Source: Sphingomonadales bacterium
Lineage (GTDB): Bacteria; Bacteroidota; Bacteroidia; Flavobacteriales_D; Crocinitomicaceae
Reading direction: 5' to 3'
Length of the DNA stretch: 49,739 nucleotides
Assembly (NCBI GenBank): GCA_046074325.1
Contig: JBJTNX010000070.1
Coordinates: 1 to 49,739, forward strand
Shown: piece after piece, positions 1-49,739 of the stretch
Layout of the letters: every line of letters starts with the position of its first letter
Numbering within the stretch: the first letter of the stretch is position 1
Translations under genes and position numbers: made by a program
Notes under the pieces: model-generated
What the model saw: only the letters and a program-made list of their open reading frames with translations
The model's database searches: none
What the model was told of the DNA's origin: nothing

Positions 1-111
1 AATAAAAAATACTATGATCCCCGCAAATGGTTGCGCGAAGGCGAACTTACTTTCGTCAAACGCCTCGAACAATCCTTTGCCGATCTCAATAATATCAATA
101 CACTGATTTAA
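1..111 (+). CDS. fbaA: 3' end of class II fructose-bisphosphate aldolase gene (partial, enters from the left window edge)
   Basis: Frame 1 reads NKKYYDPRKWLREGELTFVKRLEQSFADLNNINTLI then TAA at 109-111. This parallels the C-terminal tail (..YDPR.WLR......RLE.AF..LN....) I recall for class II FbaA. It is absent from the ORF track because no start lies in the window. Confidence 0.6.
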   Translation, partial: NKKYYDPRKWLREGELTFVKRLEQSFADLNNINTLI

Positions 112-114
112 ATT

Positions 115-960
115 ATGTCTTGGTTTAAAAGAAATAAAGAAGGTATCACAACGTCTACTTCCGAAAAAATGGAAGTACCCGAAGGCTTGTGGGTTCGTTG
201 CTCAAATTGCAAAACACTCTACACCAGTGAAGACCTCATGCGCAACAACTACGTTTGCGATCGTTGTTCGCACCACGAACGTATTGGTGCCGCTGAATAT
301 TTCAATTTACTCTTTGATGACCAACAATATGAAGAGCTAGATGCCAACTTGCAATCTGGCGACCCACTTGGTTTTGTCGATACCAAGAAATATACCGATC
401 GGGTTGTAGCAACGCAAAAAGCGACCGGTCTCAAAGATGCCATTCGCACCGCTAAAGGTAATTTAGAAGGTCACAAGTTAGTGGTGGCTGCCATGGATTT
501 TAATTTCATTGGCGGGTCTATGGGTTCGGTTATGGGCGAGAAAATCGCTAGAGCCATAGACGTTGCCATCGCTGAAAAAGCGGCTTTCATGATCATCTCT
601 AAATCTGGAGGGGCCCGCATGATGGAAGCCGGTTTCTCTCTAATGCAAATGGCTAAAGTTTCGGGTAAGCTCGGTCAGCTTGCCGAGGCCAAACTGCCTT
701 ACATTTCTTATCTCACCGATCCAACCACTGGTGGTGTGACCGCTTCCTTTGCCATGCTCGGCGACATCAACATTGCCGAACCTGGTGCGCTCATTGGTTT
801 TGCAGGGCCACGGGTTGTAAAAGAAACCATCGGACGCGACCTCCCAGAAGGCTTTCAAACCAGTGAATTTCTATTGGAGCACGGATTTTTAGATTACATC
901 ATCGAAAGGACCGCCTTGCGCGAAACCCTTGGGCTTTCGCTCAAATTGTTTTTCAATTAA
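115..960 (+). CDS. accD: Acetyl-CoA carboxylase carboxyltransferase beta subunit
   Basis: 281 aa. N-terminal zinc ribbon CSNC...CDRC, followed by the conserved carboxyltransferase core ([37 protein letters not shown]). Confidence 0.9.
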
Positions 961-1004
961 TCTTAAATAGTTTGTATTTTAGAGGACTACTATAAGTTCT
1001 CAAC

Positions 1005-4000
1005 ATGAAATACATTCTTTTTCTACTTTTTTGCCTTACCCAGCTCCAACTTTTTGCCCAAGATACGACTTGGGTACAAACGTTTACTTTTGACTCGATT
1101 ACCACGCGTCGGGCTAATTTTCAGTTCCCGGCTTCTCTAGACACCGAGCGCTTCGAAAAAGTGCAGATGTACTACAAGCTGAAGTGCTCACCCCTCACCA
1201 CCTGGGATCAATACGACTGCGGCGAGTGGGATTACCTCACTTACACGCGTGTTTTTGACCACACTGGCATTTTTGATTCGACTGCAGTAAATGGCATGCA
1301 ATTTCTTGCTAATTGGGCCAGTCCTGCTACAGTGAACATCAAGCCTTTGCCATATACAGAAGCCGATCAATACATCGTTCAAGAAATGACCAAAACGGCA
1401 ACGGGTCTTGCTCATTTTGCTATTAACGCAGGAGGTTTAAGTTCGAGTTTACCTTTTGTAACTACCCAACAAGGCAGCCGTTTTCAGTTTATTCTCACTG
1501 CTCAAGAATTACTAGCTGCAGGTGTTCAGCCAGGAGCCATCAAATCCCTGCGTTTCAATATACCGACTGGTGGCTTGTTATTACACCCTTTAATCTCAAT
1601 TGCACCTACAGCGCTCACATCCCTAAATTCTTTTGAACAAGCGAACTTCACAGAAGTTTATAATGCTTCTTTTGCGCCCGGGATGTCTAACCCGCCGTTG
1701 TTGCCGGGTTGGAATACCTTTGTGTTTTACCAAGATTTTATTTGGGATGGCACAGCGAATTTACTTGTGGAATTATCGGTGGATAACGACCTGCCGCTTA
1801 TGCAAAACTTGGAATTTGCCATGGAGACCACAACAATGCCGCTATCAATATCCTATGCTGGGCGTAATGGTATGTTGGCGCTTAATGGTTCAAACCACAC
1901 GATGTCATCTTTTGCCAACGAAGAAATTGGAAACGCATTTACGATTGAATTTTGGGCCAAAGGAAATAGCAACCTCGGCCAAAATACAACTTTAATGGAG
2001 GCGCTCGATACGGCAGGTCGCCGAATCTTTAATATCCATATGCCTTGGAGCAACAATAATATTTACTTTGATGCCGGTGATGAAACAGGCTACGACCGCA
2101 TCAATCAGGCAGCGAGCCCAACTGAAATTGACGATGAATGGAACCATTGGGCTTTTGTCAAAGACCAGGTTAGCGGTCAAATGTTTATTTACAAAAATGG
2201 GCAACTATGGCTCTCTGGTAACAATAAAAACCGTGAAATGGGCTATTTCCACCGACTCATCATTGGGGCCAGCGGCAACCAAAGTTTATCGTGGAAAGGT
2301 AATTTGGACGAAATCCGAATCTACAAAGCTGCGCTTAGTCAGGGTACAATTGCGGCTTATTACCAGCAAAAAATTGACAACAGCCATCCCAATTGGAACA
2401 GTTTGGTACTTTATCACGACTTCGACAACGTGAAGTATGCCAGAGATCTAGGTCCAAACGAACATACGCTAATGCCTTCAGAATACGGCATGATTAAGCC
2501 AAATAATGATCTTTATGTATCTAATCAAGGCCTCAACATCCGCCCGGTTATAGAACTCGGTCAAGGTTCAAATCAAGTTAATTGCTCGACACAATACGTC
2601 AATCAATTTAAATTAAAAGAACCCATTGTTGTTTTCGAACAAGCCCCCTTACACAACCATTTTGAATTGATACAATCATATATCGGGGTACCAAGTGGAA
2701 CCATCGAAAGTTATGATTTTAACGGTGCTTTGATAACGAGCACACCTATTCAAACGACCTTAAGCCTATCGAATCAGGCGCTTACAGTTTACAACCCGCC
2801 ATTTGAAATTATCCACGACGTTGAAATCGCTCGTTATATTACGCCGTACGGCATCCAATTTGACCTTGGTCCAAATGGTTTTACCTGGATTTACGACGTT
2901 ACGGACTACCAGCAATATCTGCACGGCCTGGTTGACCTCGCTGCACACAATACCCAAGAACTCATCGATCTTAAATTTGCCTTTATCAAAGGAACGCCGC
3001 CGCGCGATGTTCTCAATAGAGAACCCATCTGGGCCGACTTCAGGTCCTACAATTTTGGGCAAATGGCTGCAGATGCAGTATTGCAAGCAAATCCTGTCGT
3101 GCTCTCAGATACGGCTGATATGTTTAAAATCAAGACGCGTATGTCTGGTCACGGCCAAGTGGGTGATTACGCGTGTTGCGAGTGGGTCAATAACAGTCAT
3201 CAAATCAAAGTAGACGGGGTGCCGCGTTTCAACTGGAGCATCTGGGATGCCATGGTTTGTGGAGACAACCCAAATATCGGACAGGGTGGAACATGGCCCT
3301 ATGCCCGAGAAGGATGGTGCCCAGGAGACATGGTCAAAGAGTTTGAATTCGAACTGACGCCTTATGTGACGCCCGGAGATACCGTTACACTCGACTATGC
3401 CATCAATGCCGTTCCCACAACCGACCCAGGCCAAGCAGGTGGCAACTACATCGCAGCTTATGACCTCATTTCTTATTCAGCACCTAATTTCCAAAATGAT
3501 GCGGCAGTGGTTGACATCCTGAATCCGAACAATTATGAGTATTATTCGAAATGGAATCCGACGTGTCAAAACCCAAGAATCATCATTAAAAATACAGGTG
3601 CACAACCCCTCACATCATGTCGTATTTTTTGTTGGCTCGACTACGGTTCAAATTTAGTCTACGATTGGACCGGTAATTTAGGGTTTTTGGAGCAAGCGGT
3701 TGTAGAAATTCCGGTGACCGACATGAATTGGTGGTATGAGCAAGACAGTTCTTATACTTTTACAGCCTGGATTGCCGATGTCAACGGGATCATCGGACCA
3801 GATCAATACAATCAAAACAGCTTAATGACTGTCAAATACGACGCACCTGAGCGCATCGATGGTCCTTTCTTTATTTGGCTGACCACCAACAACAAAGCCA
3901 CCGAAAACAGTTATCAATTACTTGACCACGCCGGTAATGTTTTGTTTGAGCGCACCAACTTACAAAACACGACCCAATACAAAGACACGTTTGATTTGGC

Positions 4001-4463
4001 ACCTGGTTGCTATTCAATCATTATCGAAGATACCGATCAAGATGGTTTGGCCTTCTGGTACTCGGCTCAGGTAGAAGGCGAGACCTCAGGGCAAATGCGT
4101 TTGCGCAAGGTAGGTGGGAGCTATATTGAATTCTTCCCAGGAGATTTTGGACGTTACCACCGTTACGATTTCACGGTAGGTTTCACCCTCGATGTTCCAG
4201 AATTACAAAATGAGCCTTCCATTGCAATTTTTCCAAATCCGGGTGCAGGCCTCACGACTGTAGAGTTAAACGGACAAATCAATGGACAAGCCAGGTTACA
4301 ATTAGTAGATCTTACGGGGCGGATCTTATATCAAGAGAACATGAAAGCGACAGCTGATTTTGCCGAAAGTTTCATAAACATGAGTGGGTATCCTTCCGGA
4401 ACTTATCTTTTTCAAATTGACACCCCACAAGGTACTTACACTCAAAAATATATCAGACAGTAA
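1005..4463 (+). CDS. Large secreted T9SS cargo protein with a LamG/concanavalin-like domain and a PNGase F-like C-terminal-type domain
   Basis: 1152 aa. Signal peptide MKYILFLLFCLTQLQLFAQ. LamG-like block (FTIEFWAKGNS...WNHWAFVKD...MFIYKNGQLW...GNLDEIRIYKAAL). Cys-rich block GHGQVGDYACCEWVNNSHQIKVDG...GGTWPYAREGWCPGD, reminiscent of peptide-N-glycosidase F. Terminal about 80 aa (IAIFPNPGAGLTTVEL...GTYLFQI) is a T9SS type A sorting domain. Confidence 0.7.
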   Translation: MKYILFLLFCLTQLQLFAQDTTWVQTFTFDSITTRRANFQFPASLDTERFEKVQMYYKLKCSPLTTWDQYDCGEWDYLTYTRVFDHTGIFDSTAVNGMQFLANWASPATVNIKPLPYTEADQYIVQEMTKTATGLAHFAINAGGLSSSLPFVTTQQGSRFQFILTAQELLAAGVQPGAIKSLRFNIPTGGLLLHPLISIAPTALTSLNSFEQANFTEVYNASFAPGMSNPPLLPGWNTFVFYQDFIWDGTANLLVELSVDNDLPLMQNLEFAMETTTMPLSISYAGRNGMLALNGSNHTMSSFANEEIGNAFTIEFWAKGNSNLGQNTTLMEALDTAGRRIFNIHMPWSNNNIYFDAGDETGYDRINQAASPTEIDDEWNHWAFVKDQVSGQMFIYKNGQLWLSGNNKNREMGYFHRLIIGASGNQSLSWKGNLDEIRIYKAALSQGTIAAYYQQKIDNSHPNWNSLVLYHDFDNVKYARDLGPNEHTLMPSEYGMIKPNNDLYVSNQGLNIRPVIELGQGSNQVNCSTQYVNQFKLKEPIVVFEQAPLHNHFELIQSYIGVPSGTIESYDFNGALITSTPIQTTLSLSNQALTVYNPPFEIIHDVEIARYITPYGIQFDLGPNGFTWIYDVTDYQQYLHGLVDLAAHNTQELIDLKFAFIKGTPPRDVLNREPIWADFRSYNFGQMAADAVLQANPVVLSDTADMFKIKTRMSGHGQVGDYACCEWVNNSHQIKVDGVPRFNWSIWDAMVCGDNPNIGQGGTWPYAREGWCPGDMVKEFEFELTPYVTPGDTVTLDYAINAVPTTDPGQAGGNYIAAYDLISYSAPNFQNDAAVVDILNPNNYEYYSKWNPTCQNPRIIIKNTGAQPLTSCRIFCWLDYGSNLVYDWTGNLGFLEQAVVEIPVTDMNWWYEQDSSYTFTAWIADVNGIIGPDQYNQNSLMTVKYDAPERIDGPFFIWLTTNNKATENSYQLLDHAGNVLFERTNLQNTTQYKDTFDLAPGCYSIIIEDTDQDGLAFWYSAQVEGETSGQMRLRKVGGSYIEFFPGDFGRYHRYDFTVGFTLDVPELQNEPSIAIFPNPGAGLTTVELNGQINGQARLQLVDLTGRILYQENMKATADFAESFINMSGYPSGTYLFQIDTPQGTYTQKYIRQ

Positions 4464-6809
4464 ATGAGAAAGAGGTTCAGCATTATTGCTTTTGTTTTTT
4501 GCACATTTTTCAGTTCCTTTTTGTGGAGCCAATTTTCCATTGATTCGTTGTCGCACATCGACTACCAGGCCTTGCATGGCGCCAATCTAAATGATGTTTG
4601 GGGCTACACCGACGAATTCGGAAATGAATATGCTATTGTGGGGACATCAAAAGGAACCTCAATTGTAGATATTACCAATGGCGCACAACCGCAAGAGGTT
4701 TTCTGGATGCCCGGATCTGAATCCATCTGGAGAGACCCCTGTGTTTATGGGAACTACGCTTACGTCACCACTGAAGCCGAAGACGGCTTGCTCATCATTG
4801 ACCTGAGTCCTTTGCCGCAGTCGACCAATCTACCAACCACGCTTTACACCGGGCCTTCAGCCAATCCGTGGCAAAGCGCGCATACTTGCTTTACCTCTAG
4901 CAACGGTTACGCGTACATTTTTGGCGCCAATCGGGGAGAAGGCGGTGTGATTATTTTAGATCTGAACACTGACCCCATGCAGCCTATAGAAGTTGGCACC
5001 TTCGATATTTCATATGTACACGACGGATTTGAACGAAACGATACGCTTTATACCGCACACATTTATGATGGTTATTTTTGTATTGTAGATGTCTCCGATC
5101 ACAGCAATCCTGTACTGCTCGCTACACAAGGAACGCCAAACTTATTTACCCACAATATTTGGCCCAGTGCCGATGGTGCTACTGTTTACACCACCGACGA
5201 AATCTCAGGTGCTTTTGTAGCGGCTTACGACATCTCAAATCTTCAGCAAATTCAAGAATTAGATCGCGTCCAAAGTCAAGAAGGAACAGCAGTTATTCCA
5301 CACAACACGCACGTTAAAGGTGCTTATTTGGTAACCAGTTACTACAGTGATGGCGTTGTGGTTCACGACGCCCACGACCCGTCCAATCTGATTAAACTAG
5401 GAAGTTTTGACACCTATCCCGGCCAAACATCTGGTTTTGATGGCTGCTGGGGTGTGTATCCTTTTTTTGCCTCCAATAAAGCAGTAGCGGCAGACATCAC
5501 TGAAGGCTTATTTGTTTTACAAATCAATTATGCGCCTGCTGCAACTTTAGTCGGTGTAGTCAAGGACTTAGTTAGTGGCCAAGAACTGGCGCAGGTCAGT
5601 GTTTCTTTGCTTGGGGCAGCAATGTCCGAAAAAACCAATGCGCAAGGTGTCTACAAAACAGGAATGGCAACTTCGGGAACATATGTCGTCGAAGTAAACA
5701 AACCCGGTTATTATCCTCAAACCGTACAAGTCAGTTTGATCGAAGGCACCACCACTACTCAGAACTTTAATTTATTGCCAATACCACCTTTTAACCTAAG
5801 CGTAAAAGTTTTAGAAGAAGGCACAAATTTGCCGGTAACCAATGCCCAAATTAAACTCGTACACCCGCAAATTACGCATGTTGGTATTACCAACGGAATT
5901 GGCCAAGAGGATCTCACTCTTTTTTATCAAGACGACTACCAATTGGTCGTTGGCAAATGGGGTTTTCAAACCAAATGCAGTACACCTCTAATTAATGCGG
6001 CTACACAAGAACTCATTGTCTATCTACAAAAAGGATATTACGATGACTTTACCTTTGATTTTGGTTGGAATACCATCAATAGTGCCGAGACGGGTTCGTG
6101 GGAACGCGCCAAACCCAATCCTACAACGAATACCGTACTTGATCAAGATACGCCATTGGATTGTTTTAATGAATGCATGGTGACCGGAAATGGCAGTAGC
6201 CCAAATCCAGATCAAAACGATGTCGATAACGGTTTTACAACCTTGATCTCTCCTGTATTTAATCTCGATGGACTAAGCACACCTTATTTGAACTACGCGC
6301 GTTCCTTTTATTGTTTTCACGGGCCAGGCAATTTCGATGATACGCTTTTGATCACACTAAGTAATGGCATTGACCAAGTCGTATTGGAAGAAGTCATAGC
6401 GCCGCAAGGCGATCCAATGACTTGGGCTTATAAAAGTATTGCGTTAACAGGTCTGCTGCCATTTACCAATAATATGCAGCTTTTTGTGCGCACTGCAGAC
6501 TACGCTGGCAATCCGAATATCACCGAGGCGGCGTTTGATCATTTTAGCATCAGCAATGAATCAATTTTAGCACTTCAAGACCTAGAGCCTGTGCTTTCTC
6601 TTTATCCAAATCCAGGACAAGATCAACTTTCAATCCAAGGGCTTACTGCGAACCAACGCATTAAAATCTATCAATTAGACGGTAAAGTTTTCTTCGAAGG
6701 AACACGCAATGCAACCGATGCCAATGTGCTTACCACTGGATTTCCAAATGGTTTTTACATTGTAGAAATAGACAACACACGGCTTACCTGGATCAAAACA
6801 GGACAATAA
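4464..6809 (+). CDS. Secreted T9SS cargo protein: choice-of-anchor B / LVIVD-repeat beta-propeller plus a carboxypeptidase-regulatory-like domain
   Basis: 781 aa with a signal peptide. NDVWGYTDEFGNEYAIVGTSKGTSIVDITN...LLIIDLSP pattern typical of LVIVD / choice-of-anchor B proteins. GVVKDLVSGQELAQVSVSLLG...GTYVVEVNKPGYY is a CarboxypepD_reg-like fold. C-terminal LSLYPNPGQDQLSI...GFYIVEI is a T9SS CTD. The start abuts the previous stop (TAA ATG). Confidence 0.75.
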   Translation: MRKRFSIIAFVFCTFFSSFLWSQFSIDSLSHIDYQALHGANLNDVWGYTDEFGNEYAIVGTSKGTSIVDITNGAQPQEVFWMPGSESIWRDPCVYGNYAYVTTEAEDGLLIIDLSPLPQSTNLPTTLYTGPSANPWQSAHTCFTSSNGYAYIFGANRGEGGVIILDLNTDPMQPIEVGTFDISYVHDGFERNDTLYTAHIYDGYFCIVDVSDHSNPVLLATQGTPNLFTHNIWPSADGATVYTTDEISGAFVAAYDISNLQQIQELDRVQSQEGTAVIPHNTHVKGAYLVTSYYSDGVVVHDAHDPSNLIKLGSFDTYPGQTSGFDGCWGVYPFFASNKAVAADITEGLFVLQINYAPAATLVGVVKDLVSGQELAQVSVSLLGAAMSEKTNAQGVYKTGMATSGTYVVEVNKPGYYPQTVQVSLIEGTTTTQNFNLLPIPPFNLSVKVLEEGTNLPVTNAQIKLVHPQITHVGITNGIGQEDLTLFYQDDYQLVVGKWGFQTKCSTPLINAATQELIVYLQKGYYDDFTFDFGWNTINSAETGSWERAKPNPTTNTVLDQDTPLDCFNECMVTGNGSSPNPDQNDVDNGFTTLISPVFNLDGLSTPYLNYARSFYCFHGPGNFDDTLLITLSNGIDQVVLEEVIAPQGDPMTWAYKSIALTGLLPFTNNMQLFVRTADYAGNPNITEAAFDHFSISNESILALQDLEPVLSLYPNPGQDQLSIQGLTANQRIKIYQLDGKVFFEGTRNATDANVLTTGFPNGFYIVEIDNTRLTWIKTGQ

Positions 6810-6813
6810 AATG

Positions 6814-6821
6814 TATCTTTG
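6814..6821 (+). promoter_or_regulatory. Candidate Bacteroidota -7 promoter box (TATCTTTG) for the glycosyltransferase cassette
   Basis: Exact match to TAnnTTTG, 17 nt upstream of the ATG at 6839, in the only intergenic gap before the cassette. Confidence 0.35.
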
Positions 6822-6838
6822 ACCTGAAGAAACTGCCC

Positions 6839-7783
6839 ATGCAACTATCAATAGTTATACCGCTTTACAACGAAGCAGAGTCTCTGCCAGCACTCCACGA
6901 CTGGATTGTGCGCGTCATGGATGCCCATTCCTTTTCTTACGAAATATGGTTCATCGACGACGGCAGTAAAGACAACTCATGGGAAGTAATCACCGCGCTG
7001 AGCGTACAAAATAAAGCGGTCAATGCCTTGCGATTTCAACGCAACTATGGTAAATCTGCAGCTCTGCAAGTGGGGTTTGAGGCTGCTCAAGGAGAGGTCG
7101 TTATTACCATGGACGCCGATTTACAAGATTCACCCGATGAAATTCCAGAATTGTTCCGCATGGTGACCCAAGAAGACCTAGACGTCGTCTCTGGCTGGAA
7201 AAAAGTAAGACATGACCCTATTTCAAAAACGGTCCCAACCAAACTCTACAATTGGGCAGCGCGCCGTATCACTGGCATTCACCTCCACGATTTCAATTGC
7301 GGCCTCAAAGCATATAAAAATGAGGTGGTCAAAAGTATTGAGCTCTATGGCGATATGCACCGCTATATTCCTGCTCTTGCAAAATATGCAGGCTTCCATA
7401 AAATCGGAGAAAAAGTGGTGGTGCACCGTGCACGTCAATTTGGCGTCACCAAATTTGGACTCAATCGGTTTTTGAATGGCCCACTGGACCTCATGACCGT
7501 CGCCTTTATGGGCAAATTTGGCAAAAAACCAATGCACTTTTTTGGAGCGGTTGGTTTATTTATGTTTGTCTTAGGCTTTGGTCTCTTTGCCTACATGGGA
7601 ATAGACAAACTTCTTATCCACCACACCGCAGAGCGCTTGTCAACGCGCACCGATTTTTATGTGGCCTTAGTTGCCATGGTAATTGGTGTTCAGTTTTTCA
7701 TGGCTGGGTTTATTGCAGAGCTCATCGGCCGAAATTCCAGTACGCGCAACCATTATCTTATATCCGGCAAAATCAGTCAATGA
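6839..7783 (+). CDS. Family 2 glycosyltransferase, polyprenyl-phosphate sugar transferase type (GtrB/ArnC/DPM1-like)
   Basis: 314 aa. LSIVIPLYNE start, DDGSKD and TMDADLQD motifs, plus two C-terminal TM helices as in GtrB-like enzymes. Confidence 0.85.
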   Translation: MQLSIVIPLYNEAESLPALHDWIVRVMDAHSFSYEIWFIDDGSKDNSWEVITALSVQNKAVNALRFQRNYGKSAALQVGFEAAQGEVVITMDADLQDSPDEIPELFRMVTQEDLDVVSGWKKVRHDPISKTVPTKLYNWAARRITGIHLHDFNCGLKAYKNEVVKSIELYGDMHRYIPALAKYAGFHKIGEKVVVHRARQFGVTKFGLNRFLNGPLDLMTVAFMGKFGKKPMHFFGAVGLFMFVLGFGLFAYMGIDKLLIHHTAERLSTRTDFYVALVAMVIGVQFFMAGFIAELIGRNSSTRNHYLISGKISQ

Positions 7784-8319
7784 CCAACGTCTTGCAAATA
7801 GGTCCAGGCTGGACGCTGTTCTTAGACCGCGATGGTGTCATCAATGAGCGTATCTTTGACAATTATGTATTAGATTGGTCCGACTTTCATTTTACGCCTG
7901 GTCTTTTGGACAACGCAGCCAAAATAGGAGCAGCATTTGAGCGCGTCATTGTAGTGACCAATCAACAATGTATTGCAAAGGGCCTTTTAAATCAGGGTCA
8001 ACTCGACGACATTCATCGTCAAATGTGCCTAGAATTGGCCAAAGCGGGCTTGCACATCGATTTGGTTTTAGCTGCCACGGAATTCAAAAATGGCAACCCT
8101 CAAAGGCGCAAGCCCCATACCCAAATGGGTCTTGAAGCCCAAATGCGTTTTCCTGAAATCGACTTTTCTAAATCCATAATGGTTGGTGACACCAATACAG
8201 ATATCCAATTTGGCAAGAAACTTGGAATGTTCACCATTTTAGTGGAATCAATAGAACGCGTGAAAGAGTCACCCGATTTGCGCATTCCAAACCTTGCCCA
8301 TTTAAGTCAATACCTATGA
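7780..8319 (+). CDS. HAD-IIIA family phosphatase, GmhB-like (D,D-heptose 1,7-bisphosphate phosphatase family)
   Basis: 179 aa. Motifs LDRDGVIN, VVTNQ..IAKG, RRKP, MVGDT.TD. The zinc-binding CPHHP insert of E. coli GmhB is absent. ATGA overlap with the upstream gene. Confidence 0.7.
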   Translation: MTNVLQIGPGWTLFLDRDGVINERIFDNYVLDWSDFHFTPGLLDNAAKIGAAFERVIVVTNQQCIAKGLLNQGQLDDIHRQMCLELAKAGLHIDLVLAATEFKNGNPQRRKPHTQMGLEAQMRFPEIDFSKSIMVGDTNTDIQFGKKLGMFTILVESIERVKESPDLRIPNLAHLSQYL

Positions 8320-9074
8320 GAATAGCTGTTTTCATTTTTTCTTGTTTCACTTTCATTCAGGTGGCTCAGGGCCAGCTCAATCAGACCGATGCAAAAGGCC
8401 GCAAACAAGGTCCTTGGCAGAAAAATTACCCCGGTACGAACGTAATGCAATACAAGGGAGCCTTCAAGGACGACAAACCCATAGGCACCTTTATTTATTA
8501 TTTTGAGTCTGGTCAAAAAAAAGCAGAATTGCAGCATGGTCTGCCCGGTGGTGTTACCGCAGCTTTATTATTCTTTGAGAACGGTCAGTTGCTATCCGAT
8601 GGTTTTTATAAAGGTGAGAAAAAAGACTCCTTGTGGTATAATTATGCGCCCAGTGGAGAGCTTATGAGCGCAGAAAATTACAAACTAGACCAACTTCACG
8701 GCAAGTCGACTTATTATTTCAAAGAGGGTCAGTTTTTGGAGCAAAAACTTCAAGTGCAGAAAGTGGTCCACTATACAAATGGCAAGTTAGACGGCGCCTA
8801 TAAAGAATATTTTTACAACGGTAAGGCTAAGTTGGAAGGCACTTACCAACAAGGTCAGCGCTTTGGGCTTTGGACCGAGTACTACAACACGGGTCAGGTA
8901 ATGACTAAAGTAAATTACCAACGCGACCTACCACATGGCTGGATGACCTATTTTGACAAACTGGGCAACACCAAAAAACGCGTCATGTACCGAGATGGTT
9001 ATGCGCTTACAGACAAAGAGCTCAAGGCTTTTTTAGAGCGTTGTAAAGCTCAAAATTTAGATCCGAACCAATGA
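8316..9074 (+). CDS. Secreted MORN-variant repeat protein (YwqK-like family)
   Basis: 252 aa. Signal peptide MRIAVFIFSCFTFIQVAQG. Repeated G.....Y..GK..G....Y..NG units. ATGA overlaps at both ends. Confidence 0.65.
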   Translation: MRIAVFIFSCFTFIQVAQGQLNQTDAKGRKQGPWQKNYPGTNVMQYKGAFKDDKPIGTFIYYFESGQKKAELQHGLPGGVTAALLFFENGQLLSDGFYKGEKKDSLWYNYAPSGELMSAENYKLDQLHGKSTYYFKEGQFLEQKLQVQKVVHYTNGKLDGAYKEYFYNGKAKLEGTYQQGQRFGLWTEYYNTGQVMTKVNYQRDLPHGWMTYFDKLGNTKKRVMYRDGYALTDKELKAFLERCKAQNLDPNQ

Positions 9075-10198
9075 GCAAACAAAAGGAAACGTGGGTCTTT
9101 TTCTCTGCGCTTGCGCCATTTCGGGGTGGCATTTCGAAATTCAGCATGTGCGTATTACAAGCTCTACAAAAGCAGCAAGAGGTCAAAGCCTTTACTTTTA
9201 TTAAACAATACCCAAACTTCCTTTTTCCGGGTTCTTCTCAATTTGATGCTACCGTACAAACCACTCATTTTGAACGTGTCGCGTCTACCTTTAATCCACT
9301 GACTTATCTGCTTGCTGCCCTGCGTTTTAGAAAAGAAAAACCCGCTGTGTTTGTCACGTCTTACTGGATGACATTCATGGCGCCCATGATGGTATTCTGG
9401 ACCTGGTTTTTACCTAAATCGACCCATAAAATAGCGATCATACACAACTTAAACCCGCATGAAAAGCGCTTTTTTGATCGCTTCTTCAATCGGCTTTTCT
9501 TGAACGCTTACGACGCATTTGTTGTGCTATCTGCAGCTGTTGAAACCGAGGTGTTGGCACTCAAACCGCAGGCCAAGGTAATTGTTTTGCCGCATCCTCC
9601 ATACGAGGCCAAACCAACAACGCTATCCAAAGAAGAAGCTTGTGAAGCGCTGGGCCTCGATCCACAAAAAAAGACGCTCTTATTTTTTGGTCTTATTCGG
9701 CCCTACAAAGGGCTTTCTGAATTAATAGCCGCATTTGAGCTGCTCGACGAAAGCTATCAGCTCTTAATTGCCGGCGAAGTCTACGGAGACCCCACTGTAT
9801 ATCATGAGGCCTTGAATAAATTGCCGTTCAACAATTGGAAGTTTGTTTCTACGTACATTCCTGAGTCCGATGTCGCTACTTACTTTAGGGCTTCCGATTT
9901 AGTCGTTTTGCCCTATTTAAGTGCCACGCAATCTGGGGTTCGGGCGCTCGCTTTGAGCCAAGAACGTGCCGTACTTTGTACGAATGTGGGGGGCTTGGCT
10001 GAAGGGCTTTCTTCCAACGGACACGGTTTTGAATTGCATTCCACGCAGTCTTTTGAGTTTGCTTCACAGCTCCAACATCTTTTTAATCAGGAAGATATAC
10101 GAAGATGCAACGAACAGCTTGTGCTTCAAAAGCTGAATCTCGATGAAGCTTGGTCTCAATTCGCTAAAGGCCTGATTACCTTAGCAGAACGCGGCTAG
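9071..10198 (+). CDS. GT-B fold glycosyltransferase (family 4/1-like)
   Basis: 375 aa. LLFFGLIRPYKG, LLIAGE, ASDLVVLPY...SGV...A......V..TNVGGLAE pattern of GT4 enzymes. Confidence 0.8.
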   Translation: MSKQKETWVFFSALAPFRGGISKFSMCVLQALQKQQEVKAFTFIKQYPNFLFPGSSQFDATVQTTHFERVASTFNPLTYLLAALRFRKEKPAVFVTSYWMTFMAPMMVFWTWFLPKSTHKIAIIHNLNPHEKRFFDRFFNRLFLNAYDAFVVLSAAVETEVLALKPQAKVIVLPHPPYEAKPTTLSKEEACEALGLDPQKKTLLFFGLIRPYKGLSELIAAFELLDESYQLLIAGEVYGDPTVYHEALNKLPFNNWKFVSTYIPESDVATYFRASDLVVLPYLSATQSGVRALALSQERAVLCTNVGGLAEGLSSNGHGFELHSTQSFEFASQLQHLFNQEDIRRCNEQLVLQKLNLDEAWSQFAKGLITLAERG

Positions 10199-10206
10199 AT
10201 ATTTTA

Positions 10207-10238
10207 TTTGAATTTCAAGTTGCAAAATCCTATATTTG
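10207..10238 (+). promoter_or_regulatory. Candidate secDF promoter (-33 TTTG / -7 TATATTTG)
   Basis: TTTG at 10207-10210 and TATATTTG at 10231-10238 (20-nt spacer), 31 nt upstream of the ATG at 10270. Confidence 0.4.
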
Positions 10239-10269
10239 CAACCTTAATTCAAATTCAAAAATTCAAGAA

Positions 10270-13263
10270 ATGCGTTTAAAAGGATTTTTTTGGTTCCTGT
10301 CCATTCTTCTAACTGCTGTTTGCGTTTATCAGCTTTCCTTTACCTGGGTAGCCAGCAACGTTGAAACCAAGGCTGCTAAAGAAGCTGACCTCAAAGTAAA
10401 AATGCTTCGCGATGAAGCCAAAAACAACGATGGAAAAGCCATTTTACCAAACGGTACTCCAGTTGATTTTAATAACCCAGAAGCCGTTGAGCTAGCCAAA
10501 GCAGCTTTCCTCAACGAGATCCTTCGTGAAAAAGGCGAAAAGCCAGTTTATCCTGTGTTGGGATCTACTTTCGCTCAAGTGAAAAAAATGTCATTGGCTT
10601 TCGGTCTAGACCTCGTTGGAGGGATGAGCGTAACTGTTGAAATCTCTTACCCTGACCTCATTCGTGGCCATGTTAAAAGTGTCACAGACCCTAAATTTAC
10701 CAAACCATTTAACCGTGCTGTAGCTACTTACAACCGCGACGGCGGTGACTTCATTGCCACTTTCATCAGCGCCTACAAAAAAGCAAATGGTGCGCTTCCA
10801 CTAAGCTACATCATTCGCGGAGAATCAATTGGTATTAAAACCACTGACGCCGAAGTCGAAAACTACCTCCGTGACCTCGTCGCTTCTTCCATGAAAGGTA
10901 TCGAAGATATCATTGGTCGCCGTATCAACCAATTTGGTGTAGCCCAACCAAATATCCAAAGAGACCTTGCAACCAACCGCCTTTATATCGAACTTCCTGG
11001 TGTTCAAGATGAAGAAACTGTATCGCGCAAAATCCGCTCTACAGCTAACCTAGAGTTTTATGAAACTTACATGCCAGAGCAAATTCAAACCCAATGGCAA
11101 GAAGCTGCTCGCCTCAGTAAACTCAATGAAATCGTCATTGACGAGCTTGCACTCGAAGCAGATACATTGGCAGACACCACAGGTGTAGCAGACACCGCTG
11201 TTCAAGCCATTGCTACAAATACACAAAGTTCTATTTCAAATGCTTCTAAAAAGAGTCTTGCCGAGTATGTAACACCAGTAGGAGGCTATGCTATCGGTTA
11301 CGTGAATACGGCAGAAAAAGCGAATGTCGATGCCATTTTGCGTCGCAAAGACATCAAAAATGCCTTCCCGCAAGACCTCAAATTCATGTGGTCTGCCAAG
11401 CCTGAAAGCATTGACAACAAAACCAAGAAAACTGCTTATTTCCTCTATGCTTGCCGTATTCCAGATAACGGCAAAGCGCGCGTTCGCGGCGAGCACGTGA
11501 ACAACGCTAAAGTAGACTACGACCAAACAGACGGAAGTATCATCGTAAGTCTTTCCATGACCGATGAAGGCGCCGACGAATGGGGCCGCATGACCACCGA
11601 AAACAAAGACCGCATTATTGCGATCTCTATGGATAGTGTTGTATACAGTGCACCGCGTGTCATCAACGCCATCACAAACGGCAACACCCAAATCTCAGGT
11701 AGTTTTACTTTCCAAGAAGCAGAAGACCTCGCTGGTTTACTCAATGGAGGCGCACTTCCTGTACCTTGTGTGATCAAAGATCTTCAAAAAGTTGGTCCTA
11801 CTATTGGTGCTGAAAACTCAAAAGCTGGTCTGATTTCTTTTGGAGTAGCGTTTATCGCGGTACTTCTTTACATGATGTTCTATTACGGCAAAGCGGGTCA
11901 GGCGGCCAACATCGCCCTCATTGTAAACGTTGTGTTTATATTCGGATCACTTGCCTCTTTTGGTGCGGTCCTTACCCTTGCTGGTATTGCCGGTATCGTC
12001 CTTACAATCGGTACGGCAGTTGATGCCAACATCCTTATCTTTGAGCGTGTTCGTGAAGAACAAGCCATTGGCGCCGACACCGAAACGGCTATTAACACAG
12101 GTTTCCGCAAAGCACTTCCATCAATTATCGATGCGAACGTGACCCACTTATTGGTAGCCATTATTCTCAAGATCTTTGGTACAGGTGAAATCGAATCATT
12201 TGCAACAACGCTCATCATTGGTATTTTTACCTCCATGTTCTCTGCAATGGTTATTGCCGAATTAGCCATTCATTCTTGGTTGTCAAAAGGCAAAACAGTT
12301 GGTTTCAACACCAAGTATTCAAAAGGTTTGTTCCAAAACTTCAACTTCGACTGGATGGGCAAAAGAAAGTTCTTCTATGCTTTCTCGATCATCGTTACAA
12401 TTGCAGGTATAATCTCACTCTCGACACGTGGCCTCAAGCAAAGTGTAGAATTCACTGGTGGTCGTACCTTCGCGGTCAAATTCGAGAAAAAAGCCGACAT
12501 TGAAGCCATTCGTAAAGAACTCAGCAAAGTATTTGTAGAGAACGGTGAAACCGCTTCTATCGACCTCAAAACCAAATCCAACGATTACAACGTCGAGATC
12601 GTAACGAACTATTTGCTCAACAACGACGGTGCTACCGATCAAGTAAACGCGCAACTTAAAGCGGGTCTAGAAGCCTGCAAAGACAAAATGGGTAGCTATG
12701 ACATTTTGGAATCGCGCGCCATTTCTGCATCGATCTCAAGTGAGCTCTGGACCTCATCTACAATCGCAATTACACTTGCATTGTTGGCTATTTTTGCTTA
12801 CATCCTTATTCGTTTTGGCCACTGGCAGTATTCCTTGGGTGCCATCGTAGGTCTGGCTCACGATGCATTTTTTGTGATTTCGATTTTCTCTTTGCTACAC
12901 GGATACTTGCCCTTTACCCTAGATGTCAATCAGGCCTTCATTGCGGCAATTCTTACCGTTATTGGTTACTCCATGAACGATACCGTGATTGTATTTGACC
13001 GTATTCGTGAAAACCTACGCAAGAGCAAAGCCGATGACAACCACGGCGATATCATTAATAGCTCCCTTAACCGCACCCTATCAAGAACGTTCAACACCTC
13101 TATGATTCTATTTGTAGTTGTTTTGATTATGTTCATCTTTGGCGGTCCTGCAATTAAAGGTTTCTTATTTGCTTTGTTGGTCGGTGTATTAATTGGTACC
13201 TATTCTTCACTTTGTGTGGCAACGCCAATTCTTCTCGACTTCTCTAAGCGTCTTCGCGCTTAA
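10270..13263 (+). CDS. secDF: Protein translocase subunit SecDF (fused)
   Basis: 997 aa. N-terminal TM, large periplasmic domain, two 6-TM blocks with SecD/SecF signatures (GLDLVGG, GPTIGAE, DANILIFERVREE, GYSMNDTVIVFDRIRE). The fusion is typical of Bacteroidota. Confidence 0.9.
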   Translation: MRLKGFFWFLSILLTAVCVYQLSFTWVASNVETKAAKEADLKVKMLRDEAKNNDGKAILPNGTPVDFNNPEAVELAKAAFLNEILREKGEKPVYPVLGSTFAQVKKMSLAFGLDLVGGMSVTVEISYPDLIRGHVKSVTDPKFTKPFNRAVATYNRDGGDFIATFISAYKKANGALPLSYIIRGESIGIKTTDAEVENYLRDLVASSMKGIEDIIGRRINQFGVAQPNIQRDLATNRLYIELPGVQDEETVSRKIRSTANLEFYETYMPEQIQTQWQEAARLSKLNEIVIDELALEADTLADTTGVADTAVQAIATNTQSSISNASKKSLAEYVTPVGGYAIGYVNTAEKANVDAILRRKDIKNAFPQDLKFMWSAKPESIDNKTKKTAYFLYACRIPDNGKARVRGEHVNNAKVDYDQTDGSIIVSLSMTDEGADEWGRMTTENKDRIIAISMDSVVYSAPRVINAITNGNTQISGSFTFQEAEDLAGLLNGGALPVPCVIKDLQKVGPTIGAENSKAGLISFGVAFIAVLLYMMFYYGKAGQAANIALIVNVVFIFGSLASFGAVLTLAGIAGIVLTIGTAVDANILIFERVREEQAIGADTETAINTGFRKALPSIIDANVTHLLVAIILKIFGTGEIESFATTLIIGIFTSMFSAMVIAELAIHSWLSKGKTVGFNTKYSKGLFQNFNFDWMGKRKFFYAFSIIVTIAGIISLSTRGLKQSVEFTGGRTFAVKFEKKADIEAIRKELSKVFVENGETASIDLKTKSNDYNVEIVTNYLLNNDGATDQVNAQLKAGLEACKDKMGSYDILESRAISASISSELWTSSTIAITLALLAIFAYILIRFGHWQYSLGAIVGLAHDAFFVISIFSLLHGYLPFTLDVNQAFIAAILTVIGYSMNDTVIVFDRIRENLRKSKADDNHGDIINSSLNRTLSRTFNTSMILFVVVLIMFIFGGPAIKGFLFALLVGVLIGTYSSLCVATPILLDFSKRLRA

Positions 13264-13281
13264 TCACAAAAGTTTTTTTTC

Positions 13282-13311
13282 AAAAAAGCCGCTCTCAGAA
13301 GCGGCTTTTTT
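13282..13311 (+). terminator. Rho-independent terminator after secDF
   Basis: AAAAAAGCCGC-TCTCAGAA-GCGGCTTTTTT hairpin with a T-run, 19 nt after the secDF stop. Confidence 0.75.
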
Positions 13312-13346
13312 GTTAGGTGTACGTCTTAATTGCGTTATTACGCTTG

Positions 13347-16346
13347 ATGAATATGAAAAACAAATTCTTAGCCGGACTAATTTTTCTTTTGGTGTTCGCT
13401 TTTGGTTGGTGGCTTACAGATCAACCTGAGCCTGTTACAGATCCATACAAGGCTTTAAAAACAGACAAGGAAAGCACGCGAAAAGCTGATTTTCCAGCCA
13501 ATCTACAAACACAAGTGCCGGCACTTAAGGTTAAAGGCGATACCAACTTACGTTTACAGTATCAATCGCTAAAAATTAAAAGTTACCTCGAGAATGGCTA
13601 CGCCCGAACCCGTTACGAACTTATAGTGACTAATCCGTATTCGAAAACACTTGAAGCTGACTTCGAACTGCTATTAAATCAAGGACAAACCCTGACCGCA
13701 TTCTCCCTGGAGGTGAACGGAGAAATGCGTCCAGCGGTAGCCGTCGAGAAAAAAAAGGCACGTATCGCCTATGAAGCTACAGTCAGAAAAGGAATAGATC
13801 CTGGGCTCATTGAACAAGTTGCAGGCAACACTTTTCGTATGCGCGTTTTTCCATTACTCAGTAGGGTACCAAAAAAACTCATTTTTGAGGTGAGTGCAGT
13901 ACTTGTGCAGGATGCAACCCACGCTTATTTTTCACTACCGCTTCAAAGTAAAAATAGCTTCGGTCATTTCAGTTATAAAGCAATCAGTTATAGGTCTGGT
14001 AAACCTATTGTACTACGCAAATACAATTTTTACAAAAAGCCTCTTGATCTTCGTATTCAAATCAAATTGCCCTTGTCGCAAAGAATGCAAGCCCAAGCCA
14101 ATCAACTAGGCGGCGCTGTTTATTTCAATACGAACATGCCTTTGCCGCTTAAATATGCGCCAAAAAAAGCCCCGCGTTCAATAACAGTCTGCTGGGATGC
14201 TTCTGCATCAAGAGATAATCCGTCGGCACGCAATAAAGAGCTTGCCTTATTGATGGCATATATTCGCCGTATTCCTAGTGGCCGTATCGAATTACTCTGT
14301 TTTGCGCATCAAGTACTTGAGAAGAACTATTTTGACATCAAAAACGGACAGGCCATAGGTCTGAAGTCATATATAAAGGAGCTTGATTACGACGGCGGGT
14401 CGGCGTTGTCTTGTCTTGAATTTGGCAAAATGAGTGGGAAAGAAGTGCTGTTGTTTACGGATGGTCTTCAATCTTTAGGTACTTTTCATTTCTCAGCAGG
14501 AAAGACAAAAATTTATCCAATTGTGAATAGTGGTAAATTGGATAAAGGTTTATTGCAGGATCTTGCCAATCAAACCAATGGTAGCGTCATTGATCTTCAG
14601 CAAATAAGTATCCAGGAAGCTTTACAGCAATTGACCCGACAATACTTGCGTTTTCTTGGCTTTAAAGAGCAGCTCAGCGGCTTGGAGTATTATACCACGG
14701 AACTCGACCCAGCTGCACAAAGATTGATGTTGAGTATTCGTGTGCCACGGACATGTAAAAAACTGACTGCTCAGTTTGGATTAGATGCCAAAAATGTAAT
14801 CGCTCAAACCGTCATTGATTTGCCAAAAAGCACCCGTATTTCAGCAGGTAAATCTGAGGTCAAGCGCTGGGCTTTGACAAAATTAGCAGGTTTAGAAACA
14901 CAACCTCAAAAAAACCAAAAGGCAATTTTAGCGCTAGGAGTCAAGTATCGTTTAGCCAGTTCGGCCACTTCGTTGCTGGTACTCGATGCCCTTGAGGATT
15001 ACCTCGAGCACCAAATTGTGCCGCCTCCGTCTATGCAGAAAGCGTATTTTAAGGCACTTGCTGAACAGAAAAAGCAGCAAAATCCAGATCCGCAAAAATC
15101 ACATCTAAAGCAGCTTCGTAAAGATTGGAAGGCCTATCAGAGATGGTATTGGAAGGATCCCAAAAAACGTAAAAAACAAAAAATAGAACCAGAAAGGCAT
15201 TCTGAACAAAACTTTAGCATCGCCCCTCCTTCTACGCAAGAGATGGAGGAGCCCACTAGTAATTTCTCAGTGAACCCAAGTGGAGCAAACTTCAATTTGA
15301 ATGCCACGGCTATGGGTGCTAACGCGACTTTTTCTTGGTCCAATAGTGCGGCGCCAAGCGGAGTTGATTTGAGTTCTGGTTTTGGGACTTATCATGTTAC
15401 CGTTAATGATGCCAATGGCAATTCAATGAGCACCGTACCTCAAGCAACAATTGCACTTGCAGCCTGGAATCCGAAGACATCTTATCTTCGAAAACTACGC
15501 AGTGTTCCTTTCAAAGATGCCTACAGCCAATATTTACAGCTCAAGCCTACCTATGCGGCGCAACCTTCTTTTTTTATTGATGTAGCGGACTTTTTTAACG
15601 CCAAACACGATGCCAAAACCGCCATTCGAATCCTGACAAATTTAGCAGAAATGGAGCTTAAAGATGTCGCGCTCATGCGTGTGGTAGCGCAAAAATTAAT
15701 GGAATTGAAAGCCAAAAAACTGGCGCTTGTGTTGCTTAAAGAAGTCTTGGAATTGCGTCCGGAAGAACCACAATCTTACAGAGACTATGCTTTGGCGCTG
15801 GCTGAAAATGGCCAATATAATTTGGCGGTAAATTGTTTATGGAAACTGGTAAAACAACCATTTGACGGTCGCTTTTGGGGTATTCATTTGATTGCCCTCA
15901 ATGAAATTAATCATTTATTAGTGAAATACCCGAAGCAAATCGATGCACAGCAAATACCGTCCGAGTTCCGCGTTAAATTGCCTTTAGATATTCGGGTTGT
16001 ACTCAATTGGGATGCCGACGATACCGATGTCGACTTATGGGTAACCGAACCCAATGGCGAGAAATGTATGTATTCCTATAAGAATACAACAAACGGCGGT
16101 CGTATTTCCAATGATTTTACGCAAGGATATGGCCCTGAAGAGTATGTCATTCGAAAAGCACCCAGAGGAACCTACACGATTCAAGCCCATTACTTTGGCA
16201 ATCATAGGCCAACACTGAGTGGGAAGGCGATTCTTACAGTACAGTTCTTTCAATATTACGGAACCCCTTTCGAGGTGAGGCGCGTTGTCACGCGACGCCT
16301 AGGAAAGGTGGACGAGGAAATCGACCTCGCCACCTTTGAATTCTAG
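13347..16346 (+). CDS. VIT domain / vWA (MIDAS DxSxS) / TPR-like / DUF2135 (YfaP-like) multidomain protein
   Basis: Start chosen at ATG 13347 (MNMKNKFLAGLIFLLVFAF). The tracked GTG at 13317 lies just 6 nt downstream of the secDF terminator. VIT-like block (LKIKSYLENGYARTRYELIV...FRMRVFPL). vWA-like ITVCWDASASRD. C-terminal DIRVVLNWDADDTDVDLWVTEPNGE...GYGPEEYVIRKAPRGTY is the DUF2135 signature. Confidence 0.8.
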   Translation: MNMKNKFLAGLIFLLVFAFGWWLTDQPEPVTDPYKALKTDKESTRKADFPANLQTQVPALKVKGDTNLRLQYQSLKIKSYLENGYARTRYELIVTNPYSKTLEADFELLLNQGQTLTAFSLEVNGEMRPAVAVEKKKARIAYEATVRKGIDPGLIEQVAGNTFRMRVFPLLSRVPKKLIFEVSAVLVQDATHAYFSLPLQSKNSFGHFSYKAISYRSGKPIVLRKYNFYKKPLDLRIQIKLPLSQRMQAQANQLGGAVYFNTNMPLPLKYAPKKAPRSITVCWDASASRDNPSARNKELALLMAYIRRIPSGRIELLCFAHQVLEKNYFDIKNGQAIGLKSYIKELDYDGGSALSCLEFGKMSGKEVLLFTDGLQSLGTFHFSAGKTKIYPIVNSGKLDKGLLQDLANQTNGSVIDLQQISIQEALQQLTRQYLRFLGFKEQLSGLEYYTTELDPAAQRLMLSIRVPRTCKKLTAQFGLDAKNVIAQTVIDLPKSTRISAGKSEVKRWALTKLAGLETQPQKNQKAILALGVKYRLASSATSLLVLDALEDYLEHQIVPPPSMQKAYFKALAEQKKQQNPDPQKSHLKQLRKDWKAYQRWYWKDPKKRKKQKIEPERHSEQNFSIAPPSTQEMEEPTSNFSVNPSGANFNLNATAMGANATFSWSNSAAPSGVDLSSGFGTYHVTVNDANGNSMSTVPQATIALAAWNPKTSYLRKLRSVPFKDAYSQYLQLKPTYAAQPSFFIDVADFFNAKHDAKTAIRILTNLAEMELKDVALMRVVAQKLMELKAKKLALVLLKEVLELRPEEPQSYRDYALALAENGQYNLAVNCLWKLVKQPFDGRFWGIHLIALNEINHLLVKYPKQIDAQQIPSEFRVKLPLDIRVVLNWDADDTDVDLWVTEPNGEKCMYSYKNTTNGGRISNDFTQGYGPEEYVIRKAPRGTYTIQAHYFGNHRPTLSGKAILTVQFFQYYGTPFEVRRVVTRRLGKVDEEIDLATFEF

Positions 16347-16348
16347 GC

Positions 16349-19300
16349 CTATTTTTTAATGAATTGTAATACGGCAGCTTGTTGCCCATCGTATAAACCG
16401 AGGTAGTAGGTGCCGGCGGCAATTTTTGGACTCAGTTCTAGTGGTTGTTTGATGCTTCCATTTTGGGCATAGAGTTTAAATACACTGATTTGTTGCCCGA
16501 GTACATTGAATAATTTGGCTTCAATAACTTGGCCTTGAACACCTTCAATTTGGATTTCAAAACTGCCATTATTGGGGTTGGGGTACAAGTTGGCAGCAGC
16601 AAAACTGAGCTCAGCAAGTCCAGATGTATTGACGGTGACCTCTATGGAAGTGATGCAGCCGTTGTTGTCTTTCACGTAGCAAATGTAAGTACCAACCGCG
16701 AGGTTGGCAAAGAATGAGCCTGAGTAATAGGTTTGCCCATCCATCGAGTAGGTGTAGGGTGAATTCCCGCCACTTGCACTCAAAGCAATGGTGCCGTCAT
16801 TTCCATTGGATACGGTAGTACTGGCATTCAATACGAGTGCGGTGGGTTCAGTAATGGTGGAGGTAAAAGCTTGCTGACAGCCATTCGCATCAGTTGCTGT
16901 AAGCATGTAGGTGCCTGCTGCCAAATTATTGAAATTAGGAGTATTTACAGCTGTTCCGCCATTGAGTGAATAGGTATATGGACTTGTTCCGCCACTGACT
17001 TGGCTGGTCAATATTCCGTCGTTAGCGCCATTACAACTGATCATAGTCGGGATCATGTTGACGCTCAAGGCAGCCGGTTCCGTAACGACATAAATGAGTG
17101 TTGTGTTACAACCATTGGCATCAATAACACCAATGGTATAGGTGCCCGCGCCGAGGTTGACAAACGTATTGCTGGCTTGGTCAGCGCCGTTATTGATAGT
17201 GAAGTTGTATGGCGCGGTGCCGCCAGTTGGGCTCACCACAATGGTTGCAGTCTGGGATCCAGCACAAGCAATAGAAGTAGTTTGTGAGATATTTGCGCCG
17301 ATGGAAGCAGTGGCTGCAAGTGTAACAGTACCTGAAACCGTGCAGCCTGCGTTGTCCGAAACGCTATAGTTGTAGCTTCCAGCGGCAAGATTACTAAATG
17401 TATTGGTGCTTTGGCTAGGTGAGTTAGCGATGCTATATGTAAAAGGCGCTCCTGTACCACTTGTTTGTAGTTCAATAATTCCGTTACTCGCATTGCAACT
17501 AGGCTGCTGGCTTACAATCGGATTCACGGTGAAAGAAGAGGCGCCTAATACATTGATACTGATGCTAAATGCGTCGTTGCAGGTGTTTTCATCATTGCCG
17601 ATGCCATTGATATTTGCCAGTTGCAGGTTAAGTACATTGGCACCTGCTTGTAAGCCACTTGCCATTATGTAGATGGTATCAATGGTTTGATAGCTGTTCA
17701 GGGTGCTTGAATTGTAATTTTGCGAAATGGCGCCAGCAGTTCCAACCTGAGCACTTAGGTTAAATGTAGTGATGGCATTGACACCTCTATTCTCTACCAC
17801 CACAGCCACCTCTGTGCTCGAACCGCAAATACCACCATTTTGAGTTGTAAAGGCCTCTAGGATTGCTAAATCCAGTGAGTCTGGGTTCATTTTAAAGGCA
17901 GATACATTGGTGACAATATTGTTGTTGGAGTTCATGACTACACCGGTGTAGAAAAAGGTCAGGCCATCGAAGTCATCGATGCACATGTGATGGTAATCAC
18001 CCCAACGGGTGTTTGAGGTTCTTGCCGACATTCCTTGCTTGATCATGGTTTCTGGAAGTGTCATTTGTCCGAGTGGATCACATGCTTTACGACCAGTCAT
18101 CTGAATGGAAGGATAATCTGGTGCGGTGGTTCCGGATGTTGAATACGCCATCATGATATTTCCGTATTTGTCAATATTGATGGCAGGCATCCAGCGATTC
18201 AGTGTGGTTCCGGGTGCGTAAGTACCTTCTTGATACAAACTCCAGCTGCCAGTGCTGCCTGTAGGTCGACGAAGTTCTAGCCAACGCACACCTGCGCGGT
18301 TGTTTCCGTTGACATCTGTTGCCAAACATAAGACCATGGCCTGGTGATCGTTGAAAACCCGCATAGGTGCTTTGTACATGACGCATTCGCGAAGGGGGTC
18401 TAGTTTTACGGTGGTGCCAGGTTGTGAAATACAAGAAAAGCTCGTCAGACCACAAAGATCGGAATCGATTTCAGTGATAGGCACATCTTGAATTTTAGCA
18501 ACGCTTCCAGTGTTGTTCGTCCAGTTGATGGTCATTTCCCAGATTTCTATCCAGTCGTTGGTAGGGCTATCAGGTGAGCCGTTGGTGTGCTTTTCATCGT
18601 CGCGGTGACGCACAAAAAGTGGTTTTTGACCAAGTGGTGCCGAAAGGTCACCTTCGAGGTCTACAGGTGTAATCGATTGAAAACCAAATCCGTTGAGGGT
18701 ATAGCCAATGGCAACGCCAATGAATGGAGAAGTGGCACCAGAGATAAGCGCACTGAGTTTCATGGCATAGACGCGCGGTGGGCCGCCTTCGTTGGTGGTC
18801 GCTAACAAGGCGTCGGCTGTTTCGCAAATACTCCATTTTGGGTAATCGGGGAAATTTGGGCATGTGAATTGGTAAAAATGATATGCCCCTTGTGGATTGC
18901 TCGTTTGTGAAACATATACGAGCAATTTTTTTTGAGCCTGGGTTGAAAATTGGGTGATAATCCAGCGTTTAGCACTTTTGTAATAGAGAATGACGGGATC
19001 TCCAAGGCCTGTAACAGTTGGGCTACCCAAAGTAGAGGCCATCACGAGCGTGCCACTTACGGCAGCTCCTGTGGACTTGTTAAAAATCTTGTAGGAGCCA
19101 CCGCTACCGGCATTGGTTCCTTGGATGTACACAGTTGAATCGGCTTCTCCGGTTGGATCGGGTGGTGAAATGCCGTTGCCAATACCTTGAACTTGCCACA
19201 GCAAACTTGCTGAAACCGTTTTTTGTGCGTTTTGATGTTGTTGCCAGACCCAATCAGGTTGGTGCGCATTGCTGCCGAGTTGAACAGCTAATTCACGGCC

Positions 19301-19459
19301 TTTGAAGTTGGGAACAATGATTTCTTTATTGGCATCGGCACCTGTTGGCGCTGCCACTAGTTGAGCAGTTCCTGGGCTGAAATATCCATAAAATTCTGCT
19401 TGTTGGGCCGCAAACTGCTGCGCAAATAACAAGCATACGAGAAGGTAGCGTAGTTTCAT
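16349..19459 (-). CDS. Secreted T9SS cargo protein: about 640-aa N-terminal beta-rich domain, four SprB-type repeats, T9SS CTD
   Basis: 1036 aa. Signal peptide MKLRYLLVCLLFAQQFAAQ. Four tandem 74-78 aa repeats with C..(A)NDG......GG..PYTYS......N.F.NL.AGTY...V.DANGC. Last 89 aa (LYPNPNNGSFEIQI...GTYYLGL) is a T9SS sorting domain. Confidence 0.8.
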   Translation of the reverse strand: MKLRYLLVCLLFAQQFAAQQAEFYGYFSPGTAQLVAAPTGADANKEIIVPNFKGRELAVQLGSNAHQPDWVWQQHQNAQKTVSASLLWQVQGIGNGISPPDPTGEADSTVYIQGTNAGSGGSYKIFNKSTGAAVSGTLVMASTLGSPTVTGLGDPVILYYKSAKRWIITQFSTQAQKKLLVYVSQTSNPQGAYHFYQFTCPNFPDYPKWSICETADALLATTNEGGPPRVYAMKLSALISGATSPFIGVAIGYTLNGFGFQSITPVDLEGDLSAPLGQKPLFVRHRDDEKHTNGSPDSPTNDWIEIWEMTINWTNNTGSVAKIQDVPITEIDSDLCGLTSFSCISQPGTTVKLDPLRECVMYKAPMRVFNDHQAMVLCLATDVNGNNRAGVRWLELRRPTGSTGSWSLYQEGTYAPGTTLNRWMPAINIDKYGNIMMAYSTSGTTAPDYPSIQMTGRKACDPLGQMTLPETMIKQGMSARTSNTRWGDYHHMCIDDFDGLTFFYTGVVMNSNNNIVTNVSAFKMNPDSLDLAILEAFTTQNGGICGSSTEVAVVVENRGVNAITTFNLSAQVGTAGAISQNYNSSTLNSYQTIDTIYIMASGLQAGANVLNLQLANINGIGNDENTCNDAFSISINVLGASSFTVNPIVSQQPSCNASNGIIELQTSGTGAPFTYSIANSPSQSTNTFSNLAAGSYNYSVSDNAGCTVSGTVTLAATASIGANISQTTSIACAGSQTATIVVSPTGGTAPYNFTINNGADQASNTFVNLGAGTYTIGVIDANGCNTTLIYVVTEPAALSVNMIPTMISCNGANDGILTSQVSGGTSPYTYSLNGGTAVNTPNFNNLAAGTYMLTATDANGCQQAFTSTITEPTALVLNASTTVSNGNDGTIALSASGGNSPYTYSMDGQTYYSGSFFANLAVGTYICYVKDNNGCITSIEVTVNTSGLAELSFAAANLYPNPNNGSFEIQIEGVQGQVIEAKLFNVLGQQISVFKLYAQNGSIKQPLELSPKIAAGTYYLGLYDGQQAAVLQFIKK
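16619..17539 (-). repeat. Four tandem coding repeats (SprB-type, 74-78 aa each) inside the 1036-aa gene
   Basis: Residue counting back from the C-terminus: an 89-aa CTD preceded by repeats of 74, 77, 78 and 78 aa sharing the GG.(S/A)PY.(Y/F)(S/T) and AG(T/S)Y......D.(N/A)GC motifs. Confidence 0.7.
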
Positions 19460-19524
19460 AGTTGATAAGTTGAGTTTAGCACTATGAAATTATGAAAATT
19501 TATCGAAATCAGTTGTTGAAGTCT

Positions 19525-19532
19525 TATTTTTG
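19525..19532 (+). promoter_or_regulatory. -7 box TATTTTTG, 5 nt upstream of the yaaA ATG (leaderless geometry)
   Basis: Exact TAnnTTTG match; ATG at 19538. Confidence 0.4.
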
Positions 19533-19537
19533 CATTC

Positions 19538-20287
19538 ATGATAATCCTGTTGTCTCCTGCAAAATTAATGCGCCCTTACAACGCGACTGCAGCTGCGCAG
19601 TTGGTCTTTAAAAAAGAAACCAATTTGGTCATCAAGCAGCTCAAAAAATGGTCCCTCAAAGAGGTGCAGCTCTGCATGAAATTATCGGCAGACAAGGCAC
19701 TTGAAGCTTATAACTACATCCAAAATTGGGGCAAGAAAGGCAATGAAAGTCAAAGTGCACCTGCGCTTTATGCATATATCGGCGAAGCGTTTAAGGCACT
19801 TGATGCCGAAAATTTACAGGAAAACGAGCTTGTTTATCTGCAAGAAAACCTCTTCATCCTTTCAGGTTTGTACGGCGTTTTAAGCGCGCAAACGCGTGTA
19901 GAACCCTACCGCTTAGAAATGGCGCAAGCGGCAGTGCTTCCGGAAAACCAATCGCTCTATTCTTTTTGGAAAAAACCAATTCGAGATTTTTTAAACAAGA
20001 CGCTTTCCAAAGAAGATTGCATTATCAATTTGGCGAGTGCAGAATACAGCAAGGTAATAGAAGACCCTAAATTGCTTGCCCGAATGATCACGCCACAATT
20101 TTTAGAGTTGAATAACGGTAAGCCAAAAGCGGTTTCTGTTTTTTCGAAACAGGCGCGTGGCACCATGCTGCGTTGGTGCGCTCAACTACAGCTTAAAGAA
20201 CCTGAACAACTCAAATCGTTTGATTTGCTTGGCTACCATTTTGACGCGGCACGCTCGACTTCGAATGATTGGATTTTTATACGTTAG
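19538..20287 (+). CDS. yaaA: Peroxide stress protein YaaA (UPF0246/DUF328)
   Basis: 249 aa. MIILLSPAK start and the Y.G..F..L, LSGLYG.L...D.V.PYRLEM, FSK.ARG.M.R pattern of YaaA. Confidence 0.85.
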   Translation: MIILLSPAKLMRPYNATAAAQLVFKKETNLVIKQLKKWSLKEVQLCMKLSADKALEAYNYIQNWGKKGNESQSAPALYAYIGEAFKALDAENLQENELVYLQENLFILSGLYGVLSAQTRVEPYRLEMAQAAVLPENQSLYSFWKKPIRDFLNKTLSKEDCIINLASAEYSKVIEDPKLLARMITPQFLELNNGKPKAVSVFSKQARGTMLRWCAQLQLKEPEQLKSFDLLGYHFDAARSTSNDWIFIR

Positions 20288-20295
20288 GCCCTAAT

Positions 20296-20772
20296 TTATT
20301 GGCCAAAATCAAAATCGGGATTCTGCTCAATAATTTCCCAAGTATGGTCGGCAAGCAATTTAACACTGGCCAAAAATTCGAGGTCTTTGCCTGATTTTCC
20401 CCAAGCGTTCTGATCGATCAAGGACAACATGAGTTTTTGATCTGCCTTACGGTACAAATGATAGGTATGATTGATTAATGGTTCAAAACGCAGTTCTGTT
20501 TGATAGATATAATCAGATATGGTTTTTCTGGCTTGAATCTTTTGTGCTTGGGCGGCCAATAGCTGCATTTGTTCATATATCTGAGACAATTGCATATCGG
20601 TTTGTTGGTTCATGGCGCTGAGGGCTCTTCCTTTGAGTTTACCCGTGTCTTCAGGCTTGATAACAGTACCGCCAACGGTGTGCGCATAAGGCAATAAATG
20701 TGGATTCAGTGCAATTTTATCGGGGTCAATAGGATTGACAAACGGTGCTTCTGTTTGTTTTTTTTGCTTCAT
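20296..20772 (-). CDS. Conserved hypothetical protein (possibly DUF2452 family)
   Basis: 158 aa, no signal peptide. Lies 3 nt downstream of the FAD oxidoreductase stop on the same strand. The family assignment is from memory only. Confidence 0.55.
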   Translation of the reverse strand: MKQKKQTEAPFVNPIDPDKIALNPHLLPYAHTVGGTVIKPEDTGKLKGRALSAMNQQTDMQLSQIYEQMQLLAAQAQKIQARKTISDYIYQTELRFEPLINHTYHLYRKADQKLMLSLIDQNAWGKSGKDLEFLASVKLLADHTWEIIEQNPDFDFGQ

Positions 20773-20775
20773 GCT

Positions 20776-21897
20776 CTAAACCAATTTACTAAGGGCTTCT
20801 CCAACTGCAGAACCAATTGCCACGCCCATTCCTCCCATTCGAACACCTGCGTGCACGTTTTTGTTCAGCGATTTAATAATTGGTTTTTTTTCATTACCTA
20901 CACACATAATTCCAGACCAGGCACGTTCGATTTCAAAAGGAACCCCCGGAAGTATTTCTGTACTCAGTTTTTTCAGAAGGGCTTCGTGGATAAGCGCATT
21001 TGATTCAAATTTAGTGGTCGTTTCTCCCTCAAAATCCAAATGCCGACCACCGCCTAATAAAATACGGTCACCAATATCCCTAAAATAGTAGTAACCGCGC
21101 TCACTATGGAAAGTACCTCTTAGTTGGTGAGCAAGCGGTTTGGTGACTACAACTTGAGCCCTGGCCGGTTTCATTTCGTTTTGAAAATAAGGCTGCGCAA
21201 ATCCATTGGTGCATAAAAAGAGTTCTACGCAGTTTAATTCGCCGCGATTGGTGTGGATATGTACTTGATTGCGGTTATTTTCAAAAGAAAGTACTTCTGT
21301 TGCAAATAAAAAACGAATATCTGCAGCAATGCATTTTTGATAAAGTGTATGAATCAGTAGACCGGTGTCAATGCTACCTTCATAGGGATTGAAATAAGCA
21401 GAACGGAAGCCTTTGAAGCCAAATTTGCAGATGCTTTGGTCATTTTGCCTATACACTTCTTGAAGACCAAAACGCTTTTCAAATTCAAGGTTGAGGTAAC
21501 CTATAGCTGCGTTATCAATAGGCAATTCGGTAGCAGAAATGAGGTCCCAAGACCCACAATTTTGGTAGTTCATTCCCTTTTCACCAACGCGCTCCTTAAG
21601 TAAGCGCAGGCCTTCTAGACGGAGTGCTACTGTATCCCAAATGGTTTGCTCGGGAATATGCGCGAGGTCATCGAGTAATTCTGTCGGGCTTCCAAAACAA
21701 GTGAATCCTGCATTTTTGGTGCTGGCACCGGTCGGTAAGTAGCCCCTTTCAATGATGCAAATTTTTTCACTGGGGAACCGCTCTCTTAATGAAAGCGCGG
21801 TAGACATGCCAACAAGCCCTGCACCTACAATAACAAAGGTATTGTGTGCTAAATACTGTTGGTGTTCCCAGAAGCTCAATTGCTCAAAATGCAGCAT
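20776..21897 (-). CDS. FAD-dependent oxidoreductase (DAO family)
   Basis: Start trimmed to ATG 21897 (MLHFEQLSFWE...). The Rossmann motif VIVGAGLVGMSTAL follows immediately. The tracked 462-aa ORF extension overlaps the divergent gene and promoter region. Confidence 0.8.
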   Translation of the reverse strand: MLHFEQLSFWEHQQYLAHNTFVIVGAGLVGMSTALSLRERFPSEKICIIERGYLPTGASTKNAGFTCFGSPTELLDDLAHIPEQTIWDTVALRLEGLRLLKERVGEKGMNYQNCGSWDLISATELPIDNAAIGYLNLEFEKRFGLQEVYRQNDQSICKFGFKGFRSAYFNPYEGSIDTGLLIHTLYQKCIAADIRFLFATEVLSFENNRNQVHIHTNRGELNCVELFLCTNGFAQPYFQNEMKPARAQVVVTKPLAHQLRGTFHSERGYYYFRDIGDRILLGGGRHLDFEGETTTKFESNALIHEALLKKLSTEILPGVPFEIERAWSGIMCVGNEKKPIIKSLNKNVHAGVRMGGMGVAIGSAVGEALSKLV

Positions 21898-21937
21898 TTT
21901 TTTTACTCGTTGATTTTTAGCAAATTTGTGTTTGAAA

Positions 21938-21945
21938 CAAATGTA
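21938..21945 (-). promoter_or_regulatory. Candidate -7 box (TACATTTG on minus strand) for the FAD oxidoreductase operon
   Basis: Exact TAnnTTTG match about 40 nt upstream of ATG 21897, in a divergent intergenic region. Confidence 0.3.
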
Positions 21946-21988
21946 CCAATTTGCGTTGAAAACAACATTTGACAAACCTTTGATTGCC

Positions 21989-24514
21989 ATGATAAAATTA
22001 TTCGCTTTTGTACTTATAATGCTTCCGTTTGCTTCGTTGGCGCAGCGCGATTTTTTAGTCGTCATCGAAGGGAACACCACCAATTTGCAAGACCAAAAGC
22101 CTGTTTTTGGCGTTAACGTTGACCTCATGCAACAAGATGCCGTCCTGACGAAAGTGTTGTCCAATGAAAGCGGCCAATATTATATTTCGGCGAAAATCAC
22201 ACAGGGGCAGCCGATTCAATTGCGTCTATCAAAAGGAGGTTACCTTACCAAATATATCCTCATCGATCTCACCGCCTTTCAAGGCCAAGCACAAAAACCG
22301 GCAGGACTTACACTGAGTCGTAACCTAGATGCTGCACTGTACCTATTGAAACCTGATGTCGACCTCAGTTTTGCCAAAAATACACCAACTGATAAATATG
22401 TTTGGTCTCCATCTGCACAGCGTTTGGAACACATTTCATTGGTGAAGTCCGATGCAGACACCAAAGCACTAGATGCTTATCTGGCAGCAGTTCACCTCAA
22501 AACGAAAAACCGTTTACTGCAAGAGGCAGACAAACAATTGGCGGCTCAGCAACCAGACAAAGCCATCATTTACTTAGATTCAATTTTAGTCATTTTACCT
22601 TCTGATCCAAGTGCTTTACAAAAAAAGCAAGTGATCCAAAAAGCCCAAGAAGACGCCAAATTAGCTGCAGCGCAAACAGCCAAACAAAACCAATTGTTAG
22701 AAGAAGCCCGTCTTGCCCTTGCTGCCCAAGACCTCAATTTAGCAGAGCGCAAACTCAAAGAAGCTTCTGCACTGCGTCCGGGCAATGCTGCCGTTGAACA
22801 AGAACTGGCAGCAGTTACAAAAGCGCGCATTGAGGCTGAACAAAACCAAGCCAAATCATTAGCTTTTCAAAAGACCATGCAGGCCGCGGCTGCCCTTATG
22901 ACGGCCAAACGCTACGACGAAGCGGCCTCAAAATACAACGAAGCACTCCAGATTCAGCCCACACAGAAAGATCAAGTCGATGCCGAATTGCGTAAAATCA
23001 AAGACATCAAACAAGATCTCTTAACTGAAGCAGAACTCAAAAAAACACTGAAATTGGCCAATGACCAATACTTACAAAAGAAGTACGATATCGCTTTGGA
23101 AACTTATAAGAAAGCAGACAAACAAATTGCACTTTTTCACAAGCAAAGCCTAATGGATACCTATTCCAAAGAGCTTCAAGCTGGCATGAAGCGCGTTACT
23201 GAAGGTATCAATTCGATGTCGCAGGTGTATCAAAATCAATTGGCCAAAGCCAATGAGAATTTCAACAAAGGGCCTCAATTCTACACTATGGCCAAAAATA
23301 TCCTCAATTCAGACCCGATGAAAAGTCGCCAAAACGAACCTGAGGTGATTGAGCTCAAGGAGAAAATCAGTGCCATGGAGGCGTACTATGCTGCACGAAA
23401 AGCGGCTTATGGCTTGGTTAAAACCAAAGATAACGCAGCCGCCCTGAAAGCCTTAGAAAAACTTCATGCAAATGCACAAAGTCATGTGGCGTACTTAGGT
23501 GTCAATGAACTCAATACTTTGCAAAAAAGTGCAGATTCTCTGCGTACCATTCTTGCTCCGGCAGTAGTTCAAACTCAAATAGATACCCCTGAGCCCGAAC
23601 CTGCGGGTATTCGTTTAAGTGCACCTGGACAAGAGGTTACATCTGATAATTCGATGGTCTTTTCAGATTTGCGTCAAACCCGAGATGCCAAAGAAGAAGC
23701 GCCATATCGAACCCAACAACAAATTCGTACTGAGGTAGAATACCAAAACTATTTCTCTCAACAAAATGCAGCTGTGGGCTCCTTCGAAACGACAGCGCAA
23801 TTAGAGCTTTCCCGATCACAGCGCGAACTCAGCACAAGACAAGCTGACCAGACCCAAGCCACTCTTCAAGCAGATAAAGCCAATGCAGCACAAGCTACCG
23901 AAGTAGCCATCACTGCACGCAATACTGCGGCAGCAGCAAGACAACAAGAAAACGATGTCAACTTAAGTGCTTGGAAGGACGCCAAAGACTATCAAGAACA
24001 AACTGAAGTAAAAGCTGCTGACGAACGTCAACAATACGAGTTGAATCGCCTCAATACCATACAAAATCAAAAAGACTTGCAATTGCATCAACAGGCGGTA
24101 CAAGCCGAAAAGGACGTCAATGAACTCAATCAAAGAAGTCAGACAGTGGCCTACACCAAGCAAGTACAGCAAGATGCTGCGTCCAACGGAGGCATTACTC
24201 AGTATGAGCAAATACAGCAAACTGCTGCCTCTACAGTACAATTGAAAACAACTCCAAATTACCTCAGAGATGAAAATGGTGTGTTGTTCCCTTCCAATAC
24301 CATGACAGAAAAAACCTATCAGATCAAAAATAAGGAAGGATATGTAACAAAGGTTGTGATCCGAAGAGTGGTTGTTGATGCCAACGGTTATGGCGTGGTT
24401 TACGAACAGACTACCGACGAAAACGGCAAAACTTATTTTACAAGAGATGGACAAGTGAGTACAGAATACGTATGGTTCAATGACTCCACTGGTGCCAACG
24501 TTCTGAAAAAATAA
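21989..24514 (+). CDS. Secreted protein: CarboxypepD_reg-like N-domain followed by about 600 aa of TPR-like/coiled-coil A/Q/K/E-rich helix
   Basis: Start chosen at ATG 21989 (MIKLFAFVLIMLPFASLAQ, a clean signal peptide). Long helical low-complexity body and a small beta-rich C-terminal module. Confidence 0.65.
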   Translation: MIKLFAFVLIMLPFASLAQRDFLVVIEGNTTNLQDQKPVFGVNVDLMQQDAVLTKVLSNESGQYYISAKITQGQPIQLRLSKGGYLTKYILIDLTAFQGQAQKPAGLTLSRNLDAALYLLKPDVDLSFAKNTPTDKYVWSPSAQRLEHISLVKSDADTKALDAYLAAVHLKTKNRLLQEADKQLAAQQPDKAIIYLDSILVILPSDPSALQKKQVIQKAQEDAKLAAAQTAKQNQLLEEARLALAAQDLNLAERKLKEASALRPGNAAVEQELAAVTKARIEAEQNQAKSLAFQKTMQAAAALMTAKRYDEAASKYNEALQIQPTQKDQVDAELRKIKDIKQDLLTEAELKKTLKLANDQYLQKKYDIALETYKKADKQIALFHKQSLMDTYSKELQAGMKRVTEGINSMSQVYQNQLAKANENFNKGPQFYTMAKNILNSDPMKSRQNEPEVIELKEKISAMEAYYAARKAAYGLVKTKDNAAALKALEKLHANAQSHVAYLGVNELNTLQKSADSLRTILAPAVVQTQIDTPEPEPAGIRLSAPGQEVTSDNSMVFSDLRQTRDAKEEAPYRTQQQIRTEVEYQNYFSQQNAAVGSFETTAQLELSRSQRELSTRQADQTQATLQADKANAAQATEVAITARNTAAAARQQENDVNLSAWKDAKDYQEQTEVKAADERQQYELNRLNTIQNQKDLQLHQQAVQAEKDVNELNQRSQTVAYTKQVQQDAASNGGITQYEQIQQTAASTVQLKTTPNYLRDENGVLFPSNTMTEKTYQIKNKEGYVTKVVIRRVVVDANGYGVVYEQTTDENGKTYFTRDGQVSTEYVWFNDSTGANVLKK

Positions 24515-24519
24515 TACAC

Positions 24520-25878
24520 ATGCAAGTTCATTTTATTGCCATTGGCGGAAGTGCCATGCACAACCTCGCTATTGCTTTGTCTAGAAAAGGAATAGAGGTG
24601 ACGGGTTCTGACGACGAAATCTTTGAGCCTTCGCGTTCTAGACTCCAAAAACAAGGTATTTTACCAGAGAACCTTGGCTGGGATGCCACACGTATTCACA
24701 GTGGTCTATCTGCTGTTATTTTGGGTATGCACGCCCGTGAAGACAACCCAGAACTTGCTGCAGCCAAGGCACTCCGTATTCCAATTTACAGCTACCCTGA
24801 GTATCTCTACGAACAAAGCAAGAACAAGACGCGCGTTGTCATTGGCGGTAGTCATGGAAAAACAACCATTACCTCTATGCTCCTGCATGCTGTGGCTAAA
24901 TTAGGCCTCGAGGTCGACTACATGGTCGGCGCGCAACTCGATGGCTACGATTGCATGGTTCGTTTATCGGATACCGCTCAATTTATGATTTTAGAGGGAG
25001 ACGAATACCTGAGCTCGCCAATTGATCGCCGTCCAAAATTTCACTTGTATCAACCAAACATAGCCTTACTTTCGGGTATCGCCTGGGACCACATTAACGT
25101 CTTTCCAACTTTTGAAAATTACGTTTCACAATTTGCACAGTTTATTGAGCTCATCGAATCCGGTGGTGCTTTGGTCTATAATCAAGAAGATCAAATCATT
25201 GTTGATCTCGCTAACCAGACGACGCATATTCAAAAAATACCTTACGCCACACCAGTTTTTGAGCCGGTTGAAGGCGGAACAGTTCTTCAATTTGAAGGTA
25301 AAAACTATCCACTAAGTATTTTTGGTGCACATAATCTTCAAAACCTCATGGGCGCCATGCGCGTCGCCCAACAAATGGGTATTGAGCCAACTGCTTTTCT
25401 GGATGCTATGGCTGATTTCACTGGAGCAGGAAAGCGTCTGCAAAAAGTAACTGAAGCACCTGATTTTGTGATGTACAAAGATTTTGCACACTCTCCGTCC
25501 AAACTCAAAGCAACTACCGCAGCCGTCAAGCAACAGTATCCGAACCGAGAGGTGGTGGCATGTATGGAACTCCATACTTTTAGTTCCTTACAAAAAGCCT
25601 TTTTGCCACAATACAATGGCGCGATGAGCAGCGCAGATCAAGCGCTGGTTTATTTTAGTCCAGAAGTTGTGGCGCATAAGAAATTACCGGAATTATCAGA
25701 TTTAGAGGTCGCTGAAGGCTTTGGAGGCGGTGTTCAGGTTTGTACGCAAACCGACGCTGTTTTGGATTTTATCAACGCTCAGAATTGGCACAATAAGGTG
25801 TTACTCCTGATGTCGAGTGGTAATTTTGATGGCATTGATTACGATGCTTTAGGAGCGCAATTGCTGGCTAGTCTCTAA
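24520..25878 (+). CDS. mpl: UDP-N-acetylmuramate:L-alanyl-gamma-D-glutamyl-meso-DAP ligase (murein peptide ligase, Mur ligase family)
   Basis: 452 aa. HFIAIGGSAMHNLA...EVTGSD N-domain, P-loop GSHGKTTITSM, DEYLSS, and overall Mpl-like layout. Confidence 0.8.
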   Translation: MQVHFIAIGGSAMHNLAIALSRKGIEVTGSDDEIFEPSRSRLQKQGILPENLGWDATRIHSGLSAVILGMHAREDNPELAAAKALRIPIYSYPEYLYEQSKNKTRVVIGGSHGKTTITSMLLHAVAKLGLEVDYMVGAQLDGYDCMVRLSDTAQFMILEGDEYLSSPIDRRPKFHLYQPNIALLSGIAWDHINVFPTFENYVSQFAQFIELIESGGALVYNQEDQIIVDLANQTTHIQKIPYATPVFEPVEGGTVLQFEGKNYPLSIFGAHNLQNLMGAMRVAQQMGIEPTAFLDAMADFTGAGKRLQKVTEAPDFVMYKDFAHSPSKLKATTAAVKQQYPNREVVACMELHTFSSLQKAFLPQYNGAMSSADQALVYFSPEVVAHKKLPELSDLEVAEGFGGGVQVCTQTDAVLDFINAQNWHNKVLLLMSSGNFDGIDYDALGAQLLASL

Positions 25879-26407
25879 AAATTACTTTGCGGTAAATGAC
25901 GGCAATCAGTAAACTATTGAGTGTGCTGTAAACCAAAAGCGCCAGTAAACTAATACTCAAGGTGAACTGCGGGTTGTACATCATGGCTGTGTTTTTTCTG
26001 GCCATTTGCACGATCTCTTTGTCGGTTTTGTTTTCAAGTGCACTATTTGCCTTTCGGATCGCAGCGATTTCTTTTGCTGAATCCATTCTTTGCGCATAGG
26101 CCGCTAATTTGTGTTGGTTGAATTCCGGATAAATATCTCTGTAATAAAAGAACAAGAAAAAGCTGACAATGAGGGTGTAAGGCAACCCGACGCTGAGACC
26201 AGTTTTGATATCAGTGAGGATATTGCTTTCGGTTTCTTGCCTTTTTTGACGGTACATAAACAATGCGATAGCGGCAGTCAAGAAGGCCATATTAAGCAAT
26301 ACAAAGATTTGAATGTCATCTAGGTGCCATTCGAGTGCAAAGGCTGTCATTTTAATAGCAATCCAGCCTATGCTAAAAAGCAAAGCGTACAACCAACCGT
26401 TTTTCAT
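25868..26407 (-). CDS. Small 4-TM membrane protein (possibly DUF4199 family)
   Basis: 179 aa with four hydrophobic segments. The start ATG shares one base with the rho stop (TAATG). Confidence 0.55.
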   Translation of the reverse strand: MKNGWLYALLFSIGWIAIKMTAFALEWHLDDIQIFVLLNMAFLTAAIALFMYRQKRQETESNILTDIKTGLSVGLPYTLIVSFFLFFYYRDIYPEFNQHKLAAYAQRMDSAKEIAAIRKANSALENKTDKEIVQMARKNTAMMYNPQFTLSISLLALLVYSTLNSLLIAVIYRKVIFRD

Positions 26408-26643
26408 TAGCTATTCATTGACACCAAAAATTCTTCGTTAGAAAGCGTGTTCTCCATGTGTGATTTCATAAACTCCATGGCTTCGACTGGGTTCATGTCA
26501 GCAATGAACTTACGGATCAACCAAACGCGCTGAAGTACATCCTTGCCAACCAGAAGGTCTTCACGGCGCGTACCAGAGGCGGTAATGTCAATGGCTGGGT
26601 AGATGCGTCGGTTTGAAATTTTACGATCGAGTTGGAGCTCCAT
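26407..26643 (-). CDS. rho: Rho C-terminal fragment (78 aa; carries the SGTR arginine-finger region), in frame with the upstream rho ORF
   Basis: MELQLDRKISNRRIYPAIDITASGTRREDLL... matches the Rho segment following EEFKGTGN. It is separated from the 449-aa ORF only by TAA plus GGC ACC GGC AAT (GTGN), all in one frame. Confidence 0.8.
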   Translation of the reverse strand: MELQLDRKISNRRIYPAIDITASGTRREDLLVGKDVLQRVWLIRKFIADMNPVEAMEFMKSHMENTLSNEEFLVSMNS

Positions 26644-26655
26644 ATTGCCGGTGCC

Positions 26656-26658
26656 TTA
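26656..26658 (-). other. rho: In-frame TAA replacing the conserved Lys codon of the Rho EEF-K-GTGNME motif
   Basis: Minus strand reads TTC GAA GAA TTC TAA GGC ACC GGC AAT ATG GAG. One base change from AAA (Lys). Confidence 0.8.
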
Positions 26659-28005
26659 GAATTCTTCGAAGATGACTTCGTCCATCTTGGAACCTGTTTC
26701 GGTAAGCGCAGTGGCAAGAATGGATAGGGATCCGCCGTTTTCAATTTTTCTGGCCGAACCAAAAAAGCGTTTTGGTTTATGGAGTGCATTTGCATCAACA
26801 CCTCCTGATAAAACCTTACCAGAAGCAGGCGATACCGTATTGTAGGCACGTGCCAGACGCGTAATGGAGTCCAGTAGGATGCAGACGTCGTGACCGCACT
26901 CTACCATACGCTTGGCTTTTTCAAGGACCATATTGGCCACTTTTACGTGTCGGTCTGCAGGCTCATCGAAAGTGGAGGCAATTACTTCTGCTTTTACAGA
27001 ACGGGCCATATCGGTCACCTCTTCTGGGCGTTCGTCGATGAGTAAAACAATGAGATAGGTTTCAGGATGATTGGCGGCGATGGCATTCGCGACATCCTTT
27101 AAAAGCATGGTTTTACCCGTTTTGGGCTGCGCGACAATCATGCCGCGTTGGCCTTTTCCGATGGGGGCAAATAGATCCATGACGCGCGTAGAAAGCGTTT
27201 CTTGGGCATGACCTGTCAGCTTGAATTTCTCAGAAGGGAAGAGCGGAGTCAGGTATTGAAAAGGAACGCGGTCTCTGATGTATGACGGGTCGCGACCGTT
27301 GATCGATTCTACTTTTACGAGCGGGAAGAATTTTTCGCCCTCACGCGGAGGTCTAATTGTGGCCTTAACGGTATCTCCGGTCTTGAGGCCATATGATTTA
27401 ATTTGATGTTGTGATACATAAACATCATCAGGGGAAGGTAAGTAGTTATAGTCAGAGGAACGCAAAAATCCATAGCCATCTTGAATGACCTCTAGGACCC
27501 CTTCTGCAGAGACAATACCGACCAAATCAAATTGTTCTTCTTTGAGGGCTTGTTCGTTGCGTTGCTGCTGTTGTTGTTCGTTGCGTTGCTGTTGTTGTTC
27601 GTTGCGCGATGGTCTATTTTGATGCTCCGATTTGCTTTGTTGTTCCTGGCGCTCAGGTCGCTCGCGACGCTCAGGTCGTTGTTGACGATTTTGGTGTTCA
27701 TGGCGCGGTTTCTCTTGCTTGGTTTCAGCAGGAGTTTCGGCAGGAGTTTCGGCAGGTGTTTCGGTAATCGTTTCGGCAGGAGTTTCGGTAATCGTTTCAG
27801 TGTTGTCCTGGGTTGACGCTGAGACCGCCTCTTTTGGTTTACGACCTCTCTTCTTTGGCGCATTATTTTCTTCGCTAGAAGGCGCGTTTGCGGTAAGCGC
27901 TGCAATGATTTCGTTTTTTTTCATGTTGCTGGCATCAATGCCAACAGTTTGCGCTATAACGCGGAGGTCTGAGATTTTTTTGCTCTCGAGGGTTTTGATA
28001 TCCAT
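26656..28005 (-). CDS. rho: Transcription termination factor Rho, N-terminal 449 aa (ends at a premature in-frame TAA)
   Basis: N-terminal helix bundle, about 115 aa of low-complexity insertion, OB/CSD ([14 protein letters not shown]), Walker A (AQPKTGKT), Walker B (LLIDE), and [13 protein letters not shown] followed by TAA at 26656-26658. Confidence 0.85.
27553..27606 (-). repeat. Imperfect 24/21-nt tandem coding repeat (Q/N/E/R-rich) in the rho insertion domain
   Basis: Plus strand ttcgttgcgttgctg(ctg)ttgttg repeated about 2.4 times; encodes RNEQQQQ(Q) units. Confidence 0.7.
27722..27800 (-). repeat. 12-nt tandem coding repeat, about 6.5 copies (encodes [26 protein letters not shown]), in the rho insertion domain
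   Basis: Plus strand gtttc(a/g)g(c/t)a(g/a)(g/t)(a/t/c) units visible directly at 27722-27800. Confidence 0.75.
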
Positions 28006-28112
28006 TAATAAGATCTTAAGTGCTGATTTTGAAGATACCCCGAACGGGGTGTTTTGAAATGCGTTGCAAGTTTAAGTAAAAAAATGCGAATTGAAGCAAT
28101 TTCTTAATAAAA

Positions 28113-29390
28113 CTATGTTTTGCGTTTTTGCTTTTTAGCAGCAGGAAATAGTATGTTATTGAGAATGAGGCGGTATCCAGGAGAATTTGGATGTAGATTT
28201 AAGTCTGTAGGTGGGTCTCCAACAAGGTGTTGGTAATCTTCGGGGTCGTGGCCCCCGTAGAAAGTCCAGGTGCCTTGCCCAAATTCGCCATGGACATATT
28301 TGGCGGTATTTGCCGCTTTGTTTTCACCGAGTATTAAGACATTCGGCTTAATGAATTCTTTATGAAAATCGGTAGTTTGACCCATAAAGCCATTAATGAC
28401 ATCCACGTGACATTGTGTAAGCATTGTTGGAACGACATCCCATTTGGCCGAAAAATCAAATAAGGTAAATTGGTCGGTCTTTTCGGTGATCAGACGTTGC
28501 GTGCGCAGATCAGTGCCGTCGATATCGCTGTATTCATAGACCATGGGGTCTTTGATGATATGAAAGTTTTGAAATGCGAAAGTCTGGTTGAAATCGAGTT
28601 TTTCTTGTGCTTTGGGGTCTGAAGGGGTGCCATCAAAAATAGCTTCTTGTATGTCGACATTTTGAGCGGCAAGCGCGATATCGAAAGAGTCGGTTCCGGA
28701 ACACATGGTGAACAGAAAACCACCTCCAATAACAAAGTTGCGGATATTGAGCGCTACAGCCTTTTTGAGTGCGGCTGTTGACGCATATCCGAGTTTGGCA
28801 GCTGCAGCCTCTGAACGCTGGACTTCTTGTTGGTACCAACTTTGCATGCGCGCTGAGCTATAAAATTTACCGTACTGTCCAGTGAAGTCTTCGTGGTGCA
28901 GGTGCAGCCAATCGTACTTAGGAAGTACACCATTGACAATTGCGGAGTCGTAGATTTTGTCGTATTTAATTTCGGCGTAAGTGAGTACGAGTGTAACGGC
29001 GTCATCCCAAGGGAGTTTATTTGGGGGCGTGTAAACGGCGATTTTGGGCGCTTTCTCCAGCTGAACAACCTCCATATTTACTTCTGGATCGGCAATTTCT
29101 GACTTGATTTTATTGACTTGGCCGTCGGCTAAAATTTGATAGCTAACGTTTCGGAGTAGCAATTCTTCTTCTATGCGTTGCAAGTGGGGAATCAGAAAGC
29201 TTCCGCCACGGTAATTGAGCAGCCATTCGATAATGACTTGATTTTCTAAAGCCCAATAGGCCACGCCATATGCTTTGAGATGGTCCCTTTGACTTTCGTC
29301 CATTGGGACTAAAATCTGACTAGCGCTAAGTTGAAAGCTAAAGCAAAATGCAAAGAGCGTAAAAAGCAGTTTAGAATGGATCTTCCTCAT
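28113..29390 (-). CDS. Conserved secreted protein of unknown function (family often auto-annotated 'asparagine synthetase B'; possibly GATase1-like fold)
   Basis: Start chosen at ATG 29390 (MRKIHSKLLFTLFAFCFSFQLSAS signal peptide); it overlaps the dnaB 3' end by 20 nt. The ILVPMDESQRDHLKAYGVAYWAL motif is recalled from Flavobacteriia homologs. Function not supported. Confidence 0.55.
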   Translation of the reverse strand: MRKIHSKLLFTLFAFCFSFQLSASQILVPMDESQRDHLKAYGVAYWALENQVIIEWLLNYRGGSFLIPHLQRIEEELLLRNVSYQILADGQVNKIKSEIADPEVNMEVVQLEKAPKIAVYTPPNKLPWDDAVTLVLTYAEIKYDKIYDSAIVNGVLPKYDWLHLHHEDFTGQYGKFYSSARMQSWYQQEVQRSEAAAAKLGYASTAALKKAVALNIRNFVIGGGFLFTMCSGTDSFDIALAAQNVDIQEAIFDGTPSDPKAQEKLDFNQTFAFQNFHIIKDPMVYEYSDIDGTDLRTQRLITEKTDQFTLFDFSAKWDVVPTMLTQCHVDVINGFMGQTTDFHKEFIKPNVLILGENKAANTAKYVHGEFGQGTWTFYGGHDPEDYQHLVGDPPTDLNLHPNSPGYRLILNNILFPAAKKQKRKT

Positions 29391-30921
29391 TGTTGTCTTT
29401 GCTGAAAATATCTTCATTGCCTTCATCCATTTTACTTTTTATCGTGTAGGTAGAAAATTCTTGATTGAATTGAGATAAATTGGAGTTAATTGGGCCAGGG
29501 ATGTCGAGCGCCTCAACTTCATCGAGGTTTTCAAAACGGGCAAATTCCGGAACAAAACGCAGTCTTACGTTTTTGAGCGCACCATTTCGGTGCTTGGCGA
29601 TGATGATTTCTCCGATTCCGAGTGTAGAATTTCCATCTGCATCTTGGGTGAGGTCGTAGTACTCAGGACGATAAATAAACGAAACGATATCGGCATCTTG
29701 TTCGATAGCGCCAGATTCACGTAAATCGGATAGCATTGGGCGTTTGTCTCCACCTCGGGTTTCTACCGAACGACTCAGCTGAGATAAGGCGATAATGGGA
29801 ACGTTAAGTTCTTTGGCAATTTCTTTAATGGAACGAGATATAGTGGAGATTTCTTGCTCGCGGTTTCCGCCGCTTTTCGAATCTTTGGCACTCATGAGCT
29901 GCAAGTAATCGATGATGACGAGGTCTATATTGTGCTGCGCTTTGAGTCGACGACATTTGGCCCTAAAATCGAAGATATTGATGCCGGGTGTGTCGTCGAT
30001 GAAAATGGGCGCCTCAGCAAGTTTGCCAATGCGGCTGTGGAGTTGTTGGAATTCGTGTTCTTTGAGGTCACCTTTTCGAAGTTTTTCGGCAGGTAATCTC
30101 GATTCACTGGCTATTAAACGCTTCACCAACTGCACTGATGACATCTCGAGAGAGAAAATGGCGACGCCTTTTCCATATTCTACTGCGGTATTGCGCGCCA
30201 TAGAAAGTACAAAAGCGGTTTTACCCATACCAGGGCGAGCAGCCAATACGATCATGTCAGAGCGTTGCCAACCCGCGGTAACTTTATCGAGATCATGGAA
30301 GCCCGTTGGTATTCCCGAAACGCCATCTGTATTTTTGGAGGCCAATTCAATCTCGTGGATTGCTTCCTGAACAATGTATGACATCGAGCCCACTTGTTTG
30401 GACATGTTGTTTTCGGCAATACTGAAGAGATCAGCCTCTGCGTCATGGAGTAAATCAAAGACATCACGGGTGTCGTCGTAGGCGTCGCGAATGATCTTTG
30501 AGCTGACGCTGATGAGTTCTCGCTTGATGAATTTTTCAGCCAAAATACGCGCATGGTGCTGAACGTGGGCAGCACTGGCCACACGGGTTGTGAGGGAGCT
30601 TACATAACCAGCTCCACCTGCTAATTCAAGTTCGCCACTTTTTTGAAGTTGGTTGGTGACGGTAACGAGGTCTATGGGGTTTGTGGCCGCAAAAAGCGCC
30701 CGAATGGCCTTGAAAATATGTTGGTGACGCACATCGTAAAATGTTTTTTCAGACAAAATATCGATGGTGTCGTTGATGGCTCTGCTTTCGAGCATCATGG
30801 CGCCAAGTACAACTTGTTCGATATCAAGCGCCTGTGGCGGAATTCTGCCCATTTCTGCAAAAGGTTGCGTTGGCGTTTTGATACGGGAAATAGGTTTGCG
30901 ATTGTTATCCGGAGCGTCCAT
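29371..30921 (-). CDS. dnaB: Replicative DNA helicase DnaB
   Basis: Start chosen at ATG 30921 (MDAPDNNRK...). PPQALDIEQVVLGAMM N-domain, Walker A ARPGMGKT, IDYLQLM, SQLSR, RESG.IEQDAD. Confidence 0.9.
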   Translation of the reverse strand: MDAPDNNRKPISRIKTPTQPFAEMGRIPPQALDIEQVVLGAMMLESRAINDTIDILSEKTFYDVRHQHIFKAIRALFAATNPIDLVTVTNQLQKSGELELAGGAGYVSSLTTRVASAAHVQHHARILAEKFIKRELISVSSKIIRDAYDDTRDVFDLLHDAEADLFSIAENNMSKQVGSMSYIVQEAIHEIELASKNTDGVSGIPTGFHDLDKVTAGWQRSDMIVLAARPGMGKTAFVLSMARNTAVEYGKGVAIFSLEMSSVQLVKRLIASESRLPAEKLRKGDLKEHEFQQLHSRIGKLAEAPIFIDDTPGINIFDFRAKCRRLKAQHNIDLVIIDYLQLMSAKDSKSGGNREQEISTISRSIKEIAKELNVPIIALSQLSRSVETRGGDKRPMLSDLRESGAIEQDADIVSFIYRPEYYDLTQDADGNSTLGIGEIIIAKHRNGALKNVRLRFVPEFARFENLDEVEALDIPGPINSNLSQFNQEFSTYTIKSKMDEGNEDIFSKDNNEEDPF

Positions 30922-30925
30922 ACAA

Positions 30926-30933
30926 CAAATATA
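30926..30933 (-). promoter_or_regulatory. -7 box TATATTTG (minus strand), 4 nt upstream of the dnaB ATG (leaderless geometry)
   Basis: Minus strand reads TATATTTG-TTGT-ATG. Confidence 0.4.
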
Positions 30934-31016
30934 GCGAAAGGCGCCCTGAACCAAAAAAGTTCAGGAGGTATAGTTTTGAAAAAGTTGTGAAGGAAGGTTA
31001 TAAACAATTGTTGATA

Positions 31017-31664
31017 TCAACAAAGCTCTTTTAGGGCTTTTGGCGTGCCTATTGTTCTGGTAATCAGGTCTTTTTCGAATTTTGGCGAACGCGCTGGTGA
31101 ATATTCTCGCCCATAGAAAATAATCTGTAAATGCAATTTGTTCCAGGTGTGCTCTGGAAATAATTTCTTGGCATCGCGCTCTGTTTGAACCACGTTTTTC
31201 CCGCTGGTTAATCCCCAGCGTGTGAGGAGTCTGTGAATATGCGTATCGACCGGAAATGCCGCAAAACCAAAACCCTGCGACATGACAACCGAAGCGGTTT
31301 TGTGCCCAACCCCTGGCAAGCGCTCGAGGTCTTCGTAGGTTTGCGGTACAATCCCGTTGTAATCTTGGACCAGTATCTGTGAGAGTTCGCTTATGGCCGC
31401 CGCCTTTTTTGGTGACAATCCGCAGGGCCGAATGATTTGTTGTATTTGCGCGGTTGGCACCTTGGCCATATCGAACGGGTTATCGGCCAAAGCAAAAAGA
31501 GCAGGCGTTACGGTATTGACGCGCGCGTCGGTGCATTGTGCCGAAAGCAAAACCGCAATTAACAGCGTGTAGGGGTCTTTATGATCGAGTGGAATAGGTG
31601 TACTCGGATACAATTGCTCCAAGATTTCAATGACATAAGCCGCTTTTTCTTTTTTTGTTTTCAT
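31017..31664 (-). CDS. nth: Endonuclease III family DNA glycosylase/lyase lacking the C-terminal 4Fe-4S Cys cluster
   Basis: Start at ATG 31664, an ATGA overlap with the upstream gene. LLIAVLLSAQCTD, HhH-GPD LERLPGVGHKTASVV (catalytic Lys) and VDTHIHRL (Asp) are present. The C-X6-C-X2-C-X5-C motif is absent in all three frames. Confidence 0.85.
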   Translation of the reverse strand: MKTKKEKAAYVIEILEQLYPSTPIPLDHKDPYTLLIAVLLSAQCTDARVNTVTPALFALADNPFDMAKVPTAQIQQIIRPCGLSPKKAAAISELSQILVQDYNGIVPQTYEDLERLPGVGHKTASVVMSQGFGFAAFPVDTHIHRLLTRWGLTSGKNVVQTERDAKKLFPEHTWNKLHLQIIFYGREYSPARSPKFEKDLITRTIGTPKALKELC

Positions 31665-32524
31665 ATATAACCGAGTGTAAATAGGTGAAGGAAGCGGTTT
31701 TCGGTACTTAAAAATAAAATGATAAGTCCAAGAATAAGGTAGCGAGAAACCACAGAACCCGCTACAAAAATAATATCCGCACTTGCCCAGCGCCAACAAA
31801 TAAACGGTAGCAAGAATAACAAACTCAGCCAGATCTGAGCCCAGTAAAAACTAAAATGAATAGGGACTGTTTTGTAATAGAGACCATCTTGAAACCCGAG
31901 CGCTTTGGCTTGGTGAAGCCAAGGTGTATCGATACTAGCCAACGCTTTGACCTTCGTTAATTGCTGAGTATAATAATCGGCAGTCCAAAAATAGCGTCCG
32001 TCGGTACTTTCGAAAAGTTGAACGCTGTGTCCGTCAACACTGCCATAGGTATGTATTCCATATGCTTTTACCAGAATGGGGTTTTGCTTGGCTGGCAAAA
32101 AATAATCGATCCATAGGACGAAAGTTAGAATGATTCCTGCATAGGCTACAAAACGGTGCCAAAGGCCATTTTTTCCGGATTTGAGTTTATTTAAATAGGC
32201 TATTCTGTAGGCTTCTTCTTTTTGTTGTTTTTGTCTTAATTTTTCTCTTGTGGCTTCTCTTCTGATGCGATAGGCCTCTAAATCTTCCGCGTAGGTCGCC
32301 TGGGTTTTTTGCTGTTGTTGGGTAACTGTTGCTGGGTTAATGACCTGGCCAGTACTGATTTGTTCGTAAGCTTCTTGTATGGCCAAGAAGTGTGCGGCCG
32401 CATCTTCGCTCTTATTTTTATCGGGGTGGTATTTTTTTACCAACGCACGGTAGGCTTTCCGGATTTCAGCAGCCGATGCATTCGGTTGAATGCCCAATAT
32501 CTTAAAGGGATCTCCAATCGTCAT
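31661..32524 (-). CDS. J-domain (DnaJ-like) membrane protein
   Basis: 287 aa. N-terminal J domain with an HPD motif (DPFKILGI...YRALVKKYHPDKN), a charged linker, then several TM segments. Confidence 0.75.
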   Translation of the reverse strand: MTIGDPFKILGIQPNASAAEIRKAYRALVKKYHPDKNKSEDAAAHFLAIQEAYEQISTGQVINPATVTQQQQKTQATYAEDLEAYRIRREATREKLRQKQQKEEAYRIAYLNKLKSGKNGLWHRFVAYAGIILTFVLWIDYFLPAKQNPILVKAYGIHTYGSVDGHSVQLFESTDGRYFWTADYYTQQLTKVKALASIDTPWLHQAKALGFQDGLYYKTVPIHFSFYWAQIWLSLLFLLPFICWRWASADIIFVAGSVVSRYLILGLIILFLSTENRFLHLFTLGYI

Positions 32525-33515
32525 GGTTCAGCTTTTGAAGAATAGCATTGCGCCGGATTTTTTGAGTATCCGTACGCTCAAAGTGTGGGATGCACGCATA
32601 CTGTCTTGGTTTTTCTGCAGCGGTGAGTTGCAGGGTATCTAAAGCAGAAACGTCGGGTTTGGAGGTGGTTTCAAACACAATGACAACGCGTTCACCCCAT
32701 TTGGGATCAGCGAGGCCGGTAATAAAGAAAGGAATAGAAAAATACGGCGCCAATTTGGCTTCAAGGAATTCTGGGATTATTTTAAAACCACCAGAATTGA
32801 TGGCGTGGTCTGCGCGCCCCAACCAAGTGAATTGGGTCGAGTTATGGAGTTGTACCAAATCTTTGGTGCGCAATCCGTTTGGGTATAAGTGCGGATAGTG
32901 TATGCAAAGACAGTCATTTTCTTGCGAAAAAGTAATGCCAGGTAATGCTTCAAAATAGGGAGTTTCTGTAGGGCTAACTTTGCGCAAGGCAACATGTGAA
33001 AGCGTTTCGGTCATGCCATAGCTTTGCCAAACTTCGAGTTGGGCTTCTTGACAAGCCAAGACTTGTTCAGCGCTTAGCGCACCACCACCTACAAGAATTT
33101 TGGAGATTTTTTTTAATTGTTGTAAATCATGGGTTAAACTTTGTTGGAGCTGGGTCGGAACCATTGCTATGAAATCGATTGAAACGCTGAGGTCCTTCAA
33201 CGGACGCGAAGTTGGCGTGGTTAAAAACAAGTCGAAATCAGCCACCAAGGACCTCGCCATTAACATGAGCCCACCGACGCTGGTCAGGGGTAAACACAGA
33301 AGCGCACGGGTTTGGTACTTGAGGTCGAGAGCGGTAATACTTGCTTGTGCGGATTGAATTAATTGGTCTTTTTCAAAAGTATGTAATTGAGGATCGCCGG
33401 TTGTTCCGGAACTATGAATGGAAAAATTAAGGTTATTTTCCCAGCGTTGCAGAAATTGTAGGGCCGTATCTCTGAGGCTCGGGTCTGAACTTAAAAAATG
33501 CCATTTGGGCTGCAT
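32502..33515 (-). CDS. Compact adenylate-forming (AMP-binding) enzyme, MenE/O-succinylbenzoate-CoA ligase-like
   Basis: 337 aa. Core motifs SSGTTGDPQ, YGMTET, GRADHAINSGGFKI and a C-terminal K. The start shares one base with the dnaX stop (TGATG). Confidence 0.7.
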   Translation of the reverse strand: MQPKWHFLSSDPSLRDTALQFLQRWENNLNFSIHSSGTTGDPQLHTFEKDQLIQSAQASITALDLKYQTRALLCLPLTSVGGLMLMARSLVADFDLFLTTPTSRPLKDLSVSIDFIAMVPTQLQQSLTHDLQQLKKISKILVGGGALSAEQVLACQEAQLEVWQSYGMTETLSHVALRKVSPTETPYFEALPGITFSQENDCLCIHYPHLYPNGLRTKDLVQLHNSTQFTWLGRADHAINSGGFKIIPEFLEAKLAPYFSIPFFITGLADPKWGERVVIVFETTSKPDVSALDTLQLTAAEKPRQYACIPHFERTDTQKIRRNAILQKLNHDDWRSL

Positions 33516-34123
33516 CAGTAATCGATATCGAGGTTGAAACGGTTTTTAAGTGTGTGCAAGTTTGGATTCTTGCGGGCAAGTGCCGCAAATTTATCTTTAC
33601 CCGTCAAGAATTTCACTTCGTCTTCATCGGGAGCTGCTTGTGTCAGGACAATATCTAGGTAGTAGTTATTGAGTTGCTTGCGCATGAATTCTTTGAAAGC
33701 AAGTAAATGTGTTTGAATGTAGTTGTATTGTACAAGATTATCGACAATCAATTCAAGTATTTCGTCGGATTTGAGAATGGGATCTCGTTTAATCAAGGCA
33801 TTGTAAAAGGTTTCCATGCCGTCCACCTTGAGCTGAAAAGCGTATTGTTTCCAGTACATCTTGACATGATCGAGGTGAAAGCCTTCTCTGGGCAGGTCTT
33901 CTTGACGAACCTGTTGCTGACCTGCTTTGTCTTTTTCTAGGGTTTCTTTAATTGAAATAATGTGCGCTTTGGTGGCTATTTGAGGCGCAGTTGTTTGTTC
34001 TGGAACCGGTATACTTGGTTTTTGATCAGCGATTTGTGGGGTGCTCGATTTGTTGGATTTACGCAGAGACTGCTTGGGAAAGGGCAGGATATCGATGCGG
34101 TCAGTTAGGCCTTTTTTTTTTCT
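33515..34123 (-). CDS. dnaX: dnaX -1-frame extension (tau-specific C-terminal region), open from the A10 run to the stop at 33515
   Basis: Hand translation of the -1 frame from 34123: RKKKGLTDRIDILPFPKQSLRKSNKSSTPQIADQKPSIPVPEQTTAPQIATKAHIISIKETLEKDKAGQQQVRQEDLPREGFHLDHVKMYWKQY..., with no stop. The tracked 33515-33859 ORF is only its Met-initiated tail. Confidence 0.7.
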   Translation of the reverse strand, partial: RKKKGLTDRIDILPFPKQSLRKSNKSSTPQIADQKPSIPVPEQTTAPQIATKAHIISIKETLEKDKAGQQQVRQEDLPREGFHLDHVKMYWKQYAFQLKVDGMETFYNALIKRDPILKSDEILELIVDNLVQYNYIQTHLLAFKEFMRKQLNNYYLDIVLTQAAPDEDEVKFLTGKDKFAALARKNPNLHTLKNRFNLDIDY

Positions 34124-35220
34124 TGCTCTTGCTTGAGTGAGCAGAGCTGCATGAGCGCAACCTCAATGAGGAGTCTTTGGTTTTTAGATGCTTTGTAGTC
34201 GACGTCGGTTTTTGACAAGACCTGTAGGCCTCTTAGCAGGCGTGTTGCCTCGATATCAGCAGCTTGCTGCATAAAGCGTTGTCTGATGGAGTCAGGTGCT
34301 TCGAGTAAATTGGCTGTTTGTGGATCTTTACAAACTAAGATATTGCGAAGGTGTTCGGCAAGGCCAACAACAAAATGGTGTCCGTCAAAGCCTTTTTCGT
34401 AGATGTCGTTGAGTATCAAGAGGGCCGCCGGAATATCTTCTTTTTCAGCTGCATCGACCACCTTGAAGTAATATTCGTAGTCGAGGATATGTAGGTTTTC
34501 GAGGACGTCTTTGTAAGTAAGTGTGTTGCCTGCAAAAGTAACGAGCTGATCAAAAATAGATAATGCATCGCGGAGGGCGCCATCGGCTTTCATCGCAATT
34601 TGATGCAGCGCTTCTGGGTCTGCAGATACGCCTTCTTTGGTGGCAATAGTACCGAGATGATCGGCGATATCTTTAACACGAATGCGCTGAAAATCAAAAA
34701 TTTGGCACCTCGATAAGATGGTTGGGATAATTTTATGCTTTTCTGTTGTAGCTAAAATAAAAATGGCGTGTTTTGGTGGCTCCTCCAATGTTTTCAGAAA
34801 AGCATTGAACGCAGAGGTCGAAAGCATATGGACCTCATCGATGATGTAAACCTTATGGCTTCCGAGTTGCGGCGCGATGCGCACTTGATCGATGAGGTTT
34901 CGGATATCGTCAACGGAATTATTCGATGCAGCATCTAGCTCATAGATGTTCAGTGAATTTCCTGTATGAAAAGACAAACAGGAGTCGCATTGGTCACAGG
35001 CTTCAATGGCTGAGGTAGGATTGAAGCAGTTGATGGTCTTGGCTAAAATGCGGGCGGTTGTGGTTTTTCCTACACCGCGAGAACCACAAAACAAAAATGC
35101 TTGAGCGAGGTGCTCATTTTTAATGGCGTTTTTGAGTGTATTGGTAATAGATTGTTGTCCAACGACGGTGTCGAAGGTTTGCGGACGGTATTTTCTTGCC
35201 GATACAACAAATTCACTCAT
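34105..35220 (-). CDS. dnaX: DNA polymerase III gamma/tau subunit, zero-frame product (371 aa, gamma-like)
   Basis: AAA+ clamp-loader core: YRPQTFDTVVGQ, Walker A GSRGVGKTTTARI, zinc module C..C..C, Walker B YIIDEVHMLS, SRC motif ILSRCQ. Ends ...QEQEKKKA-TAA immediately after the A10 run. Confidence 0.9.
   Translation of the reverse strand: MSEFVVSARKYRPQTFDTVVGQQSITNTLKNAIKNEHLAQAFLFCGSRGVGKTTTARILAKTINCFNPTSAIEACDQCDSCLSFHTGNSLNIYELDAASNNSVDDIRNLIDQVRIAPQLGSHKVYIIDEVHMLSTSAFNAFLKTLEEPPKHAIFILATTEKHKIIPTILSRCQIFDFQRIRVKDIADHLGTIATKEGVSADPEALHQIAMKADGALRDALSIFDQLVTFAGNTLTYKDVLENLHILDYEYYFKVVDAAEKEDIPAALLILNDIYEKGFDGHHFVVGLAEHLRNILVCKDPQTANLLEAPDSIRQRFMQQAADIEATRLLRGLQVLSKTDVDYKASKNQRLLIEVALMQLCSLKQEQEKKKA
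34111..34122 (-). other. dnaX: Slippery site: G AAA AAA AAA G (A10) containing A_AAA_AAG in the zero-frame phase
   Basis: Plus strand c-t10-c at 34111-34122. Zero frame reads GAA AAA AAA AAG GCC TAA. The -1 frame reads AGA AAA AAA AAA GGC CTA ACT... and stays open. Confidence 0.8.
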
Positions 35221-35224
35221 GTTT

Positions 35225-35232
35225 CAAAGATA
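35225..35232 (-). promoter_or_regulatory. -7 box TATCTTTG (minus strand), 4 nt upstream of the dnaX ATG (leaderless geometry)
   Basis: Minus strand reads TATCTTTG-AAAC-ATG. Confidence 0.4.
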
Positions 35233-35276
35233 CCGCATTTTTTGAAAAAGCACTGCTGAAGATATCAACACTTATT

Positions 35277-36797
35277 TCAATTTTTAAGCAATTGAAATTG
35301 ACTTTCGGCAACATTTAACAAATATACGCCGCACGGGAATGAACTCAAGTCTAGTTTTTCAGAAAGAGCACCATTTAAAAGGAGCTTTCCTCTGGCATCC
35401 AATAATTCAAAATTCTGTTGGGTTAAATGAGGCGGAATCTCAAAGAGACCACTGCTCGGATTAGGAAATATCTTGGGAAGGGTCGGGATTTCACTAACTG
35501 TATTTGTGCTGTCGTTTTGGTCGTAACGGTTTATATAAATTTTTAGCGAACCGCTACGAACATCGCCCCATATGGTGTAGAGCAGGTTGTTTTCAAATTG
35601 CACGCTTAAAAAATCGTTGCCGTTCTCAAGAAGAATGGAATCATCGGTCACCAAAGGACTTACAATAAATTCATTTTGCCATGATCCATTGGTCTGAATT
35701 CGGCAATAAATCTGACTAGGGCTCTGATATGTAGCTGGATTGCCATTGCGTCGATCTCGCCAGCAAACACCGAGGTCGCCATCGGTGTCGTAGTCGGCCC
35801 AAACCAGGTCTTGTATGGCACCGTTGCCTTGAACATCATTATTGACTCTGGCGGGCGCACCCCAGGTGCTGCCATTTTTTTCGATAAACGCGATATCAGG
35901 GTCGCCAAAAACTTCTGTTGTGAAGAAATAGGCAGCCTTATTTGAATTGGTTGAATGAAGCGCTAGATGAGGGCCGCTTTTGAGTGTATCATTTGACGTT
36001 CCGAACCCTAAACCTTGGAACGCCGTTTGATAACTGTAAAAGGAGGCAGGAGCCGTTTTACGGACCTCTATGATTCTTGGTAATATGCTTTGACTTGGTT
36101 CGTAACTTGGATACAAAGCCATAAAAGTGCCATCAGCTGCGAAGGCCGGCGATGGCATGGGTTGTTGAATGGCGCTTCCCGCCAAAAACGGAGCCGCATC
36201 CAAAATTTGCGTTTGAAAAGTATTGCCACCATCGCTTGACAGCGTAAGATACGGATGGTATGGCGCCAGCACCATTCCGGGTTGTTCAGCATTCATACTG
36301 GTAATGGCAACTGTACCTGTAAGTGGATCTACTGCAATCCATGGCCGATCTATACACAACTGGTTTGGGCAAGATGTAATTGACAACGCAACTACTGCTG
36401 CTCCCCATGAGAGACCGCCATTTGAGGATTTGCGGCAAATAATGGCGCCATTTGTAAAGTTGATGTTGTCGTAATCGATGTATGCCATATACAAGTTCCC
36501 ACTCGCGTCAAAACCGAGCGAGACATCGGCGCTGCTGTTAGAGGCCTGTTGGTGCGCTAACCAAATTGGTGTAGACCAAGTACTGCCGCCATCGGTTGAG
36601 ACAGCACTTTTAATAACGATTTTTTGGTTTGGTTGAAAGCCCATCCACGCAGCCACGAGGTGTTGGCTATTTTGAGGATGCACCGCCAAGTAAGGCTCAC
36701 CTTCAAAGAATGCGCCGCTTGACACTAAAGTATTTTGCGCAATTCCAATCATACAATTAAACAAAAATAGGTAGGTGAGTAAGGCCTTTGTTTTCAT
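35277..36797 (-). CDS. Secreted BNR/Asp-box (sialidase-fold beta-propeller) protein with T9SS CTD
   Basis: 506 aa with a signal peptide. Asp-box repeats STDGGSTW, SSNGGLSW, SSDGGNTF. C-terminal IFPNPSSGLFEI...GVYLLNV sorting domain. Confidence 0.75.
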   Translation of the reverse strand: MKTKALLTYLFLFNCMIGIAQNTLVSSGAFFEGEPYLAVHPQNSQHLVAAWMGFQPNQKIVIKSAVSTDGGSTWSTPIWLAHQQASNSSADVSLGFDASGNLYMAYIDYDNINFTNGAIICRKSSNGGLSWGAAVVALSITSCPNQLCIDRPWIAVDPLTGTVAITSMNAEQPGMVLAPYHPYLTLSSDGGNTFQTQILDAAPFLAGSAIQQPMPSPAFAADGTFMALYPSYEPSQSILPRIIEVRKTAPASFYSYQTAFQGLGFGTSNDTLKSGPHLALHSTNSNKAAYFFTTEVFGDPDIAFIEKNGSTWGAPARVNNDVQGNGAIQDLVWADYDTDGDLGVCWRDRRNGNPATYQSPSQIYCRIQTNGSWQNEFIVSPLVTDDSILLENGNDFLSVQFENNLLYTIWGDVRSGSLKIYINRYDQNDSTNTVSEIPTLPKIFPNPSSGLFEIPPHLTQQNFELLDARGKLLLNGALSEKLDLSSFPCGVYLLNVAESQFQLLKN

Positions 36798-36821
36798 TAT
36801 TTAAAATTGAATTAATTGCAA

Positions 36822-36848
36822 ATAAAAAAGCCACTCGAAAGTGGCTTT
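36822..36848 (-). terminator. Rho-independent terminator after the M16 peptidase pair
   Basis: Minus strand AAGCCACT-TTCG-AGTGGCTT followed by TTTTTAT, 11 nt after the stop at 36859. Confidence 0.75.
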
Positions 36849-36858
36849 AGACAATTGA

Positions 36859-38940
36859 TTAAAAATCTGAAGGTAAAACCTCTTTAGGATTGATTTCCAT
36901 TGTTTTGACCACGCCTGAAAGGGTCATTTTACCCATATTTAGATTAAACGCATGCGCGAATTTAAAACCATTTACTTCTTTGAAATCTGAGAAGGAAGTT
37001 GTCGTTTCAACAATTTCTTCACCTACTTTACGTACGTTGGTAGAACGGATTTTCATGAAGGAGTTCGTGGCAAAATAATCGTAGTTTTCTGCCTGACCGT
37101 CGTTGGTATACAACACATAAGAATCGATACCGTCGATGTTTTCAATTCCCTTGAGTTCGTAGGTCATACCGTTTGCTTTGTAATTGAGCTCAGGAAAAAT
37201 TCCGGTTGCCTTTTGTTTGGCGGCTAGTTCTTCTGCTTTTAAATCTTCTCGCCCCCCTTGCATGCTAAAAGTATATCCTGATTTGCCGTCAAAATAGGAT
37301 TTCTGAAGAACCATTCCCGGCATTTCCATTTTACTTGCTTCTTTGAGACCTTCCCAGAAATAGTCCGTGGAGGTCAGGACGAAAGGAATTTGAGCTGAAC
37401 TTAACTCAGAAACACGTACATAGGATTTGACGGTTTTGATTTTTTTAGCAGCCGCTTTTTTAGAGTTGGTTGAAGTGAGTGCCATTACGTATTTTTCAAT
37501 GAGTTGGTCTGCACTCAAATCTGCTGCTTTTGTTTCTTTTAAAGGTGCTCCGAATGCATCTAGCTTTTCGATTCGGCCATCGCTATCAAAGGGTAATAAC
37601 TTTGGTAGTATTTCTTCATTACCAACGACGATGATATGACAGTTTTTGGCTGTAAAGTATTGTTGAGCCACACGTAAAACATCTTCTTTTGTAATGGCTT
37701 CGAGTTGCTGGAGGTAATTTTGATAATAGTCTGGAGCTAATTTTTGCTTAATCGTGTTGAGTGCAAAACGCGCCACAGTTTGAGGACGCTCCAACGAACG
37801 GGCAAAGCTTCCTGCCATGTTGTTTTTTGTGAGGCTAAGTTCTTCGTCGCTCACGTTGGCTTCGATAATACCTGCAAACTCTTTGAGAATTTCGGTAATG
37901 GCAGAGTCAGTGACCGCATTTTTAAAATTGCCGCCGGCAGACATCCAAGAGCCATTTTCAGTGATGTTCAAAGAAGAGTAGCATCCATAGGTAAAGGCTT
38001 TGTCTTCGCGGAGGTTTTGCATCAGGCGCGTTCCAAAACCACCGCCACCTAATATACCGTTAAGGACAGTAAGTGCGAGTTGGTCTTTGTGTCCGGAGCG
38101 AATATCAATAGGAAAGGTTACGTATACGACAGATTGTACGGCCCCAGGTTTCTTTACAAATATGACACGATTGCCTTTGTCAAACTGACCTTTACCGAGG
38201 TCCGCTTGGTAAACAGGACCACCTTGCCATTTGCCAAAATAACGATTGGCGAGCGCTTCCGTCTGAGCGCGCGTAATGTCGCCGACTACAACAAGGTAGC
38301 TACCTTGTGGTGTAAAAGTCGATTTATAATAGGCAATTAGGTCTTCGCGACTGATGTTTTGTAGGGTGGCTTCGGTCATGATTTCGCCTAGTGGATGACC
38401 AGGAAAGTTGATTGCTCTTGTGGCATTGCTCGCCATTTCTCCGGCATCGGCTTTGGTGGACTGCAGACCAGATAAATTCTGTTTGCGGATGCGTTCGACC
38501 TCGCTTTCAGGAAAACTTGCGTTGTATAAAACATCGGTCATAAGGTCAAGCCCTTTATCGAGGTGTTTGGTGAGGCAAGTCATAGAGATGCCTGTTGAAC
38601 CAGCACCTAGGTTAGCGCCAATAAAATCAATTTCTCGATCGAGTTGATCTTTGCTGCGGTTGGTGGTGCCAGACATCAGTAAAGACCCTGCAAAATCGGC
38701 AAGCCCGGCTTTGTTGCCTTCGATTTTTGGGCTACTGCCCATACTGAGTTCAAAAGAAACTTTCGGAATTTTGTGGTTTTCCGACAAGATGACGGTAATT
38801 CCGTTGGAAAGTGTAAAAACCTGAGATGCAGGAATATTGATTTTTTGAGCTGCAGCTGGCTCAGGTCTTTTGGATCGGTCAATTTGGGCATTTAAGCCAG
38901 TACTGACGATTAATATCAGGAGGAGAAATAGACTTTTCAT
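36859..38940 (-). CDS. M16 (pitrilysin/insulinase) family protein, non-catalytic type, with about 230-aa C-terminal extension
   Basis: 693 aa with a signal peptide and the M16 two-domain layout. No HxxEH motif in the N-terminal region. An extra C-terminal beta-rich region follows the M16 core. Confidence 0.75.
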   Translation of the reverse strand: MKSLFLLLILIVSTGLNAQIDRSKRPEPAAAQKINIPASQVFTLSNGITVILSENHKIPKVSFELSMGSSPKIEGNKAGLADFAGSLLMSGTTNRSKDQLDREIDFIGANLGAGSTGISMTCLTKHLDKGLDLMTDVLYNASFPESEVERIRKQNLSGLQSTKADAGEMASNATRAINFPGHPLGEIMTEATLQNISREDLIAYYKSTFTPQGSYLVVVGDITRAQTEALANRYFGKWQGGPVYQADLGKGQFDKGNRVIFVKKPGAVQSVVYVTFPIDIRSGHKDQLALTVLNGILGGGGFGTRLMQNLREDKAFTYGCYSSLNITENGSWMSAGGNFKNAVTDSAITEILKEFAGIIEANVSDEELSLTKNNMAGSFARSLERPQTVARFALNTIKQKLAPDYYQNYLQQLEAITKEDVLRVAQQYFTAKNCHIIVVGNEEILPKLLPFDSDGRIEKLDAFGAPLKETKAADLSADQLIEKYVMALTSTNSKKAAAKKIKTVKSYVRVSELSSAQIPFVLTSTDYFWEGLKEASKMEMPGMVLQKSYFDGKSGYTFSMQGGREDLKAEELAAKQKATGIFPELNYKANGMTYELKGIENIDGIDSYVLYTNDGQAENYDYFATNSFMKIRSTNVRKVGEEIVETTTSFSDFKEVNGFKFAHAFNLNMGKMTLSGVVKTMEINPKEVLPSDF

Positions 38941-38944
38941 GAGC

Positions 38945-40417
38945 TTATTTTTCTGTTGGGTTTGGTAAGTAATATAATATCACACGCGCTTGTTGCGTAA
39001 GATAGGTATTGGCAACGCGCATGATATCTTCGCGGCTCACCTTTAAGTAGTTTGAAAGTAAGCTGTTCACGCGATCTGCATCGCCGAAATAGACATGATT
39101 GTCGGCAAGGTTTTCAGCAATACCGGCAATACTGGCATTGCTCGAGGCGATATCGTTCTCAAATTTATTGCGCACTTTTTGGAATTCTTCTTCACTGATC
39201 AGTTCAGTTTTAATCAAAGCAATTTGTGCATCAAAGGCGGCAAGTAGGGTATCTAACGAGACTTCTTGTGGAGCTATGGCTGCCATGATGCCGATTCCGG
39301 CGTCTTCTAAACCATAATTGAACGAAAAAGCGTATTGCGCAAGTTCGCGTTTTTCGACAATTTCTTTGTTGATGCGCGATGAACTTCCGCTCGATAAAAC
39401 CTCATTTAGAAATTCCAAAGCATAAGTATCCGGATGTGTTTGCGCCGGCATTTTGTAGCCCATGAATAGGGCAGGTAATTGAATGTTGTCGTAAATGGTA
39501 TCTTTGATAACACCGCTAATTGGCGTAAAATCTTTGTTTGGTCTGTCAATTTTACAACCTTGATTACTCATGTGATTGATGAGTTTTTTGGCTGCTGGTG
39601 CACTGGATGCCATAAAGTTTTTGGCATCAAATTCACTTTTTTCAACGCTATAACGCGCCAAAAATGCAGCATCGTCTAAACTGAGAAAATCTCTGTATAA
39701 ATTGATGGCTTGGCCCTTTGGAATGCTGCCGAAATACTGGGCTATCCATTTTTTGGTTTGCTCAATGTTGATATCACCTGCAATTGAAAGCGTTGCATTG
39801 GACGGCACGTAAAATGTTTTGTAGAAATTAACGTAGTCTTCTTCTTGTGCGGCGTCGAGGTGTTCCATGCTGCCAATTGGAGCCCAATTGTAAGGATGTG
39901 AACTGAATACGCGTTTAAACATTTCTGTAAAGAAAGAACCATACGGTTGATTGTCTACGCGTTGGCGTTTTTCTTCTTTAACTACGCTGCGCTGTGTTTC
40001 AATTCCTTTGAGATCAACTTTAGCGTGAAGCATTCGCTCACTTTCCAACCATAATCCGAGCTCCAATTGGTTGGAAGGGAGTACTTCGTAATAATAAGTT
40101 CTGTCTTGTGAGGTATTTGCGTTGAGTGTGCCGCCATTTTTTTCTACCAACTCGCTGTATTCACCCCTGCCTATATTTGCGCTTCCTTCGAAGAGCAGGT
40201 GTTCAAAAAAGTGAGCAAAGCCCGTTCTGTTGGGGTTTTCATTTTTAGAACCCACATGGTAAAGAACGGAAACCGCAACAATTGGCGTAGCGTGTTCTTC
40301 GTGTAGAATGACATGGAGGCCATTTGGTAAGTCGTAGGACTCATAGGTGATTTTTTGTTGGGCCCATGCAAAGGTGCTCCCGAACAAAATAAAACCTGTT
40401 AAAATTGATTTTTTCAT
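38945..40417 (-). CDS. M16 family zinc metallopeptidase (catalytic, HxxEH)
   Basis: 490 aa with a signal peptide. Inverted zinc motif GFAHFFEHLLFEGS. Confidence 0.85.
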   Translation of the reverse strand: MKKSILTGFILFGSTFAWAQQKITYESYDLPNGLHVILHEEHATPIVAVSVLYHVGSKNENPNRTGFAHFFEHLLFEGSANIGRGEYSELVEKNGGTLNANTSQDRTYYYEVLPSNQLELGLWLESERMLHAKVDLKGIETQRSVVKEEKRQRVDNQPYGSFFTEMFKRVFSSHPYNWAPIGSMEHLDAAQEEDYVNFYKTFYVPSNATLSIAGDINIEQTKKWIAQYFGSIPKGQAINLYRDFLSLDDAAFLARYSVEKSEFDAKNFMASSAPAAKKLINHMSNQGCKIDRPNKDFTPISGVIKDTIYDNIQLPALFMGYKMPAQTHPDTYALEFLNEVLSSGSSSRINKEIVEKRELAQYAFSFNYGLEDAGIGIMAAIAPQEVSLDTLLAAFDAQIALIKTELISEEEFQKVRNKFENDIASSNASIAGIAENLADNHVYFGDADRVNSLLSNYLKVSREDIMRVANTYLTQQARVILYYLPNPTEK

Positions 40418-40467
40418 AGTCTTTTGGATAAGCGCTACTAAGTTAAGGGTATTGGCCTAAATTTTGG

Positions 40468-40475
40468 TAACTTTG
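40468..40475 (+). promoter_or_regulatory. -7 box TAACTTTG, 4 nt upstream of the ATG at 40480 (leaderless geometry)
   Basis: TAACTTTG-GTAA-ATG on the plus strand. Confidence 0.4.
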
Positions 40476-40479
40476 GTAA

Positions 40480-41574
40480 ATGCCTTTGAAAAGTTTATTT
40501 TTTTTGATTGTACTAGTTGGCTTTGCACCGCTCGCCATAAGGGCGCAAGGTATTGTGCCTACCATGGACTTCAACAACTATTTTGTCTCATTTCAAGATG
40601 GTTTTTTCCGACCTGTCGAAATACAGCCAATCGTCAACTATAAAGCTGGCGACGAAATCGTGGCATACATTGACACCCGTGGCAATCTTAAAATTTACGA
40701 TGGCAAACAGCGTATTGACGTCACCACACTCAATGTTGATTACCAGGTTTCTGATCACCTCATGGCCTATAGAATTGCCAATGGTTTGCGCATGTGGGAC
40801 GCCGGTAAATTTACGGTACTGACCAACTTTGGTCGCGACTTCATTGTCAAAGACAGCCTTATCGTCTATGAGGACACCCGTTACCAATCCTTAAATGTCT
40901 ATTGGAATCAAAAAATGGAGAGCTTGGTAACCATTACAAATGGCTTATCCATGAATGCCAGGGTCGGTGAGAACCTAGTGGTTTATAGAGACAACAGCAA
41001 TACCTATTTTGTCTACTGGATGGGCCAAAAATTTGAAGTCGGTACCTATAACGAAGAAGTGCTGGATTTTCAGCTGGGCACTGATGTCATGTGTTTTAAA
41101 GATCCGTATACGCAATCATTTTTCGTGTTTGACAAAGGCAATTTTGTCGAGCTCGAATCTTTTCCTATCAAGAAATACAAAGCAGGCCGCGGATTTGTGG
41201 TCTACGAAGACATGAATGGCAACCTTTGGCATTATCAGAATGGTCAAAAAACAGCGCTTTCTAATTTTTCAACAGATCATTGGGATGTCAAGGACGACAT
41301 CTGTGTTTGGATGGAAAACTCTTATTTCTTTGCTTATTCCAACAATGAGCGCATTCAAGTAGCCACCTATCAGCCACAACAATACATGCTCAAAAACAAC
41401 GTTTTGGTATTTCGCAATATCATTGGTGGTACTTCGGCTTTGGTCGATGGCGTTTTACACGACATCACCAATTTCCAAAATGCAGAGTTTGATATTTATG
41501 GAAATAAAGTGTTGGTCAAACTTCCCAATCTTACTTCCATCGTATTTGCAAACGGTAGAATTTATTCCAATTAA
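40480..41574 (+). CDS. Secreted hypothetical protein built from about 8-9 degenerate 35-45 aa beta repeats
   Basis: 364 aa with a signal peptide. Recurrent units such as IVAYIDTRGNLKIYDGKQ, LMAYRIANGLRMWDAGKF, LIVYEDTRYQSLNVYWNQK, LVVYRDNSNTYFVYWMGQKF, VMCFKDPYTQSFFVFDKGNF, FVVYEDMNGNLWHYQNGQK. Confidence 0.6.
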   Translation: MPLKSLFFLIVLVGFAPLAIRAQGIVPTMDFNNYFVSFQDGFFRPVEIQPIVNYKAGDEIVAYIDTRGNLKIYDGKQRIDVTTLNVDYQVSDHLMAYRIANGLRMWDAGKFTVLTNFGRDFIVKDSLIVYEDTRYQSLNVYWNQKMESLVTITNGLSMNARVGENLVVYRDNSNTYFVYWMGQKFEVGTYNEEVLDFQLGTDVMCFKDPYTQSFFVFDKGNFVELESFPIKKYKAGRGFVVYEDMNGNLWHYQNGQKTALSNFSTDHWDVKDDICVWMENSYFFAYSNNERIQVATYQPQQYMLKNNVLVFRNIIGGTSALVDGVLHDITNFQNAEFDIYGNKVLVKLPNLTSIVFANGRIYSN

Positions 41575-42266
41575 TGTTCCGCTCTCTTGTATTGTTTGTG
41601 GTCTTCTTTTTAGCAGCTAACGCGATAGCTCAAGATACCAAAATAGAGACACTCAAGCAATTATATGGCCAAGGCTATTACAAGATGGTTTATCGTCGGG
41701 CAGGAAGACTGCTCATGAACCCTGCCTACGACAATCGAAAAGAGCCCAGTCAATACCGTAAACTCGCCATTCAAGAATTGGCCAAAAATCCGAAATGGGC
41801 CAAAAGACATTCGTTGGAAATTGAATGGATGGAAAAACCAAAAACCGCAGCTTCCAATGAAAAGGCAACCGAACAATTCGCCACCGAAACACGGCAGCTT
41901 TTAGATGAGGCTCAGCTTTATTTGGGTGTTCCTTATAAAGCGGCCGGCAATGACCCCACTGGTTTTGATTGCAGTGGATTTACGTGCTATGTCTTTGAAA
42001 AACAAGGGGTAAAATTACCTCGGCGCGCTGCAGATCAATTTACATATTGTCAACCAATTAGTGCGCAAGAGGCAAAAGCCGGTGATCTGGTGTTTTTTTC
42101 AAACGGAGCGGAAGTGAATCATGTTGGAATACTGACTTCTGCAAAAAATGAACCCAAACAAATGATACACGCTAGTTCAAGTATAGGTATCTCAATTGTG
42201 AACATCGAGCAATCCACCTATTGGCAGGGTCGAATTGTTGGGTATGGCCGCGTAATAAACCATTAA
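41574..42266 (+). CDS. NlpC/P60 (C40) family cell-wall peptidase
   Basis: 230 aa with a signal peptide. C-terminal catalytic domain YLGVPYKAAGNDPTGFDCSGFTCYVF...GDLVFF...HVGI. TAATG overlap with the upstream gene. Confidence 0.8.
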   Translation: MFRSLVLFVVFFLAANAIAQDTKIETLKQLYGQGYYKMVYRRAGRLLMNPAYDNRKEPSQYRKLAIQELAKNPKWAKRHSLEIEWMEKPKTAASNEKATEQFATETRQLLDEAQLYLGVPYKAAGNDPTGFDCSGFTCYVFEKQGVKLPRRAADQFTYCQPISAQEAKAGDLVFFSNGAEVNHVGILTSAKNEPKQMIHASSSIGISIVNIEQSTYWQGRIVGYGRVINH

Positions 42267-42754
42267 TGGCTTTTTGATGCGCGCATGATTGCGATCAGAT
42301 AAACGAGTAAACCGAGTAGTTCAAAACAGAGGCCAGGAAAGAAAAAACGAGGATTGGCGGTAGTGCCAAGAAGTATGTATAAAACCGAGGCTATTGCAAG
42401 TAGTACAATGCTTTGTTTTTGTTGACTCTTTGCTGCAATTAAGCATGTGGTAGATAAAAGCATTGGAACCAATAACAAGAGCAAATTCGGCTGATGCGGA
42501 TCTTGTAGATTAAACACAAAAAAGTAACACACACCGTGCAATGCCATGAGTCCAATTTGGATGCTGCTAATCCATTTTGGTTTCGCTGGACTCAATTTGG
42601 CCATAAGCGCAATGACGGTAAGAAACGGAAATAAAAATAATTTGCTTCCCCAACCTAAAAAATCCCAGTTGTAAATATTCCACACCGAAAATAAGCTCAG
42701 TAATCCAAAGCCAAGTGTCAAAGCGGTTAATATTTTAGCTTGGGTTATTTTCAT
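42263..42754 (-). CDS. Hypothetical 5-TM membrane protein
   Basis: 163 aa, hydrophobic throughout. ATGA overlap with the upstream arginase-family gene. Confidence 0.5.
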   Translation of the reverse strand: MKITQAKILTALTLGFGLLSLFSVWNIYNWDFLGWGSKLFLFPFLTVIALMAKLSPAKPKWISSIQIGLMALHGVCYFFVFNLQDPHQPNLLLLLVPMLLSTTCLIAAKSQQKQSIVLLAIASVLYILLGTTANPRFFFPGLCFELLGLLVYLIAIMRASKSH

Positions 42755-43794
42755 GCGTGTTGTCTTCTACTGAGTTCAGTGGCACATACCAAATGCCACA
42801 ATGCCCGAGCGCCAACATTGGCATCCCAATCACCGTCTGGGCCTGGGGCAACTTCATTGAGGTCAAAACCAATGATTTGTCTGCCACTGCGCACGAGCTC
42901 AAAAAAAAGAAAAGCTATTTGCTGGAGTTCAAAACCACCCGCAACTGGCGTTCCTGTGTGCGGACACAAACTGGGGGTAAGGCCGTCAATGTCGAAAGAG
43001 ATATAAACCTTATTCGGAAGAGTGGCAATGATTTGCTGTACTTGTTCAGCCCAATTTTTACCTTGGTAAGCTTCGTTTTTAAGGTCCCAATCGTAAAAAG
43101 TATGTACTCTTGGGTCGTTGGCGGCTAATTCAATTTCTTTTTCAGAAACATCCCGGATACCTACTTGCGTGAGGCCAACCAAGTTGTTGAGCTCTTTGAG
43201 TGCATTGTACATGATACTTGCATGCGATTGTTCAAAACCTTCGTAGGCATTGCGGAGGTCGGCATGTGCGTCGATTTGAAGTATTGCAAATGCGTCGTGG
43301 TGTGTATTTAGGGCTTGCAGTAAACCGAGTGGCGTAGAGTGTTCGCCGCCCAAAACACACGGTATTTTGCCGGCTGCCAATAATGCCGTACAACGCTCTT
43401 TTAAATTTTCGCGGAGTGCCCGATGCGCTTCATTGATTTCGTGGATGGTTTCTTTATAACGCAACTGTGCAATTTCTTCACCAACTTCTTCGAGATATGC
43501 GATGTACTCCATGCCTTTTTCACAAAGGCGGTCGTTGATTTGTAACCAATCCAAAGAAACCGGTGACATGTAAATTTTGGTATCGTAGGCACGCGGTAGA
43601 TCTGGGTGAAAAAAATCGAGTTGGGTAGAGGCATCTAAGATGGCTTGAGGGCCTTTGCTGGTTCCTTTACCATAAGAGGCGGTGGCGTCCCAAGGTACAG
43701 GAATCAGTACCAAATCTGCTTCTGTTTCAGAATAGGGAAAACCAAAAATATTGCCATTGGCAATTCCTACACCGTTTGGATCAAAATTACTCAT
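42751..43794 (-). CDS. Arginase/agmatinase/formimidoylglutamase family (ureohydrolase) protein
   Basis: 347 aa. Mn-ligand motifs GGEHS, QIDAHADLR and SFDIDGL are all present. Confidence 0.8.
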   Translation of the reverse strand: MSNFDPNGVGIANGNIFGFPYSETEADLVLIPVPWDATASYGKGTSKGPQAILDASTQLDFFHPDLPRAYDTKIYMSPVSLDWLQINDRLCEKGMEYIAYLEEVGEEIAQLRYKETIHEINEAHRALRENLKERCTALLAAGKIPCVLGGEHSTPLGLLQALNTHHDAFAILQIDAHADLRNAYEGFEQSHASIMYNALKELNNLVGLTQVGIRDVSEKEIELAANDPRVHTFYDWDLKNEAYQGKNWAEQVQQIIATLPNKVYISFDIDGLTPSLCPHTGTPVAGGFELQQIAFLFFELVRSGRQIIGFDLNEVAPGPDGDWDANVGARALWHLVCATELSRRQHA

Positions 43795-44608
43795 TGATAT
43801 TTTGTTTGAGGTAAGCGGCTACGGCTTTGCGAACAGAACCGTGCGCGAGTAGCCATTCCTGTGCAATGTGCTGATCAATCTGTAGTTCAGAGGCAACCAT
43901 TCTTGCCCCACGCTCCACGAGTTTTTCGTTCGAAAGCTGCATATCGACCATTTTGTTTCCTTTTACATGACCTAGTTTGATCATGAGACTCGTTGAAATC
44001 ATGTTGAGGACTAACTTCTGAGCGGTGCCTGATTTCATACGGGTGCTGCCCGTGACAAATTCGGGCCCAACAATAGGGCACAATGCGTGCTGTGCTGTTT
44101 GAGACAGCGGTGAGTTGGGGTTGCAAGAGATTCCGGCTGTGAGCAATCCGGTTGTATTTGCGGTTTGCAAGGCGCCTAGAACATACGGGGTTGTGCCGGA
44201 AGCCGCAATGCCCACAATGGTATCGAGTACAGTTGGGTTGTATTCAAGGATATCTTTCCAACCTTGTTCTGTGTCGTCTTCGGCAAATTCGACCGCTTTG
44301 CGAATTGCGGTATCGCCGCCGGCAATTAAGCCCACGACTCGACCGTGGTCTACACCAAAAGTAGGCGGGCATTCACTGGCGTCTACAATGCCAAGACGCC
44401 CGCTTGTGCCGGCGCCAAGATAGAAAAGACGTCCACCTTGTTGCATGCGCTGAAAACACGCTTCGACAAACGCTTCAATTTGTGGAATAATTTGAGCTAC
44501 AGCCTGCGGTACTAACTGATCTTGAGAATTGATACCCTCAAGCAGTTCGCGGGTACTCATTTGTTCGAGGTTGTTAAAAACCGAATTCGCTTCAGTGATT
44601 TTTTCCAT
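43787..44608 (-). CDS. murQ: N-acetylmuramic acid 6-phosphate etherase
   Basis: 273 aa. SIS domain with YLGAGTSGRLGIVDASECPPTFG and TGSTRMKSGTAQK, as in MurQ. Confidence 0.9.
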   Translation of the reverse strand: MEKITEANSVFNNLEQMSTRELLEGINSQDQLVPQAVAQIIPQIEAFVEACFQRMQQGGRLFYLGAGTSGRLGIVDASECPPTFGVDHGRVVGLIAGGDTAIRKAVEFAEDDTEQGWKDILEYNPTVLDTIVGIAASGTTPYVLGALQTANTTGLLTAGISCNPNSPLSQTAQHALCPIVGPEFVTGSTRMKSGTAQKLVLNMISTSLMIKLGHVKGNKMVDMQLSNEKLVERGARMVASELQIDQHIAQEWLLAHGSVRKAVAAYLKQNINE

Positions 44609-45102
44609 TAGTACAAAAATACTTTAGCATCCGTAGCGTTGAAATCTACCTCGACATGGTTCTTGAGGGTGGTTGACAGGCTTAGGCCTGCAAAATCTGT
44701 TTTGATCGGATAGCGTCTGTGCTGACGGTCAATAAGAGCCACTGTTTTTATGGCGGTAGTGGCTTGTTCCAAAAACTTAAGTAGGGCGTATTGCATGGTT
44801 TTGCCGCTATTCACGACATCATCAATTAAAACGATGTATGCGTTTTTGAGCGCTTTTTGATCAATAGAGAAACTGATGGGCTCACTCCAAGGTTCATCTT
44901 TGTTGAGTTTGATCTCAAAACAAATAACTTTTAGCGAGCTGTTTTCTGCAATTACATTTGCCAATTGCTGGGCAAGAAGATAGCCGTTCCCGACGATGCC
45001 ACCTAAATAAATTTCTTTTTGATCAAAGGCTGTTTCGATGAGCTGATGACCGAGTCGGACAATTTTTTGCTGAATTTGTTGCTGACTAAGGATGGTTTGC
45101 AT
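44608..45102 (-). CDS. pyrR: PyrR-like phosphoribosyltransferase (pyr regulator/UPRTase family)
   Basis: Start chosen at ATG 45102 (MQTILSQQQI...). PRPP motif IVLIDDVVNSGKT and ALIDRQHRRYPIKTDFAG parallel Bacillus PyrR. Confidence 0.65.
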   Translation of the reverse strand: MQTILSQQQIQQKIVRLGHQLIETAFDQKEIYLGGIVGNGYLLAQQLANVIAENSSLKVICFEIKLNKDEPWSEPISFSIDQKALKNAYIVLIDDVVNSGKTMQYALLKFLEQATTAIKTVALIDRQHRRYPIKTDFAGLSLSTTLKNHVEVDFNATDAKVFLY

Positions 45103-45106
45103 ACAA

Positions 45107-45114
45107 CAAAGATA
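45107..45114 (-). promoter_or_regulatory. -7 box TATCTTTG (minus strand), 4 nt upstream of the pyrR-like ATG (leaderless geometry)
   Basis: Minus strand reads TATCTTTG-TTGT-ATG, the same TTTGTTGTATG junction as at dnaB. Confidence 0.4.
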
Positions 45115-45123
45115 AACAAACAC

Positions 45124-45155
45124 AAAAAAGGCCGCTCGATTGGGCGGCCTTTTTT
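45124..45155 (-). terminator. Bidirectional rho-independent terminator downstream of the riboswitch-controlled gene
   Basis: AAAAAAGGCCGC-loop-GCGGCCTTTTTT: a 7-bp GC-rich stem flanked by an A-run and a T-run, 15 nt after the stop at 45170. Confidence 0.8.
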
Positions 45156-45169
45156 GTGTTTGTTATTTT

Positions 45170-46423
45170 TTAGTTCTTAACGAGCTTGATGCAACTTTCG
45201 TTTGATTTTAAAAAATAAATACCGCTTTCAAAATTGTCGAGATCAATTTGCGCTTGGTTTGTGCTTAATATTTCTTGACCAGCGGCGTTAAAAATGTGTA
45301 AAATTTGACCTGATTGAAGACCAATAACTTGGAAAGCTCCATTGGACGGATTCGGATAAACTTGAAGTGTATTTTGAAGCTCGTTTAACCCTGCACTTGA
45401 ACGGATATCAAAAACGATGGTGCCAGGAGAGACACCTACGTTGAATTGACTGACGAGCGCGTTATTTGCGTCGTAGATGTGCACCATCCCTTGCGAAAAG
45501 AAATCTGTAGTGGACGTGTAAAGTTGACCACTTTGTGGATTTTGAGCTAGCTCATAGAAATTATTGCTGATGCCTGCAACCGGGCCAACGAAAGCCATGT
45601 TGAGTAGGTTGTAATCATTGAGGGTGTTTTCCATGGAAATTTGATAGACGAGTTTGTCGTCGCGTAGGGCAGAGGTGCCACAACCAGTAACTGCGTTGGC
45701 AATATTTTGCGTATTCACTGTTCCATTTAAACTCACCTTAGAAACCGAAGCACCTGACCAATCTTTATTGTTTACCGTATATAATTCGTTGTTGAAAACA
45801 AACATATTATCTGGGTTTTTACCTTCTACGCCGAGGTCAATTTCTGAACCGTAGTTGAGGGTGTTCAAGTTGAGTTGCCCAATGAGGCCTTTCTCGTTGC
45901 CCCACTCATAAGCATTGTTGATGGCAATGTAAGCGATGTCATTGACAACAACGATGTTTTGAGTTGCCCATTTAGGCCCAGTGATGGTATCGAATGCAAC
46001 AAGAAGTTGAAGACTGTTTTTGTCGAAAACTTGCAAATAAGAATCGAATGTTTGGAGGTATTCTCCTCTTGAAGCAATTAGTTTATTGCCGGCAATAGCC
46101 AAATTGCGGACACCAGGAAGCAAGATGCTACCGAGTTCTTGATGTGAGTTCAGATCGAACTTGTAAATTTTGGTATCGGCTGCTACATAATAAGAGTTGC
46201 CATCGATGAGTACGTCAGAACTGAAGCGCTGACCAACTAGGGTGTCAACCACAACATACGTTTGGGTACTAGGATTGTACGAACCAATGGTTGCGGGTTC
46301 AATGATTGTATTGGTTTGAAAGTCAAAAAAACCTTCGTTAGCAATGAGTACTTGGTGGGTGTATTGGTGAGCAAAAAGCCCAGAACTGCACAATACAGCA
46401 GCGAAAAATAATCCTTTTTTCAT
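45170..46423 (-). CDS. Secreted beta-propeller-like protein (YncE/DUF5074/BtuG-like body) with T9SS CTD, under cobalamin riboswitch control
   Basis: Start chosen at ATG 46423 (MKKGLFFAAVLCSSGLFA). Body begins VLIANEGFF and carries repeated beta-blade-like units (..YVAADTKIYKFDL.., ..LQVFDKNSLQL.., ..AYIAINNAYEW.., ..LYTVNNKD..). Terminal LQVYPNPSNGAFQV...GIYFLKS is a T9SS CTD. Confidence 0.7.
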   Translation of the reverse strand: MKKGLFFAAVLCSSGLFAHQYTHQVLIANEGFFDFQTNTIIEPATIGSYNPSTQTYVVVDTLVGQRFSSDVLIDGNSYYVAADTKIYKFDLNSHQELGSILLPGVRNLAIAGNKLIASRGEYLQTFDSYLQVFDKNSLQLLVAFDTITGPKWATQNIVVVNDIAYIAINNAYEWGNEKGLIGQLNLNTLNYGSEIDLGVEGKNPDNMFVFNNELYTVNNKDWSGASVSKVSLNGTVNTQNIANAVTGCGTSALRDDKLVYQISMENTLNDYNLLNMAFVGPVAGISNNFYELAQNPQSGQLYTSTTDFFSQGMVHIYDANNALVSQFNVGVSPGTIVFDIRSSAGLNELQNTLQVYPNPSNGAFQVIGLQSGQILHIFNAAGQEILSTNQAQIDLDNFESGIYFLKSNESCIKLVKN

Positions 46424-46458
46424 GTGTTGAAAATTAAAAAAATTAAACAATGACATTG

Positions 46459-46690
46459 AAAAAAGTGGAGCGGCAAGGGTATACGAAGCCCTTGGCGATA
46501 CCGACCTTAATCTGAAGTCTTCACGCTGTTCAGGGGCAAGTCTTCTGGCTCGTGCTTATTGCCGTTTCACCTTCCCGCAAAAGCAGTGGTTTGATTGAAA
46601 CGCCTTTTTCAAGACACTTACAGCTGCAGATACAGCTCCGGATTTACACCGGATTCCTTATTAAGTTCGACAAGCGAACACCCAAGAACG
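46459..46690 (-). promoter_or_regulatory. Cobalamin (B12) riboswitch with expression platform
   Basis: Minus strand reads TTAATAAGGAATCCGGTGTAAATCCGGAGCTGTATCTGCAGCTGTAAG (46619-46665), ACCACTGC (46583-46590), GCGGGAAGGTGAAACGGC (46561-46578) and the B12 box AGCCAGAAGACTTGCCCC (46533-46550). Order and spacing match the cobalamin riboswitch consensus. A hairpin CAAGGG-N9-CCCTTG (46474-46494) and a T6 run follow before the ORF. Confidence 0.85.
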
Positions 46691-46851
46691 TCGCAAAGGT
46701 ACACAAATAAACAATGGCAGCTTCGGTGTGCTGCTTTTTTAAATTTGAACCATAAAATATGTGCTAATTGTTGATAAATCAAGTAGTTATAATTGTGTAT
46801 TAAAAATTTTTATAGATATATTGGTCATGCTAATCCTAAATCTATTTTACT

Positions 46852-48750
46852 ATGGAACTACTTAATTTGCCTTTGAAAATGCTCAACGAGCTATTTGGAA
46901 ATGGTGCCTTTTTTTCGAATTGGGTGTCATTTTTTATCGCCAATTGGATGGCGCTTGCCCTAGGTGGATACATCCTATCCAAATGGATGTCCAAACCGCC
47001 GCAAGGATTAATCGACCGAGATACACTCGCGCAACGAATTACACAAGAATCAAGCTGGTATGCACCTTTGTCTATTGTTGCCATTGCGATGTCAGTGGTG
47101 TATAACGTCGGTGTTTACGCACTCTTCTTACTTTTAGAAGCCACCACTTTTGTAACCAATTTTGTGTATAAATGGGTTTCTGTGTTCGTTTTGTGGTTGT
47201 GGAACGAGGTCTTTAAACCTTCTATTTGGATGTTGGTCAAGGTGATATATCATTACCTTATCAGTTGGCCCTTCCAATTATTGCTGACTGTTATTCATAC
47301 CGTTCCTGCAACGCTGAATAGGCCGTCGTATACCCAAGTTTTTTGGCCGACCCTCTACGGATCCTGCGCTTCAGCAATATTGGTTTTTGTGGGTTATCTT
47401 ACCGATCAACAACTACTCATTGAATACGGTCCTTTATTTTCGCTAACACTGGCCTTGGTTTGGATTGTTGCATCGACCATTTACCAGCGCAACGATGCTG
47501 CTTTTAAAAGTTTGCGTTTTTCACTGATCCTGATGGCCATTCTCATCGCTATTTTTGGTGCGTTTTACTTCATGAACTTCTTTGACGGCCACACAAAGTG
47601 GGGAGGGGTTGCATCCGGAATCCTACATGCGCCGAATGTGTTTGGGGCAGCCATTATTTTACTTTCAGTTCTTTCTTTGGTCTATCTCACCAATGTGGGC
47701 GTCATATTTTCTAATGAACAGCTCTCTGCTCATTGGCCAGACAACATTTACAACTACATCAAAGCGGCATTTAAACATAGCTTGGCTTTTATTTATCAAC
47801 CCATTTTAGTTGTTATCGTCTCGGTCGTAATAATTCTTCTACCTTGGGCTATTCTTGAGCAAAGCGCCGATTTTGCGACTGAAAACTGGGTAGAAAATCG
47901 CTTGAGCGCAAAGTCAAAATCAATTAACGACGAACTCGATAAAGTGCAGGTTCTCGATAAAGTTACGCGCTTGATCAACCCGGATAGCACAAAAAATGAG
48001 GCTTTTGATGCAGCACTAGCTTCACTAGAAGATGAAGTGAGCTTACGCTATGAGCTTTCTGAGAATAAACGTTATGCAGATTACCTATCAGGTGCCTTGG
48101 TTTTTGGGTCCAATGATCTTAAACCAATGATGACGGCAAAAGCATTCGATGCAAAGATCAAAGCGGATACCGACGCATTGGACGAATTGCGGGGTTTCAA
48201 AAAAGCATTTGATGCAAGCTATAAGGATCAAATAGAAGCACTCAACGATCAAATTGTAGACATCAACGCCACCATTAATTCCAATCCTGATTTGGCTGAA
48301 TTCTACATGCCGATGCGCAACAACTTAAAGTCTACGAGCAAGACGCTGACCATTACCCAAGAACGACATCAGCGATTTTTTGAAGCGCAAATTGCCGCAA
48401 CTCAGAAAGTAAATGAACGCTTTGCCGCAAATTGGCTGCGTTACAGCCTGACATACTTATTTCTTTTAGTAGCTAAATACGTATTATTGGCAGTGGTTAT
48501 TGCGTTTATTTTCAATTTGTATGCGCATACAGTCAAGCCTATCTACGATGCACACAATGGCTCCAGAATTGTTGCCGCCATTGATGAAGAGCGCAGTAGA
48601 AATAACCAACAGCCTTGGTTGGCTTGGTTGGTGTTGGCCGCTTTAGTTGTCGTTTATTTCCAGTGGAATAGCCTCAGTGCCACGACTTCAAGTCAAGTGG
48701 ATACGGTATCGACAATACTCGAGGATTTGAGCGCTAAAATTGTCCAGTAA
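46852..48750 (+). CDS. Hypothetical polytopic membrane protein with a central coiled-coil region
   Basis: 632 aa. About 8-9 hydrophobic segments in the first 340 aa, about 190 aa of charged helical region, and two further C-terminal hydrophobic segments. No recognisable motif. Confidence 0.55.
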   Translation: MELLNLPLKMLNELFGNGAFFSNWVSFFIANWMALALGGYILSKWMSKPPQGLIDRDTLAQRITQESSWYAPLSIVAIAMSVVYNVGVYALFLLLEATTFVTNFVYKWVSVFVLWLWNEVFKPSIWMLVKVIYHYLISWPFQLLLTVIHTVPATLNRPSYTQVFWPTLYGSCASAILVFVGYLTDQQLLIEYGPLFSLTLALVWIVASTIYQRNDAAFKSLRFSLILMAILIAIFGAFYFMNFFDGHTKWGGVASGILHAPNVFGAAIILLSVLSLVYLTNVGVIFSNEQLSAHWPDNIYNYIKAAFKHSLAFIYQPILVVIVSVVIILLPWAILEQSADFATENWVENRLSAKSKSINDELDKVQVLDKVTRLINPDSTKNEAFDAALASLEDEVSLRYELSENKRYADYLSGALVFGSNDLKPMMTAKAFDAKIKADTDALDELRGFKKAFDASYKDQIEALNDQIVDINATINSNPDLAEFYMPMRNNLKSTSKTLTITQERHQRFFEAQIAATQKVNERFAANWLRYSLTYLFLLVAKYVLLAVVIAFIFNLYAHTVKPIYDAHNGSRIVAAIDEERSRNNQQPWLAWLVLAALVVVYFQWNSLSATTSSQVDTVSTILEDLSAKIVQ

Positions 48751-48786
48751 CCTGTATTTAGCAGTACTCCTGTCCATTGAACAAGG

Positions 48787-48815
48787 AAGCCGTTTCGAAA
48801 GAGGCGGCTTTTTTG
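48787..48815 (+). terminator. Rho-independent terminator
   Basis: AAGCCG-TTTCGAAAGAGG-CGGCTT followed by TTTTG, 37 nt after the stop at 48750. Confidence 0.7.
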
Positions 48816-48835
48816 TTGATTTCAAAAAGAGTTTG

Positions 48836-48843
48836 TATCTTTG
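48836..48843 (+). promoter_or_regulatory. Candidate rpsO promoter -7 box (TATCTTTG)
   Basis: Exact TAnnTTTG match with TTG 17-20 nt upstream; 57-nt leader to ATG 48901. Confidence 0.4.
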
Positions 48844-48900
48844 CACCCGTATTGACCAAGGTGGTCAGTCTACATAATAATCATTTACACAAATATTAGC

Positions 48901-49170
48901 ATGTATTTAGATTCAGCAAAGAAGAAAGAGATCTTCGCCAAACACGGTGGTTCAGAAGCCAATACCGGTTCTACAGAAGGGCAAATTGCCTTGTTTACAT
49001 TTCGCATCAGTCACCTTACTGAGCACTTGAAAAAGAACCGCAAAGACTACGGCACTCAACGCGCACTTCAATTGTTAGTTGGTAAGCGTCGTAGCCTTCT
49101 AGATTACCTAAAGGCAAAAGACATCGAAAAATACCGTGCCTTGATCAAAGAATTAGGACTCCGTCGTTAA
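48901..49170 (+). CDS. rpsO: 30S ribosomal protein S15
   Basis: 89 aa. GSTEGQIALFT.RI..LTEHLK..KKD..S.R.L...V.KRR.LL.YL pattern of S15. Confidence 0.95.
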   Translation: MYLDSAKKKEIFAKHGGSEANTGSTEGQIALFTFRISHLTEHLKKNRKDYGTQRALQLLVGKRRSLLDYLKAKDIEKYRALIKELGLRR

Positions 49171-49203
49171 TTCAGCGTCAAACTCGGATAATTTTATGGG
49201 AGA

Positions 49204-49242
49204 GGGGGCTTCGATAACATCGATAGCCCCTTCTTTTGTTTT
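49204..49242 (+). terminator. Strong hairpin plus T-run between rpsO and pnp (terminator/attenuator or processing site)
   Basis: GGGGCTTCGAT-AAC-ATCGA(T)AGCCCC (11 bp, one bulge) followed by TTCTTTTGTTTT. Confidence 0.6.
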
Positions 49243-49263
49243 AAAAGTTGTAAATAAATAAAG

Positions 49264-49739
49264 ATGAATATAGGAACAAGAAAGTCAATGATGACCGGAG
49301 GGAAAGAAATTTCCATTGAAACCGGAAAGTTGGCTAAACAGGCAGATGGGTCTGTTGTAGTAAGAATGGGAGACACAATGTTGTTAGCAACAGTTGTAGC
49401 TGCTCCTGAAGCAAAAGAAGGAGTTGATTTCCTTCCTTTAACAGTTGATTATCGTGAGAAATACTCAGCAGCTGGACGTTTTCCAGGTGGATTCTTCCGT
49501 CGTGAAGCGCGTCCATCAGAGAACGAAATTTTAATCATGCGTTTAGTTGACCGTGCATTACGTCCACTTTTCCCAGATGATTATCATGCTGAAGTTCAAT
49601 TGATGATTCAATTGTTATCGTATGATGGAGTTAATAATCCAGATACATTATGTGGTTTAGCAGCATCAGCTGCGATTGCAGTATCTAACATTCCTTTCAA
49701 CGGTCCAATGTCGGAAGTGAGAGTTGGACGTGTAAATGG
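49264..49739 (+). CDS. pnp: Polynucleotide phosphorylase, 5' part (partial, runs off the right window edge)
   Basis: ATG at 49264. Hand translation [45 protein letters not shown]...[46 protein letters not shown] is the PNPase N-terminal RNase PH domain. It is absent from the ORF track because there is no stop in the window. Confidence 0.9.

Follow-up and report, generated by a model that had tools for sequence, protein, structure and literature searches.

How does a bacterium make tau, the essential polymerase-binding subunit, when its dnaX gene closes directly after a run of ten A's? This question is raised by a minus-strand locus in the 49,739-nt stretch of DNA analysed in this study (the window), for which the nearest named match (60% identity) belongs to Crocinitomicaceae. 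In the original prediction, the zero frame stops two codons past the A10 run and gives a 371-aa product, whereas the -1 frame remains open for 198 codons, ends 1 nt into the next gene and would extend the protein to 568 aa. Translation of the ORFs reproduced all of these features (Table 1). ORF1 ends with the codons GAA AAA AAA AAG GCC TAA (protein ...KQEQEKKKA*), and the -1 frame can be read from G34111 through 198 open codons (GLTDRIDILPFPKQSLRK...NLDIDY) to a TGA that shares 1 nt with the start codon (ATG) of the gene that follows (32502..33515). The codons at the run also confirmed that the heptamer A_AAA_AAG lies within the A10 in the same phase as in E. coli dnaX. Moreover, the +1 frame is shut within 2-3 codons of the run as well (PN*, TGA 34101-34103). 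In the tau frame, the Leu-Thr-Asp codons CTA ACT GAC hide both this TGA and the zero-frame TAA, and thus every non-tau transcript or frame ends two or three codons past the run.

Table 1. Features of the two-frame dnaX locus (positions are those of the window)
Feature	Position	Strand	Description
dnaX ORF1	34105..35220	-	Zero frame, 371 aa, gamma-like, TAA 34105-34107 (ORF and translation)
A10 run (T10 on plus strand)	34112..34121	-	Putative slippage site, end of domain III
Possible nascent-RNA hairpin	34125..34147	-	Ends 3 nt 5' of the A-run
CTA ACT GAC, Leu-Thr-Asp codons of the tau frame	34100..34108	-	Read directly from the sequence
dnaX ORF2, tau-specific	33515..34111	-	-1 frame, 198 codons plus TGA 33515-33517
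Linker, ORF2 residues 1-79	33875..34111	-	P/Q/S/T/K-rich, predicted to be disordered
Folded C-terminal domain, ORF2 residues about 80-191	33539..33874	-	PF28557 DUF8439, predicted structure

ORF1 consists of the AAA+ module, the lid and domain III, with Pfam matches to DNA_pol3_delta2 (residues 22-180), DNAX_ATPase_lid (185-231) and DNA_pol3_gamma3 (239-370), and it matched TIGR02397 (dnaX_nterm) over residues 6-360 with 437 bits against a cut-off of 250. The -1 frame had been described as a tau-like linker followed by a C-terminal domain. This description was borne out by the NCBIfam model NF011531, of which ORF2 covers positions 443-614 of 614 and to which the fused protein scored 730 bits against a cut-off of 685. 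Residues 1-568 of the fused protein could also be aligned collinearly with the one-ORF DnaX of L003, L005 and others. That the -1 frame product is homologous to the last (C-terminal) third of a full-length DnaX is the decisive evidence for a real two-frame gene.

The Pfam models of tau domains IV and V gave no match to the fused protein, and a search of the ORF2 sequence against the PDB gave none at E-values up to 10. In the structure prediction, residues 1-80 of ORF2, whose peptide sequences include IDILPFPK and SSTPQIADQKPSIPVPEQTTAPQIATK, had pLDDT values of 40-57, and the C-terminal domain was predicted as an alpha/beta fold with pLDDT values of 76-90. In Foldseek, this domain matched best to DnaA domain I (4TPS), DciA (7YKM) and a DnaA N-terminal domain (2E0G). 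According to PMC8216460, these have a type II KH fold in common with DnaX domain V (2AYA). It is probable that the C-terminal domain of ORF2 is the counterpart of tau domain V, although this assignment is tentative because the fold matches are weak (best E=0.05).

A 1-nt homopolymer undercall had been named as the null explanation of the two frames: the real genome would carry A11, with the 568-aa ORF uninterrupted. Homopolymers are a classic source of A10/A11 ambiguity, and two near relatives are indeed recorded as continuous ORFs, yet the data make such an assembly or sequencing artefact extremely unlikely. A10 was present in all 10 of the independent assemblies or loci examined, which came from different assemblers and projects and each diverged from the window by 3-60 nt, and the identical 371-aa product was called on contigs in 61 collection blocks (NCBI, JGI, ENA and Logan). 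The A10 and the -1 architecture were likewise found in the four nearest species (4/4, 74-77% identity), and cultured Flavobacterium isolates sequenced at high coverage (309x in one case) share both features. Among the best 120 protein clusters (78-96% identity), about 100 were 371-383-aa forms. The only full-length clusters from near relatives were the above two, both singletons, with runs of A8 (L091) and A11 (L092), which are exactly the in-frame run lengths. A systematic undercall would instead break the 43 other Bacteroidota genes in which the same A10 is in frame.

Base composition was considered as proof of significance and rejected: dinucleotide shuffles yielded a mean of 2.9 A10 matches per window, so that an A10 is not improbable by chance, and the significance of the run rests on its position and conservation. 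In the window itself, runs of at least 9 are depleted and this A10 is the sole one. An open alternative frame of 198 codons has a chance probability of about 1e-5. In addition, 39 of the 48 variable sites in the downstream -1 frame were located at codon position 3 (p=1e-11), which also speaks against the undercall. The A10 is real and under selection, and the pattern of selection shows translation of the -1 frame, beginning at the run. The reversed polarity proposed for this gene, with a gamma-like unshifted product and a tau that needs a shift, is therefore upheld: dnaX is truly split at A10, and non-standard decoding is the sole route to the essential tau.

A decaying or split gene would offer another explanation, by which the organism has a gamma-like DnaX only and the C-terminal domain is either expressed from ATG 33859 as a 114-aa protein or a dead remnant. 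Gene callers report a separate ORF of 100-114 aa, on which the precomputed Pfam hits place PF28557 (DUF8439), and ATG 33859 is present in all strains, despite the difference between 114-aa and 100-aa gene calls. However, this ATG at codon 85 is the first possible start of ORF2, and the preceding 84 codons, which contain no ATG, GTG or TTG, are open in every two-ORF locus. Within these 84 codons, 12 of 16 variable sites were at codon position 3, and a conserved motif (x-L-T-D/E-x-x-x-I-L/I-P-F) follows directly past the run in the tau frame of L001, L002, L004, L006 and L091-L093, regardless of run length. The layout is also stable in the five-species clade of the window, where the C-terminal parts are only 36-47% identical and no stops have been gained. 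The essential role of tau in binding the polymerase also speaks against its loss. Independent initiation of ORF2 at ATG 33859 is rejected on the basis of the start-free linker under selection, and we consider a decaying or split gene highly improbable.

Phase variation at the DNA level was also considered, in which replication slippage would give A10 and A11 subpopulations and tau would be made in A11 cells only. Long homopolymers are mutable and rare A8 and A11 contigs exist, but the consensus was A10 in all 10 assemblies of the species examined, which means that the majority genotype itself must be viable and make tau. The exact A10 is held across the phylum, the opposite of a freely varying tract. 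Phase variation is hence hardly credible.

The original prediction had pointed to related genomes as a check of run length and frame structure, and the arrangement recurs there, in the nearest four species as described above and far beyond them. We inspected the domain III boundary in 81 Bacteroidota dnaX genes and identified a run of A9-A13 in 67, including 58 with exactly A10. Among these 67 genes, tau is in the zero frame in 50, in the -1 frame in 14 and in the +1 frame in 3, and the two non-tau frames always stop 1-15 codons past the run. The A10/-1 layout with two ORFs was observed in L001, L002, L004 and L006 as well as in other clades, including cultured Flavobacterium; F. johnsoniae and F. 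psychrotolerans are among the species with this architecture. According to a neighbor-joining tree, at least 8 clades show a flip of the architecture. All three codon phases are represented among the runs, and the next base may be G, T or C; the conserved feature is the length of the run, rather than the phase of a heptamer or the flanking bases.

Either -1 ribosomal frameshifting or RNA-polymerase slippage had been suggested as the source of tau. The comparative data favour slippage over an E. coli-like shift on the heptamer, so that the first half of this suggestion has lost ground and the second has gained it. It is likely that the locus represents a functional two-ORF dnaX, best explained by transcriptional slippage as in Thermus with tau moved to the -1 frame. 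A faithful A10 transcript and standard translation would give the 371-aa gamma-like clamp-loader subunit. On the T10 template, RNA polymerase would realign the nascent A-tract and generate mixed run lengths, of which A11 (also A8 and A14) would put the 198 downstream codons in frame and produce the 568-aa tau, with the junction ...EKKK-GLTDR..., a disordered linker and a KH-like C-terminal domain. Transcripts with A9 or A12 would read RPN-stop and give another gamma-like protein. A single gene would then supply both the gamma-like protein and tau, with the essential long form arising from slipped transcripts alone, and a high insertion rate would be required since tau comes solely from the +1-A transcripts. 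The same A10 serves shifts in both directions, which is the criterion of Antonov et al. (2013) for transcriptional realignment (PMC3711429). Neither transcript nor protein measurements on this organism or on another two-ORF dnaX were found in the literature searched; hence, both the product ratio and the assignment of the shift to transcription rather than to the ribosome are what we infer by comparative logic.

Ribosomal frameshifting of the E. coli type, with a -1 shift on A_AAA_AAG and reversed polarity (tau shifted, gamma unshifted), perhaps alongside slippage, is an alternative that we regard as rather unlikely. The heptamer is correctly phased in the window gene, and the run of every -1 type locus includes an in-phase A_AAA_AAN. 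Since any A10 holds an in-phase A_AAA_AAA or A_AAA_AAG, a -1 ribosomal shift is possible in every gene of this type. It would yield the identical 568-aa protein with the same EKKKGLTDR junction as A11 transcripts. For certain dnaX genes, such as that of Chlorobium phaeobacteroides with A7, ribosomal frameshifting of reversed polarity is considered by Atkins et al. (2016) (PMC5009743). On the other hand, the last codon of the run, which would occupy the A site, is AAT and not AAG in two of the four nearest species (L004 and L006). The run is conserved at exactly 10, three A's beyond the need of the heptamer, and a -1 shift could not serve the three loci in which the same A10 calls for a +1 change of frame.

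Downstream elements that could assist ribosomal frameshifting were not found either. In agreement with the original prediction, the 46 nt downstream of the run in the window gave no stem-loop signal (-4.0 kcal/mol, z=+0.6). Across loci, downstream folding was not enriched (median rank 0.53) and no conserved base pairs were found 3' of the run. An Rfam search of the run region at E-values up to 10 revealed no dnaX frameshift element and only three sub-threshold chance hits. Upstream of the run, inspection of the sequence revealed only a weak GAG in CAAGAGCAAG as a possible Shine-Dalgarno-like element. Bacteroidota make little use of Shine-Dalgarno pairing, which argues against a 5' stimulator of that kind. 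A scan with regard to the tRNA-Lys repertoire found no tRNA genes in the window.

The 5' side of the run is more suggestive of slippage by RNA polymerase. The window has a possible 8-bp hairpin with one bulge (GCUCUGCU...AGC-AGAGC) of -11.5 kcal/mol, which is not significant alone when compared with shuffles (z=-1.5) and has rank 0.02 when other positions in the gene serve as controls. Of the 67 loci, 39% have an abutting 5' hairpin that ranks at 0.1 or better (binomial p=4e-10, uncorrected for phylogeny), and many loci have no 5' hairpin at the run. In the account given in PMC5009743, a 5' stem-loop adjoining the run stimulates RNA-polymerase slippage (Penno et al., 2015), and the enrichment of 5' hairpins without that of 3' structures corresponds to the geometry reported there for stem-loop-stimulated slippage. 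As a slippage element, the 5' hairpin is suggestive only.

The arrangement of the window gene is not new. Two-ORF dnaX genes with the reversed layout were described by Antonov et al. (2013, NAR 41:6514; PMC3711429; GeneTack dnaX cluster) in Flavobacterium johnsoniae, F. psychrophilum, Cytophaga hutchinsonii, Capnocytophaga ochracea, Chlorobi and Coraliomargarita. An A10 was present in nine of the two-ORF genes, the poly-A run aligned with the Thermus slippage site and programmed transcriptional realignment was proposed (PMC3711429); the reversed layout was also reviewed by Atkins et al. (2016) (PMC5009743). As in the window, ORF1 of the published type ends just past the poly-A and tau needs a -1 change at the DNA level. 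The sequence features of this type are present here, namely an ORF1 with the dnaX N-terminal part, an A10 at its end, a tau ORF2 and a conserved position and direction of the frame change; mRNA of mixed run length and two protein products would be expected as well. There is no difference in kind, only in lineage, since the window represents an uncultured freshwater-type member of Flavobacteriales.

Similarity to other recoded genes is partial. Thermus thermophilus dnaX slips on A9 (Larsen et al., 2000, PNAS, as cited in PMC1088944 and PMC5009743). As far as these accounts go, it resembles the window gene in its homopolymeric A run at the gamma/tau boundary, in the expected heterogeneous transcripts and in the nearby stops of both non-tau frames, by which off-frame transcripts give gamma. 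It differs in that tau is in the templated frame and slippage gives the short product, whereas in the window, with A10 and tau in the -1 frame, slippage would give the long essential one. Of the Thermus-type features, a run of at least 9 and close stops in both non-tau frames are present in the window, and a zero-frame tau is absent. E. coli dnaX shares the boundary and the phase of A_AAA_AAG, and its two products have a common N-terminus. However, it has a 5' Shine-Dalgarno-like stimulator, a 3' stem-loop, A6 and gamma as the shifted product, while the window gene has A10, no 3' stem-loop that we could find and tau as the shifted product. In Shigella flexneri mxiE, two overlapping ORFs are likewise fused by one non-templated nucleotide in a homopolymer, and the long functional protein depends on slippage, as would that of the window dnaX (PMC1088944). 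That gene has a run of T's and encodes an unrelated protein, a transcription activator; its role is regulatory, whereas dnaX is essential for replication.

Although the principle has been in print since 2013 and the window gene adds breadth rather than a new concept, the present data confirm at the population and phylum levels that an essential replication protein can depend wholly on non-standard homopolymer decoding. Automatic annotation still reports such genes as a short dnaX and an orphan ORF (here DUF8439), and the two ORFs would be best annotated as one recoded dnaX. With its one-ORF, -1 and +1 variants, the A10 site offers a natural series for studying the efficiency and tunability of RNA-polymerase slippage, with genetically tractable Flavobacterium species among the carriers, and also bears on why bacteria retain the gamma/tau pair.

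A broader and doubtful possibility is a terminator-like slippage module in dnaX throughout the phylum Bacteroidota, with the A10 as its core, composed of the abutting hairpin, the ten A's and the stop-hiding Leu-Thr-Asp. The output of such a module might be balanced enough for the tau frame to move repeatedly among the three registers; the essential subunit would be made from 'erroneous' transcripts only and the 5' hairpin might tune the ratio. In the literature searched, we found no report of A10 in most one-ORF Bacteroidota dnaX genes, of the +1 variants, of the hidden stops in Leu-Thr-Asp codons or of the enrichment of 5' hairpins, and neither the 5' hairpin nor a UAG variant of dnaX was found there.

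Such a UAG variant was observed in one rumen Bacteroidales clade (L038, L067 and L097 type), in which the A-run has been replaced by an in-frame UAG. This codon may be a candidate readthrough site, and the slippage-module reading, just as doubtful on this point, would include the replacement in that capacity.

The dnaX gene of the window consists of two open reading frames, ORF1 in the zero frame, which codes for a gamma-like product, and ORF2 in the -1 frame, which codes for the tau-specific C-terminus, with a run of ten A's (A10) at the end of domain III. The ORF, run and frame coordinates of the original prediction were rechecked and all hold. The fused product of ORF1 and ORF2 has 568 aa, the TGA stop of ORF2 and the ATG of the next gene have one base in common, and the +1 frame is closed two codons after the run (PN-stop). 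The three codons directly 3' of A10 hold a zero-frame TAA and a +1-frame TGA, so that one short motif ends every off-frame reading. By composition the run is not unlikely in itself (mean 2.9 A10 runs in dinucleotide shuffles of the window); runs of nine or more are depleted in the window and A10 is the sole one. The probability of a 198-codon open alternative frame is ~1e-5.

Features of dnaX and its surroundings in the window
Feature	Position	Strand	Remarks
dnaX ORF1	35220..34105	minus	371 aa; 3' end CAA GAG CAA GAA AAA AAA AAG GCC TAA
Candidate hairpin	34125-34147	minus	-10 to -11.5 kcal/mol; rank 0.02 among same-gene controls
A10	34112-34121	minus	longest homopolymer of the window
ORF2, -1 frame	from G34111 to TGA 33515-33517	minus	198 open codons
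Leu-Thr-Asp codons CTA ACT GAC	34100-34108	minus	directly 3' of A10; conserved in the window's clade
Orphan ORF call	33515-33859	minus	tau C-terminal domain
Gene order	31661-36797	minus	M16 peptidase, T9SS (Por_Secre_tail) sorting-domain protein, dnaX, AMP-binding enzyme

The gene order around dnaX is kept in all strain loci and continues with a DnaJ-domain membrane protein and an HhH-GPD glycosylase; the two genes following ORF2 overlap by 23 nt.

ORF1 contains the clamp-loader AAA+ module, the lid and domain III. The fused protein scores 730 bits against NCBIfam NF011531, a 614-position DnaX model of the Bacteroidota type with a curated cut-off of 685 bits; ORF2 alone matches the last 172 positions. 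In tblastn searches, residues 1-568 were collinear with the single-ORF dnaX of many Bacteroidota. AlphaFold modelled the first ~80 residues of ORF2 as a disordered linker and the part after it as a confident alpha/beta domain. The best matches of this domain in a fold search, both weak, were DnaA domain I and DciA, two structures that Marsin et al. 2021 (PMC8216460) group with DnaX domain V in the type II KH fold class. In the window and in ten related loci (L081-L090), the tau C-terminal domain had been called as an orphan ORF of 100-114 aa. This ORF is assigned to PF28557 (DUF8439) in precomputed Pfam hits, and our local Pfam copy did not report the family for the fused protein; PF28557 apparently corresponds to the C-terminal domain of Bacteroidota DnaX.

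The original prediction had named as its null explanation a homopolymer undercall, in which a run of A11 would have lost one nucleotide. This is contradicted by the presence of A10 in all ten independent loci fetched, whose dnaX carries 3-60 substitutions relative to that of the window, as well as in the four nearest species and in a cultured isolate of Flavobacterium psychrotolerans sequenced at 309x coverage; the same A10 two-ORF form occurs in cultured F. quisquiliarum. In L001, L002, L004 and L006, which represent the four nearest species, ORF1 is 74-77% identical to that of the window but ORF2 just 36-47%; each of the four combines A10 with a stop in the zero frame two codons on and an open -1 frame. 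Third codon positions hold 39 of the 48 variable sites of the -1 frame region (p=1e-11) and 12 of 16 (p=8e-4) in the first 84 codons after the run, a stretch without ATG, GTG or TTG. Sixty-one blocks of the assembly collection (NCBI, JGI, ENA, Logan) contain the 371-aa product unchanged, and ~100 of the best 120 protein database clusters were 371-383-aa forms with 78-96% identity. On these grounds we rejected both a sequencing artefact and a dead gene. The feature is thus real and functional and was read correctly from the outset, and non-standard decoding is almost certainly required and under selection.

Rare continuous ORFs exist in the same clade. Among the matches listed, only two near-relative clusters were full-length, both from singleton contigs, L091:2600 (A8) and L092:2025 (A11). 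Eight and eleven A's are the in-frame lengths closest to ten. These two contigs may represent true variants, errors or assembled RNA. Two further loci from two samples, L093 and L094:2600 (A11), look like a genuine one-ORF species, in which case a difference of one nucleotide in run length is enough to switch between the two-ORF and one-ORF forms.

Two-ORF dnaX genes have been described previously by Antonov et al. (PMC3711429), who listed 17 genes from 12 genera, nine of them with A10 (Flavobacterium johnsoniae, F. psychrophilum, Cytophaga hutchinsonii, Capnocytophaga, four Chlorobi and Coraliomargarita), and assigned programmed transcriptional realignment through alignment with Thermus. The arrangement was later reviewed by Atkins et al. 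2016 (PMC5009743). Our literature search found no experimental test of this type. The dnaX of the window has every sequence-level feature of this class; the principle is already published, and this gene is a further member.

We surveyed 81 Bacteroidota dnaX genes (the window and 80 species representatives), 67 of which carry a run of A9-A13 at the end of domain III, exactly A10 in 58. Among these 67, the first A of the run can occupy each of the three codon positions, and the base after the run is G, T or C. Tau continues for ~200 codons to its C-terminus in the zero frame (50 genes), the -1 frame (14) or the +1 frame (three), and the other two frames are closed within 1-15 codons. Neighbour-joining of the N-terminal parts puts the two-ORF state in at least eight separate clades; the clade that holds the window is monophyletic, with one-ORF genes as its sister group. 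This pattern implies that conservation acts on a ten-A run with stops in two frames rather than on a heptamer in fixed phase and its stimulators. The three +1 genes (L037, L065, also fetched as L154, and L079) have A10 and need one A lost or two A's gained.

E. coli-type ribosomal frameshifting may operate in the -1 genes and would yield the same 568-aa protein, but it fits the data less well than RNA-polymerase slippage. Run length and stops are conserved, whereas the phase of the heptamer is not; the identical A10 is common to genes needing a -1 change and genes needing a +1 change; no conserved or stable structure was detected 3' of the run in the window and related loci, nor any dnaX frameshift element in an Rfam search of the region; and the last codon of the run is AAT instead of AAG in two of the four sister species. 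Judging from these comparisons, the mechanism is probably mainly transcriptional slippage, which was shown for RNA polymerase on the A9 run of Thermus dnaX (PMC1088944; PMC5009743).

Hairpins ending 0-3 nt upstream of the run were enriched across the 67 loci, 39% of which ranked at or below 0.1 against same-gene control positions (binomial p=4e-10, phylogeny ignored), and downstream folding showed no enrichment. The hairpin of the window alone is not significant (z only -1.5 versus shuffles). Penno et al. 2015, as described in PMC5009743, reported this geometry of a hairpin abutting the run for slippage that is stimulated by a stem-loop. The 5' hairpin may be a terminator-like stimulator of slippage, which we regard as a lead rather than a finding.

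Other layouts were met in Bacteroidales dnaX genes that lack an A-run. In two loci, L078 (also fetched as L098) and L167, ORF1 is 383 or 424 aa long, and after its stop comes a long +1 frame ORF of 230-266 codons, possibly due to assembly error. In three uncultured rumen or gut Bacteroidales species (L038:2788-2802, L067:4102-4116 and L097, with dnaX from 1801 and the stop at codon 367), an in-frame TAG stands at the domain III boundary in a conserved context, TAG ATT GC(A/T) AGG, beyond which the same frame extends to the tau C-terminus over ~190-254 codons. In L067, neighbouring genes terminate with TAG, which is thus a normal stop there. No report of UAG-readthrough dnaX was found in our literature search; this layout is a candidate for a third way to make both subunits, in which termination at the UAG would give gamma and readthrough would give tau.

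Follow-up and report, generated by a model that had tools for sequence, protein, structure and literature searches.

Known regulons of cobalamin riboswitches comprise B12 synthesis, the transport of B12 and cobalt, and B12-independent isozymes. A cobalamin riboswitch placed before a single gene for an exported protein, with no other B12 gene recognised nearby, raises the question of what that protein does. One such locus is found on the minus strand of the window, by which is meant the whole 49,739 nt stretch of DNA, from a freshwater member of the Bacteroidota, that was analysed. The answer reached here, at a probability of roughly 0.7, is that the locus is an autonomous B12-repressed cassette, consisting of a promoter, the riboswitch, a leader terminator, one gene and a closing terminator, and that the gene encodes a predicted corrinoid-binding propeller, homologous to BtuG, for scavenging. 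The riboswitch, the terminator anatomy, the homology, the fold, the conservation of most contacts, the T9SS signal and the persistence of riboswitch and gene together across contexts are observed; from them we infer that the protein binds corrinoid, that B12 represses it, that it is exported and that it delivers its ligand to a transporter. A search of the literature found no earlier description of such an arrangement, in agreement with the sequence-only reading of this DNA that had first drawn attention to it.

The riboswitch and its leader

A full-length cobalamin riboswitch aptamer (RF00174) was located by cmscan at 46518–46700 on the minus strand, upstream of the gene as had been proposed. 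The match scores 92.7 bits, well over the gathering score of 31.5 (E = 7.7e-22), and spans model positions 1–189 of 189, including the B12 box AGCCAGAAGACUUGCC. Equivalent aptamers in relatives score 77–107 bits in Rfam, and no second riboswitch was found within the window by Rfam scan.

Around the aptamer, the leader has a promoter box on the 5' side and an intrinsic terminator on the 3' side. The box, read from the sequence, is TACCTTTG (46694–46701, minus strand) and has the consensus TAnnTTTG, which is the -7 promoter element of the Bacteroidota. It directly abuts the 5' edge of the aptamer and is a candidate promoter. Of 82 related leaders, 77 have TAnnTTTG at a distance of 36–38 nt on the 5' side of the aptamer core, where the background expectation is 0.03.

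Directly 3' of the aptamer, in the P13 position, is a small hairpin, GACUU-CAGAUUA-AGGUC (46503–46519, minus strand). Its 5 bp stem is preserved in all 26 of the diverse leaders compared, with one compensatory change from G-C to A-U, and its sequence is near-invariant among 78 unique leaders. A kissing interaction between loop L5 and the loop of this hairpin was considered and dropped, as the tabulated loop pairs are without clean co-variation; this counts against the explanation preferred here.

The small hairpin is followed by the expression platform, a leader intrinsic terminator at 46459–46502 on the minus strand that was recognized by folding of related leaders. It consists of an imperfect hairpin (46502–46467) and a U6 run (46464–46459). 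When MAFFT alignments, first of 78 leaders and later of 26, were given to RNAalifold, the invariant small hairpin was the sole structure called, the variable second hairpin being out of register, and the terminator hairpin was therefore measured leader by leader. Among 52 unique related leaders this segment folds into a hairpin with a median of -11.7 kcal/mol, and in 48 of them the stem stops 1–4 nt ahead of a run of U5–U8. Sequence-by-sequence inspection shows that the stem varies between lineages and that its pairing is preserved. The hairpin and U-run noticed earlier 3' of the aptamer are thus present and structurally conserved among relatives.

Aptamer, hairpin and U-run together have the anatomy of an off-switch, which predicts ligand-dependent repression. 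The same full-length aptamer, hairpin and U-run are found in class I cobalamin riboswitches with a transcription terminator, as occur upstream of btuB and of cob operons. The window riboswitch differs from these in its target, one exported protein in place of a transporter, biosynthetic operon or isozyme, and in that the -7 box abuts its aptamer. The start AUG is wholly paired in the minimum-energy fold of 52 of 84 leaders. Sequestration of the start codon by the U-run was set aside as possibly coincidental, because a sequence coding for an MKK start of a signal peptide (AUGAAAAAA) will in any case be complementary to a U-run.

The gene, its export signals and its neighbours

The gene (45170–46423, minus strand, stop codon included) encodes a BtuG-like T9SS cargo of 417 aa, as defined by the open reading frame and the starts of homologues. 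An in-frame ATG upstream at 46456 would yield 428 aa; the shorter product is preferred because the homologues, also of 417 aa, share its MKK start.

The product had been described as having a signal peptide, a beta-rich body and a T9SS C-terminal sorting domain (CTD), and all three are recovered. Residues 1–18, MKKGLFFAAVLCSSGLFA (46370–46423, minus strand), have by inspection the appearance of a Sec/SPI signal peptide conserved in the family, with the MKK start, a hydrophobic core and an A|H/Q site, such that cleavage would fall before HQ. The N-termini of the family end in A-Q or S-Q, and inspection found no conserved lipobox Cys in them before the NEG motif. The body is modelled as a seven-bladed propeller, discussed below. 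Residues 355–417 (45173–45361, minus strand) are a T9SS type A CTD, over the cut-offs of both models used: Por_Secre_tail PF18962 matches residues 355–410 at 40.3 bits (cut-off 27), and the type A model TIGR04183 gives 35.6 bits (cut-off 23). The CTD also matches the solved CTDs 7pzj, 8glk and 5jvk in PDB sequence comparison. A flexible linker at about residues 342–351 precedes it and is the lowest-confidence segment in both structural models made of the protein. Four other CTD proteins are encoded in the window, one of them with SprB repeats, and GldB and GldC are encoded in one relative (L005).

An N-terminal signal peptide with a C-terminal PF18962/TIGR04183 domain is the arrangement of T9SS type A cargos such as the gingipains and Flavobacterium exoenzymes. 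To our knowledge, the T9SS cargos described so far fall among proteases, glycoside hydrolases, adhesins and proteins of gliding motility, and the literature search turned up none that binds a vitamin or is under a riboswitch.

The gene had been taken as a single-gene unit closed by a strong bidirectional terminator, and the structure at 45116–45163 agrees with this. It is a predicted bidirectional intrinsic terminator, with a 20 bp stem containing 9 G-C pairs and flanking A and T runs that provide a T run on each strand. In 74 of 86 related loci a comparable hairpin and T-run lie no more than 110 nt away from the stop codon. Family matching likewise confirmed the neighbours as given before: a PyrR-like phosphoribosyltransferase, MurQ (371.7 bits, cut-off 168) and, divergently, a 632 aa membrane protein with no family match; an arginase-family protein is also present. 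Nearly all window ORFs of at least 150 aa were annotated with Pfam, and none of these encodes a TonB-dependent receptor, BtuFCD, a cob/cbi product or a B12-dependent enzyme, which upholds the view that no B12 gene lies nearby.

Propeller structure and homology to BtuG

Residues 19–345 (45389–46369, minus strand) form a seven-bladed beta-propeller that is homologous to BtuG according to the AF2 model, Foldseek and profile comparison. A first model, made with 29 close homologues, was of low confidence over residues 247–281 and was replaced by one from an 89-sequence alignment (pLDDT 94.2, pTM 0.80). In Foldseek the best 10 PDB matches of the latter comprise BtuG1, BtuG2 and BtuG3 structures and no others (E = 2e-16 to 1e-14), with target-normalised TM-scores of 0.77–0.82 to the BtuG structures and an RMSD that is mostly 2.5–2.8 Å and 4.1 Å for three of them; the first model was also closest to BtuG. 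The next match is BtuK1 (9S6C; E = 6e-12), another B12 binder, beyond which structural neighbours are far weaker. At the sequence level BtuG is found by phmmer at E = 7e-6, and the alignment of the family profile with BtuG2 covers the full length (E = 8e-17), at an identity to BtuG of just 16–20%.

The resemblance to BtuG suggested at the outset therefore stands, while membership of DUF5074, suggested with it, does not. The window protein has no match to DUF5074 (PF16819) at E<=1, and the 108 family representatives give one weak match (E = 3.5e-4), whereas genuine BtuG fragments do match this model. The protein is a member of a sister family that is separate from DUF5074 and has no Pfam model, and is not a canonical BtuG.

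For residue mapping BtuG2 was rebuilt over residues 50–367 from the profile alignment, a search with a 77 aa BtuG2 fragment having returned short fragments only. Thirteen positions were taken as corrinoid contacts, with W194 included by assumption since the text of the source paper does not number all of the aromatic contacts. Four are identical in the window protein (E55, G56, F58 and R133), about five are chemically similar (N107D, W194Y, Q219N, Q93S and S195N) and four differ (S131G, I148G, W272G and I359S); W149 is also not conserved. Across the family, W194 is replaced by Y or F, Q219 by N, N107 by D and Q93 by S, T or N. The positions of E55, G56, F58, R133, W194, Q219, N107 and Q93 are almost invariant, even in members that are only 32–38% identical overall.

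The window protein shares its seven-bladed topology with BtuG1, BtuG2 and BtuG3 of Bacteroides thetaiotaomicron (DUF5074/PF16819; PDB 3DSM, 8BAI, 8OKV and 8PTD), as well as the N-terminal NEGxF motif and, among the positions taken as corrin contacts, the Arg, aromatic and Asn/Gln residues. Cobalamin-riboswitch control and restriction to the Bacteroidota are common to BtuG and the window family. Unlike BtuG, the window protein lacks both a lipoprotein Cys and a lipoprotein export signal, and has a plain signal peptide and a T9SS type A CTD instead. Its gene is not beside btuB and forms a cassette of its own, whereas btuG is present in 106 of 109 btuB operons of gut strains. Trp272 and Trp149 are not conserved in the family, and a lone-Cys G-C-G-T-S motif is found in its closer members.

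It could be argued from the missing DUF5074 match and the low identity that the propeller, having diverged, takes another tetrapyrrole or a glycan as its ligand or works as an adhesin or an enzyme, and that its riboswitch control has some indirect reason. Beta-propellers are functionally versatile, which leaves room for this. Against it, the conserved residues sit at the positions through which BtuG contacts the corrinoid, and outside BtuG and BtuK1 the structural matches are much weaker. Since the known riboswitch regulons are of the three kinds named at the start, an exported propeller fits only transport. A propeller that does not bind corrinoids is very unlikely, and the distribution of the riboswitch, described in the next section, bears on the same point.

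The family and its genomic contexts

The family comprises 393 clusters at 50% identity, and relatives of the window gene were found in 246 species-level genomes. Its hosts, freshwater Crocinitomicaceae, Chitinophagales and Saprospiraceae, contrast with the gut Bacteroidales that carry BtuG, and many of the relatives come from MAGs of lake time series. The T9SS domain is present in 86 of the 108 family representatives. Related loci were gathered with a narrower alignment than the 89-sequence one. In 79 of 80 related species-level loci (L007 to L086), searched with a covariance model built for the purpose, the riboswitch is found 95–110 nt upstream on the same strand; for the one locus without it, L063, no more than 107 nt upstream of the gene are available. 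The survey of related genomes that had been proposed as a check thus shows riboswitch and gene to be paired in nearly all of these loci.

Rfam confirmed the riboswitch in a further set of loci as well (L001 to L006, L087, L089 to L091, L094 and L095). Among these are distant members of 32–38% identity from Chitinophagales and Flavobacteriales (L087, L089, L090, L091, L094 and L095). The pair of riboswitch and gene is kept across at least 10 unrelated neighbourhoods. That the riboswitch moves with the gene in this way argues against a propeller for some other ligand. Three sampled members, L088, L092 and L096, have no riboswitch by Rfam, the upstream spacer of L096 being only about 70 nt, which speaks for divergence and shows that not every member of the family is under B12 control. 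Loss of the pocket in members without a riboswitch was ruled out, the contact positions being equally conserved in them.

Of the 87 related loci, only 5 have a TonB-dependent receptor within 10 kb. By a rough estimate for the receptor-rich genomes of Bacteroidota this does not exceed what chance would give, and linkage to such receptors was rejected. In one lineage of Chitinophagales (L089, L094 and L095) a btuFCD-type operon behind the riboswitch opens with the homologue: 12 nt past it begin genes for Peripla_BP_2, FecCD and ABC_tran proteins, of which the permease has BtuC as its best NCBIfam match. The description of the protein as uncoupled from any transporter holds for gene linkage to receptors and does not extend to this lineage. 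The operon fusion ties the family to import. Transporters of the Peripla_BP_2/FecCD type also import heme and siderophores, which would suit a propeller with a non-corrinoid ligand.

A solitary gene could also serve as an extracellular corrinoid reservoir, with B12 hoarded at the surface to deprive competitors or even out the supply and no dedicated transporter fed, much as in the reservoir role proposed for BtuJ1. In most lineages the gene does stand by itself, and an affinity of the BtuG class suffices to strip host binding proteins. A preprint on another Bacteroidetes binder (bioRxiv 10.1101/2025.07.01.662609) proposes such a surface B12 reservoir as its role. Repression by intracellular B12 would nevertheless suit uptake better than hoarding, and the fusion with btuFCD in Chitinophagales links the family to import; sequestration is unlikely to be the main role.

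Proposed mechanism and fate of the exported protein

The predicted function as a B12-repressed scavenger has good inferential support. With plentiful corrinoid in the cell, the aptamer would bind it and the leader terminator would stop transcription; when corrinoid is scarce, readthrough into the gene would occur. Sec would take the protein across the inner membrane and the T9SS would take it across the outer one, with removal of the CTD. Outside the cell the propeller may take up corrinoids and pass them to an outer-membrane transporter encoded elsewhere, from which they would reach a BtuFCD-type importer.

BtuH, BtuJ, BtuK1 and B12-binding extracellular vesicles embody the same concept, the riboswitch-controlled capture of corrinoids ahead of an outer-membrane transporter. 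Unlike the window protein, BtuH, BtuJ and BtuK1 are lipoproteins encoded inside btu loci, and the Bacteroides binders reach past the cell surface by way of vesicles, not through a dedicated secretion system.

Where the propeller would reside after CTD cleavage may be answered in two ways. It may be freed to bind corrinoids at a distance and then be recaptured or stripped at a receptor, as hemophores and siderophores are. In Flavobacteriia, soluble exoproteins are common among the type A CTD cargos, the gene is unlinked to a receptor, and the modelled mature N-terminus lies only about 6 residues ahead of the first strand, leaving no surface-export linker of the BtuG type and no N-terminal lipidated linker such as hinges BtuG on BtuB. 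Purified soluble BtuG2 works extracellularly in trans and, when loaded with B12, supports growth (PMC6143338). In the same study, however, BtuG2 producers did not rescue non-producers in co-culture (PMC6143338). The off-rates of BtuG-type binders are very slow, and BtuG2 gives up its B12 only once loop EL8 of a docked BtuB dislodges it (PMC10404256), so that a binder not docked on the transporter would face a release problem. The hosts are plankton of dilute freshwater, in which a freed 36 kDa protein would probably be lost for the most part by diffusion, and the sequence itself holds nothing that tells release from anchoring. Release as a corrinophore is consequently possible but doubtful, and a surface-anchored form, held through the processed C-terminus, is favoured over it.

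A more elaborate form of release is speculative. In it, freshwater and soil Bacteroidota would make a soluble, T9SS-released corrinophore only under B12 starvation, to collect corrinoids at a distance and bring them back to an unlinked receptor, and the lone conserved Cys of the G-C-G-T-S motif (Cys248), in the predicted pocket, would act as a cobalt ligand, a chemistry not seen in BtuG.

Implications

Descriptions of BtuG in gut Bacteroides present it as a lipoprotein lid whose gene nearly always neighbours that of BtuB, and the general model for the Bacteroidota is a TonB-dependent transporter capped by a lipoprotein. The anchored, B12-repressed scavenger favoured here departs from that model, in that a sister family retains the BtuG fold and, at most contact positions, the pocket, uses another route of export and anchoring, predicted to be the T9SS, and is placed in a free-standing riboswitch cassette. 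Should binding be confirmed, it would also become testable how a BtuG-type binder with a very slow off-rate lets go of its ligand without a hinge on BtuB.

If the predicted corrinoid binding is true, nutrient and vitamin capture would join the classes of T9SS cargo. The locus would also provide a compact and portable Bacteroidota unit of promoter, riboswitch and terminator, and possibly a soluble high-affinity corrinoid binder, as tools. The exchange of B12 between producers and auxotrophs shapes freshwater communities. The finding suggests that lake bacteria scavenge B12 by a route not described before and, on the same condition, would extend the BtuG mechanism from the gut to abundant freshwater bacterioplankton.

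The cassette and its surroundings

The minus strand of the window carries a cobalamin riboswitch (RF00174, 46700–46518) that scored 92.7 bits (gathering score 31.5; E 7.7e-22), the match in the whole-window Rfam scan spanning model positions 1–189 of 189, B12 box included. Downstream on the same strand come a single 417-aa ORF (46423–45170) and then a 20-bp G+C-rich hairpin with A and T runs on either side (45116–45163), which scores as a terminator on both strands. Genes for a PyrR-like phosphoribosyltransferase, MurQ (371.7 bits, cutoff 168) and an arginase-family protein lie downstream, and a divergent gene upstream (46852–48750, plus strand) encodes a 632-aa multi-pass membrane protein that has no family in Pfam or NCBIfam. 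The sequence-only reading had described this riboswitch, the single gene closed by a bidirectional terminator and the same neighbours, all of which are confirmed. It had also reported no B12-related genes nearby, and Pfam annotation of nearly all window ORFs of at least 150 aa, across 49.7 kb, likewise turned up neither a TonB-dependent receptor nor btuFCD, cob/cbi or a B12-dependent enzyme.

The 632-aa gene is present between rpsO and the cassette in the window and in six related loci (L001, L006, L007, L036, L037 and L042) and absent from most relatives, a patchiness that marks it as a lineage-specific insertion or deletion. A G+C-rich hairpin just upstream of the cassette promoter (46716–46735) is terminator-like on the plus strand, where no gene terminates at it, and is not kept in four aligned relatives. 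Two further ORFs are without a Pfam family, one of 862 aa (21926–24514, plus strand) and one of 437 aa (28113–29426, minus strand); a homologue of the former is found three genes downstream of the cassette in loci L045 and L065. The 50 kb holds four other T9SS cargo genes (1005–4463, 4464–6809, 16349–19459 and 35277–36797), encoding Laminin_G_3 plus N-glycanase_C, LVIVD-repeat, SprB-repeat and BNR-like proteins; the host is evidently a heavy user of this system.

Structure of the leader

The leader runs from a TAnnTTTG box through the aptamer, a small hairpin, a variable hairpin with its U-run and a spacer to AUGAAAAAAGG. TAnnTTTG is the −7 promoter element of the Bacteroidota. The box at 46701–46694 (minus strand) is a candidate promoter, and 77 of 82 leaders have it 36–38 nt upstream of the aptamer core, where 0.03 would be expected from the background. 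Immediately 3' of the aptamer is a near-invariant 5-bp hairpin, GACUU-CAGAUUA-AAGUC (46519–46503, minus strand). The variable hairpin and U-run follow (46502–46459, minus strand); the hairpin sequence differs by lineage while its pairing is maintained. Folding energies have a median of −11.7 kcal/mol, and the hairpin stops 1–4 nt before a run of U5–U8 in 48 of 52 unique leaders. The spacer before AUGAAAAAAGG is A+U-rich and 35–60 nt long. Such a layout is that of an off-switch acting by transcription termination, and repression by B12 is predicted from it. No competing antiterminator was identified in the leader, and the L5 loop and small-hairpin loop show no clean co-variation across related leaders. 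Base-pairing of the U-run with the start region is possible, and the minimum-energy fold has the AUG fully paired in 52 of 84 leaders; this may be a by-product of the MKK signal peptide.

The only other Rfam match in the whole window is an S15-Flavobacteria ribosomal leader before rpsO (48836–48903, plus strand, 62.4 bits). It begins with TATCTTTG, the same −7 box as that of the cobalamin cassette, and the Rfam S15 model therefore appears to include the promoter.

Relationship of the protein to BtuG

Pfam and NCBIfam recognise nothing in the window protein except a type A T9SS sorting domain (PF18962 over residues 355–410, 40.3 bits; TIGR04183, 35.6 bits; each score exceeds its cut-off), which bears out the sorting domain proposed earlier. 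The propeller body has no Pfam family. A phmmer search of PDB sequences returned nine propeller chains (E 7e-6 to 8e-4), ahead of two weaker matches to the sorting domain; those chains that could be identified are BtuG2, BtuG3 or 3DSM (apo BtuG2). A first AlphaFold model, based on 29 close homologues, was mediocre (pLDDT 77), and its 13 best PDB matches are BtuG. The second model, from 89 diverse family members, is a confident one (pLDDT 94.2, pTM 0.80) and shows seven blades and a C-terminal beta-sandwich. The ten PDB entries that it matches best are BtuG1, BtuG2 and BtuG3 (E 2e-16 to 1e-14), with target-normalised TM scores of 0.77–0.82 and RMSD mostly of 2.5–2.8 Å, three being at 4.1 Å. The next is BtuK1, another Bacteroides B12 binder (6e-12), and generic propellers rank below it at 1e-10 or weaker. 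Pairwise identity to BtuG is just 16–20%, and the 89-sequence profile aligns with BtuG2 over its whole length (profile 26–339 to BtuG2 50–367, E 8e-17). Sequence and structure together therefore establish homology to BtuG. The suggested resemblance to BtuG and DUF5074 propellers thus holds for BtuG but not for the DUF5074 HMM (PF16819), which gave no match even at E≤1.

Three defining features of BtuG are absent here. The protein does not match the family HMM, it lacks the N-terminal lipoprotein cysteine and the linker that goes with it, and its gene is not next to btuB. BtuG is a lipoprotein, whereas the family N-termini are ordinary signal peptides ending A-Q or S-Q without a conserved cysteine, in agreement with the signal peptide originally noted on the product. 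In the second model the mature chain begins about six residues before the first strand. In BtuG2 the linker after lipidated Cys32 is the hinge on BtuB (PMC10404256), and btuG is present in 106 of 109 btuB operons of gut strains (PMC6143338).

The putative corrinoid pocket

Corrinoid contacts of BtuG2, from a structural preprint (bioRxiv 10.1101/2024.02.16.580637), were transferred to the window protein through the family HMM. Glu55, Gly56 and Phe58 correspond to E30, G31 and F33, and Arg133 to R106 (133 being counted from the alignment, where the preprint text has Arg135). Trp194, assumed to be among the aromatic contacts left unnumbered in that text, corresponds to Y172; Gln219, Asn107, Gln93 and Ser195 become N203, D83, S69 and N176, and Ser131, Ile148, Trp272 and Ile359 become G, G, G and S. 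The contact columns (E,G,F/Y,S/T/N,D,G,R,G,x,F/Y,N,N,G,S/A) are near-invariant in ten members with 32–38% overall identity. Such constancy would be expected of a conserved ligand pocket.

Asp271-Trp272 of BtuG2, at the corrin pocket, give way in the closer half of the family to an aligned G-C-G-(T/S)-S motif (residues 247–251 of the window protein, about 45671–45685). The cysteine of the motif (Cys248, codon 45680–45682) is conserved in 54 of 89 members, in 46 of the 89 as the sole cysteine of the propeller body, and might be a cobalt ligand or redox site.

Distribution and genomic context of the family

Searching with the propeller body gives 393 clusters at 50% identity with E≤1e-3 (244 with E≤1e-10). 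Among 108 full-length representatives, 86 have a T9SS domain and just one a weak DUF5074 match. Big_9 and cadherin-like domains occur in 9 of the 108, and several representatives are long fusions of 610–940 aa (examples of such members are P0123, P0163, P0176, P0200, P0202 and P0229), which suggests stalked, surface-displayed versions of the binder.

A relative is encoded in 246 genomes, taking one genome per species. The best 80 of these (54–97% identity, the nearest being L007 at 97%) are all uncultured freshwater Crocinitomicaceae or Flavobacteriales MAGs. Several syntenic Crocinitomicaceae-like MAG records (L042, L086, L038, L020 and others) stand under the titles Sphingomonadales, Akkermansia, Chitinophaga pinensis or Chryseobacterium gleum, apparently because public records are taxonomically mislabelled or their bins contaminated.

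The pairing of riboswitch and gene recurs in these relatives. A covariance model built from five aptamers found exactly one riboswitch in 79 of the best 80 loci, always on the strand of the gene and 95–110 nt upstream; in the exception, L063, the upstream sequence is just 107 nt. Beyond the stop codon, 74 of 86 loci have a hairpin resembling a terminator. At least 10 unrelated arrangements of flanking genes occur, and just 5 of 87 loci have a TonB-dependent receptor within 10 kb. The constant pairing, varied flanks and rarity of a receptor indicate that riboswitch and gene move as a unit without a transporter partner. In one sublineage, L080–L082, a same-strand TonB-dependent receptor (CarboxypepD_reg plus Plug, 799 aa) and a DUF4249 protein follow the cassette, the gap to the receptor being just 239 nt in L082 and a PhnA/YjdM gene intervening in L080; this receptor could be an occasional partner, or chance.

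Members at 32–38% identity, again with type A sorting domains, are found in Chitinophagales, Saprospiraceae and other Flavobacteriales. The riboswitch is present in four of the distinct lineages sampled (L087; L089/L094/L095; L090; L091) and absent from two (L088; L092/L096). The riboswitch-less branch (L092, L093, L096 and L088) lies directly after an Rce1-like gene and keeps every pocket residue; in L092 a MurQ-like SIS gene is next, as in the lineage of the window. One Flavobacteriales lineage has a tRNA gene immediately downstream of the cassette (L090, 11349–11420; L091, 11338–11409).

In the Chitinophagales lineage (L089, L094 and L095, three assemblies), Peripla_BP_2, FecCD and ABC_tran genes begin 12 nt after the homologue and share its riboswitch, and the best NCBIfam match of the permease is BtuC. 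This operon is an independent genomic tie of the family to corrinoid import. B12-using enzymes are also encoded near the cassette in relatives, methylmalonyl-CoA mutase in L084 and a PduO-type adenosyltransferase in L005.

Proposed role

The window protein is probably, at roughly 0.7, a B12-repressed, T9SS-exported corrinoid binder; we infer its corrinoid binding, repression, export and receptor identity alike. The exported propeller would bind corrinoids outside the cell, and the bound corrinoid would go on to an outer-membrane transporter encoded elsewhere and then to a BtuFCD-type importer. A role as a reservoir or in sequestration, with the corrinoid held rather than passed on, is less likely, and so is a role that has nothing to do with corrinoids.

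A surface-anchored form is favoured on three inferred grounds. Both termini of a closed propeller are close to each other, and an anchor remaining at the C-terminus once the sorting domain is removed would occupy the place of the N-terminal lipid of BtuG. BtuG-type binders give up B12 only when a BtuB loop dislodges it (PMC10404256). A protein set free by planktonic cells would diffuse away and be lost. Given a corrinoid function, a soluble "corrinophore" is a less probable alternative form.

No description of a T9SS-linked BtuG, cobalamin, corrinoid or vitamin B12 protein was found in the full-text literature searched, subscription journals lying mostly outside its reach; in the only paper found with both BtuG and T9SS in its text, BtuG is just in the reference list. 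A 2026 review of the BtuG system covers lipoproteins and vesicles only. The fold and the probable ligand are known already, and what is new is how the protein is exported, together with its genetic organisation and ecological setting.
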